Shown here: positions 1 to 64,000 of the stretch, in pieces
How positions within the stretch are numbered: the stretch's first letter is position 1
How the letters are laid out: the number at the start of each line of letters is the position of its first letter
Translations under genes and position numbers: made by a program
Notes under the pieces: model-generated
Databases searched by the model: none
What the model was told of the DNA's origin: nothing
Seen by the model: only the letters and a program-made list of their open reading frames with translations
DNA from: Selaginella moellendorffii
Taxonomy: Eukaryota > Plantae > Lycopodiophyta
Direction of reading: 5' to 3'
Assembly (NCBI RefSeq): GCF_000143415.4
Contig: NW_003314264.1
Location: forward strand, 1,807,710 to 1,871,709
Length of the DNA stretch: 64,000 bases

Positions 1-2999
1 TTGCAAGTTTATTGTCCTCTGCAGGTTTCAGTGATGATAGATAGTGGTTCAAATACGTATTATAAACTCATCTCAAACTTCATTCCATACTTAGTTGGCT
101 TTAAAATATTGAATTATGATGTTTGCGTTTTAAAGGCAAAACAGCTAGAATTCCATGTATAAGGATATTCATCAATTGAAGGGTTGTGATTTTCTGAAAT
201 TAGGGTAAGGCTCTGTCTACAGTTATTGTTTAAAGTTGAATTAAGTGACACACTTTCACCTCAACTTTATTCTACGAGTAAGTTTGTCCCAAACGGATAA
301 TTTTTATAGCCAAGTTTAAGAGTTTTAAAAGTGGATTTAAAAGCTATTGTCCCAATCTTCAAATAGTTTAAGGTGAGAATCTTTTTGCTACAATCAACTT
401 TAAATCCATTAAATCCTCTCCCAAAATTTATTGCTTGGGAAACAAAACCAAATATATTAGTGTCATTCCATCTTTAATGCTTAGTGGATTATCTCGAGAA
501 CTCCACAAACAAGAAGTTTGGGCTTTTTAGAAGATTTTATAAGAGCCAGTTTACATGTGTTCAACTCTTGGAGTAAACTTCCCTCCTAGAGTAAACTTTA
601 CTTCAAATTATATATGTTTATATCATCTTTAAATTTCAGCTATGCAAAACATTAATATAATATGACTTGTCATAACCAATTAGGGAATAACTCTTGGTGT
701 GGCCAAGATCAACAAGAGAAAGCTCCTCATGGTTAGATTGTAAATTATCATTACACTTATGGAAGTAAGTGCAACTCTAGTTGCTTTCTTTCTAGGAGAA
801 GAGTAGAGAATATGATGCAAAGGTCTAGCTTTTTCACGCTCTATTGTGAGATATTCTCCATGTTCTTGTTCTTGAAAATCTTGCTCTAGCACTCTTTGCA
901 ACTCATATGATCAATATAAGAAAATTAGTGAGACAGAAACTAGGAGATTTCTCTATCAAGCCTAAATCTCTTTATTGGTGGTACCAAATGGAAATAGAGG
1001 TTTTGAAAATTGGTCTTATGCAATTCCAAGAAGTGTTTTACATTTTTATAAGGACTTTGATATACTTTTGTGACTTATTAGGAGATGATTTAAAGACTTC
1101 ACCTCCAACCAATCTTAATAATATTCCAATAAAGGCTTATTCCAATATTTAAGTAGATTCTAGTTTCTTTGAAGAGGTTGGTGATATGTGATTATTGACA
1201 AACTATTGGAGATAGTTTTGGGAAGGCATCATCTATTGTTTGAAGAAGTTCTCTATTACTTTGATCTACTGTTGCGAATGTTATAAAAAATGAAGGATCA
1301 ATTACAAAAATCATTTTCTCCTCTTCGAGGGATGATTTAGCAATGAAGGGTGACTCATTGCTCATGTTTATATCATGCAATTAAAGTTTCTATTTTGATG
1401 TATATTGATTATGATGGTCTTATAAGTGGTAAGTTGTGAGATGGAAAGCAGTGAAGTGTTAAACCATTTTACTTAGACTTGCTATTAAAGACTTGGGTTA
1501 TAATGCTTAATTCTTTTTTAGAGAACTTTGTTATTGCACCTTAAGTAGTTTGGTATTAAATTAATTTTGAATTTGGACGGAAATAGAGTGACATGAGCTT
1601 GTCTACATTGTGAATGAAGTTAGTAGTGTTAAGTGTCATAAATCACTATCGATGGGGTGTGGCATTTATATTGCATTTTGTTGAATTGAGTTGGCACTTG
1701 ATACTTATATAAACCTTTATACTAGTGATATAAATGTTATTTATGGTGTTGCTCGATTAATGATCAAATCATTGTGATTTTTATATCATTTCCTAATGAT
1801 CATGAGTAATGTGTTTACAAAGTTGTTTAGTTAAACAATGATCAACCCCAAAGTGGTTAATGATGAAATAAGTCTACTTACATGTAATAGCAGTGAAGTA
1901 GTTTTGGTTAAGTTCTCGATGATAATCCATTATGCTAAGCTTAAATTGGTGCTTTAGTTTCCTTGAGAGTTTGCCCATTGAATGTTGAAAAAGGTTATAG
2001 GATTCATTTGTTATAGCTTGTTAGTAAATTTATTGGCACTTAGAGTAAATTATTGAATGGTGAAAGTGTGTAGTTGAGATATTGATATTGCTAGCACTTA
2101 GTGTTAGTGGAAGTGGCATTATTATGTCAAGTGAAGAGGAGTTTTCCTTAAAGCTTGATTTTTATATTATTTTTTTGTTAGTGTTTTAGCTTTATACTGG
2201 ATTTTAAAGATGATTAAAGAAGAATGTTAGTGCAAAACAAATATTTGAAGATATGGTCTTTGTGATTGACTTTTGGGTATTAATTTGCATTTTACGGATG
2301 TTGCTGTTAGATATTGAAAATATGGGCATGATGTTCAATGTTTAAACATACTATTAAGTTCTAAGAATTTATATTGATGGAAACTTATGTGAAGTTATAG
2401 GTAGGAGGAAGTTGATTAAGTTTTGAGAGTTTGTATTCCTAAACTGAGAGTTATTCTTTCTTGAAAATGAAAAATTTCCACAAATTTTTATAAGCTTTTC
2501 CAAAGGCCAATCTATTAATCATTTTGTTCGAAAACAATTCTGTTTTTGAAAGCCATTATAAACCAATAAAGGGGTTAGAGTTGATTTATATTAGCTTAAA
2601 CTTTAGTAAGTAGTTTGTATAATGCAATCTGAAAATGATGCTAATTTTTGGGGCTAATGCAATTGAGTTGGATATAATCTGGAGTTGGTATAGAAAAGTG
2701 GTTGTTGCTTTTCTAGAAAGATGGCCCTTCTTTTGTTGCGTTATGCTTGGTGGCAAGTTGTATATATAAGTTTATCTCATAGTCTTCACTTTAGATTCAA
2801 CTGAATGTTGATTATGCATAGCTAGCCTTTTCAAAGCATGCTTGGTTAGATGTGTTGGTGAACTTATTGTGGTTTAATTGGATTTGAGAGATCATTTAGT
2901 CCATGCTTGTCTATGTTTTTATATGTTGTATCTGGGGTATTATTTTCATGTTGGACAAATATATGACTTGATGACATGAGTTTAGTGTTTGGGTCTTGT
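1..2999 (-). pseudogene. Heavily degenerate, AT-rich Ty3/gypsy gag-pol relic
   Basis: Minus-strand fragments resemble the protease-RT linker (LLQTIDDAFPKL, 1192-1380) and the RT end (LQRVLEQ...YL...EK; MRSFL, 680-901), with many stops. 1300-2999 is clearly homologous by eye to 59000-60876. Confidence 0.5.
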
Positions 3000-3562
3000 T
3001 GTCGCGAATGTGACTTTGGGTATCGAAAGTTACATGTCAACCAATCCTTATGGACTCTCTTTCCTTACAGCCACGATGGCAGAAGGTCGGTATTGCTGGA
3101 CCCTTTGTCAGCCCCTCTTGTTCAAGTGTTAGTAAACTAGACTTTGCATCTGTACTTGGCCGAATGAGCATAAGAACGGAATTCCTAAGTGTCCATTCAG
3201 CCAAGCATATTTGGCCTGGCTTTTTAGTTCTCTTTTGCTCTATCTTGCACTGGCTTGACAAGAACCCTCACATATTAAGATTAGTCCCTCAATATTGCTG
3301 GATGATAGCTTACCGTGTCTGCCAAACACCCTCACTATCATGCCCTTTATATTAGTCTCATTCCGGTCCCAAATGTTATTTATGAAAAGTGTCTAAATTT
3401 GCTCATTTGGCATATCTATGGAATGTAGAGATTGGCCTAAACACTATAGTGTTCATCCTGTGTCCAAATTCGCATTCTAGCACCATTCCATATTTAGTAA
3501 GTTTCAAGCTTGTCCCAGAGACTAACTCCTGATACTAAGGGCGGGTTGGGGTGAAAGCCCAA
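3000..3562 (+). repeat. LTR of host element H, left part (split by element G)
   Basis: Homology to 59000-60876 stops at 2999, followed by TG (tgtcgcg). Ends in GGTGAAAGCCCAA, which continues after 57043 as in related LTRs. Confidence 0.55.
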
Positions 3563-3567
3563 AGTGT

Positions 3568-4737
3568 TGTAAGCCATAAATTTTTCCTTTCCGATTTGCC
3601 AGCTTACCTCGTCTATCCAACCAACACTGCCTTGGCTTGTGCTAAGTTCCCTCGCTAAGGTTTTCGCCTATGGTACCAGCTCCTACTTGGTTCTACTTAG
3701 TTTCAGCTACTCACTACATGAGCAACGGAGTGTTAGCCATCCATCTACAGTATCCCAAATCTCTCCCAATCCCCCTCCCCAAGTTAGACTAGACTTAAGG
3801 TTCGGCTACACTCTCCGCAGGCACAAGCAGCTAAGCACACCAAGCCTCCAGGTTCCTAACACCCCTTGGTACCACAAGGCTTGATCATGGGACCCTCTAA
3901 ATCCCAAGCCTTGGGTGCAGCACTTGCTTCGGGACGTCGGGGTGAAACACCGTGGCCTAACGGCCCGGTATGGGTACCTCTACCCCCCCACTTCCATCCC
4001 GAAGGGAAGGCCCAAGCCCCTAGGAAGGGCGAGGACCAATGAGCCACAAGGTACTCAAGTGGGGCACCACTCCACATGAGCCAGGAGCACCGCAGTTGGT
4101 TTCCCTTTCGGGAGTGGGAGCTGCTCTTGAGCACTTCCCTGGGTGGCCCCTCCGGCACCACCCAAGCCCATGCTCACTCCCACCCAAGGCCCCTCGGCCC
4201 CAGTCTCAACCTCAAGTCAGTTTGGAAGCACCACTGGAGAGTTCTTTCAACACTGGTTCCTGGACCTCACTATCCCTACTATACTTTTGGAACCCCCTGG
4301 AGGGCCCCCCCCCCCCCCCCCCCTAGGAGACGCACGCTTTGGGCTTTCACCCCTTGACCCGTATTAGTACTCGAACTTAGTCTTTGGCTCGATCTCGGAC
4401 TCGATCTCGGATCCGACTTCGGATTCGGTTTCGGACTAGATCTCGGACTCGATCTCGGACCCGATCTCGGACCTAACCTTGGACTTGATCTCGGACTCGG
4501 TCTCGGACCCGATTTCGGATCTCGGACTCCGTCTCAAGCTCGGTCTTGAACTCGGTCTCGAACTCAGTCTCCGAGTCGGTCTTGGACTCGATTTCGAACT
4601 CTATCTCGAACTCAGTCTTAGAGTCGGTCTTGGACTCGATGTTAGACTTGGTCTCATTCGATGAACTCTTTATCATTTTGGTCAAACTTTTCGGGGCTCC
4701 TTTAGCCTAGGACATCTCGGCGAGTTGGTTCCTTACA
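3568..4737 (-). repeat. 3' LTR of G
   Basis: tgtaagcc...ccttaca; close copy of 55899-57038; contains a C-run and a degenerate ctcgga/gactcg hexamer array (4375-4655). Confidence 0.92.
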
Positions 4738-4751
4738 ACTCCACCACCCAT
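4738..4751 (-). promoter_or_regulatory. Polypurine tract of G
   Basis: ATGGGTGGTGGAGT on minus immediately before the LTR TG; same PPT as the non-autonomous family (24244-24257, 37780-37793, 41262-41275). Confidence 0.85.
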
Positions 4752-5174
4752 AGAAGAAGTTCGATGCCCACATCGAACGTCTCTTTTTTATCCTACGACT
4801 TGTTGACCATGTCTCCAGGGGCATCCCCCCATTTAGCGGTGTGCCTAAGTTAGCCTCCCTGGCCAAGAGCCCATGACAACCGAATATAGGTGTCCCTATA
4901 CTCCTCACCTCACCACGCCCTAGTATGGGGTCGGGACTTGAACCCAGCCTTGCTTTACTAGGGGGTTGGGACTCGAACCCAACCTCTGTAGAATACGTCT
5001 ACGGATTCGACATCCCCGCGGGGAGTCAGGCACAGTGCCCTACGCCTGGTCGACCTAGCTAACCCATGCTAATTAGCTTACCTTCGGCGCGCCTTCGGGT
5101 CCCAACATATGCCACTTGCTCAACTTTGCAAATTGATATTTTAATTGAACTTTGCATAAGTACATAGAGTTTTG

Positions 5175-5822
5175 CCTTGCAGAAATTCCTCCACTAGATC
5201 TCGCGCGTTCGCTAGGTTCTCCTCCGGTTCCCATATTGCCTCGCAGTGTGGAAATCCTTTCCACTTCACATGGAACTCTCTCACCTCGCGTCCTTATCGC
5301 TTGCTCTTGCGCGTATTGAGGATGGCCTCGACTTCGTATTCCTCTTCCCCTTGGATAACCTCAGGTAAAGGTCTTACTTGGTCCTTGCGAAGTGGATCCT
5401 CAAAGTACGGCTTGAGTAAGTTCACATGGAACACTGGGTGTATCTTCCCCATCTCTCGAGGAAGTCGGAGTCGGTAAGCCACTTTACCGATTCGTGCCTC
5501 AATCTTGTAAGGCCCCGCGAACCTGCTTAAGGAACTCAAGATCAATTCATTTGCAGGAATACATGCATTTTTACCTTTGGGTCAACTTTCGGCTGATCCC
5601 ACTTGGTAGCCTGAGGTTCTTGGTGTTCAGCCACACCTTCTCCCCAGCTTGGAACTCCACGTCCCGGCGCTTCTGGTTCGCGTACTTGGTTTGCCTTTGT
5701 TGAGCCCGTTCCAAGGAATCCCTCACTAGATTCCAAATGTTGAGTCTTTTCGCCGTGAATGCCTCCACCGCAGGTAGCTCTCCATGATACTCGGCCACGC
5801 CGAGTTCCACAGGACCTTCAAT
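5175..5822 (-). pseudogene. pol: Integrase C-terminus and chromodomain of G
   Basis: AQQRQTKYANQKRRDVEFQAGEKVWL; RFAGPYKIEARIGKVAYRLRLP...IHPVFHVNLLKPY; EEEYEVEAIL...*...VKWKGF...WEPEENL. Contains a frameshift and a stop. Confidence 0.9.
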
Positions 5823-6382
5823 TAGCGCGGTGACTTTGTGTCCAGACTGAGTCCATCTGGTTGTATAATAAATCTCATTGTCAAGGTGAACAAGCCGAAT
5901 CTGAAGCTAAAGAAGAGCGATGGCATGCACGCACACACTATTTGTTTGTTCATTGAGCGTGTGGTGAGCTTTCCAAGATGAACGTCATTCCTATTAGCCA
6001 GACATATAACTTAATGGTGAGAACATTTAGATATTATTCAATGTTATCTTTTTCTAATGAATCTAATTGTGAAGGTGTAGCAAGAGGCATTGCTAGTCTA
6101 GAGAAGTCATTTAACTCATTTGACCCTTAGTGTATTTTCATGAAACTAAATAACATTCATATTATTAAGGAATTTCTCTAGTACCTTTTTCTTACGACAT
6201 AGAGGCTTGCATTTCTTTCAAAGGTGATTTAGTAAAAGGCCTGAGGGCACATGCCATTCTATTTCTCAGACCGGTATTAAGATATAATAGTGTAAAGGGC
6301 CACATGCCATCATGCCTCCTCTGATTTAGATTCGGATTGTTCACCTTGAAATAAAATACATTAGAAACTTAGTAAAGGAATA

Positions 6383-7206
6383 TTAATGAATCTCACTTTG
6401 AACCCGGGTTATGAATGCTCTTGCTGCATCTCTTGCATGGTCTGGCAAGGTGATGGTGGCACTCTGCTTCCGCATCCAACCATGCACAACATTATCCACC
6501 GATATGCTCATACTGGGATCCCTTGGATTCAGCACCCATCTCTTTTCTAGGCAATCCTTCGTATATCCGAAACTTGGCTTGAACCACTCCACAGTTACAT
6601 TGAAGGAGTTAGTTTCCGCGTCCTCCTCTGCATCAGTGATGCAGCGCCCCACCCATATCATTTGTTTTTTATTACTGGGTTTGACAAGCACGACCATTCC
6701 TTTGCAAACCTGTACTGGATTGAATGCTGAATCCGGCTTCTTGTTCCTCGGCCCACAATAGTGATCCTCAACATCATTATCTGTCACTGCATTTCCAGAG
6801 GACATTGTTCCACTACTATTTGGTGCTCTGGGTTCTAGCCAAAAGGACTCTTCCAATTCTTCATATACAACCGGCCCATTTTGGATAGCAGATATAATCT
6901 TCTCCCAGTATTCGAGCAAAGGCTTGCACCTCTTAAAATAGGATTCTCCACCAAACACCAACCCCCTCTTCCAGAAGGCAATATGCTGTCTAATCCCGGC
7001 AACTATACTTTCCTGGTCTTTGAGTCCATCCGGGTGCATCGGCTGTGGGGAACCTTGAGGAATCATAGGTTCCCCAGTTATGGGATCTCTCTTGAAGAGT
7101 TTAATGCCGTCCACTGGCAGCCACACTGTGTCCCATTCTCTCATCTTGTACCTCATCACTGGAGCACCGTCACGCATGCTGAAATGAAACTGAAGAGGCT
7201 TGGAGT
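6383..7206 (-). pseudogene. Transposase of copy A, C-terminal piece (BAH/Tudor-like tail)
   Basis: Continues in frame from 20532 once copy B and one GAGT are removed (ETLIGH|SKPLQFHFSMRDG, as in copy C). Confidence 0.9.
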
Positions 7207-7648
7207 AAGCTCTATTTCGTTAAAGTGGGAATTGTCATTATCCCACTTGTAAAATAAGGTTTCCAAACCTTTATATAGTATATAAATATAACAAAATTCA
7301 ACTGCATTGAGGCACATGCCATTTTATTTTAAACAAGGAAATGTCTACTCAATCACTTCTCCTCCCCCTGCCACTGCTTCACCTCTCTCTTCTCCTTGTC
7401 ATCGTCGTCCAATTTCTTTCCATCCTTTTAATATTGGCTCAATTGCTCCGAGTCTAGGTGGAGCCCAAGTCCCCATTCAATCTTTACTTTCCCCTTATTA
7501 ATAAAACAACTTCGTAGACTTCCAATAACATGCTGTAACACTTCTAGTATAATGCAAATCCTCTCAAAGAATTGTCTTTTAATATTAATACAATGGCATG
7601 GAACCCCATGCCATAATAAGTTACATTTTTAAATAAATACATGCCATC

Positions 7649-10600
7649 TCAGACTGTTATTTTTTGCCTCCAACGCCTATACAATAATCTTGGAATTTCA
7701 TCACTCTCCACACTATCAGGATTTAAACCCAATAGTAATGCCATCTCTTCTCTAATACGTCCACACTCATGTTCAGTGGTCGAAGAACCCATCCGGTTGA
7801 GCAGATTATGGAGATGCGGATAGTGCTTGGCTAGACAATATACATGCCATAAATGATGACTGGTGTCTGTCCGATCAAATGGCTTCTGATATACCGTTCC
7901 ATCTGCCATTTGGTTGATTTCTGCAGCCACCTCCTGGACTGGCCGGTTCTCTATCACCATCGCTCCAAGCCGTTTTGCAAGGTCCCCCAGAACATACGGT
8001 TTCTTCTCCCTAGTTTCCATACTGCAAGAGATGGGGTGCACTGCATATGTGTGCGTGTTCGCTGCAGTTTTAATCGGCGAGTCATCGATGATGAGGATTT
8101 CACTTGAGCTAGCAGTCCGGTTCATCACTACAGCCTCTGGCTTGACGAAGATGGGCTTGCTACCCCTCACATGGACCATAGTCAAGCAATCCTCCTGCGT
8201 TAGGAGAAAGTCAAATGGTAATATTACTCGCGTCTGATCGTGCATCATCTGTAGCAACGTTAATGCATTGTGGCGCATCATGGATGTCCAAACTCCCAAT
8301 TGCAAATTGAACCCGGCCCTCTGTTTTAAGTGTCGCATGGTCATTATTAGATCCTGCAGTTTCTCCCGTGTGATTAATGTGAATCTGTCTCTTTTGACCA
8401 ACTTGCGACCGAAGGCTTTGGAGGGTGCAATGACATTCGAGGACGAGCCACGCTCATGGGAGAAAAGGACACCGTTCAGATCAAAAACGATACAGTACCT
8501 TCGCCGTGACTCTGAAATGAAATGCGTCAGCATAAAAAATGGTACAAGTCAATTTTACCATCTACAATATTAGCGAATGTTGCTCCCGATGGTCGTTGAG
8601 AGGGTTTTGGTCGAGGAAACGTGAAGGGCGGAAATACTCTCCTCTGCAATGTGGGGTCAATCGCATCCGATGGCGTGTGGGCACATGCCATTTCAGCTGT
8701 AGACTCTGGTACAACTGGCTCAACAGTGGCATGGGGTGGTTCCGATGGCGTGTGATCACACGCCATTTCAGCTGGTGCCTCCGTTGGCAAAGTGGACATG
8801 ACCGAACAGGCAGTAGGGGCGGTGTAGGGAGGTTCCAACGGCGCGTAGTCAGACGATTGGGCATACGTTGAGTCCGTTGGAAATGAGGATACGACCGGCT
8901 CGGCGGCTGGGGCGGCCTCATGTGGGTCCAATGGCGCCTGGTCACCGTCAGTTGGATACGTGGACAAGATTGACGCAGTGGTATGGGCAGCATCAAGTGG
9001 AGCGTGGTCAGCTTGCTTGGCATTGATATGGATAGTAGCCTCCACCAGCTCTGATGACTCTTGCAGCCAAGTAGAGTCCACTGGCGGATCCATATGCATG
9101 TCCAAATATCTCCCTTCGATTGAGATGGTATCCTCCCGTGCTACTAAAAACAAACTCATTAGCACATTGAATCGACTATACTGTATTTACCATCAACTGC
9201 TATTGAGGAACTAGGACCGATATCACTTGAGCGCACTGCTGATTCTGAAGGATTGGACATACGTTTCGACCCTTGCTTGGCACTATCCTTCCTCAACACT
9301 AAAGGCTAGAGTTTGTAAATTCAACTGAATAATCTCTACTTACCATTTACTCTGCGACCTACATGGACAATTTTAGAAATGGTAAAAGGTTAGGAATGAA
9401 TGTATTATTATTTACCTGATGGTTTGTCTTGTATGACCTTCCTCCGCCGCTCTTTGGCCACCTCAGGCTGGCCATCGTCGTCATCATCGTCGTCGTCGTT
9501 ATTGTGATCGTCACCATTGTGAGGACCATCCAAGTCCTCTTCGTCCTCCTCTTCTTCGTCCTCCTCTTCTTTGTCCTCCTCTTCGTCCTTCTGCTCTTCC
9601 TGCTCATTATCTTTCTCTGGCTCCTCATCCCCCTCCTGCATTTCTTCCATAGGCTGCTCAGGCTGGATGGCTTGTTCTTCCAGGACCATCTTGGGAAAAT
9701 CATCTGGCCGAGTCTCCATCTCAAAATATAAGACATCCATAGCTTGTTTTAGTGCGTGACCTAGGACCGTATCCTCACCCGACTGTCTTAACATGGTTTC
9801 TGCACGTTCTTGCACCCTTCGAAGACGACGAGATGAGAAAAACGTGGCCCTGCCTTGAAAAGCTTCCCTCATCCATTGTACCTCTCCATTGAGATTGGGG
9901 AAGGGGAGTCCGCCATAGGAATCTGAGTCATGAGGTGGTGACTGCCTGCTTTCACTCAGCCCTTGATCTGCAATGAATGGCATGAGCACACACGCCATAA
10001 CCGCAAGGCATTACCTATCATCTTTTCGTTGCCCTTCTTCCTTTTCGAATCAAACGCCTCTGATCTCGACGACTGTCCAACGTGCTTTCGCTTTTTATGA
10101 CCACTGTCAGTTTGAGCTTGGCTGGTGCTTGCCTGTTTTGCCTTTGAAGAAGTTTCTCCTGCAAGGAATGGCATGAGACCACACGCCATTGCAAATATAA
10201 TTTGTACCTCCTTTTTTCCTATTGCTTTTCTGTTTGTCCTTCTTCGATGCGCCACCAGTGCGCTTTTCAGTCCTCGTGTCTGAATATTCACAACGATCTA
10301 TAATCAAAATGGCGTGAGGCCTCACGTGACCTTACCTTGTGCAGGTTGTGAGCTCGGCCCAACATGGGTATCTTCAACAGTAGCTGTTAACGCCGTTTCA
10401 GCATCTGGGGGTGGCCACGCTCCTGCATACAGAGCTTGTGAGATAACATTTAAACTTAAAGTGCGTACTCACCAGGTTCGCAGAGAAGATACTGTTTTTC
10501 TTTGGCAACTGTAATTATATGCTCCATTGAAGTCACCTCTTCAATGGAGTTTGTCACTGCAACACATAGGACACCCTTGAGTAGTGCGGCTCGAAAGAAT

Positions 10601-12948
10601 AGTCTGCCGCAGTTGTACTCGACAATGCATTTGCCCTTGGAGTCGGAAGCAGGTGACCCACCCGCTATTGCGTTGAAGACCCAGCTGAGCATTTCCCATG
10701 CTGCACCTGGAGCTTTCTTTGGATTCGAAAGCTCCATAGCCGTCTTCAGTTCCTCAGGCACAGGTAAATTGACCTCCCTCAGATCAATTCGATTGGCCTT
10801 GTCGAACGAAGCTGGGAAGTCACTCCAGTCCCACTCTGCTGCAGGACCAATAACAAGGGCGAGTGTGAAGATGCGGACATTCGTCGGTATCTTCTTCTTA
10901 GCCATTATCCCATGGATCTCCCGCATCTCCTTGCCTTTCAACCGAGCCTTCACCTCGTTCAAGGCCTTCCAGAACTTGTGATAGGATTCGGAGTCGTAGA
11001 TCATATAGTGGACTGAAGATTCCACCTCCGCAAGTCCCACCATTAAGTCAATGATGGAGCTGACTTCGTCTGCATGAGTGATCTCCTCGTTTGTGAAGTC
11101 CATCACACAAAAGATGTTCTTGACTTGCTCTTCTCCGCGGGAAACGATGCTCCTCCACCTTTGATCCTCATCCGAATTCAAGTATACCCGGTAAGGTTCT
11201 CGATAGGCCTCTGCTGCGGGGTCGAGCTGTTTCTGAAGCCGGCGATCGACATCAATCTTAATGAAATTTGGATACTGATCCAACTTCTCAGCTTTACTTT
11301 TCGTGGCATCCCGCAGCAGATCGATGAACTTGGGGGCCCCCTTCACGTACTCGTCGATGTCTTCATTTGACAACTCCAGCGCTTCCATCATCTCTTGCGT
11401 GGTGTCGATTCTCACCCTCTCCACGGCCACTTGCTCGAAGATCCAATCCTTCAATAGCGCACGAGCTCTCAGAGTCGTGCACAAGTCCTCGTATGTCACA
11501 ATATGGCCGGGAGTCATTTTGGTCTTGTTGAAGACAACCTCACCACGTAGAAGAGCATTAGCCACTGTCAGAAGGTCGTCGTCGTCTAGAGACCGCGAGA
11601 AACGCAAGGCGTTGAGCTTCAAATCATTGGGCTTCCGGCCGTCCTCCACACCCATTGACTTTGGCAACTCCCCGTCATGGTACCTCCTCAGCACATCTAC
11701 CCATTTGTCAAAAACAACTTTTGTCGCGAGTAGAATGTTATGGATGCTGAGTGTGTCATTGACCCCCAGTGTTTTCGAGAGAAGACTCGAGAATTCCTGC
11801 AATGGAAATGGCGTGAGGCCACATGCTATGCCACATACAACGAGGCTTACCTGCCAGGCGCTAGTTGCTAGTGCACGTCCTTGTCCTGGTTTTTGTGGCT
11901 TCTTCAGTTGAACCCAGAGCTTCCGTGTTCGTGCCAATGTCTCGTGTAGACCCGATTTGTAGCACGTTTCTTGCTTGACATTCTGCGCGTGGGAGATGTA
12001 TATGATAGATCGGAGGGGCGAGTTGCCTTTTATCAGGCGGACAACTCTTGTCTTGAAGACTTTCTTCACCTCCTCGCCCACCATAATATCCACAACTATC
12101 TCTTGCATCGCCAAGCTAGAATGCTGCCCGGAGACGGCATAGAACCGGATGTTCTGATCGTCCAACACCTTCCTATTGATCAAGTCTGGAAACCTCATCT
12201 CGCCCTTCATTTTTTGGTAGTAGGGGATCACGTCTGCGATGTCGGGTGTTACTGGACTTGCCAGCATCTTCTGCTTCAATTTCTCCACCCACTCATCAGA
12301 TACTAGCCTGTGGTTGTATTTGCTTTGGATGTCGATACGGCTCACGTCGATTGTATATACTTTGTTGGAATAGTAACAAGTACTATTATCTGCGATGATT
12401 TTTGCTGCCTCTTCTTGCTCTTTCTGCTCTTTGCGGCTCTTCTTTTTGGTGGGTGTAGTGTTCGAACCCGAGGCAATGGCATCACTAAGTAGCTTCTTTT
12501 TTGGAGCAGGAGAGTCGGACGTCGGCTTGAGCTTGACCACCCTTTTCTGCTTCAAGGTAGTTTCCAGATCGACCCCCTTCCCCTTTGCTTCGCGAACTGG
12601 AGTCACTCTCAACGGCTCAATGTTGGAATATAGTTTTTGAACATCGCCGTAGGTGAGGTCCGTGGATTCCATGTGATCTTCATAGACCCGCAGCGTCTTT
12701 GAAATTGTGGGCCTCCTGGACAACCTCTCCCTAGCTCCCTCTAGGAATTCCTCATAGCCGCTGCCCCCCTCCGGGAAGCCGCTAGGATGTGCAAGGTGGA
12801 TCTTGAAGGCAGACGCTGTCTCTACCACAAGTGCCAGTCCATATTCTTGCATGGAACTGCATGGAGTGTCTGTCACTTGGATAAGGATCCCCATGCATTC
12901 TTTTCTCCCAGCATCTGTGTTGTACAGCCTCAGATCCTCGCCTTCCAT
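7649..12948 (-). CDS. Spliced cargo gene (~1615 aa): ParB/DGQHR-like + degenerate N4/N6 DNA-MTase fold + disordered linker + FCP1/NIF-like HAD phosphatase
   Basis: Exons 12948-11851, 11796-10473, 10422-10336, 10279-10208, 10158-10015, 9967-9416, 9358-9344, 9298-9191, 9143-8559, 8511-7649 sum to 4848 nt with no internal stop. Nine GT-AG introns of 45-57 nt. The start codon (first ATG, MEGED) is uncertain; the frame is open further upstream. Confidence 0.8.
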
Positions 12949-13491
12949 CCCGAAAGTCCAACTGGTGAGCTCCTCCCCCTTCTCTGCATCCACATTGACA
13001 GTGGCTGGAAGAAGAACGCAATTCCTCGCCTGTTCAGAAATGCACAACAATTAGAGCTGACAGATGAAAAGCTAGTAGCTGGAAATAACGTGAGGCCACA
13101 CGCCATTCACCACTGCATCAGATGTCTTGAGGCTGCATCCTAAGATGGCGTGAGGCTACACGCCATCTGTAACCGGACTGCACTCGAGAGCCCAATCGGT
13201 GCATGCCAATGTTGCTACTGAATGGCATGTGGCCTCATGCCATTTTCTACTTGGCCTAAAAGACTTACCATTTGAAGCCGAATGGAGGCGTGACAACCGG
13301 ACTCGCTGGCGAATGTGCACTGTGTGTGCAGCGGATCGTAGCAGCAAGGCTACTCTGCCACTTACAGTTGGAGAGTGGCGCTGAAATCTCCCGGGACGCC
13401 AAGTGGGCTGCGTGTGGGTGGCGGAGTGGGCGGCGGAGTTGGCGGCGAAGTTACAAACTGGGTGTGTCTTGAAGTGGACGCCGATGCACAC

Positions 13492-13682
13492 GAGCGCGAT
13501 GCGAGCGCGAGTGTGATGCAAGCGCGAGTGGACGCCGATGCACACGAGAAACCTGTAGAGAAGTGGGAGCGCAAGTGGGAGCGCGATGCGAGCGCGAGTG
13601 GGAGCGCGATGCGAGCGCGAGTGGGAGCGCGATGCGAGCGCGAGTGGGAGCGCGATGCGAGCGCGAGTGTGCGAGCGCGAGT
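13492..13682. repeat. CpG-rich 23-bp minisatellite (GAGCGCGATGCGAGCGCGAGTGG)
   Basis: About 4-5 tandem units at 13578-13682 plus a dispersed unit; largely collapsed in copy A (46400-46530). Confidence 0.85.
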
Positions 13683-14107
13683 ACGAAGCAAAATGCAAAA
13701 CCTAACCTCACACGCGCGAAATGTCACGACGGTTGGTAATCCCGTCACGTCATCATTTCTCGGACTTGGGCACTACCATTAATTTCTAGATCGGCACGCG
13801 CATGCGTGAAATCCAAAAGAAATCCGCAACGTCATCATTCCTCGGACTGCATGCACGCGAAATCCAAAAGAAAGATCATGATTGGGATATCATTTAATAC
13901 CCTCGCTATATTTATACCATGCATGATTGGATATTCCAAAGCATCTTGTATTTCCAAAAATGCCAGATGTTCAGCTAAATAAATTGTCAGAGGATGATGT
14001 TCAAGCATATGGGCTCATGCAATTTTGATCCCAAAAAATGCACCAAAAAATGCTCGGCGTCATCTGGCGTTATCTCTTGAATGGCGTGGGGCCGCATGCC
14101 ATTTTCA

Positions 14108-15965
14108 GGAGCACATAGGAGTATATTCCTAGAATATTCTGACACGCGCGAGATTGTTTTGAGTTTCCTGGAGATCCAACTGTTAGATCGCAACCATATT
14201 TTACAGAATGGTATACAATGTCCTTCTTGATGACCCTGCAAAGAAGCATCTCGATCGGACACCACATGAGACCACACGAGCCTTACAATGTTTCAGGGGC
14301 ATTTGCCATAGATCCGACCGTTATTTTGCTCCAAGATTCTACAGTTTGGTGTGCATTGACCTTTCCATCGACACTGCAAAGGGACATCACAATCAGATGC
14401 GGGATCACAAGAAACCAACTTCACTAACTCTGGTTTCACCAAGATCTACGTAAGGAGTTATGAAATGAAAGGACCCTCTCTATTGAAATGTGTTTATGGT
14501 CCTAGGGGCATTGTGACATATCCAAGGATTTTGCATCAAGTTCTGTATTTGCATGTTTATCAAGCTACTGAATTGCTAAACCCTAAACCCTAAACCCTAA
14601 ACATGTGGCAAATGCTGCGTGAAGAAAGATGCCCTTTCTGGGCAAATGCTGTAAGAGGCAGATGCCGAGCAAATGTATCTCAGGCTAGTGAAGGGGACAA
14701 ACGAAAGCTAGCAACCAAAGGAATGTAAGCAACCAAAGGAATGTAAGTAGGGCATGTGTTTGTAAGTTTAAAAATGCCTCAACCACTTAAATTTCCAAGT
14801 AAATAAAGCTGTTTCTATTTTTGGTACAGGTAAACTTTATAGCGTGTGGGCTCATGCAATTTTGAACCCAAAAATGCACCAAAAAATGCTCGACTAGCAT
14901 TATTCTTTGAATGGCGTGTGGCCTTATATTGCCATAAATGACACAGCATAATTATTCCTTTACACGGCGAATAATCTTGGAGCACATAAGAGTATATTCC
15001 TAGAATATTCTGACACGCGCGAGATTGTTTTGAGTTTGCTGGAGATCCAACCGTTAGATCGCAACCATATTTTACAGAATGGTATACAATGTCCTTCTTG
15101 ATGACCCTGCAAAGAAGCATCTCGATCGGACACCACATGAGACCACACGAGCCTTACAATGTTTCAGGGGCATTTGCCATAGATCCGACCGTTATTTTGC
15201 TCCAAGATTCTACAGTTTGGTGTGCATTGACCTTTCCATCGACACTGCAAAGGGACATCACAATCAGATGCGGGATCACAAGAAACCAACTTCACTAACT
15301 TTGGTTTCACCAAGATCTACGTAAGGAGTTATGAAATGAAAGGACCCTCTCTATTGAAATGTGTTTATGGTCCTAGGGGCATTGTGACATATTAAAGGAT
15401 TTTGCATCAAGTTCTGTATTTGCATGTTTATCAAGCTACTGAATTGCTAAACCCTAAACCCTAAACCCTAACCCTAAACATGTGGCAAATGCTGCGTGAA
15501 GAAAGATGCCCTTTCTGGGCAAATGCTGTAAGAGGCAGATTCCGAGCAGATGTATCTCAGGCCAGCGAAGGGGACAAACGAAAGCTAGCTATAAACATGA
15601 CGGGATGCAAATAGATTACTAGGCTGGTCCTGCGAAAATCAAAAACCATAATTGAAAACATTGAAAATGCAAAAAGAAAGGTTTATAATATTTTTGAATT
15701 TTAAGCAACCAAATGAATGTAAGTAGGGCATGTGTTTGTAAGTTTAAAAATGCCTCAACCACTTAAATTCCCAAGTAAATAAAGCTGTTTCTATTTTTGG
15801 TACAGGTAAACTTTATAGTGTGTGGGCTCATGCAATTTTGAACCCAAAAATGCACCAAAAAATGCTCGACTAGCATTATTCTTTGAATGGCGTGTGGCCT
15901 TATATTGCCATAAATGGACGTACACACACAGCATAATTATTCCTTTACATGGCGAATAATCTTGG
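14108..15965. repeat. ~0.9-kb tandem duplication in the intergenic region of copy B
   Basis: Units start at ~14109 and 14980 (offset 871; duplicated small ORFs at 14208 and 15079). Single copy in A (~44970-45950). Confidence 0.88.
14576..14602 (+). promoter_or_regulatory. Plant telomeric-repeat (telo-box) array (CCCTAAA)3-4
   Basis: ctaaaccctaaaccctaaaccctaaac; also at 15447-15479 and, as TTTAGGG, at 45456-45482. Confidence 0.85.
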
Positions 15966-16797
15966 CGCGGATCGCTGACGTGGCATAGCAAAGTTCGAAT
16001 CACTGACATGGCACAGCTGGATCGAGGCAAGGACATGATGTGACAAAGTTCAACCTCCGACAGCAAAGTCTAGAAGCTACTCAGTTTGAAATTTGTCAGA
16101 GGAATCATAAGATCTGGTTTGTCAGAGGATTTGATGTGACGTTCAAGCGTGTGTTATTTTTGAATTCTCGAACTCATTCCTAGGTCTATCATTTTTGTGC
16201 GCCGTGTTCTTGGTTCCGCTGAGCGTAGTGAGCGCTGCTTGTGTAAGCGGCGTTGTGAGCTGTGGTTTATGCGTCTACAAGCGGTTGTGGCATTGCGAGC
16301 GCCATTGCAAGCGGCAGTTTATGCGAGTGGCAGTTTGTGCGAGCGGCGCTACGAGCAGTTGCGGTGTTGCGAGCGGCGCTACGAGTAGTTGCGGTGTTGC
16401 GAGCGGCACTGTCTTTGGTGTGGCTACCGCTTCCTCTTGATATTCGGCACTTGTGCTTCCTGGTATGTTCACCATGGAATGGTTTAGGACCACATTTAGA
16501 AATGGCATGAGGCCACATGCCATCTTGGGCCCTTGCAATTTCATGGCTAGCGTATTGTCATGTATGTTTTTACTTGCCTGCAGCTGTGTGTGAGGCAATC
16601 TTCAAGAGGTTTGTCGAGACATGTAGCGAGCAGCAACCACATAAAACCTGCCTCTTGGAAGATGGAACACGAGACACCCAACGAGTTCTCCCTTCCATGT
16701 ATACCAAGGGGGCCATATTGGAAGATGTGAATCGGGAACTCTAGAGTAATGGCTACAGGAAGCTGAGCCAATCTAGATTTAGTAGATTGTGGAGCAA

Positions 16798-19700
16798 CAG
16801 GTTTACATTTTGAATGGTGGGAAGAGAGTTGCAAAAGGGACCCTTGTGTCTATGGATCGGAACTTTGTTATACATTGTCAAAGGCTTGGGGAAGGCAATG
16901 CTGCTGTATCAGTAGAGACTGTCTTCGATGGGAATGTGGTCGCTATTGAACGAGGAGAGATGGTCGTCGGGGTAAATGTTGTTGTTGCCTTGAAAAATCT
17001 TCAGAAGAAAGCAGATGTTGGGGACAGTGCAAGTGCGACGCATGTTCCCTCCGTGGATCTTAAGAACCGTGCTACATGGATTCAGGCAAAAGTGTTTCTA
17101 AACAACCCCGAGGGGGAGGTGGTAGCTGAGGGCTTAGCCACAGTTGTCGATCCAAGAGATGCGGTTGCTAATCAAGAATTGGGCTGGGATGATATTGGAG
17201 TTGCGATTTTAAAGGTTGTTGACACAGAAAAAAACAGTCTGACTANNNNNNNNNNNNNNNNNNNNNNNNNNNNNNNNNNNNNNNNNNNNNNNNNNNNNNN
17301 NNNNNNNNNNNNNNNNNNNNNNNNNNNNNNNNNNNNNNNNNNNNNNNNNNNNNNNNNNNNNNNNNNNNNNNNNNNNNNNNNNNNNNNNNNNNNNNNNNNN
17401 NNNNNNNNNNNNNNNNNNNNNNNNNNNNNNNNNNNNNNNNNNNNNNNNNNNNNNNNNNNNNNNNNNNNNNNNNNNNNNNNNNNNNNNNNNNNNNNNNNNN
17501 NNNNNNNNNNNNNNNNNNNNNNNNNNNNNNNNNNNNNNNNNNNNNNNNNNNNNNNNNNNNNNNNNNNNNNNNNNNNNNNNNNNNNNNNNNNNNNNNNNNN
17601 NNNNNNNNNNNNNNNNNNNNNNNNNNNNNNNNNNNNNNNNNNNNNNNNNNNNNNNNNNNNNNNNNNNNNNNNNNNNNNNNNNNNNNNNNNNNNNNNNNNN
17701 NNNNNNNNNNNNNNNNNNNNNNNNNNNNNNNNNNNNNNNNNNNNNNNNNNNNNNNNNNNNNNNNNNNNNNNNNNNNNNNNNNNNNNNNNNNNNNNNNNNN
17801 NNNNNNNNNNNNNNNNNNNNNNNNNNNNNNNNNNNNNNNNNNNNNNNNNNNNNNNNNNNNNNNNNNNNNNNNNNNNNNNNNNNNNNNNNNNNNNNNNNNN
17901 NNNNNNNNNNNNNNNNNNNNNNNNNNNNNNNNNNNNNNNNNNNNNNNNNNNNNNNNNNNNNNNNNNNNNNNNNNNNNNNNNNNNNNNNNNNNNNNNNNNN
18001 NNNNNNNNNNNNNNNNNNNNNNNNNNNNNNNNNNNNNNNNNNNNCAAAATGGCTTTGTCGAAGAATTCTTACAGCGCTCAAGAGCGAGAGACGTTGGTTA
18101 GAAGGCGGCTCGACCACAACATCGAGCAGAGAAGCTGCAGGACTGCATATTATCATAACAGGATTCTCTCCATGGAGAGACCTGACTCTTACCTCTGCAT
18201 CATCCACGACAAAATGGATCAGAAAAAGACGTGCTTACCTCGACTCAATCCTGCCCCCAAGGCAATCTCTTCATCCATGCAGCTGCCTGTGTCTCTATTT
18301 GGCATAATCGCTCATGGGCATGGTGCCCAGAACTATGGGAACTTCTTTGTACCTCTATGGGGTGGTGGGGGTGCAAACATGATGATTGCGTCCCTAGCAA
18401 AACACTTAAGGTCTCTGCAAAGTGCGCAGACTGAGCTGAACGGCCAACCCTTGCATAAGGCCCTTGTCGATCGAACCCCATACAGGGTTCAGCTGGAGGA
18501 GGAGCAAAGGCTTGCAGTATCGCGTGGGGCCCCATGCCATCCCAGTGAATATGTTGGCCGTCAGATTGTAGGGTTATCACGTGAGGCCTCATGCCATTCC
18601 GACGAGGCTGGTCGCCCGGTGAATGCACAGCCTCATCCAAACGAAGCAGAATCTCAAGGAAGTTCTTGCGGCCGATGTGGCCTTCCACCCCATCTTCTGC
18701 TCCAAACAGACAATGCTGGCAGTGAGAACAAAAACATGTACGTCTTCGCGTACTTGGCGATGCTTGTTGCCAAAGGCATATTTGAAACGGTTACACTTGG
18801 CTTTCTCATGGTTGGGCACACTCATGAAGACGTCGATGCCATGTTCAGTCACCTGGCAGAGTCCCTCCGGCGATCCAATGTCCTCACCCTCCCACAACTC
18901 TACGATGAATTCCAAAATTGCATCAAAGGCACTGTTGAAGCTGCACTTCTGACAGAGGTTCCAGACTTTAAGGGGTTTGTAAGAGGCTACATCAGGGACG
19001 AATCCGAAACGCTGATTGGCCACTCCAAGCCTCTTCAGTTTCATTTTAGCATGCGTGACGGTGCTCCAGTGATGAGGTACAAGATGAGAGAATAGGACAC
19101 AGTGTGGCTGCCAGTGGACGGCATTGAACTCTTCAAGAGAGATTCCATAACTGGGGAACCTATGATTCCTCAGGGTTCCCCACGGCCGATGCACCCGGAT
19201 GGACTCAAAGACCAGGAAAGTATAGTGGCCGGGATTAGACAGCATATTGCCTTCTGGAAGAGGGGGTTGGTGTTTGGTGGAGAATCCTATTTTAAGAGGT
19301 GCAAGCCTTTGCTCGAATACTGGGAGAAGATTATATCTGCTATCCAAAATGGGCCGGTTGTATATGAAGAATTGGAAGAGTCCTTTTGGCCAGAACCCAG
19401 AGCACCAGATAGTAGCGGAACAATGTCCTCTGGAAATGCAGTGACAGATAACGATGTTGAGGATCACTATTGTGGGCCGAGGAACAAGAAGCCGGATTCA
19501 GCATTCAATCCAGTACAAGTCTGCAAAGGAATGGTCGTGCTTGTCAGACCCAGTAATAAAAAACAAATGATATGGGTGGGGCGCTGCATCACTGATGCAG
19601 AGGAGGACGCGGAAACTAACTCCTTCAATGTAACTGTGGAGTGGTTCAAGCCAAGTTCCGGATATACGAAGGATTGCCTAGAAAAGAGATGGGTGCTGAA

Positions 19701-19915
19701 TCCAAGGGATCCCAGCATGAGCATATCGGTGGATAATGTTGTGCATGGTTGGATGCGGAAGCAGAGTGCCACCATCACCTTGCCAGACCATGCAAGAGAT
19801 GCAGCAAAAGCATTCATAACCCGGGTTCAAGGTGAGATTTAATATTCCTTTACTAAGTTTCTAATGTATTTTATTTCAAGGTGAACAATCCGAATCTGAA
19901 TCAGAGGAGGCGTGA
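16798..19915 (+). pseudogene. Sola1-like DDD transposase of copy B
   Basis: IIHDKMDQ, LLLQTDNAGSENKN, FLMVGHTHEDVDAMFS motifs. TGG>TAG stop at 19093-19095; start region replaced. Probable terminal intron 19832-19880 adds GEQSESESEEA*. Confidence 0.88.
17246..18044. other. Run of 799 N inside the transposase
   Basis: Length equals the corresponding interval in copy A (22311-21513). Confidence 0.95.
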
Positions 19916-20531
19916 TGGCATGTGGCCCTTTGCACTAGTATATCTTAATACTGGTCTGAGAAATAGAATGGCATGTGCCCTCAGGCCTTTTACTAAATCA
20001 CCTTTGAAAGAAATGCAAGCCTCTATGTCGTAAAAAAAAGGTACTAGAGAAATTCCTTAATAATATGAATGTTATTTAGTTTCATGAAAATACACTAAGG
20101 GTCAAATGAGTTAAATGACTTCTCCAGACTAGCAATGCCTCTTGCTACACCTTCACAATTAGATTCGTTAGAAAAAGATAACATTGAATAATATCTAAAT
20201 GTTCTCACCATTAAGTTATATGTCTGGCTAATAGGAATGACGTTCATCTTGGAAAGCTCACCACACGCTCAATGAACAAACAAATAGTGTGTGCGCGCAT
20301 GCCATCGCTCTTCTTTAGCTTCAGATTCGGCTTGTTCACCTTGACAATGAGATTTATTATACAACCAGATGGACTCAGTCTGGACACAAAGTCACCGCGC
20401 TAGTCACCATGCCCCAGATATGTCTAGCCCCTGAACAAAAAACATATAATTTCACGTCATTTTCAAATACTTGAAAATTTGTGCCTAGTCCCATTTTACT
20501 GAATAAATCCCACTTTAACGAAATAGAGCTT

Positions 20532-22356
20532 GAGTGGCCAATCAGCGTTTCGGATCCGTCCCTGATGTAGCCTCTTACAAACTCCTTAAAGTCTGAAACC
20601 TCTGTCACAAGTGCAGCTTCAACAGTGCCTTTGATGCAATTTTGGAATTCATCGTAGAGTTGTGGGAGGGTGAGGACATTGGATTGCCGGAGGGACTCTG
20701 CCAGGTGACTAAACATGGCATCGACGTCTTCATGAGTGTGCCCAACCATGAGAAAGCCAAGTGTAACCGTTTCAAATATGCCTTTGGCAACAAGCATCGC
20801 CAAGTACGCGAAGACGTACATGTTTTTGTTCTCACTGCCAGCATTGTCTGTTTGGAGCAGAAGATGGGGTGGAAGGCCACATCGGCCGCAAGAACTTCCT
20901 TGAGATTCTGCTTCGTTTGGATGAGGCTGTGCATTCACCGGGTGACCAGCCTCATCGGAATGGCATGAGGCCTCACATGATAACCCTACAATCTGACGGC
21001 CAACATATTCACTGGGATGGCATGGGGCCCCACGCGATATTGCAAGCCTTTGCTCCTCCTCCAGCTGAACCCTGTATGGGGTTCGATCGACAAGGGTCTT
21101 ATGCAAGGGTTGGCCGTTCAGCTCAGTCTGCGCACTTTGCAGAGACCTTAAGTGTTTTGCTAGGGACGCAATCATCATGTTTGCACCCCCGCCACCCCAT
21201 AGAGGTACAAAGAAGTTCCCATAGTTCTGGGCACCATGCTTATGAGCGATTATGCCAAACAGAGACACAGGCAGCTGCATGGATGAAGAGATTGCCTTGG
21301 GGGCAGGATTGAGTCGAGGTAAGCACGTCTTTTTCTGGTCCATTTTGTCGTGGATGATGCAGAGGTAAGAGTCAGGTCTCTCCATGGAGAGAATCTTGTT
21401 ATGATAATATGCAGTCCTGCAGCTTCTCTGCTCGATGTTGTGGTCGAGCCGCCTTCTAACCAACGTCTCTCGCTCTTGAGCGCTGTAAGAATTCTTCGAC
21501 AAAGCCATTTTGATAGCAGTGCACTCGTCACACTTTGAAAAGCTGGAGTACTTTCCTATACTCACATCCCTGAACCTGTTGCTCCACAATCTACTAAATC
21601 TAGATTGGCTCAGCTTCCTGTAGCCATTACTCTGGAGTTCCCGATTCACATCTTCCAATATGGCCCCCTTGGTATACATGGAAGGGAGAACTCGTTGGGT
21701 GTCTCGTGTTCCATCTTCCAAGAGGCAGGTTTTATGTGGTTGCTGCTCGCTACATGTCTCGACAAACCTCTTGAAGATTGCCTCTCCATATACAACATGA
21801 CCCCTGGTTTTGTGCGTACCGTCGTTCCCATGGATTGCCTGTTGAACCCTTTGTTCTTCGAACTCAGTTTTGATTCTGTAGAATGTGGTTCGAGGGACTC
21901 CATAAATGATTCTCCATGCCTTCATGCAGACCAAACCCCTCTGGAAGACCATGCCCCCCACCTGATGTTCTGAAGCATCAACAGATGACCGTAATGCCTC
22001 ATACACAAAATTGCGAGCTGCCTTCCAGGACAATGTCTTGTATCTTGCTCTCTCCTCTTCAATAGCATCCCAATCAGCATGTTGACAGCACCTCCTCTTG
22101 CAACAAGCAACTGTCAAGACCATTCGAACCTCCATCGCCATTTTCTGCCTTTTTGGTTCGTTGCTCAGATCCCTTTGGCTGTGCTTTAGGAAGGTGTACA
22201 TTCTTTTCCCATGAAGAGATGTTCTGTCATCAATTGTAGTGGTGTTTGATTGTGAATCCTTCACATTCTCAAACACTAAGTGCCTCAATTTCCACCGCAC
22301 AATGCTTCCAATAGTCAGACTGTTTTCTTCTGTGTCAACAACCTCTAAAATCGTAA
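20532..22356 (-). pseudogene. Transposase of copy A, central catalytic piece
   Basis: Open frame with Cys motifs (CCKRRCC, VCMKAW, FSKCDEC) and the three acidic catalytic motifs; bounded by two insertions. Confidence 0.92.
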
Positions 22357-24243
22357 TGTAAGCGACTAAATTTTCCATTCTACTTTAGTCACTTAACCAC
22401 ACCTCTGACCACTTGGAGGAGTCTCATTCGCAACCTCCATAAGTCCAATCCAGGACTTGGGACTTGCTAGCCCCGAGAATGGCGTCCCTGCCACTCAACA
22501 TTTGCACTTGGTCCAAGTGCTCCACATGTCTGATCCCGTGACCGACACTCAAAGGTACCACCGACATAGCAGCCCGTTACGCTAAGGCCATGCCCAATCA
22601 CCTTTGCTACACTGGTAGTCCAATACCACTTGCATCACCGTCTTGGCTCTCCAAGACTAGGCAAACCTTCTGTGAGTGGTCATCTCAGATCCACTCCTTG
22701 GCATCCTTAAGATGCCCACCGACAAGGGGAATAGCCTTCCCCAATATCCCTCTGTCAGTCCCCACTAAGTCCCTTTATGCCCCTGGCCGTGTTTGCCAAC
22801 ACTGCCACTGGATCGAGACCCACAGGCCCGACCACTAAGTCCCACGGTCCTCTGGGACTTCCTCACCACACGATTGTGTCCTTGGTCACTACCCCAGAGG
22901 ACTGCTCCTCTTCCTTTCCACAATCTGGGCCTTTGGGACAACATTTCGGAACACCATGGCCTTACGCGAGCCACCTGGGTACTCTCCTCGCCTTCTGCCC
23001 TTGGGTGCTCTAGCCATGGGCTTAGAGCGGGTTCCGTTGAGCCACACCAGGTATCCAAGTAGGTAGTGCCACCCACACTTGGACTGGGAGCATCGGCCAG
23101 TCGATCTCCCGGGGGAACTAGAGCCGGCTCTTGAACACTTCACCAAGCTACCCCGCTTGTCGGTCTGTGTTCACTCTAGTCTTGGACTTCCCAGTGGGCA
23201 GCTCATCACCCAACACTGGGTCTGGCCTTCCTGGGCCAAACTGGCCTTTCCTGGCCAAACTGGCTCCACTGCAGTCCTCCCCCCTACTATACTTTTGGAG
23301 CTCACCAAACCCCCCAGGGTCTGGGAGACGAACGCTTTGGGCTTTCACCCTCTCAGACTCGAACTCGGACTCGGACTCGGACTCGGACTCGGACTCGGAC
23401 TCGGACTCGGACTCGAACTCGGACTCCATACTATATAACTGTATTCTTGGTCACTACACTAGAAGACTACTCTTCTTTCTTTCCATATTCTGGGATTTTG
23501 GGACTCGGCCTCGGCCTCGGTCTCGTTCTCGGTCCCGATCTCGGTCTCGGTCTCAGTCTCGGTCTCGGTCCCGGTCTCGGTCTCGACTTCGGACTCCATC
23601 TCGGACTCCATCTCGGACTCCATCTCGAACTCCATCTCGGACTCCATCTCGGACTCCATCTCGGGTCCATCTCGGACTCCATCTCGGGTCCATCTCGGAC
23701 TCCATTTCGGGTCCATCTCGGGTCCATCTCGGGTCCATCTCGGATTCCATCTCGGACTCCATTTCGGGTCCATCTCGGGTCCACCTTGGACTCCATTTCG
23801 GGTCCATCTCGGACTCCATCTCGGGTCCATCTCGGACTTCATCTCGGACTCCATTTCGGGTCCATCTCGGGTCCACCTCGGACTCCATCTCGGGTCCATC
23901 TCGGACTCCACTTCGGACTCCAACTTGGGTCCATCTCGGACTCCACTTCGGACTCCAACTCGAGTCCATCTCGGACTCCACTTCGGACTCCAACTCGAGT
24001 CCATCTCGGACACTTCCACGTGTCATGTGTTGGTCCTTTTGGGTCCCTTTTTGGAGCCTCGCTTTTTGCTCGCTTTGTGCTCGTTCCTCGAGCACTTCTT
24101 TGGGAGTTCCACTCCCGCTCTTGACTTTTCAAGTCGGAGCTTTTGGTCCAAACGTGTTACGCTCGTTTGGCTCTTGCTTCAGCCACTACCGCGTGGCACC
24201 CTTTCTGGCTCCACTTTGGGGCCTAGGGATTTTGTGTCTCACA
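22357..24243 (-). repeat. 3' LTR of N1 (~1.9 kb) with 6/11/12-bp satellite
   Basis: TG...CA termini; (GGACTC)n, (GGTCTC)n and GGACTCCATCTC/GGGTCCATCTC arrays at 23355-24010. Confidence 0.92.
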
Positions 24244-27200
24244 ACTCCACCACCCATAGACGAAGTTCGATGTCCTCATCGAACGGTAAACCATTTTGTA
24301 AAGTAACACTCTCATGTGTTACCATTTCCATCCTTAGCACCTAGCCAATATTTGTCAATGGTTTGACATTGAAGGCTCACCATGCCTTTTGCATATGCCT
24401 CAATGGTTTGACACCAAAGGCTCACCATGCCTTGCCTATCCTCTAAGGAGGGTAGTCTCCCCAACTTAGAGACTGATTGGACTACATGTAGTGGTTCTCT
24501 CCTTTTATTGGTTTAGTTCTTGCTAAACCTCTTAGAGACCCTTTTCTAAGTCAATCCCACTACTCCTTCTTGAGTAGTCTCAATTTCCTTCTATTGAATG
24601 TTTGCACCTTGGAACTTTTACTCTTTTGACTTTTGGAAGTCAATTTCCTAGGTGTCTCCAACACCTTGCATTGCACAGATTGTGCAACTCCACTTCCCTA
24701 TCCTAGGAAGTTCATTACTTGAGGGCACCATCATCCTCTCTTCTATTTCGTACCACCTTGGGCACTAAGTTCCATTTATCACACTTTGTGCTAGGGTTGT
24801 CCATCGCCCTATCATTTGGCTACCTTACCGCTCCCTCCCTTGGAGCTTCCACTTTCGCCAAATCGGAGCAATTCGGAATCCATCCTTGGAAACACACTTC
24901 CTTTCCCGCAATTTGTTATTGTCCAACACATTAGTGTTCCTCGCCTAACTTTGTCACTTGGATTCCTTCCCAGGGATTCCACGGCCCTATCTTGGCCACT
25001 CATCTTTTGCTCCTATCCGTTGATTGTTGCACCAAGCAACATCGAATCTCTACCACCCTCCTTGAGGTATTCTTTTGATTCCATAGCAAAGGCTCTGCTT
25101 TGCCAAGACTAGGGTGTTCACCCCTAGTAAGTCTCTTTTAGCATCTTCTGTTGTGGGCTCTATCCTCGGCCCAACTTTGTGACCCTCTCATGGGTCTCTT
25201 TAGAGACTACTTTCCTTGGACACACTATGCTATCGCAATGACATAGCTCATTTCCCTAAAGTGCTTTTCCCACTTGGTCACCTTGACCAAGCCACACCAT
25301 CATCAATAGTTCAAATCAACACTTTGAACTAGGAACCTTATTCCTTAACCCAAACAAGGACCTTGTCCTTATTTAGCCACAAGATCACCTAGTGATCTCA
25401 CCTCAGCACCTTAACAGGTTTGCCAATAGGTACTAGGTCTTCCAGACCTTTAACTTGTTAACTACGACCCCGGGGGCATCCCCCACACTTGGCGGTGCGC
25501 CCAAGCCAGCCCTTCCGGCCAAGGGTCCATAGCAACTGAGATTAGGTGTCCCCATCTCACTCACCACGTCCTTGGTGCCACTTGCACCAAAGCGTTCAAG
25601 TTAGATATGCCGAGCTTTCACACTAAGCAATCTAACCGTGCATCACGACTCCGAGGCATCCCTCGCTTGGCGGTGTGCCCAAACCAATCTCCCCACTGAG
25701 AGTCCATGACCACCGAAATATGAGTGTCCTCATATTCCAAACCATCACCACGCCCTAGTGATTTGGGACTCGAACCCAAGCACTAGAGGGTCGGGACTCG
25801 AACCCAACCTCCGTATATGCATCTACGGACGACATCACACAAGATGCCTGGCGTGACTCCCCACGCCGGTGCACCAACTTATTTTTAAAGCGCGCTACAG
25901 ATCACAGCTTAGGAACCTAGTTCCTCCACATTGCCAAGTCCTCTCACTTGACATGTCTGTGATCATGCATGAACTCCTCCATGCTCGGCCCCATGGCCCA
26001 CCCTTTTTGAAGTTATCACCTTCAACTAGGGTATTTGTTCCCTCGACGTGCCAATCTCGCTTGGCAAGTCCTTCGACCACTGTAACATGGTTCCTACATA
26101 AGCGTGAAAGTCCTTGACCATCAACTTTTGTTCAAAGCCCTCTCTTTGAACACTCGGGAACTACTTCCCTAACCTTGATAGCCTTGCCTCATGGCAAGCT
26201 TCAAGACCACGCTTCTGCTGCGCCACTCTGATTTCGCGCGTTCCATGAACCATTTACACTTTGCCTTTCTAGGTACTAAGCTACCTAGAATCGTCTTTGG
26301 GAACCTTGAAGGAACTCTGTCCCTCAGCTTGCTAAGGCCTCCCTTTTTGCAAGCCTTCAAAATGCCACATAGTCTAACATGGACAATTCCATATTTTAGA
26401 CTCTCCATGGTATCACGGTTGCTAGCGGCAACACCCTCGAGCCCCCACTTGATTCTCCACTCCCAGCTGGCATAACCAACCTTGGTTATGCCCTTTGATT
26501 CCTATGGTTCGGTTCTATCCCCTTACTTCTTGCTTTTTGGCTTCACACCTTTCCTTTGGTCATTCTCCTCCAGACTAGGAGGATAGCTTTGCACTTTCTA
26601 TCACGCTTTAGCAAGTATTCTTAGGGATGAACCTACCCAATAGCCTAGGGAGTGGTTCCTCAATCCGGGTATGCTCACCTTATAATCCCACACACTGGGA
26701 TTACATTGTTGCTTATGGGCCTTTACATGCCCATTACTAACCTTGCCAAAATTCCATTTTTGGCTTTGTCCAACTCGGGTAGACAGTCCTTTCCTGTCTC
26801 CACAACCTTGGACATTTGGATAGCACCTTCTACCCATCATTCGCTAGGGCCTTAGTCCCTTGGGCTTTATCCATTGCCCTCGCGACATCAAACACCACCT
26901 TCTGGTGTTCTAGAGTGTCCGGGTGTCCCAATGATGGCTTTCTTGACAATGAGTATTTCCTTTTATGACATTGACTTACTATATTGCAACACAAGCAACT
27001 TATCCCCCATAAAGGTATATCCAACTTCCTTATGCTATTAAGAAGTCTTGGGTAGCTACCTTCTACCCGTTTAGCCAGTTATTTTGCACCTCTTGCTTAG
27101 TTGCCTCATAGTTGTCAAGTCCTACAACTCATTGCTTGGTGCTTTCACACCTCCATCATTATCTGGGTCACCACACTCCAATTGCATGCTCTGCAACTTA

Positions 27201-28293
27201 GGCTATGCCATTCCCATTTCCATTGGGATTCCTTTGGCAAGGGGTTCTCATGAACCCACCAACATAGCCTCAAGGTATCACACCTTGGCACATTTGGTGT
27301 CTCCACACCATCGGCTCCACGAGCCTACCTCTATGACATTTCCCCTTCGTGTCTAAGTCTTTGCCAAGACCAACACCGCTCTTTCTCATGCCAACCATCC
27401 GTTAGCACTGCCCCATAGAAGTCACACACAACTTTATGTCAAAGTTGTTTTCTTCTGGGAACACCTTTCCCATAACTTTAGCATGGCACATTTTGCCATC
27501 GATGAGATGCCCTCTGTTCTCATCCTTGGATCCTATGATCCCCCCCCATCCTTTGTGGGGTATAACACACCTCAGTCCAAATGCTTCCATCAGTCCTTTT
27601 AGGACCATCCCTTGACTCTACTTGAGTCATCCAGCAGTTTTAGACTTGGTTAATCCACAGACCCGTAAGGTCCTACTTGTGAGGCACTAGCTCACTGGAA
27701 TACACTTCTTGCATTCCTGTCCTACTCAAAAGGACTATTTTCACAAGTGTTACTCCAACACTTGATTTTGTTCTCTGGGGGCAACTTTTGCCCCTTAGAA
27801 CTACTTGTCCATGCGATGAGAATACCACTCATCTCTAAGTACACCCCCCAACTCCTTGGGTTGTTCCAGCATTTATTAAAGGTAGCCCCAGCTACCATTT
27901 CAAGGAGTTGAGTCGTCTTCCGTATTTGACCTTCCACGGTCATTACCTTTAGTCTCACATTCATGAGCACCAACCTCAACTGTATGAGGATAATCTTGTG
28001 ACTCTTTTATTGTTTTAGAGTCTCTATCTTTCCCGTGATCCCAACTTTAGTTGTTTACCACAACAACCTTAGCCAATTTGCTGAGACAAATGCTCATCCG
28101 GATCACATCCTCAACTCAATGAGGAAAATTTTGCACTGTTCCCAAGATCCCAAAGTCGTTCCATTATTGGCCCTTTTCTATCCACCACCTCGTCTACAAG
28201 TTCACACATGAACTGTAATGGAGAGCCATGTCCTCCCGACTTGCTACTCCTCAAGGATAGGCCCACTCCTCGGACCTTCCGATGCCAACACTA

Positions 28294-30247
28294 TGTGAGA
28301 CACAAAATCCCTAGCCCCAAAGTGGAGCCGGAAGGGCGCCACATGGTAGTGGCCGAAGCGAGAGCCAAACGAGCGTAACACGTTTGGACCAAAAGCTCCG
28401 ACTTGAAAAGTCAAGAGCGGGAGTGGAACTCCCAACGAAGTGCTCGAGGAATGAGCACGAAGCGAGCAAAAGGCGAGGCTCCAAAAAGGGACCAAAAAGG
28501 ACCAATACATGACATGTGGGAGTGTCCGAGATGGACTCTAGTTGGAGTCCGAAATGGAGTCCGAGATGGACCCGAGATGGAGTCCGAGTTGGAGTCCGAA
28601 GTGGAGTCCGAGATGGACCCGAGATGGAGTCCGAGATGGAGTCCGAGGTGGACCCGAGATGGACCCGAGTTGGAGTCCGAAGTGGAGTCCGAGATGGACC
28701 CGAGATGGAGTCCGAGATGGAGTCCGAGATGGAGTCCGAGGTGGACCCGAGATGGACCCGAGTTGGAGTCCGAAGTGGAGTCCGAGATGGACCCGAGATG
28801 GAGTCCGAGATGGAGTCCGAGGTGGAGTCCGAGGTGGACCCGAGATGGACCCGAAATGGAGTCCGAGATGGACCCGAAATGTAGTCCGAGATGGAGTCCG
28901 AGATGGACCCGAGATGGAGTCCGAGATGGAGTCCGAGATGGACCCGAGATGGACCCGAGATGGAGTCCGAGATGGAGTCCGAGATGGAGTCCGAGATGGA
29001 GTCCGAAGTCGAGACCGAGACCGGGACCGAGACCGAGACCAAGACCGAGACCGAGATCAGGACCGAGACTGAGACCGAGGCCGAGGCCGAGACCGAGCCC
29101 GAGCCCGAGTCCGAGTCCGAATCCGAATCCGAGTCCGAGTCCGAGTCCGAGTCCGAGTCCGGAGCCTGAGAGGGTGAAAGCCCAAAGCGTTCGTCTCCCA
29201 GACCCTGGGGGGTTTGGTGAGCTCCAAAAGTATAGTAGGGGGAGGACTGCAGTGGAGCCAATTTGGCCAGGAAAGGCCAGTTTGGCCCAGGAAGGCCAGA
29301 CCTAGTGTTGGGTGATGAACTGACCACTAGGAAGTCCAAGACTAGAGTGAATACGGACCGACAAGCGGGGTAGCTTGGTGAAGTGTTCAAGAGCCGGCTC
29401 TAGTTCCCCCGGGAGATCGACTGGCCGATGCTCCCAGTCCAAGTGTGGGTGGCACTACCTACTTGGATACCAGGCGTGGCTCAACGGAACCTCGCTCTAA
29501 GCCCATGGCTAGAGCACCTAAAGGCGATAGGTGGGGAGAGTACCCAGGTGGCTCGCGTAAGGCCACGGTGTTCCGAAATGTTGTCCCAAAGGCCCAGACT
29601 GTGGAAAGGAAGAGGAGCAGTCTTCTGGGGTAGTGACCAAGGACACAGTCGTGTGGTGAGGAAGTCCCAAAGGACCGTGGGACTTAGTGGTCGGGCCTGT
29701 GGGCCTCGATCCAGTGGCAGTGTTGGCAAACACGGCCAGGGGCAAAAAGGGACTTAGGGGGGACTGACAGAGGGACATTGGGGAAGGCTGTTCCCCGTGT
29801 CAGTGGGCATCCTAAGGATGCTAAGGAGTGGATCCAGGATGACCCCTCGTAGACAGATGGCCCAGTCTTGGAGAGACGGGATGGTGATGCAAGTGGTATT
29901 GGACCATTTGCGCAGCAAAGGTGAATGGGCATGGCCTTAGCGTAACGGGCCGAGATGTCAGTGGTACCTTTGGGTGTCGGTCATGGGATCGGACACGTGG
30001 AGCACTTGGACCAAGTGCAAGTGTTGAGTGGCATGGATGCCATTCTCGGGGCTAGCAAGCCCCAAGTCCTAAATGGGACTTATGGAGGTTGTGAATGAGA
30101 CTCCTCCAAGTGGTCGAAGGTGTGGTTAAGTGACTAAAGTAGAATGGAAAAATTAGTCACTTACACCGAGATGGAGTCGGAGATGGAGTCCGGGATGGAG
30201 TCCGAGATGGAGTCCGAGATGGAGTCCAAAGTCGAGACCGAGACCGG

Positions 30248-30288
<41 letters not shown>

Positions 30289-32518
30289 TGATCGGGACCG
30301 AGACCGAGACCGAGGCCGAGGCCGAGACCGAGCCCGAGCCCGAGTCCGAGTCCGAATCCGAATCCGAGTCCGAGTCCGAGTCCGAGTCTGAGTCCGGAGC
30401 CTGAGAGGGTGAAAGCCCAAAGCGTTCGTCTCCCAGACCCTGGGGGGTTTGGTGAGCTCCAAAAGTATAGTAAGGGGGAGGACTGCAGTGGAGCCAGTTT
30501 GGCCAGGAAAGGCCAGTTTGTCCCAGGAAGGCCAGACCCAGTGTTGGGTGATGAACTGACCACTAGGAAGTCCAAGACTAGAGTGAATACGGACCGACAA
30601 AAGGGGTAGCTTGGTGATGTGTTCAAGAGCCGGCTCTAGTTCCCCCGGGAGATCGACTGGCCGATGCTCCCAATCCAAGTGTGGGTGGCACTACCTACTT
30701 GGATACCAGGCGTGGCCCAATGGAACCTCGCTCTAAGCCCATGGCTAGAGCACCTAAAGGCGAGAGGCGGGGAGAGTACCCAGGTGGCTCGCGTAAGGCC
30801 ATGGTGTTCCGAAATGTTGTCCCAAAGGGCTAGACTGTGGAAAGGAAGAGGAGCAGTCCTCTGGGGTAGTGACCAAGGACACAGTCGTGTGGTGAAGAAG
30901 TCCCAGAGGACCGTGGGACTTAGTGGTCGGGCCTGTGGGCCTCGATCCAGTGGCTAGAGTCCCTAGCGAAGTCCCTAGCGAATGATGGATAGAAGGTGCT
31001 ATCCAAATGTCCATGGTTGCGGAGACAGGAAAGGACTGTCTACCCGAGTTGGACAAAGCCAAAAATGGAATTTTGGCAAGGCTAGTGATGGGCATGTAAA
31101 GGCCCATAAGCAACAATGTAATCCCAGTGTGTGGGATTATAAGGTGAGCATACCCGGATTGAGGAACCACTCCCTAGGCTATTGGGTAGGTTCATCCCTA
31201 AGAATACTTGCTAAAGCGTGATAGAAAGTGCAAAGCTATCCTCCTGGTTTGGAGGAGAATGACCAAAGGAAAGGTGTGAAGCCAAAAAGCAAGAAGTAAG
31301 GGGATAGAACCGAACCATAGGAATCAAAGGGCGTAACCAAGGTTGGTTATGCCAGCTGGGAGTGGAGAATCAAGTGGGGGCTCGAGGGTGTTGCCGCTAG
31401 CAACCGTGATGCCATGGAGAGTCTAAAATATGGAATTGTCTATGTTAGACTATGTGGCATTTTGAAGGATTGCAAAAAGGGAGGCCTTAGCAAGCTGAGG
31501 GACAGAGTTCCTTCAAGGTTCCCAAAGACGATTCTAGGTAGTTTAGTACCTAGAAAGGCCAAGTGTAAATGGTTCATGGAACGCGCGAAATCAGAGTGGC
31601 GCAGCAGAAGCGTGGTCTTGAAGCTTGCCATGAGGCAAGGCTATCAAGGTTAGGGAAGTAGTTCCTGAGTGTTCAAAGAGAGGGCTTTGAATGAAAGTCG
31701 ATGGTCAAGGACTTTCACGCTTATGCAGGAACCATGTTACAGTGGTCGGAGGACTTGCCAAGCGAGATTGGCACGTCGGGGGAACAAATACCCTAGTTGA
31801 AGGTGATAACTTCAAAAAGGGTGGGCCATGGGGCCGAGCATGGAAGAGTCCATGCATGATCACAGACATGTCAAGTGAGAGGACTTGGCAGTGTGGAGGA
31901 ACTAGGTGTGAGACACAAAATCCCTAGGCCCCAAAGTGGAGCCGGAAGGGCGCCACATGGTAGTGGCCGAAGCGAGAGCCAAACGAGCGTAACACGTTTG
32001 GACCAAAAGCTCCGACTTGAAAAGTCAAGAGCGGGAGTGGAACTCCCAACGAAGTGCTCGAGGAACGAGCACGAAGCGAGCAAAAGGCGAGGCTCCAAAA
32101 AGGGACCCAAAAGGACTAACACATGACACGTGGGAGTGTCCGAGATGGAGTCTGAAGTGGAGTCCGAGGTGGACCCGAGTTGGAGTCCGAAGTGGAGTCC
32201 GAGATGGAACCGAGATGGACCCGAAATGGAGTCCAAAATGGAGTCCGAGATGGACCCGAGATGGACCCGAGATGGAGTCCGAGATGGAGTCCGAGATGGA
32301 CCCAAGATGGAGTCCAAGATGGAGTCCGAGATGGAGTCCGAGATGGACCCGAGATGGACCCGAAATGGAGTCCGAGATGGAGTCCGAGATGGACCCGAAA
32401 TAGAGTCCGAGATGGAGTCCGAGATGGACCCGAGATGGAGTCTGAGATGGAGTCCGAGATGGACCAGAGATGGACCCGAGATGGAGTCTGAGATGGAGTC
32501 CGAGATGGAGTCCAAAGT

Positions 32519-32549
<31 letters not shown>

Positions 32550-35500
32550 AAGACCAAGACCGAGATCGGGAGCGAGACTGAGACCGAGGCCGAGGCCGAG
32601 ACCGAGCCCGAGCCCGAGTCCGAGTCCGAATCCGAATCCGAGTCCGAGTCCGAGTCCGAGTCCGAGTTCGAGTCCGGAGCCTGAGAGGGTGAAAGCCCAA
32701 AGCGTTCGTCTCCCAGACCCTGGGGGGTTTGGTGAGCTCCAAAAGTATAGTAGGGGGAGGACTGCAGTGGAGCCAGTTTGGCCAGGAAAGGCCAGTTTGT
32801 CCCAGGAAGGCCAGACCCAGTGTTGGGTGATGAACTGACCACTGGGAAGTCCAAGACTAGAGTGAATACGGACCGACAAGCGGGGTAGCTTGGTGAAGTG
32901 TTCAAGAGCCAGCTCTAGTTCCCCCGGGAGATCGACTGGCCGATGCTCCCAGTCCAAGTGTGGGTGGCACTACCTACTTGGATACCAGGCGTGGCTCAAC
33001 GGAACCTCGCTCTAAGCCCATGGCTAGAGCACCCAAGGGCAGAAGGTGGGGAGAGTACCCAGGTGGCTCGCGTAAGGCCACGGTGTTCCGAAATGTTGTT
33101 CCAAAGGCCCAGACTGTGGAAAGGAAGAGGAGTAGTCCTCTGGGGTAGTGACCAAGGACACAGTCGTGTGGTGAGGAAGTTCCAGAGGACCGTGGGACTT
33201 AGTGGTCGGGCCTGTGGGCCTCGATCCAGTGGCAGTGTTGGCAAACACGGCCAGGGGTAGAAAGGGACTTAGGGGGGACTGACAGAGGGACATTGGGGAA
33301 GGCTGTTCCCCGTGTCGGTGGGCATCCTAAGGATGCTAAGGAGTGGATCTGAGATGACCACTCATGGATGGTTGGCCCAGTCTTGGAGAGCCAAGACTGT
33401 GATGCAAGTGGTATTGGACTACAGTGTGGCAAAGGTGATTGGGCATGGCCTTAGCGTAACGGGCTGCCATATTGGTGGTACCTTTGAGTGTCGGTCATGG
33501 GATCGGACATGTGGAGCACTTGGACCAGGTGCCAGTGTTGAGTGGCATGGATGCCATTCCTGGGGCTAGCAAGTCCCAAGTCCTGAATTGGACTTATGGA
33601 GGTTGTGAATGAGACTCCTCCAAGTGGTCGAAAGTGTGGTTAAGTGACTAAAGTAGAATGGAAAATTTAGTCGCTTACAACTTGGTATTGGAGCTATTCC
33701 TTAGTCCGACTTTTATTGGTGCTCAAGTATATCACCACTAGTGTTGGCATCGGGAGGTCCGAGGAGTGGGCCTATCCTTGAGGAGTAGCAAGTCGGGAAG
33801 ACATGGCTCTCCATTACAGTTCATGTGTGAACTTGTAGACGAGGTGGTGGATAGAAAAGGGCCAATAATGGAATGACTTTGGGATCTTGGGAACAGTGCA
33901 AGGTTTTCCTCATTGAGTTGAGGATGTGATCCGGATGAGCATTTGTCTCAGCAAATTGGCTAAGGTTGTTGTGGTAAACAACTAAAGTTGGGATCACGGG
34001 AAAGATAGAGACTCCAAAACAATAAAGGAGTCACAAGATTATCCTCATATAGTTGAGGTTGGTGCTCATGAATGTGAGACCAAAGGTAATGACCGTGGAA
34101 GGTCAAATACGGAAGAGGACTCAACTCCTTGAAATGGTAGTCGGGGCTACCTTTAATAAATGCTGGAACAAGCCAAGGAGTTGGGGGGTGTACTTAGAGA
34201 TGAGTGGTATTCTCATCACATGGACAAGTAGTTCTAAGGGGCAAAAGTTGCCCCCAGAGAACAAAATCAAGTGTCGGAGTAACACTTGTGAAAATAGTCC
34301 TTTTGAGTAGGACAAGAATGCAAGAAGTGTATTCTAGTGAGCTAGTGCCTCACAAGTAGGACCTTACGGGTCTGTGGATTAACCAAGTCCAAAACTGCTG
34401 GATGACTCAAGTAGAGTCAACGGATGGTCCTAAAAGGACTGATGGAAGCATTTGGACTGAGGTGTGTTGTACCCCACAAAGGATGGGGGGGGGGGGATCA
34501 TAGGATCCAAGGATGAGAACAGAGGGTATCTCATCGATGGCAAAATATGCCATGCTAAAGTTATGGGAAAGGTGTTCCCAGAAGAAAACAACTTTGACAT
34601 AAAGTTGTGTGTGACCTCTATGGTGCAGTGCTAACGGATGGTTGGCATGAGAAAGAGCGGTGTTGGTCTTGGCAAAGACTTAGACACGAACGGGAAATGT
34701 TATAGAGGTAGGCTCGTGGAGCCGATGGTGTGGAGACACCAAATGTGCCAAAGTGTGATATCTTGAGGCTATGTTGGTGGGTTCATGAGAACCCCTTGCC
34801 AAAGGAATCCCAATGGAAATGGGAATAGCATAGCCTAAGCTGCAGAGCATGCAGTTGGAGTGTGGTGACCCAGATAATGATGGAGGTGTGAAAGCACCAA
34901 GCAATGAGTTGTAGGACTTGACAACTATGAGGCAACTAAGCAAGAGGTGCAAAATAACTGGTTAAACGGGTAGAAGGTAGCTACCCAAGACTTCTTAATA
35001 GCATAGGGAAGTTGGATATACCCTTACGGGGGATAAGTTGCTTGTGTTGCGATATAGTAAGTCAATGTCATAAAAGGAAATACTCATTGTCAAGAAAGCC
35101 ATCATTGGGACACCTGGACACTCTAGAACACCAAAAGGTGGTGTTTGATGTCGCGAGGGCAATGGATAAAGCCCAAGGGACTAAGTCCCTAGCGAATGAT
35201 GGATAGAAGGTGCTATCCAAATGTCCATGGTTGCGGAGACAGGAAAGGACTGTCTACCCGAGTTAGACAAAGCCAAAAATGGAATTTTGGCAAGGCTAGT
35301 GATGGGCATGTAAAGGCCCATAAGCAACAATGTAATCCCAGTGTGTGGGATTATAAGGTGACCATACCCGGATTGAGGAACCACTCCCTAGGCTATTGGG
35401 TAGGTTTATCCCTAAGAATACTTGCTAAAGCGTGATAGAAAGTGCAAAGCTATCCTCCTGGTTTGGAGGAGAATGACCAAAGGAAAGGTGTGAAGCCAAA

Positions 35501-38500
35501 AAGCAAGAAGTAAGGGGATAGAACCGATCCATAGGAATCAAAGGGCATAACCAAGGTTGGTTATGCCAGCTGGGAGTGGAGAATCAAGTGGGGGCTCGAG
35601 GGTGTTGCCGCTAGTAACCGTGATGCCATTTAGAGTCTAAAATATGGAATTGTCCATGTTAGACTATGTGGCATTTTGAAGGCTTGCAAAAAGGGAGGCC
35701 TTAGCAAGCTGAGGGACAGAGTTCCTTCAAGGTTCCCAAAGACGATTCTAGGTAGCTTAGTACCTAGAAAGGCCAAGTGTAAATGGTTCATGGAACGCGC
35801 GAAATCAGAGTGGCGCAGCAGAAGCGTGGTCTTGAAGCTTGCCATGAGGCAAGGCTATCAAGGTTAGGGAAGTAGTTCCCGAGTGTTCAAAGAGAGGGCT
35901 TTGAACGAAAGTCGATAGTCAAGAACTTTCACGCTTATGCAGGAACCATGTTACTCTGGTCGGAGGACTTGCCAAGCGAGATTGGCACGTCGGGGGAACA
36001 AATACCCTAGTTGAAGGTGATAACTTCAAAAAGGGTGGGCCATGGGGCCGAGCATGGAGGAGTCCATGCATGATCACAGACATGTCAAGTGAGAGGACTT
36101 GGCAGTGTGGAGGAACTAGGTTCCTAAGCTGTGATCTGTAGCGCGCTTTAAAAATAAGTTGGTGCACCGGCGTGGGGAGTCACGCCAGGCATCTTGTGTG
36201 ATGCCGTCCGTAGATGCATATACGGAGGTTGGGTTCGAGTCCCGACCCTCTAGTGCTTGGGTTCGAGTCCCAAATCACTAGGGCGTGGTGATGGTTTGGA
36301 ATATGAGGACACTCATATTTCGGTGGTCATGGACTCTCAGTGGGGAGACTAGTTTGGGCACACCGCCAACCGAGGGATGCCTCGGAGTCGTGATGCACGG
36401 TTAGATTGCTTAGTGTGAAAGCTCGGCATATCTAACTTGAACGCTTTGGTGCAAGTGGCACCAAAGACGTGGTGAGTGAGATAGGGACACCTAATCTCAG
36501 TTGCTATGGACCCTTGGCTGGAAGGGCTGGCTTGGGCGCACCGCCAAGTGTGGGGGATGCCCCCGGGGTCGTAGTTAACAAGTTAAAGGTCTGGAAGACC
36601 TAGTACCTATTGGCAAACCTGTTAAGGTGCCGAGGTGAGATCACTAGGTGATCTTGTGGCTAAATAAGGACAAGGTCCTTGTTTGGGTTAAGGAATAAGG
36701 TTCCTAGTTCAAAGTGTTGATTTGAACTATTGATGATGGTGTGGCTTGGTCAAGGTGACCAAGTGGGAAAAGCACCTTAGGGAAATGAGCTATGTCATTG
36801 CGATGGCATAGTGTGTCCAAGGAAAGTAGTCTCTAAAGAGACCCATGAGAGGGTCACAAAGTTGGGCCGAGGATAGAGCCCACAGCAGAAGATGCTAAAA
36901 GAGACTTACTAGGGGTGAACACCCTAGTCTTGGCAAAGTAGAGCCTTTGCTATGGAATCAAAAGAATACCTCAAGAAGGGAGGTAGAGATTCGATGTTGC
37001 TTGGTGCAACAATCAACGGGATAGGAGCAAAAGATGAGTGGCCAAGATAGGGCCGTGGAATCCCTGGGAAGGAATCCAAGTGACAAAGTTAGGCGAGGAA
37101 CACTAATGTGTTGGACGCTAACAAATTGCGGGAAAGGAAGTGTGTTTCCAAGGATGGATTCCGAATTGCTCCGATTTGGCGAAAGTGGAAGCTCCAAGGG
37201 AGGGAGCGGTAAGGTAGCCAAATGATAGGGTGATAGACAACCCTAGCACAAAGTGTGATAAATGGAACTTAGTGCCCAAGGTGGCACGAAATAGAAGAGA
37301 GGATGATGGTGTCCTCAAGAAATGAACTTCCTAGGATAGGGAAGTGGAGTTGCACAATCTATGCAATGCAAGGTGTTGGAGACACCTAGGAAATTGACTC
37401 CAAGAACTCAAAATTCAAAGTTCCAAAGTGCAAAGGTTATATCGATGGAAATTGAGACTACTCGAGAAGGAGTAGTGGGATTGACTTAGAGAAGGGTCTC
37501 TAAGAGGTTTAGCGAGAACTAAACCAATAAAAGGAGAGAACCACTATATGTGGTCCAATCAGTCTCTAAGTTGGAGAGACTACCCTCCTTAGAGGATATG
37601 CAAATGGCATGGTGAGCCTTCAATGTCCAACCATTGACGAATATGGAGAAGGCATGGTGAGCCTTCAATGTCACACCATTGACAAATATTGGCTATACGC
37701 CAAGGATGGAAATGGTAACACATGCGGGTGTTACTTTATAAAATGGTTCACCGTTCGATGAGGACACCAAACTTCGTCTATGGGTGGTGGAGTTGTGAGA
37801 CACAAAATCCCTAGGCCCCAAAGTGGAGCCGGAAGGGCGCCACATGGTAGTGGCCGAAGCGAGAGCCAAACGAGCGTAACACGTTTGGACCAAAAACTCC
37901 GACTTGAAAAGTCAAGAGCGGGAGTGGAACTCCCAACGAAGTGCTCGAGGAACGAGCACGAAGAGAGCAAAAGGCGAGGCTCCAAAAAGGGACCCAAAAG
38001 GACTAACACATGACACGTGGGAGTGTCCGAGATGGAGTCTGAAGTGGAGTCCGAGGTGGACCCGAGTTGGAGTCCGAAGTGGAGTCCGAGATGGACCCAA
38101 GATGGACCCGAAATGGAGTCCGAAATGGAGTCCGAGATGGACCTGAGATGGACCCGAGATGGAGTCCGAGATGGAGTCCGAGATGGAGTCCGAGATGGAG
38201 TCCGAGATGGACCCAAGATGGAGTCCGAGATGGAGTCCGAGATGGAGTCCGAGATGGACCCGAGATGGACCCGAAATGGAGTCCGAGATGGAGTCCGAGA
38301 TGGACCCGAAATAGAGTCCGAGATGGAGTCCGAGATGGAGTCTGAGATGGACCCGAGATGGAGTCCGAGATGGAGTCCGAGATGGACCCGAGATGGACCC
38401 GAGATGGAGTCCGAGATGGAGTCCGAGATGGAGTCCGAGATGGAGTCCGAAGTCGAGACCGAGACCGGGACCGAGACCGAGACCAAGACCGAGACCGAGA

Positions 38501-41500
38501 TCAGGACCGAGACTGAGACCGAGGCCGAGGCCGAGACCGAGCCCGAGCCCGAGTCCGAGTCCGAATCCGAATCCGAGTCCGAGTCCGAGTCCGAGTCCGA
38601 GTCCGGAGCCTGAGAGGGTGAAAGCCCAAAGCGTTCGTCTCCCAGACCCTGGGGGGTTTGGTGAGCTCCAAAAGTATAGTAGGGGGAGGACTGCAGTGGA
38701 GCCAGTTTGGCCAGGAAAGGCCAGTTTGGCCCAGGAAGGCCAGACCTAGTGTTGGGTGATGAACTGACCACTGGGAAGTCCAAGACTAGAGTGAATACGG
38801 ACCGACAAGCGGGGTAGCTTGGTGAAGTGTTCAAGAGCCGGCTCTAGTTCCCCCGGGAGATCGACTGGCCGATGCTCCCAGTCCAAGTGTGGGTGGCACT
38901 ACCTACTTGGATACCAGGCGTGGCTCAACGGAACCTCGCTCTAAGCCCATGGCTAGAGCACCCAAGGGCAGAAGGTGGGGAGAGTACCCAGGTGGCTCGC
39001 GTAAGGCCACGGTGTTCCGAAATGTTGTCCCAAAGACCCAGACTGTGGAAAGGAAGAGGAGTAGTCCTCTGGGGTAGTGACCAAGGACACAGTCGTGTGG
39101 TGAGGAAGTTCCAGAGGACCGTGGGACTTAGTGGTCGGGCCTGTGGGCCTCGATCCAGTGGCAGTGTTGGCAAACACGACCAGGGGCAGAAAGGGACTTA
39201 GGGGGGACTGACAGAGGGACATTGGGGAAGGCTGTTCCCCGTGTCGGTGGGCATCCTAAGGATGCTAAGGAGTGGATCTGAGATGACCACTCATGGATGG
39301 TTGGCCCAGTCTTGGAGAGCCAAGACTGTGATGCAAGTGGTATTGGACTACAGTGTGGCAAAGGTGATTGGGCATGGCCTTAGCGTAACGGGCTGCCATA
39401 TCGGTGGTACCTTTGAGTGTCGGTCATGAGATCGGACACGTGGAGCACTTGGACCAGGTGCCAGTGTTGAGTGGCATGGATGCCATTCCTGGGGCTAGCA
39501 AGTCCCAAGTCCTGAATTGGACTTATGGAGGTTGTGAATGAGACTCCTCCAAGTGGTCGAAGGTGTGGTTAAGTGACTAAAGTAGAATGGAAAATTTAGT
39601 CGCTTACACTAGGTTCCTAAGTTGTGATCTGTAGCGCGCTTTAAAAATAAGTTGGTGCACCGGCGTGGGGAGTCACGCCAGGCATCTTGTGTGATGCCGT
39701 CCGTAGATGCATATACGGAGGTTGGGTTCGAGTCCCGACCCTCTAGTGCTTGGGTTCGAGTCCCAAATCACTAGGGCGTGGTGATGGTTTGGAATATGAG
39801 GACACTCATATTTCGGTGGTCATGGACTCTCAGTGGGGAGACTGGTTTGGGCACACCGCCAAGCGAGGGATGCCTCGGAGTCGTGATGCACGGTTAGATT
39901 GCTTAGTGTGAGATCTCAGCATATCTAACTTGAACGCTTTGGTGCAAGTGGCACCAAGGTCGTGGTGAGTGAGATGGGGACACCTAATCTCAGTTGCTAT
40001 GAACCCTTGGCTGTAAGGGCTGGCTTGGGTGCACCGCCAAGTGTGGGGGATGCCCCCTGGGTTATAGTCAACAACTTGGAGGTCTAGAAGACCAAGTACC
40101 TCTTGGCAACTCTGCTAAAGTGCCAAGGTGAGATCACTAGGTGATCTTATGGCCAGATAAGGACAAGGTCCTTGGTTGGCTAAGGAATGAAGTTCCTGGT
40201 TCAAAATGTTGAAATTGAACTGTTTAAGGTGGTGTGGCTTGGTCGTGATGACCAAGTGGGAAGAGCATCTAAGGGAAATAAACTATGTCCGTGAGATGGC
40301 ATAGTGAGTCCAAGGAAAGTAGTCTCTATAAACGACCCATGGGACGGTCACGAAGTTGGGCCGTGGATAGAGCCCATAGCAGAAGATGCTAAAAGAGACT
40401 TACTAGGGTGAACATCCTCCGGACTTGGCAAAGAAGAGTCTTTGCTATGGAACTGAAACAATACCTCAAGGAGGGAGGTAGAGATTCGATGTTGCTTGGT
40501 GCAACAATCAACGGATAGGAGCAAAAGATGAGTGGCCAAGATAGGGCCGTGGAATCCCTTGGGGGGAATCCAAGTGACAAAGTTAGGTGAGGAACACTAA
40601 TGTGTTGAACGCTAACAAGTTCCGGGAAAGGAAGTGTGTTTCCAAGGAGGGATTCCGAAATGCTCCGGTTTGGCGAAAGTGAAAGCTCCAAGGGAGGGAG
40701 CGGTAAGGTAGCCAAATGATAGGGCCATGAACAGCCCTAGCACAAAGTATGATAACTGGAACTTTGGCACGAAATAGAAGAGAGGATGATGGTGCCCTCG
40801 AGTAAAGAACTTCCTAGGATGGGAAATGGAGTTGCACAAAAGGTGCAAGGCAAGGTGTCGGAGACACCTAGGAAATTGACTCCAAGAACTCAAAATTCAA
40901 AGTTCCAAAGTGCAAAGGTTATATCGATGGAAATTGAGACTACTCGAGAAGGAGTAGTGGGATTGACTTAGAGAAGGGTCTCTAAAAGGTTTAGCGAGAA
41001 CTAAACCAATAAAAGGAGAGAACCACTATATGTGGTCCAATCAGTCTCTAAGTTGGAGAGACTACCCTCCTTAGAGGATATGCAAATGGCATGGTGAGCC
41101 TTCAATGTCCAACCATTGACAAATATGGAGAAGGCATGGTGAGCCTTCGATGTCACACCATTGACAAATATTGCCTACGCGCCAAGGATGGAAATGGTAA
41201 CACATGCGGGTGTTACTTTATAAAATGGTTCACCATTCGATGAGGACATCGAACTTCGTCTATGGGTGGTGGAGTTGTGAGACACAAAATCCCTAGGCCC
41301 CAAAGTGGAGCCGGAAGGGCGCCACATGGTAGTGGCCGAAGCGAGAGCCAAACGAGCGTAACACGTTTGGACCAAAAGCTCCGACTTGAAAAGTCAAGAG
41401 CGGGAGTGGAACTCCCAACGAAGTGCTCGAGGAACGAGCACGAAGCGAGCAAAAGGCGAGGCTCCAAAAAGGGACCCAAAAGGACCAACACATGACACGT

Positions 41501-42941
41501 GGGAGTGTCCGAGATGGAGTCCGAAGTGGAGTCCGAGGTGGACCCAAGTTGGAGTCCGAAGTGGAGTCCGAGATGGACCCGAGATGGACCCGAAATGGAG
41601 TCCGAAATGGAGTCCGAGATGGACCCGAGATGGAGTCCGAGATGGAGTCCGAGATGGAGTCCGAGATGGAGTCCGAGATGGACCCCAGATGGAGTCCGAG
41701 ATGGAGTCCGAGATGGAGTCCGAGATGGACCCGAGATGGACCCGAGATGGAGTCCGAGATGGAGTCCGAGATGGAGTCCGAGATGGAGTCCGAAGTCAAG
41801 ACCAAGACCGGGACCGAGACCGAGACCGAGACCGAGACCGGGATCGGGACCGAGACCGAGGCCGAGGCCGAGGCCGAGACCGAGCCCGAGCCCGAGTCCG
41901 AGTCCGAATCCGAATCCGAGTCCGAGTCCGAGTCCGGAGCCTGAGAGGGTGAAAGCCCAAAGCGTTCGTCTCCCAGACCCTGGGGGGTTTGGTGAGCTCC
42001 AAAAGTATAGTAAGGGGGAGGACTGCAGTGGAGCCAGTTTGGCCAGGAAAGGCCAGTTTGGCCCAGGAAGGCCAGACCCAGTGTTGGGTGATGAACTGAC
42101 AACTGGGAAGTCCAAGACTAGAGTGAATACGGACCGACAAGCGGGGTAGCTTGGTGAAGTGTTCAAGAGCCGGCTCTAGTTCCCCCAGGAGATCGACTGG
42201 CCGATGCTCCCAATCCAAGTGTGGGTGGCACTACCTACTTGGATACCAGGCGTGGCTCAACGGAACCTCGCTCTAAGCCCATGGCTAGAGCACCTAAAGG
42301 CGAAAGGCGGGGAGAGTACCCAAGTGGCTCGCGTAAGGCCACGGTGTTCCAAAATATTGTCCCAAAGGCCTAGACTGTGGAAAGGAAGAGGAGCAGTCCT
42401 CTGGGGTAGTGACCAAGGACACAGTCGTGTGGTGAAGAAGTCCCAGAGTACCGTGGGACTTAGTGGTCGGGCCTGTGGGTCTCGATCCAGTGGCAGTGTT
42501 GGCAAACACGGCCAGGGGCATAAAGGGACTTAGTGGGGACTGACAGAGGGATATTGGGGAAGGCTATTCCCCTTGTCGGTGGGCATCCTAAGGATGCCAA
42601 GGAGTGGATCTGAGATGACCACTCACAGAAGGTTTGCCTAGTCTTGGAGAGCCAAGATGGTGATGCAAGTGGTATTGGACTACCAGTGTAGCAAAGGTGA
42701 TTGGGCATGGCCTTAGCGTAACGGGCTGCTATGTCGGTGGTACCTTTGAGTGTCGGTCACGGGATCGGACACGTGGAGCACTTGGACCAAGTGCAAATGT
42801 TGAGTGGCAGGGATGCCATTCTCAGGGCTAGCAAGTCCCAAGTCCTGGATTGGACTTATGGAGGTTGCGAATGAGACTCCTCCAAGTGGTCAGAGGTGTG
42901 GTTAAGTGACTAAAGTAGAATGGAAAATTTAGTCGCTTACA
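28294..42941 (+). mobile_element. Non-autonomous LTR element N2 (rearranged), antisense in N1 next to its PBS
   Basis: LTR 28294-30165, extra partial LTR 30166-30954, deleted interior, 3' LTR 41276-42941 after a PPT. TSD CACTA at 28289-28293 and inverted (TAGTG) at 43001-43005. Confidence 0.8.
31907..39608 (+). mobile_element. Complete non-autonomous LTR element N3 (7.7 kb)
   Basis: LTRs 31907-33679 and 37794-39608. TSD CTAGG at 31902-31906 and 39609-39613. PBS-like TGGTATTGGAGC at 33683; PPT 37780-37793. No long ORF; only faint pol/chromodomain remnants (~35630-35960). Confidence 0.95.
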
Positions 42942-42957
42942 ATTTGGTATCGGAGCT
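42942..42957 (+). promoter_or_regulatory. Primer-binding site (tRNA-iMet type, TGGTATCGGAGC)
   Basis: Directly follows the LTR end cgcttaca; one mismatch to canonical TGGTATCAGAGC. Confidence 0.8.
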
Positions 42958-43005
42958 GTTCCTTAGTCCGACTTTTATTGGTGCTCAAGTATATCACCAC
43001 TAGTG

Positions 43006-43768
43006 TGTAAGCGACTAAATTTACAATTTTACTTTAGTCACTTAACCACACCTTTGACCTTACCCCAGGTCTCGTTCTCGGTCCCGATCTCGGTCTCGGT
43101 CTCGGTCTCGGTCTCAGTCCCGGTCTCGGTCTCAACTTCGGACTCCATCTCGGACTCTATCTCGGACTCCATCTCGGACTCCATCTTGGACTCCATCTCG
43201 GGTCCATCTCGGAGTCCATCTCGGGTCCATCTCGGACTCCATTTCGGGTCCATCTCGGGTCCATCTCGGGTCCATCTCGGACTCCATTTCGGGTCCATCT
43301 CGGGTCCAACTCGGACTCCATTTCGGGTCCATCTCGGACTCCATCTCGGGTCCATCTCGGACTTCATCTCGGACTCCATTTCGGGTCCATCTCGGGTCCA
43401 CCTCGGACTCCATCTCGGGTCCATCTCGGACTCCACTTCGGACTCCAACTCGGGTCCATCTCGGACTCCACTTTGGACTCCAACTCGAGTCCATCTCGGA
43501 CTCCACTTCGGACTCCAACTCGAGTCCATCTCGGACACTTCCACGTGTCATGTGTTGGTCCTTTTGGGTCCCTTTTTGGAGCCTCGCTTTTTGCTCGCTT
43601 CGTGCTCGTTCCTCGAGCACTTCTTTGGGAGTTCCACTCCCGCTCTTGACTTTTCAAGTCGGAGCTTTTGGTCCAAACGTGTTACGCTCGTTTGGCTCTC
43701 GCTTCAGCCACTACCGCGTGGCACCCTTTCCGGCTCCACTTTGGGGCCTAGGGATTTTGTGTCTCACA
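43006..43768 (-). repeat. Internally deleted LTR (right end of N1)
   Basis: First ~55 bp of the LTR joined at ~43065 to the satellite; ~1.1 kb missing relative to 22357-24243. Confidence 0.88.
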
Positions 43769-44197
43769 CGCAACTCCAATATCATCCCAGCCCAATTCTT
43801 GATTAGCAACCGCATCTCTTGGATCGACAACTGTGGCTAAGCCCTCAGCTACCACCTCCCCCTCGGGGTTGTTTAGAAACACCTTTGCCTGAATCCATGT
43901 AGCACGGTTCTTAAGATCCACGGAGGGAACATGCGTCGCACTTGCACTGTCCCCAACATCTGCTTTCTTCTGAAGATTTTTCAAGGCAACAACAACATTT
44001 ACCCCAACGACCATCTCTCCTCGTTCAATAGCGACCACATTCCCATCGAAGACAGTCTCTACTGATACAGCAGCATTGCCTTCCCCAAGCCTTTGACAGT
44101 GTATAACAAAGTTCCGATCCATAGACACAAGGGTCCCTTTTGCAACTCTCTTCCCACCATTCAAAATGTAAACCTTTTCCCCAACCCTGAAGGCCAT
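43769..44197 (-). pseudogene. Transposase of copy A, N-terminal piece with ATG (two Tnp1/En/Spm-like beta repeats)
   Basis: MAFRVGEKVYIL...VAKGTLVSMD...IHCQRLG and VVAEGLATVVDPRDAVANQELG. The three pieces rejoin to 3069 nt, in frame (~1022 aa). Confidence 0.88.
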
Positions 44198-47079
44198 TCT
44201 GAAAGTGCAGAAAAGAAGTTAAGACCATACAAAAAATGATTGGAGAATGGCCTAAATCATAACATACCAAACAACCTCAATAGCATGAGGCCACATGCCA
44301 TTATTCAAACATGCTATTGACACCCACGTGAAATTTCGCATTCACAAAATTGGCATGAGGCCTCATGCCATCTTGATATACACACAGCTGCAGGCAAGTA
44401 AAAACATACATGACAATACGCTAGCCATGAAATTGCAAGGGCCCAAGATGGCATGTGGCCTCATGCCATTTCTAAATGTGGTCCTAAGCCATTCCATGGT
44501 GAACATACCAAGAAGCACAAGTGCCGAATATCAAGAGGAAGCGGTAGCCACACCAAAGACAGTGTCGCTCGCAACACCGCTTGTAGCGCCGCTCGCACAA
44601 ACTGCCACTCGCATAAACTGCCGCTCGCAATGGCGCTCGCAATGCCGCAACCGCTTGTAGACGCATAAACCACAGCTCACAATGCCGCTTACACAAGCAG
44701 CGCTCACTGCGCTCAGCGGAACCAAGAACACGGCGCACAAAAATGATAGACCTAGGAATTAGTTCGAGAATTCAAAAATAACACACGCTTGAACGTCACA
44801 TCAAATCCTCTGACAAACCAGATCTTATGATTCCTCTGACAAATTTCAAACTGAGTAGCTTCTAGACTTTGCTGTCGGAGGTTGAACTTTGTCACATCAT
44901 GTCCTTGCCTCGATCCAGCTGTGCCATGTCAGTGATTCGAACTTTGCCATGCCGTGTCAGCGATCCACGCCAAGATTATTCGCCGTGTAAAGGAATAATT
45001 ATGCTGTGTGTGTACATCCATTTATGGCAATATAAGGCCACACGCCATTCAAAGAATAATGCTAGTCGAGCATTTTTTGGTGCATTTTTGGGTTCAAAAT
45101 TGCATGAGCCCACACGCTATAAAGTTTACCTGTACCAAAAGTAGAAACAGCTTTATTTACTTGGAAATTTAAGTGGTTGAGGCATTTTTAAACTTACAAA
45201 CACATGCCCTACTTACATTCCTTTGGTTGCTTAAAATTCAAAAATATTATAAACCTTTCTTTTTGCATTTTCAATGTTTTCAATTATGGTTTTTGATTTT
45301 CGCAGGACCAGCCTAGTAATCTATTTGCATCCCGTCATGTTTATAGCGAGCTTTCGTTTGTCCCCTTCGCAAGCCTGAGATACATCTGCTCGGCATCTGC
45401 CTCTTACAGCATTTGCCCAGAAAGGGCATCTTTCTTCACGCAGCATTTGCCACATGTTTAGGGTTTAGGGTTTAGGGTTTAGCAATTCAGTAGCTTGATA
45501 AACATGCAAATACAGAACTTGATGCAAAATCCTTTGATATGTCACAATGCCCCTAGAACTATAAACACATTTCAATAAAGAGGGTCCTTTCATTTCATAA
45601 CTACTTACGTAGATCTTGGTGAAACCAGAGTTAATGAAGTTGGTTTTTTGTGATTCTGCATCTGATTGTGATGTCCCTTTGTAGTGTCGATGGAAAGGTC
45701 AATGCACACCAAACTGTAGAATCTTGGAGCAAAATAACGGTCGGATCTATGGCAAATGCCCCTGAAACATTGTAAGGCTCGTGTGGTCTCATGTGGTGTC
45801 CGATCGAGATGCTTCTTTGCAGAGTCATCAAGAAAGACATTGTGTACCATTCTGTAAAATCTAGTTGCGATCTAACGGTTGGATATCCAGAAAACTCAAA
45901 AAAATCTCGCGCGTGTTAGAATATTCTAGGAATATACTCTTATGTGCCCCTGAAAATGGCATGCGGCCCCACGCCATTCAAGAGATAACGCCAGATGACA
46001 CCGAGCATTTTTTGGTGCATTTTTTGGGACTTGTATACCATTCTTTATTTAGCTGAACATCTGGCATTTTTGGAAATACAAGATGCTTTAGAATATTCAA
46101 TCATGCATGGTATAAATATAGCAAGGGTATTAAATGATATCCCAATCATGATCTTTCTTTTGGATTTTGCGTGCATGCAGTCCGAGGAATGATGACGTTG
46201 CGGATTTCTTTTGGATTTCGCGTGCATGCAGTCCGAGGAATGATGACGTTGCGGATTTCTTTTGGATTTCACGTGCATGCATGCGCGCGGCGATCCAGAA
46301 ATTAATGGTGGCGCCCAAGTCCGAGGAATGATGACGTGGCGGGATTACCAACCGTTGTGACATTTCGCGCGTGTGAGGTTAGGTTTTGCATTTTGCTTCG
46401 TACTCGCGCTTGCATCGCGCTCCCACTCGCGATCACGCTCACATTTGCGCTCATCTACCTTCTCTACAGGTTTCTCGTGTGCATCGGCGTCCACTCGTGC
46501 TTGCATCACACTCGCGCTCGCATCGCGCTCGTGTGCATCGGCGTCCATTTCAAGACACACCCAGTTTGTAACTTCGTCGCCAACTCCGCCGCCCACTCCG
46601 CCACCCACACGCAGCCCACTTGGCATCCCGGGAGATTTCAGCGCCACTCTCCAACTGTAAGTGGCAGAGTAGCCTTGCTGCTACGATCCGCTACACACAC
46701 AGTGCACATTCGCCAGCGAGTCCGGCCTCGATTGTCACGCCTCCATTCGGCTTCAAATGGTAAGTCTTTTAGGCCAAGTAGAAAATGGCATGAGGCCACA
46801 TGCCATTCAGTAGCAACATTGGCATGCACCGATTGGGCTCTCGAGTGCAGTCCGGTTACAGATGGCGTGTAGCCTCACGCCATCTTAGGATGCAGCCTCA
46901 AGACATCTGATGCAGTGGTGAATGGCGTGTGGCCTCACGTTATTTCCAGCTGCTAGCTTTTCATCTGTCAGCTCTAATTGTTGTGCATTTCTGAACAGGC
47001 GAGGAATTGCGTTCTTCTTCCAGCCACTGTCAATGTGGATGCAGAGAAGGGGGAGGAGCTCACCAGTTGGACTTTTGGG

Positions 47080-50000
47080 ATGGAAGGCGAGGATCTAAGG
47101 CTGTACAACACAGATGGTGGGAGAAAAGAATGCATGGGGATCCTCATCCAAGTGACAGACACTCCATGCAGTTCCATGCAAGAATATGGACTGGCACTTG
47201 TGGTAGAGACAGCGTCCGCCTTCAAGATCCACCTTGCACATCCTAGCGGCTTCCCGGAGGGGGGCAGCGGCTATGAGGAATTCCTAGAGGGAGCTAGGGA
47301 GAGGTTGTCTAGGAGGCCCACAATTGTGACATACGAGGACTTATGCACAACTCTGAGAGCTCGTGCGCTATTGAAGGATTGGATCTTCGAGCAAGTGGCC
47401 GTGGAGAGGGTGAGCATCGACACCACGCAAGAGATGATGGAAGCGCTGGATTTGTCAAATGAAGACATCGACGAGTACGTGAAGGGGGCCCCCAAGTTCA
47501 TCGATCTGCTGCGGGATGCCACGAAAAGTAAAGCTGAGAAGTTGGATCAGTATACAAATTTCATTAAGATTGATGTCGACCACCGGCTTCAGAAACAGCT
47601 CGACCCCGCAGCAGAGGCCTATCGAGAACCTTACCGGGTATACTTGAATTCGGATGAGGATCAAAGGTGGAGGAGCATCGTTTCCTGCGGAGATGAGCAG
47701 GTCAAGAACATCTTTTGTGTGATGGACTTCACAAACGAGGAGATCACTCATGCAGACGAAGTCAGCTCCATCATTGACTTAATGGTGGGACTTGCAGAGG
47801 TGGAATCTTCAGTCCACTATATGATCTATGACTCCGAATCCTATCACAAGTTCTGGAAGGCCTTGAACGAGGTGAAGGCTTGGTTGAAAGGCAAGGAGAT
47901 GTGAGAGATCCATGGGATAATGGCTAAGAAGAAGATACCGACGAATGTCCGCATCTTCACACTCGCCCTTGTTATTGGTCCTGCAGCAAAGTGGGACTGG
48001 AGTGACTTCCCATCTTCGTTCCACAAGGCCGATCGAATTGATCTGAGGGAGGTCAATTTACCCGTGCCTGAGGAACTGAAGACGGCTATGGAGCTTTCGA
48101 ATCCAAAGAAAGCTCCAGGTGCAGCATGGGAAATGCTCAGCTGGGTCTTCAACGCAATAGCGGGTGGGTCACCTGCTTCCGACTCCAAGGGCAAATGCGT
48201 TGTCGAGTACAACTGCGACGGACTATTCTTTTGAGCCGCACTACTCAAGGTTGTCCCGTGTGTTGCGGTGACAAACTCCATTGAAGAGGTGACTTCAATG
48301 GAGCATATAATTACAGTTGCCAAAGAAAAATAGTATCTTCTTTGCGAACCTGGTGAGTACGCACTTTAAGTTTAAATGTTATCTCACAAGCTCTGTATGC
48401 AGGAGCGTGGCCACCCCCAGATGCTGAAACGGCGTTAACAGCTACTGTTGAAGATACCCATGTTGGGCCAAGCTCACAACCTGCACAAGGTAAGGTCACG
48501 TGAGGCCTCACGCCATTTTGATTATAGATCGTTGTGAATATTCAGACACGAGGACTGAAAAGTGCACTGGTGGCACGTCGAAGAAGGACAAACAGACAAG
48601 CAATAGGAAAAAAGGAGGTACAAATTATATTTGCAATGGCATGTGGTCTCATGCCATTCCTTGCAGGAGACACTTCTTCAAAGGCAAAACAGGCAAGCAC
48701 CAGCCAAGCTCAAACTGACAGTGGTCATAAAAAGCGAAAGCACGTTGGACAGTCGTCGGGATCAAAGGCGTTTGATTCGAAAAGGAAAAAGGGCAACGAA
48801 AAAATAATAGGTAATGCCTCGCGGTTATGGCGTGTGTGCTCATGCCATTCATTGCAGATCAAGGGCTGAGTGAAAGCAGGCAGTCACCACCTCCTGACTC
48901 AGATTCCTATGGCGGACTGCCCTTCCCCAATCTCAATGGAGAGGTACAATGGATGAGGGATGCTTTTCAAGTCAGGGCCACGTTTTTCTCATCTCGTCGT
49001 CTTCGAAGGGTGCAAGAACGTGCAGAAACCATGTTAAGACAGTCGGGTGAGGATGCGGTCCTAGGTCATGCACTAAAACAGGCTATGGATGTCTTGTATT
49101 TTGAGATGGAGACTCGGCCAGATGATTTTCCCAAGATGGTCCTGGAAGAACAAGCCATCCAGCTTGAGCAGCCTATGGAAGAAATGCAGGAGGGGGATGA
49201 GGAGCCAGAGAAAGATAATGAGCAGGAAGAGCAGAAGGACAAAGAGGAGGACAAAGAAGAAGAGGACGAAGAAGAGGAGGACGAAGAGGACTTGGATGGT
49301 CCTCACAATGGTGACGATCACAATAACGACGACAACGATGATGACGATGATGGCTAGCCTGAGGTGGCCAAAGAGCAGCAGAGGAAGGTCATACAAGATA
49401 AACCATCAGGTAAATAATAGTACATCCATTCCTAACCTTTTACCATTTCTAACATTGTCGATGTAGGTCGCAGAGCAAATGGTAAGTAGAGATTATTCAG
49501 TTGAATTTACAAACTCTAGCCTTTAGTGTCGAGGAAGGATAGTGCCAAGCAAGGGTCGAAACGTATGTCCAATCCTTCAGAATCAGCAGTGCGCCCAAGT
49601 GATATCGGTCCTAGTTCCTCAATAGCAGTTGATGGTAAATACAGTATAGTCGATTCAATGTGCTAATGAGTTTGTTTTTAGTAGCACGGGAGGATACTAT
49701 CTCAATCGAAGGGAGATATTTGGACATGCATATAGATCCGCCAGTGGACTCTACTTGCCTACAAGAGTCATCAGAGCTGGTGGAGGCTACTATCCATATC
49801 AACGCCAAGCAAGCTGACCACACTCCACTTGATGCTGCCCATACCACTGCGTCAATCTTGTCCACGTATCCAACTGACGGTGACCAGGCGCCATTGGACC
49901 CGCATGAGGCCGCCCCAGCCACCGAGCCGGTCGTATCCTCATTTCCAACGGACTCAACATGTGCCCAATCGTCTGACTATGCGCCGTTGGAACCTCCCTA

Positions 50001-51176
50001 CACCGCCCCTGCTGCTTGTTCGGTCATGTCCACTTTGCCAACGGAGGCACCAGCTGAAATGGCGTGTGATCACACGCCATCGGAACCACCCCATGCCACT
50101 GTTGAGCTAGTTGTACCAGAGTCTACAGCTGAAATGGCATGTGCCCACATGCCATCGGATGCGATTGACCCCACATTGCAGAGGAGAGTATTTCCGCCCT
50201 TCACGTTTCCTCGACCAAAACCCTCTCAACGACCATCGGGAGCACCATTCGCTAATATTGTAGATGGTAAAATTGACTTGTACCATTTTTTATGCTGACG
50301 CATTTCATTTCAGAGTCACGGCGAAGGTACTGTATCGTTTTTGATCTGAACAGTGTCCTTTTCTCCCATGAGCGTGGCTCGTCCTCGAATGTCACTGCAC
50401 CCTCCAAAGCCTGCGGTCGCAAGTTGGTCAAAAGAGACAGATTCACATTAATCACACAGGAGAAACTGTGGGATCTAATAATGACCATGCGACACTTAAA
50501 ACAGAGGGCCGGGTTTAATTTGCAATTGGGAGTTTGGACATCCATGATGCGCCACAATGCATTAACGTTGCTACAGATGATGCATGATCAGATGCGAGTA
50601 ATATTACCATTTGACTTTCTCCTAACGTAGGAGGATTGCTTGACTATGGTCCATGTGAGGGGTAGCAAGCCCATCTTCGTCAAGCCAGAGGCTGTAGTGA
50701 TGAATCGGACTGCTAGGTCAAGTGAAATCCTCATCATTGATGACTCGCCGATTAAAACTGTAGCGAACACACACACATATGCAATGCACCCCATCTCTTG
50801 CAGTATGGAAACTCGGGAGAAGAAACTGTATGTTCTGGGGGACCTTGCAAAACGGCTTGGACTGATGGTGATAGAGAACCGGCCAGTCCAGGAGGTGGCT
50901 GCAGAAATCAACCAAATGGCAGATGGAACGGTATATCAGAAGCCATTTGATCGGACAGACACCAGTCATCATTTATGGCATGTATATTGTCTAGCCAAGC
51001 ACTATCCACATCTCCATAATCTGCTCAACTGGATGGGTTCTTCAACCACTGAACATGAGCGTGGACGTACTAGAGAAGAGATGGCATTACTATTGGGTTT
51101 AAATCCTGATAGTATGGAGAGTGATGAAATTCCAAGATTATTGTATAGGCGTTGGAGGCAAAAAATAACAGTCTAA
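47080..51176 (+). pseudogene. Cargo gene of copy A (pseudogenised)
   Basis: Same exons and splice sites as copy B. 1203-bp deletion at 47325; stops at ~47902, 48232, 48331, 49355 and 50628. Confidence 0.88.
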
Positions 51177-51618
51177 GATGGCATGTATTTATTTAAAAAT
51201 GTAACTTATTATGGCATGGGGTTCCATGCCATTGTATTAATATTAAAAGACAATTCTTTGAGAGGATTTGCATTATACTAGAAGTGTTACAGCATGTTAT
51301 TGGAAGTCTACGAAGTTGTTTTATTAATAATGGGAAAGTAAAGATTGAATGGGGACTTGGGCTCCACCTAGACTCGGAGCAACTGAGCCAATATTAAAAG
51401 GATGGAAAGAAATTGGACGACGATGACAAGGAGAAGAGAGAGGTGAAGCAGTGGCAGGGGGAGGAGAAGTGATTGAGTAGACATTTCCTTGTTTAAAATA
51501 AAATGGCATGTGCCTTAATGCAGTTGAATTTTGTTATATTTATATACTATATAAAGGTTTGGAAACCTTATTTTACAAGTGGGATAATGACAATTCCCAC
51601 TTTAACGAAATAGAGCTT

Positions 51619-52322
51619 CATGACGGACCTCTTGCGGGACACGGCGGAGTGCCCAAGATGATGGGCTTACTCAAGACGAAGTACCATTGGCCAGATATGG
51701 CTAAGGACGTCCAAAACTATGTAAAGACATGTCCAACATGTCAGCAAATAAAAGCCGTGACTAAGGCTAGTGGGGGCTTGTTGCAAAGCATCCCAATTCC
51801 AGATTGTCCGTGGAAATGTCTTACGATGGACTTCATCACGGGACTTCCCCCAAGTGAGGGGTTTGATGCGATATTCGTGGTGGTGGACCGATTTTCGAAA
51901 ATGGCACATTTCATACCCACCACAACGGAGGTGGATGCGGAAGGTGTGGCGAAGCTGTTCTTCGAACAAGTGGTTCGAGTGCGAGGAAGACCGAAAGAGA
52001 TCATCTCAGATTGAGATAAGATCTTCACCAGTAGGTTCTGGAGGACTCTCCTGGAACAGTATCGCACCAAATTGAAATTCAGCACAGTCTATCACCCACA
52101 GACAGGTGTGGGGTATTAAGTCAAGTTTGTTGGCACTAACACTTCTTGACAGACAGACAAACGGAAAGGGTGAATAGGCAGCTGGAGGATTATTTGTGAT
52201 GCTATGTCTCGGGAGACCAGACCAATTGGGTAAGTCATTTGGGACTTGCGGAAATGTGTTATAACAACTCACCACATTCGAGTATCGGGGTGAGTCCATG
52301 GGAGGTCATCAATGGGCGAGCT
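51619..52322 (+). pseudogene. pol: Integrase zinc finger and core of G (inverted)
   Basis: HDGPLAGHGG...CPTCQ...PWKCLTMDFITGLP...VVVDRFSKMAHF...IISD; stops downstream. Confidence 0.93.
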
Positions 52323-52451
52323 GTCACCATGCCCCATATATGTCTAGCCCCTGGACAAAAAACATATAATTTCATGTCATTTTCAAATACTTGAAAATTT
52401 GTACCTAGTCCCATTTTACTGAATAAATCCCACTTTAACGAAATAGAGCTT
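52323..52451 (+). mobile_element. Detached terminal 129 bp of Sola-like copy A with TIR
   Basis: Matches 20403-20531; TIR 52428-52451; TSD CATG at 52452-52455. Confidence 0.93.
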
Positions 52452-54920
52452 CATGACACTCTTCTAAGGCTACCTTCCTTAGTTCCCCTTCTGGAACATA
52501 CACCCTCGTTTGCTTGTAATAGATGCTTCTGTGGTGTTCCGCATAGCCCGTTTTCTCTGCCGTTGGCAGCTCACCTCTCTGGTGAGCTTCCCGTGCCTCT
52601 AGATTCCTCAGCAACACTTCTTGTGCTAGACCATCGTTCTCATATGCTGCCGCACATCATCCCAGAAGGTTGTTGTTGTGCTGGATATTGCCAACCTCAA
52701 GCTCGCTTTTCGACTTAGCGCATCCACCACGATGTTGCTCTTCCTAGGCTTGTATAGAATCTCGCAATCAAACTCGGCCAAGGCATTAGCCCACCGACCT
52801 TGTTTCCCTCTCAGGTTGGGCTGTGACAAGAAGTGTTTCGTTGCCACATTGTCCATGTAAACCTTGAAGTGTCTCCCAAGGTAGTGTCGCCACTCCTTGA
52901 GCGCTTTGACCACCGCAAACAATTCCTTCTCGTGGGCAGGCCACTTCCGTTGAGCCTTGTCCAACTTCTTCGAGAAGAACGCTACCGGATGGTATTCTTG
53001 CTTCAAAACTGCGCCCAACGCAAAGTCTGAAGCATCCGTTTCTACCTCAAAGTCCTTACCAAAGTCTGGTAATGCCAATACGGGAGCCTTCCTCAACTTC
53101 CCTTTGAGGTGGACGAATGCCGCCTCGCATTCCGCTGTCCATACCATCTTCCCTTTTCCTGTTTGGTCCGTTAAGGGTAGGGCCACTCTCGAATAGTGTC
53201 TGATAAACTTTCAATAGTAGTTGCATAGCCCCAAGAATGCCCTCAACTCGTGTACATTCGATGGTCGCTCCCATTCCTGGATCGCTTGGACCTTCTCCGG
53301 GTCCACCTTGAGCCCGTCCTGGCCCACCACATGCCTGAGAAACTTTACCTCTTATTGAGCAAAGTCACATTTGCTCTCTTTAGCATACAGTTTGTGTTCC
53401 CTTAGTTTCTCAAACACCTTCGCCAAGTGTTCGGCATGCTCCTTTAGCGTCTCGCTATAGATCAGGATGTCGTCGATATAGACGACCACGAAATGATCCA
53501 GATAGGGTACAAAGATGTGGTTCATCAGCGCCGAAAACGTTGCCGGCACATTGCATAGCCCGAAGGGCATCACCAGAAACTCAAAGCTCCCATACCTAGT
53601 TTGACAGGTTGTCTTCTCGACATCTTCCTCTGCTACCCTGATCTGGTAGTATCCTGAGCTTAGGTCAATCCTCGAGAAATATTTTGCCTTTCCCAACGTA
53701 TCGAACAGGTCCTCAATCCTGGGCAAAGGGTACTTGTTCTTCTTTGTATACTTGTTGAGCAACCGGTAGTCTATGCACATGCGCATAGATCCATCTTTCT
53801 TTTTCACAAATAACACGGCGCCCCATACGGCGACTTGCTCAACCTAACATACCCTTTGTCCACCAACTCCTCTAGTTGGCATTTGAGCTCCTCGAGTTCT
53901 TTCTCTTTCAAACGATAGGGGGGACGAACCACCGCCTCAGCACCCTTGACCAGCTCAATCTTATGTTCTATCGGTTGTGCGGGGGCAACCCCACCGGTAA
54001 CTCCTCCGGCATGGTATCCTGGAATTGGTCCAACACCCATTGGATCACTAAAGGTACTTGTTCTGTTCCTGTCTTTTTGTCACTGTTCACCGAGAGTAAG
54101 CACAAAAATACTACCTTAGTTCCTTTAGTGAGTTGTCTTCTCGTGAACACCAGGTTTAAGCAAGATTCTTTGGCCTTGCTTTGCCCTACCTTTAGATCCT
54201 GGGCCTCCACCCTGGATCTTCTTCCTTGGGCATTCGCCAGTACCACAAGGTTTCTACCTTGTTCATGCAGGGCTACCATGAACCGATTGAACCAGTCCAT
54301 TCCGAAGATCACGTCAAATCCCACCATGTCTAACACGGTGAAATCCATGTCCACTTTCCATGTCCCTACTTCGACTCTCGCTTGTCGAAGTACCTCATTG
54401 GTGCTTTGGCTACCTTGAACAAACTCTATAGTCCTTGGTTTGCCCAGTTGCTGCACCATTAGTCCGGCTTGCCGGACTATGTCTGCAGCCACAAAATTAT
54501 CCGAAGCACCCGTGTCAATAAGGATCTTAACAAAGCTACCTTCGAGCTTCCCCCGGAGGGCTAGTAGATGTCGCGAATGACTCTCTACCAAAGTTGCTCG
54601 TGTAATGAGTAACTTTGAGTTAGGGACTGGATCACATACCTCAGTTTGGACTTCACCCGACTTGATGGCCATATTGGCTCTGGCCTTCTTCGGGTAGGGA
54701 CATTCCCTCGAAAAGTGTCCCGCTTCACCACAGTTGTAGCATACGTTGTTTCCCACGCTGCTATACGACTTGACCTTCTTATTCGTGGGTTTGTCTCTTT
54801 TCGCTTGACACCCCCATTTACTCGCTCGCTGGCCACCGGATTTGCCTTTCCGGAACCCCGAGGACTCATTCTTAGAGAAACTCTTCTTGAATTTCCCTCT
54901 GCTAAATGTTCCCCTTGGCG
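52452..54920 (-). pseudogene. pol: G gag zinc knuckle, protease, RT and RNase H
   Basis: CYNCGEAGHFSREC; ILIDTGAS; RMCIDYR...VMPFGL...VVYIDDILI; VETDASDFALGAVL...EKEL. Frameshifts and stops present. Confidence 0.95.
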
Positions 54921-54968
54921 GAGCCTTTTCCTCAGTTCTAGCGAAGGATAGAGGCGGATTGCTGGGAG

Positions 54969-55886
54969 ATGGCAAAGGCAGTGCATAAGCGAACCCAGGC
55001 GGAGACGGAACCTTCGCCAGAGCTGGAGCCTCCGGTCGAACAAGAGGCTATGGATGAGGAATCCTTGCATGAGGAGGACTCCAGTGAGGAAACTTCCAAA
55101 CAGGAGTCCAGTGGCGAGGTTTGGTCGTCCAAGGCTCAATTGGACGTTTTAGAAGGACAATTGGCGCAAACCAATGCCCTACTAGAGACTCTCGTACGCA
55201 AGCTAAAGCGTGACGAAAAGCGGAAGAAAAAGCGAAAGACTGCAGATGCTAGCAGCGCAGAAGGTGCGGACCCTTCGGCAGGGACTGAGGCAAAACCAAA
55301 CAAGGTCGAACAGACCGAAGTGGAATCAGTCCCTCAGGCAGTTCCCAAGTACAAACCAAAGCCCCCACCGGTCTTCAAGGGAGTGAACGACTATAAGGTG
55401 GTGGAGGATTGGTTTTACGATATAGAGGACTACTTCCGAGCGTTGTGATTACCGAGCTCGGAGAAGGTCCCATATGCAAAACCATACTTGGCAGATAATG
55501 CCAAGTCTTAGTGGAGAACGACAGAGGCCAACGAAGGACCGATGGCCACTTGGGAAATGATGAAGGCGAGGATCCGCGCAACTTACGTTCCTCCAAATGC
55601 TACCCTGCATCTAAGGGACAAGCTAAGTAGGCTGAAGCAGACCAGAACCATTCAGGAGTATGTGAATGGGTTTATGGCAAAGAGGATACTTGTCACGGAC
55701 ATGGGGGATATGGATGCGTTCCATGCCTTCATATCAGGTTTGCAAACCTAGGCTCGCGGTGAAGTGATGCGGTGGAACCCGACCAACTACAAGGAAGAGT
55801 TGGATGTGGCCATCAAGGTGCATTTCAATGATAACCTGCGAAAGGGGAACACGACATGGTCGGGATCCACGTTTAGCAAAGGGGCC
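54969..55886 (+). pseudogene. gag: G gag capsid region (inverted relative to pol)
   Basis: KPKPPPVFKG...VEDWFYDIEDYF; TWEMMKARIRATYVP...LRDKLSRLKQTRTIQEYVNGF; in-frame stops. Confidence 0.88.
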
Positions 55887-55898
55887 AAAATACCAAAT

Positions 55899-57038
55899 TG
55901 TAAGCCACAAATTTTTCCTTTCCGATTTGCCAGCTTACCTCGTCTATCCGACCTGGCTTGTGCTAAGTTCCCTCGCCAAGGTTTTCGCCTATGGTACCAG
56001 CTCCTACTTGGTTCTACTTAGTTTTAGCTACTCACTGCACGAGCAATGGAGTGTTAGCCATCCATCTACAGATTCCCAAATCTCTCCCAATCCCCCTCCC
56101 CGGGTTAGACTGGACTTAAGGTTCGTCTACACTCCCCGCAGGCACAAGCAGCCAAGCACACCAAGCCTCCAGGTTCCTAACACCCCTTGGTACCACAAGG
56201 CTTGATCATGGGACCCTCTAAATCCCAAGCCTTGGGTGCAGCAGTTGCTTCGGGACGTCGGGGTGAAACACCGTGGCTTAACGGCCCGGTATGGGTACCT
56301 CTACCCCCCCACTTCCATCCCGAAGGGAAGGCCCAAGCCCCTAGGAAGGGCGAGGACCAATGAGCCACAATGTACTCAAGTGGGGCACCACTCCACATGA
56401 GCCAGGAGCACCGCAGTCGGTTTCCCTTTCAAGAGTGGGAGCTGCTCTTGAGCACTTCCCTGGGTGGCCCCTCCGGCACCACCCAAGCCCATGCTCACTC
56501 CCACCCAAGGCCCCTCGGCCCCAGTCTCAACCTCAAGCCAATTTGGAAGCACCACTGGAGAGTTCCTTCAAGACTGGTTCTTGGACCTCACTATCCCTAC
56601 TATACTTTTGGAACCCCCTGCAGCCCCCCCCCCCCCCTAGGAGATGCACGCTTTGGGCTTTCACCCCTTGACCCGTATTAGTACTCGGACTTAGTCTCTA
56701 GCTGATCTCGGACTCGATCTCGGATCCGACTTCGGATTCAGTTTCGGACTAAATCTTGAACTCGATCTCGGACCCGATCTCGGACCCGACCTCGGACTCG
56801 ATCTCGGACTCGGTCTCGGACCCGATTTCGGATCTCGGACTCCGTCTTGAGCTCGGTCTCGAACTCGGTCTCCGAGTCGGTCTTGGACTCGATTCCGAAC
56901 TCTATTTCGAACTCGGTCTTAGAGTCGGTCTTGGACTCGATCTTAGACTTGGTCTCATCCGATGAACTCTTTATCATTTTGGTCAAGCTTTTCGGGGCTC
57001 CTTTAGCATATGACACCTCGGCGAGTTGGTTCCTTACA
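55899..57038 (-). repeat. 5' LTR of G
   Basis: Copy of 3568-4737; damaged PBS (atttggtatttt on minus) adjacent. Confidence 0.92.
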
Positions 57039-57043
57039 AGTGT

Positions 57044-57253
57044 GTGTTTCTCAAGGGGGGGGGGGGGGGGGAAGGGGGGGGGGGGGGGGGCGGAGGGGGG
57101 GGGGGGGGGCGGGGGGGGGGGGGGGGGGGGGGGGGGAGATGAAGGGGGGGGGGGGGGGGGCCGGGGGGGGGGTGGGGGGGGGGGGGGGGGCTGGGGGGGG
57201 GCGGGTGGCCGGGGGGGGGGGGGGGGGGGCGGGGGGGGGGGGTGGGGGGGGGG

Positions 57254-57285
<32 letters not shown>

Positions 57286-57581
57286 GGGGAAGGGGCGGGG
57301 GGGGCGGGGGGGGGGGCTGGGTGGGGGGGGGGGGGGGGATGGGGAGGGGGGATTGGGTGGGAGGGGGGGGGGGGGGGGGGGATGGAGGCCGGGGGGGGGG
57401 GGGGGGGGGGGGGGGCCGGGGGGGTGGGTGGGGGGGGGGGGGGGGTTGGTGGTTCGGGGGGGGGGGGGGCGGGGGGGGGGGGGGGGGGGGGGGGGGGGGA
57501 GGGGGCGGGGGGGGTAGACGGGGGGGGGAGGGGCAGGGGAGGGGAGCGGGGGGGGGGGGGGGGGAGGAGGGGGGGTTGGCT

Positions 57582-57613
<32 letters not shown>

Positions 57614-57800
57614 GGGGCCGGGGGGGGGGGGGGGGGGGGGGGGTGGGGGGGGGGGGGGGGAGCCGTGGTGGAGGGGGGGGTGGGGGGGGGGTCAGGAGGG
57701 GGGGGGGGAGGGGGGAGTGCGTCTGCGGGGGGAGGGGGGGGGGGGGGGGTGGGGGGGGAGGGGGGACGGGGGGGGGGGGGGGGGGCATGGGGGGGGGTGT

Positions 57801-57835
<35 letters not shown>

Positions 57836-58403
57836 GGGGGGGGGCTGCTGTGGGGGGTTCCAAAGGTATAGTAGGGATAGTGGGTAGGTCGGGCATGGAC
57901 GACCAACCTGAGGCATAATCTAGCTCCTACTTGTGTGTCTGTCCTTGTTCTGCATTTGGCTTGGGTCTAAGCCCAAGCTCCATTCCATGCTAGCTAGTGG
58001 AGTACCCATATCCTCACGTTAGGCCACTGGTATGCCGAAATAGCACCAGACTCCGTTTGGCTCTGTTTTGCATGCTGGTCCTAGCATTAGGATGTTGGTT
58101 GCTTCAGGACTGTTCCAAGTCACTCCGGGCTCCTGTCCCTTCGCTCCTTGGGCTGTATGCTTAGAAGTTGCTCTGTGGTCCGGTTCTATCACTCCTTGGC
58201 TCCACGCTTGGGAGTTTGGCACCATTCCTTCGTTCAGTGGCCCAAGGCCCTGAACCTTGGGTTCCACACCACATTCCTTTGGACACGTGGCATGTGACAC
58301 ATGGCATCTGTCACGTGGCACAAAGGGGGTTTAGGTTCTGCTTCGTGGTGTTATCCTATGGTAAATCACCATAGGATAAAGGGTAAAAACCACGTGCACT
58401 ACA
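57044..58403 (+). repeat. LTR of host element H, right part
   Basis: Carries TTCCAAAGGTATAGTAGGGATAGTG as in the G LTR; ends ...ctaCA followed by a PBS. Confidence 0.7.
57055..57858. repeat. ~800-bp interrupted poly-G tract inside LTR H
   Basis: Occupies the position of a short G/C run in related LTRs (4305-4323, 56625-56637). Confidence 0.85.
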
Positions 58404-58416
58404 TTTGGTATCAGAG
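58404..58416 (+). promoter_or_regulatory. PBS, tRNA-iMet type (TGGTATCAGAG)
   Basis: tttggtatcagag directly after the CA terminus. Confidence 0.8.
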
Positions 58417-58839
58417 GATGAGTCTCAGTGAGTACTACTCAATGAGATTGGGCAACTAGTCTCGTTGCATACGGAGAGATGAAAACGATGATCCGAGTGG
58501 GTACACGTTTAGGTGCAATGACTTCGCAATCGTTCCTTGGGTATGGTTTTAGTTACCGTTTTGTACCGTATTATATGAGCTTGCTCTTGGGCTCATAGGA
58601 AGGATTGAGTTATTCTAGTAGCATGAGTTTGCGCTTGGGCTCGTGAGTGAGGCACATTAGCAACTCAAGGTTACACTTTGAGTTGGCAGGATTAATGTTA
58701 GCCTATCGGTGGTTCTATGAGTTGTTCCTTGTACCATGGGTGAAAGCAAACTCCCTGGGTTTGCTATGAGTGGCAAATAGGCTGGTCTGTAGCTATTTAA
58801 CACGGCACTAGTGGATCCTTCCTAGGCATGATTACAAGT

Positions 58840-61750
58840 GGATCAATCAAGACTGTAGGGATAAGTTTGTTGGTTCAAGTAGTCATTGCCATGCTCTCTC
58901 ATAAACTTTTCTTGGATTGGACTGAAGGCAGTGCGAAAGCAAGCTTGAGGTTTAGTCAAAGATGAGACCGAAAAGAGAGTCGTCAGGGACGAAGGATTAA
59001 ACACGTAAATCATTTTCTCTTCTTGAAAAAATGATTTGCAATGAGGTGTTAACTCATTGCTTGTGTTCACATTATGCAATCAAAAGTCCTATCTTGATGC
59101 ATGTTGGAAATGATAGTTTTACAAATAGTGAGTTGTGGGATGGATAGCGGTGAAACGCTAAACCATTTTGTCTAAACTTGCTATTGGAAGACTTAGGTTG
59201 CAATGCTCAATTTTTTTCCGGGGAACCTTGCTATTACTCCTTGAGTAGCTTGGTTTGGATTAGTGTTGAGTTTGGTCGGAAAGAGAGTGGCATGAACTTG
59301 TCCGTATTGTGAACAAAAGTGAGTGGTGTTAGGTGTTGTAAATCTCTATTGATGGGGTGGCATTTATGTTGCATTTTGTCGAATCGAGTTGGCACTTGAT
59401 ATTCACATAAACTTTTGCAATAGTGACATGGGCATTGTTCATAGTGTTGCTTGATTGATGATCAAGTTATTGTGATTTATATCATATCCATGTGATAATG
59501 AGCAATGTGTTTACGAAGTTGATTGGGTAAATGATGATCAACCCCAAAGTGGTTGATGGAGAAGCTAGTCTACTTGCACGAAGTAGCATTGAGGTAGCTT
59601 TAACTAGATTGTTGTTAATGGTCTATTATGCTAAGCTTAAGTTGGTACTTTGTTCCTTGGATTTGCCTATAAGGTGTTGGAAAGGGTTGTAGCATTCATT
59701 TACTATAGCTCATCAGTTGATCCATTAACACTTGAAGTAGATTGTTGGATGGAGAAAATGTATAATTGGGGCATTGACATCACTAGCACTTGTGTTACTG
59801 GAGGTGGCATTGTTATTTCAAGTGATGAGGAATTTTCCTTAGACCTTGATTTTCCATGTCATTTTTCTTGTTAATGTTTTGGTTTCACATTGGATCTTGA
59901 AGGTGATTGAAGAAGAGTGTTAGTGCAATGTGGATATCCGAAGATGTGGTCTTCGTGATCAAGCCTTGGATGTTTATTTTGCACTTTGCGGATGTTAGTG
60001 TTGGATATTGATTAGATGGGCAAAGATGTTCGATGCTTAGACATATTGTTGGATCATGAAAATTTGTGTTGAGGTGAACCTATGTGAAGTAGTAGGTAGG
60101 CAAAAGTTGGTTGAGTCTTGAAAGTTTGCATTCCTGGACTAAGAGTCATTCTTTCTCTAGGATGGAAAATTTTCCACAAATTTTCTTAGGATTTTCCAAT
60201 GGCTGATCTATTTATCACTTTGCTTGAAAACCTTTCCACTTTTGTAAGCCAATACAAATTAGTGAAGGGGTTGGAGTTGACTTTGGTTAGCCTAAACCTT
60301 AGTAGGTAGTTTGTATGATGCGGCCTGAAAGGGATACTAACTTTTAGGGCTAAGGCAATTAAGTTGGATAGAGTCTAAGGTTGGTGTAAAAAAGTGGCCG
60401 TGCACTTTTCTCAGAAAGGTGACCCTTGTACCTTTCTTTTGTAACGTTGTGCTTGGTGGTAGATTGCACCTTGCATTACGTTAAACTCTATGAGAGTAGT
60501 GAGCTCTCACTGATCTTGACTTAGTCTTGGTAGCCCTGTGCCTTGGCTAAGGATGGTGATGTCCAACTTAATTGTTTGAGGTTGAGATGTTGATACCCGT
60601 ACTATAACTTTGTCTATGAGGAGGTTGTGTACCGATATGAGTCCATCTTATGGTCTTCACTTTAGTTTCAACTGAGTGTCGATCGCATAGCTAGCTTCTT
60701 CAAGGCATGCTCAGAGCTAGTGGCTAAATGTTTTAGTAAGCTTATTGCGGTTGAGTTGGATTCGAGTGGTCATTTAGTTTGTGCTTGTCTATGAACTTTT
60801 ATCTTGTAGCTGGGATATCACATTCATGTTGGACAAGTATATAACTTGATGACAAGAGTTGGTGTTTGGGTCTTGTGAAGGCAAGTTAAGGAGTGATTGT
60901 TAGTTGCTTTGCGACTAGTGATTATTTGTAGACTTTATCAAGGACCGTTGACACTTGCTTTGCTCGATGATGATTTAGCAGTGATGGGCTTGCTTTACCG
61001 GATAGTGTTGCGGAGGATCGTGTCATTAGGTTGGCATGGTTTTTCCATGTTGGCATGTCAATTCCTTTGTCGATATCATTTGGTTACATTTGGTCTATAG
61101 TGTTGGATTTCATTGAGTCTTGGATGTGGTGATTCACTCATTGATGATGTGTTATCTGTAACTGAGTTTTGCTGAAGGATTGGTCTCGGATACTAAGTAT
61201 AGTATCTTCGACTTTGGTTAGCTTGGTTGCTGGAAAGCTCCGAGTGGTGATTCACTCTTGCTTTCTTCTAGCTTTCTCCTGGTGTTGATGGCATTGAAGT
61301 GATGCCTTGTTATTGACATTGTTGATATTGAGACTTAAGTGAAATGAGATGCTTTTCCTTAGGATTGATATTGAGTTTCATTAGTCTTGATGAAAATAAT
61401 GTTGATGATTTGGCTTTAGCTTTGTGTTGTTGGCATTCATGCATTTGCTAGTTAGCAATTGTGTTGACATTCAAATGAACTAAGTGGCAAGTTGAGTTAA
61501 TTGTGTTCTCGACGAGATTGTTTAGTAAGGGTTGAGCTTTAAGGTTTTCTTTGAAAAGTGATTCAGTCGTGGACTATGCTAACTCTACAAGCGGAAGAGT
61601 TAGTGATCGATATTGGAAAGTTTGAATCCTTATTAGGTTTGAATTGAAATATATTAATCATTGATGATTCCCCTTATGCTTGTTACGACGTGAGCTACGT
61701 CCTGCTATAGATGGATTCATGGAGGATCGATTAGATGATCACTTGTTGAG
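58840..61750 (-). pseudogene. Second degenerate retroelement interior, paralogous to 1200-2999
   Basis: Colinear similarity, e.g. EEKMIYVFNPSS vs EEKMIFVIDPSF; no long ORFs. Confidence 0.5.
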
Positions 61751-64000
61751 AAGCTCTATTTCGTTAAAGTGGGATTTATTCAGTAAAATGGGACTAGGTA
61801 CAAATTTTCAAGTATTTGAAAATGACGTGAAATTATATGTTTTTTGTCCAGGGGCTAGACATATCTAGGGCATGGTGACTAGCGCGGTGACTTTGTGTCC
61901 AGACTGAGTCCATCTGGTTGTATAATAAAACTCATTGTCAAGGTGAACAAGCCGAATCTGAAGCTAAAGAAGAGCGATGGCATGCGCGCACACACTATTT
62001 GTTTGTTCATTGAGCGTGTGGTGAGCTTTCCAAGATGAACATCATTCCTATTAGCCAGACATATAACTTAATGGTGAGAACATTTAGATATTATTCAATG
62101 TTATCTTTTTCTAACGAATCTAATTGTGAAGGTGTAGCAAGAGGCATTGCTAGTCTGGAGAAGTCATTTAACTCATTTGACCCTTAGTGTATTTTCATGA
62201 AACTAAATAACATTCATATTATTAAGGAATTTCTCTAGTACCTTTTTTTTACGACATAGAGGCTTGCATTTCTTTCAAAGGTGATTTAGTAAAAGGCCTG
62301 AGGGCACATGCCATTCTATTTCTCAGACCAGTATTAAGATATACTAGTGCAAAGGGCCACATGCCATCACGCCTCCTCTGATTCAGATTCGGATTGTTCA
62401 CCTTGAAATAAAATACATTAGAAACTTAGTAAAGGAATATTAAATCTCACCTTGAACCCGGGTTATGAATGCTCTTGCTGCATCTCTTGCATGGTCTGGC
62501 AAGGTGATGGTGGCACTCTGCTTCCGCATCCAACCATGCACAACATTATCCACCGATATGCTCATGCTGGGATCCCTTGGATTCAGCACCCATCTCTTTT
62601 CTAGGCAATCCTTCGTATATCCGTAACTTGGCTTGAACCACTCCACAGTTACATTAAAGGAGTTAGTTTCCGCGTCCTCCTCTGCATCAGTGATGCAGCG
62701 CCCCACCCATATCATTTGTTTTTTATTACTGGGTCTGACAAGCACGACCATTCCTTTGCAGACTTGTACTGGATTGAATGCTGAATCCGGCTTCTTGTTC
62801 CTCGGCCCACAATAGTGATCCTCAACATCGTTATCTGTCACTGCATTTCCAGAGGACATTGTTCCGCTACTATCTGGTGCTCTGGGTTCTGGCCAAAAGG
62901 ACTCTTCCAATTCTTCATATACAACCGGCCCATTTTGGATAGCAGATATAATCTTCTCCCAGTATTCGAGCAAAGGCTTGCACCTCTTAAAATAGGATTC
63001 TCCACCAAACAGCAACCCCCTCTTCCAGAAGGCAATATGCTGTCTAATCCCGGCCACTATACTTTCCTGATCTTTGAGTCCATCCGGGTGCATCGGCCGT
63101 GGGGAACCCTGAGGAATCATAGGTTCCCCAGTTATGGGATCTCTCTTGAAGAGTTCAATGCCGTCCACTGGCAGCCACACTGTGTCCCATTCTCTCATCT
63201 TGTACCTCATCACTGGAGCACCGTCACGCATGCTGAAATGAAACTGAAGAGGCTTGGAGTGGCCAATCAGCGTTTCGGATCCGTCCCTGATGTAGCCTCT
63301 TACAAACCCCTTAAAGTCTGGAACCTCTGTCACAAGTGCAGCTTCAACAGTGCCTTTGATGCAATTTTGGAATTCATCGTAGAGTTGTGGGAGGGTGAGG
63401 ACATTGGATCGCCGGAGGGACTTTGCCAGGTGACTGAACATGGCATCGACGTCTTCATGAGTGTGCCCAACCATGAGAAAGCCAAGTGTAACCGTTTCAA
63501 ATATGCCTTTGGCAACAAGCATTGCCAAGTACGCGAAGACGTACATGTTTTTGTTCTCACTGCCAGCATTGTCTGTTTGGAGCAGAAGATGGGGTGGAAG
63601 GCCACATCGGCCGCAAGAACTTCCTTGAGATTCTGCTTCGTTTGGATGAGGCTGTGCATTCACCGGGCGACCAGCCTCGTCGGAATGGCATGAGGCCTCA
63701 CGTGATAACCCTACAATCTGACGGCCAACATATTCACTGGGATGGCATGGGGCCCCACGCGATACTGCAAGCCTTTGCTCCTCCTCCAGCTGAACCCTGT
63801 ATGGGGTTCGATCGACAAGGGCCTTATGCAAGGGTTGGCCGTTCAGCTCAGTCTGCACACTTTGCAGAGACCTTAAGTGTTTTGCTAGGGACGCAATCAT
63901 CATGTTTGCACCCCCACCACCCCATAGAGGTACAAAGAAGTTCCCATAGTTCTGGGCACCATGCCCATGAGCGATTATGCCAAACAGAGACACAGGCAGC
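61751..64000 (-). mobile_element. Sola1-like transposon copy C (runs out of the window)
   Basis: TIR at 61751-61774, preceded by TGAG (predicted TSD); near-identical to the reverse complement of 18280-20531. Confidence 0.95.
62440..64000 (-). CDS. Transposase of copy C, C-terminal half, open
   Basis: Uninterrupted 517+ aa with DNAGSENKN and GHTHEDVD motifs; W codon intact where copy B has TAG. Confidence 0.9.
   Translation of the reverse strand, partial: LPVSLFGIIAHGHGAQNYGNFFVPLWGGGGANMMIASLAKHLRSLQSVQTELNGQPLHKALVDRTPYRVQLEEEQRLAVSRGAPCHPSEYVGRQIVGLSREASCHSDEAGRPVNAQPHPNEAESQGSSCGRCGLPPHLLLQTDNAGSENKNMYVFAYLAMLVAKGIFETVTLGFLMVGHTHEDVDAMFSHLAKSLRRSNVLTLPQLYDEFQNCIKGTVEAALVTEVPDFKGFVRGYIRDGSETLIGHSKPLQFHFSMRDGAPVMRYKMREWDTVWLPVDGIELFKRDPITGEPMIPQGSPRPMHPDGLKDQESIVAGIRQHIAFWKRGLLFGGESYFKRCKPLLEYWEKIISAIQNGPVVYEELEESFWPEPRAPDSSGTMSSGNAVTDNDVEDHYCGPRNKKPDSAFNPVQVCKGMVVLVRPSNKKQMIWVGRCITDAEEDAETNSFNVTVEWFKPSYGYTKDCLEKRWVLNPRDPSMSISVDNVVHGWMRKQSATITLPDHARDAARAFITRVQGEI

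Follow-up and report, generated by a model that had tools for sequence, protein, structure and literature searches.

The window analyzed in this study, a stretch of 64,000 nucleotides from Selaginella moellendorffii, contains a 13.3-kb plant DNA transposon. It is bounded by 24-bp terminal inverted repeats (TIRs) at 7207..7230 (+) and 20508..20531 (-) and by a 4-bp target site duplication (TSD), with GAGT at 7203-7206 in front of the left TIR and at 20532-20535 behind the right one. The uninterrupted target site, with a single GAGT, is seen in a third copy. The transposase gene at 16789..19842 (+) encodes a DUF7869 protein (PF25273, E 1.3e-43), shows a premature stop at 19093-19095 and a gap of N at 17246-18044, and is divergent from the accessory genes; the codon of the premature stop reads W in the copy at 62440-63993. 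The candidate Asp motifs HDKMDQ, TDNAG and GHTHEDVD lie in this transposase, and may correspond to the DDD catalytic triad of Sola type. The element can be called Sola1-like, the Pfam level giving DUF7869 only; no literature was found on DUF7869.

The opposite strand carries the accessory gene, back to back with the transposase, and a conserved neighbour at 7649..8533 (-) encoding a NIF/FCP1-like HAD phosphatase (PF03031, E 1.8e-6). The ORF listing and the site scan also place there a 212-aa ORF (8527..9165, -), the repeated unit of which holds two palindromes. An Rfam scan of 7000-21000 returned no matches. The element copies are 97-99% identical, and thus the family, including the accessory gene, has moved recently. 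An older copy lacks 1.2 kb of the accessory gene and contains a second methyltransferase (MTase)-like domain at 47626..48339 (+) with three premature stops.

The MTase-like domain is located in an 864-aa ORF at 10456..13050 (-). A spliced accessory gene of about 1,080-1,130 aa, depending on start choice, is predicted at 9408..13050 (-), its product comprising in order a ParB domain, a helical region, the dead MTase, a basic linker and an acidic tail. In a test of 320 GT-AG splice combinations, the frame was open to the stop at 9408 in 12, all of which use four downstream introns. These four predicted short introns, at 10423-10472, 10298-10335, 10159-10207 and 9968-10014 (9968..10472, -), possess one palindrome each in the last three. 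A further in-frame intron of 54 nt with GT..AG ends and a palindrome is predicted at 11797..11850 (-), where homologues are gapped by 18-19 residues. About 12% of two sequencing runs was read; 197 and 120 reads were mapped, nearly all to one 40-nt rRNA-like piece and none to the MTase-like domain. Three further sequencing runs gave no reads on 10100-11900.

A ParB/Noc-type N-terminal domain was recognized at aa 224-362 (11965..12381, -) by structure search with VIA, with an Atlas lead to ParB_N of 0.92. VIA aligned it to Caulobacter ParB over 98 residues (Z 10.6, rmsd 2.4), and aa 224-527 matched ParB, Noc and KorB with Z 8.4-11.1. The helical region at aa 363-527 (11470..11964, -) takes the place of the ParB/Noc helix-turn-helix DNA-binding domain, and the succession of ParB N-terminal fold and helical domain is present in the model. 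Alignments of model residues 1-306 extend over 206-208 residues of pNOB8 ParB and 203 residues of KorB, with a TM(target) of 0.53 for Noc. The arginine patch of ParB and Noc has the form GxxRxxA. It is replaced throughout the family by an SGQHS-type motif, SGQHS in this protein, of which G and H are invariant in 15 of 15 rows. The protein thus resembles bacterial ParB, Noc and KorB with their parS-type sites in the predicted N-terminal fold, the helical domain and a two-fold palindrome that recurs at dispersed sites, and differs from them in the GQHS in place of the arginine patch, in the lack of any ParA seen, in being eukaryotic with predicted introns and in the dead methylase that follows. 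The ParB part and the helical region, upstream of the MTase-like domain, are likely the DNA-binding part. The transposon context and the ParB part were both absent from the first-pass annotation.

A 22-bp palindrome, ATGGCRTG-N6-CAYGCCAT, is dispersed in 19 copies over 7301..20305 of the element with at most 3 mismatches. With at most 2 mismatches, 36 sites were found in the window against a chance mean of 0.02; all 36 fall in the 26,631 bp of element copies and none in the 37,369 bp outside. The palindrome is likely the binding site of the ParB-type part. A non-catalytic protein binding these sites might serve the mechanics of transposition or autorepression, through compaction, end pairing or KorB-like repression of divergent promoters. 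We consider this reading rather unlikely, though it draws on several observations: ParB, Noc and KorB are the best structural matches, sites lie near both element ends (7301 and 20284), three palindromes cluster at 13085-13243 upstream of the protein's own gene, and a 13-kb element may need help in pairing its ends. However, the majority of the 19 sites sit in introns and genes of the element's interior, and both the acidic tail and the FCP1-like gene conserved next door would point to transcription.

The C-terminal part of the 864-aa ORF, aa 618-855 (10486..11199, -), is predicted to adopt a beta-class amino-methyltransferase fold with eroded catalytic motifs. The fold model was built by AF2 with the family alignment A6, and model residues 397-634 were searched with VIA. 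Beta-class matches reached Z 6.8-8.8, including M1.HpyAVI (8.4), MboIIA (8.1), CcrM (8.0) and PvuII (7.5) as well as RsrI and N4CMT, with 5.5 for the best unrelated fold; the structural alignments show 5-11% identity to beta-class amino-MTases. The profile of the relatives matches M.RsrI with E 7e-6. These results bear out, by way of the family alignment, the beta-class (N6_N4_Mtase) fold that had been proposed from the sequence alone. Predicted strands cover aa 620-624, 645-651, 679-684, 807-812 and 828-833, and the permuted Rossmann arrangement, with motif IV ahead of motif I, is present in the model. In a profile comparison, aa 803-842 falls on the motif I region of the relatives with a score of 33.7, where 60 shuffles reached at most 23.5, and the motif I region matches a Selaginella moellendorffii protein with E 1.6e-4.

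All peptides quoted in the first-pass annotation are present in the 864-aa ORF in the order given: YRVYLNSD at aa 620 (11170-11193), VMDFTN at aa 649 (11089-11106), SSVHYMIYD at aa 678, NPKKAP at aa 776, IVEYNCG at aa 809 (10606-10626) and LCVAVT at aa 828. Its equation of NPKKAP with HPTQKP is plausible in register, and a helix follows at aa 782-796 in agreement with it; MAFFT, on the other hand, aligned this region differently.

The product of the 864-aa ORF alone gave no methylase or ParB match in Pfam and NCBIfam scans, and scored -0.4 bits against a profile from Riccia only. The methylase resemblance is therefore not significant by sequence alone, and gains significance through relatives and structure. 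An Atlas search with aa 610-864 gave only leads below 0.9 (N6_N4_Mtase clusters at 0.80 and 0.79). The single-sequence fold model had a pLDDT of 41.4, and a VIA search with this low-confidence, uninformative model listed no methylase. In the aligned model the MTase-like domain has middling confidence, with blocks of 32-80, and Foldseek of that model against the PDB found no match at E<=0.001. The call of an MTase fold in the model hinges on the family alignment.

A full HMMER search yielded 22 matches, of which P0003, P0007 and P0012 were dropped as repeat artefacts, and the 95-aa fragment P0020 was excluded from alignments. A word-index search with the 864-aa protein found no relatives among 7,995 candidates, and alignment A2 contained only one relative, belonging to the protein's own cluster. 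From Riccia sorocarpa, 33 of 47 homologues match N6_N4_Mtase at E<=0.02, none of them reaching the gathering score of 26.7 bits, and NIF is also carried by 30 of the 47 Riccia gene models having the MTase-like domain. This domain is collinear, at about 15-20% identity, in proteins of Selaginella moellendorffii, Riccia and other plants, and is still under constraint, since 82 columns are at least 95% invariant among 41 Riccia domains. A quick tree of 22 rows with long branches joins the 864-aa protein to a Selaginella moellendorffii protein (SH-aLRT 92), a hint at their grouping. In metagenome locus scans none of 103 pattern matches was confirmed; the single locus confirmed among 30 in the P0030 scan, L001, was rejected as a chance bacterial glycosyltransferase locus.

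The C-terminal region might also be a decaying relic, or hold no methylase fold at all, the model merely copying its relatives through a forced alignment. The missing direct profile match and the failing single-sequence model would fit, as would a near-neutral pN/pS of 0.77 from the only copy pair for the domain, whose older member bears the three stops. Against it, the frame runs open through all 864 codons, and neither stops nor indels interrupt it in the run X2 contig; the motif I region exceeds 60 of 60 shuffles and finds its Selaginella counterpart; and every long homologue shown has its domains in the same collinear order. We consider such a relic improbable.

At the motif IV position, DFTN replaces DPPY (11089..11100, -), with the strand ending on D651; neither the second copy nor the run X2 contig differs here. 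Variants across the family include DFTN, DLTH, DVTH, DSAN, DATT, DLRR and DFAR. At the motif I position, profile and copy comparisons place IVEYNCG followed by R816 in place of LDPFxGSG (10606..10626, -); residue 816, R in the main copy, is G both in the run X2 contig and in the second copy, and the corresponding motif is LDFFSGG in 36 of 48 Riccia proteins. The consensus of active enzymes has a SAM-binding FxGxG loop and an acidic residue after the next strand. Here the loop reads EYNCGR, and the following strand, LCVAVTNS in the 864-aa protein, has no acidic end. The erosion of DPPY and FxGxG noted in the first-pass annotation is thus real. Its suggestion of looking for relatives that retain DPPY or SPPY led to none: a [DNSE]PP[YFWH] motif occurs in 0 of 64 family proteins. 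The catalytic loss is consequently lineage-wide, and the inactivity deemed probable at the outset gains support. The modified-base-reading role put forward with it gained none.

Of the 28 rows that span motif IV, 27 keep its Asp (15 of 43 rows have gaps or fragments there), and this residue could retain residual chemistry or a base contact. Such conservation would suit a working non-canonical MTase, or an inactive METTL14-like half acting with an intact ParB-MTase of a sister family, an alternative that we regard as unlikely. Glycines and an acidic residue likewise persist in the motif I region (LDFFSGG, and EYNCGG in two other copies), and inactive partner MTase domains are known, as described in the available part of PMC4738411. 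On the other side, none of the 64 proteins retains the two prolines or the aromatic residue, the motif II strand of the 864-aa protein has no acidic end, and no intact methylase ORF was found in the element, 799 N being unreadable. The change of SPPY to APPA abolishes N4CMT activity, according to the passages available from PMC8885841. The matches to N6A and to N4C enzymes differ by no more than about 1 Z; for the ancestor we lean to DPPY/N6A from the kept Asp and the RsrI match.

The closest described counterpart is Sola1-1_Ec32 of Ectocarpus (PMC12477816), which the available passages present as a large DNA transposon with a 4-bp TSD and termini starting with AA. Its accessory gene, of about 1,100 aa and opposite in strand to the transposase, encodes ParB-like and N4C/N6A MTase domains; the proposed target of the protein is the element's own sequence, and the methylase is predicted to make 4mC or 6mA. 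Compared by description, the present element shares the 4-bp TSD, the AA-starting termini and a ParB and MTase gene opposite the transposase. It differs in its host lineage, land plants against a brown alga, in the family-wide loss of the catalytic motif and in a perfect TIR of 24 bp against an imperfect one of 282 bp; the main text of that paper leaves palindromes unmentioned, and its available passages do not describe an FCP1-like gene. This brown-alga gene design is closer than the host-domesticated N4C enzymes to which the domain had been likened. As far as described in the available passages, bdelloid N4CMT (PMC8885841), Marchantia DN4MT1 (bioRxiv 10.1101/2021.02.12.428880) and other beta-class amino-MTases share the predicted fold and the permuted motif order, whereas the present protein lacks (D/S)PPY, has an eroded FxGxG and is encoded by a ParB-fused transposon gene rather than as a host enzyme.

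In the Plavaka elements of Bostrychia, as far as the available part of bioRxiv 10.1101/2025.02.11.637652 describes them, the ParB-like protein PAG3 lies beside inverted-repeat units and is the proposed binder, and PAG2 and PAG3 resemble our case in that a ParB-like protein, repeats and a PF01555 methylase domain come together within one element. They differ in an EnSpm/Plavaka transposase, in ParB-2OG oxygenase and methylase-SET fusions and in the arrangement of repeats, which are tandem arrays there and dispersed or intronic single sites here. A literature search combining ParB, DNA methyltransferase, Sola and transposon matched only PMC12477816, and the literature searched, Iyer et al. 2011 and Repbase being outside its scope, yielded no account of a land-plant branch lacking activity. 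On the available passages, then, the ParB-methylase transposon gene design is known (PMC12477816), and the conserved pseudo-enzyme branch in land plants is new.

VANDAL is a Mutator-type element. Its VANC protein in Arabidopsis is transposon-encoded, sequence-specific and acts on motifs that have built up within the element encoding it, with activity shown in the available part of PMC5735166; the likeness to it is one of working, with no homology claimed and activity only inferred here.

We give a probability of about one half to the reading that this is a ParB-type transposon accessory protein with a dead MTase fold, which binds the 22-bp palindrome of its own element and keeps the element expressed without methylating it. 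The protein would likely serve, without catalysis, as a self-recognition (anti-silencing) factor. An ancestral fusion of ParB and MTase, prokaryotic in origin, may have travelled with Sola1-like elements, for which Ectocarpus gives the example. In the land-plant branch, catalysis would have been lost while the folded domain was kept as a scaffold that likely serves dimerisation or contacts DNA. The C-terminal domain of ParB is a dimerisation domain and occupies the same place as the MTase-like domain here. A dimer could read the two-fold palindrome via the helical domain. The protein likely coats the element, because the sites span introns, upstream regions and genes and not just the ends, and together with the acidic tail and the FCP1-like phosphatase it likely counters silencing by the host, in the way that VANC works for VANDAL. 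It is quite unlikely that the pseudo-enzyme serves instead as a reader or METTL14-like partner of a 6mA/4mC mark that intact sister families write, with ParB/parS-type self-recognition, mini-intron sites and the FCP1-like phosphatase controlling chromatin and transcription.

Published ParB-methylase transposon genes are, in the passages available, read as self-methylating elements. The present family, which was mobile recently and has homologues in liverworts and a lycophyte, keeps the ParB and methylase folds minus the catalytic motif, and this suggests that the core function is DNA recognition and not marking. It offers a natural active/dead pair with a defined 22-bp site, and a possible second route to transposon anti-silencing besides VANC. 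The finding does not amount to evidence of 4mC or 6mA in Selaginella moellendorffii. In the copy pair, transitions affect 45 of 354 CG sites and 25 of 341 CHG sites, against 21 of 1336 CHH sites, and thus the host likely methylated these copies and any anti-silencing was not lasting.

An 864-aa ORF at 10456..13050 on the reverse strand (the ParB gene) carries, at about aa 618-855, a degenerate beta-class amino-methyltransferase fold, as the first-pass annotation had proposed; all the peptides it quoted are found in the ORF in the order claimed. The protein alone gave no methylase profile match in Pfam or NCBIfam, and the by-eye alignment thus required independent support. The profiles of relatives and a model from the family alignment support the fold as a real feature that was correctly recognised, and the domain lies outside the active beta-class methylase enzyme family.

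A HMMER search of 1.84 billion representative proteins returned 22 matches, including three repeat artefacts, with named relatives in Selaginella moellendorffii, Riccia sorocarpa and Calypogeia fissa. The Riccia cluster member P0041 covers the complete architecture and matches N6_N4_Mtase (E 5.8e-4) as well as NIF (E 1.9e-5). Its C-terminal domain as query retrieved 47 Riccia proteins; N6_N4_Mtase was matched by 33 of them, all under the gathering score, and NIF is also present in 30. M.RsrI was matched by the family profile across the region from HPTQKP to motif I, the SAM-binding position (E 7e-6; larger alignment, 2.7e-5). In the family evidence the weak link is the window protein, which reached only -0.4 bits with the Riccia-only profile. 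Residues 803-842 of this protein scored 33.7 in a profile comparison with relatives (60 shuffles gave at most 23.5) and matched a Selaginella protein at E 1.6e-4, and the domains upstream are collinear with those of relatives at 17-30% identity. The nearest named homologue, P0024-P0026 from S. moellendorffii, has gene models of 379-451 aa covering the helical and methylase-like parts only, and may be a split gene model or a host-retained copy.

An AlphaFold2 model of aa 222-864 was built from a 43-row alignment, with a mean pLDDT of 72.7 that is lower in the C-terminal domain. Beta-class amino-methyltransferases were the top matches of aa 618-855 among 48,161 PDB representatives, led by M1.HpyAVI (Z 8.4, rmsd 4.0, 169 residues) and including MboIIA (8.1), CcrM (8.0), TTHA0409 (7.9), PvuII (7.5), EcoP15I Mod (7.4), MTA1 (7.3), RsrI (7.0) and bdelloid N4CMT (6.8); no unrelated fold exceeded Z 5.5. 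A Foldseek search of PDB with the same model found nothing at E<=0.001, and a model built without alignment was poor and matched no methylase; the predicted fold depends on the family alignment. A relic or a forced-model artefact is the least likely reading and an improbable one. Invariance reaches 95% or more in 82 columns across 41 Riccia domains, which argues for continuing constraint on the domain, with the reservation that these sequences are related transposon copies.

The N-terminal part of the model resembles ParB, Noc, KorB and PadC (Z 8.4-11.1; Caulobacter ParB, 98 residues, rmsd 2.4), the longer ParB-type alignments extend through the helical DNA-binding region, and phage ParB proteins ranked top in a viral structure library. 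The ParB-like domain around 12118-12132 has Atlas neighbours that include DUF3723 of fungi and unnamed clusters from sponges and molluscs, at scores of 0.95-0.96, so related domains may be widespread among eukaryotes.

The catalytic signature [DNSE]PP[YFWH] was found in none of the 64 family proteins. At motif IV, the catalytic position, the window protein has DFTN and other members have DLTH, DVTH, DSAN, DSTN, DANS, DATT, DLRR or DFAR. The Asp is retained in 27 of the 28 rows spanning the position; the other 15 of the 43 rows have a gap or only a fragment at that place. In the model a strand ends on D651 of DFTN, like the D of DPPY, and EYNCG sits after the strand at aa 807-812, like motif I. 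Motif I reads EYNCGR in the window protein. The second copy and a sequencing-run contig with another copy have EYNCGG at this place, and 36 of the 48 Riccia proteins have LDFFSGG. Since DFTN is identical in all three sampled copies, loss of the catalytic motif is not decay of the complete copy. According to passages of PMC8885841, changing SPPY to APPA kills the activity of bdelloid N4CMT; residual or partner catalysis by the methylase-like domain is here an unlikely explanation. N4C and N6A ancestry are inseparable by the modelled fold, and the retained Asp and the RsrI match lean toward N6A.

The ORF belongs to a complete element of 13.3 kb (7207..20531). The element's inverted ends, 24 bp each, are perfect, a GAGT target duplication flanks it (7203-7206 and 20532-20535), and it is inserted in the transposase gene of an older copy from its own family. 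A third copy begins at 61751, and the copies share 97-99% identity across long stretches. The provisional Sola1 label is based on the target duplication, the layout and candidate motifs. The DUF7869 transposase (E 1.3e-43) lies on the strand opposite to the ParB gene and has a premature stop in the complete copy. The ParB gene is followed downstream by a 212-aa ORF and by a gene for an FCP1/NIF-like phosphatase; Riccia keeps the latter neighbour too. When four predicted short GT-AG introns are removed, the ORF continues to a stop at 9408 and gains a basic linker and an acidic tail; 12 of the 320 intron combinations remain open, and a fifth predicted intron, in-frame, coincides with a gap in homologues. 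The predicted spliced product, about 1,100 aa, is similar in length to the Ectocarpus accessory protein (1,104 aa).

The palindrome ATGGCRTG-N6-CAYGCCAT occurs 36 times at up to two mismatches (chance mean 0.02), always within the element copies, which total 26,631 bp, and never in the remaining 37,369 bp of the window; at three mismatches there are six matches within the copies and three outside. Nineteen at up to three mismatches are in the complete copy: four in predicted ParB-gene introns, three clustered upstream of that gene, and the others close to the element ends, among the intergenic repeats and within two ORFs. The R and Y positions show either CG or TG, a variation that CpG decay would produce, and CG- and CHG-biased transitions in the copies suggest that the host likely methylated them. 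Paired palindromes in the transposase ORF (18519-18597) and the 212-aa ORF (8670-8766) are translated as repeated peptides and may be unrecognised introns.

We favor, at a probability of about one half, a non-catalytic self-recognition factor countering silencing, for which we infer binding, dimerisation, inactivity and effect. A protein dimer would recognise the palindrome through the helical domain that accompanies the ParB fold. The dead methylase domain would provide a scaffold, and transcription would be the target of the acidic tail and the phosphatase in countering silencing. The chief competing explanation, clearly less probable, is that the protein acts in end pairing or autorepression. 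The likeness to VANC (PMC5735166) is a functional analogy. Transposon ParB-methylase accessory genes are a known kind, published for Sola1-1_Ec32 of Ectocarpus (PMC12477816). A Bostrychia preprint places ParB accessory genes next to inverted-repeat arrays, and PMC4738411 describes chlorophyte methylases fused to ParB-HTH as well as DIRS1 elements whose methylase domains are inactive. What is new is a catalytically eroded land-plant branch, with palindromes in predicted introns and an FCP1-like partner gene.

Short arrays of CTAAACC, the plant telomere-type repeat, are found at 14576-14602 and 15447-15479 within intergenic tandem units of about 870 bp in the element. A 40-nt piece (13329-13368) that lies upstream of the ParB gene and has no Rfam match is partially overlapped by abundant RNA reads (197 and 120), whose flanks resemble the large-subunit rRNA 3' end. 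The older copy's transposase is interrupted by a 21-kb block (22354-43768) of long direct and inverted repeats and low-complexity G-rich units, and 0.7 kb from that copy's left end the element's right end occurs alone, as a 129-bp piece (52323-52451). Retrotransposon remnants are found at 53352-55139, with a zinc knuckle and an aspartyl protease, and at 5294-5545, with an integrase-end/chromodomain-like peptide.
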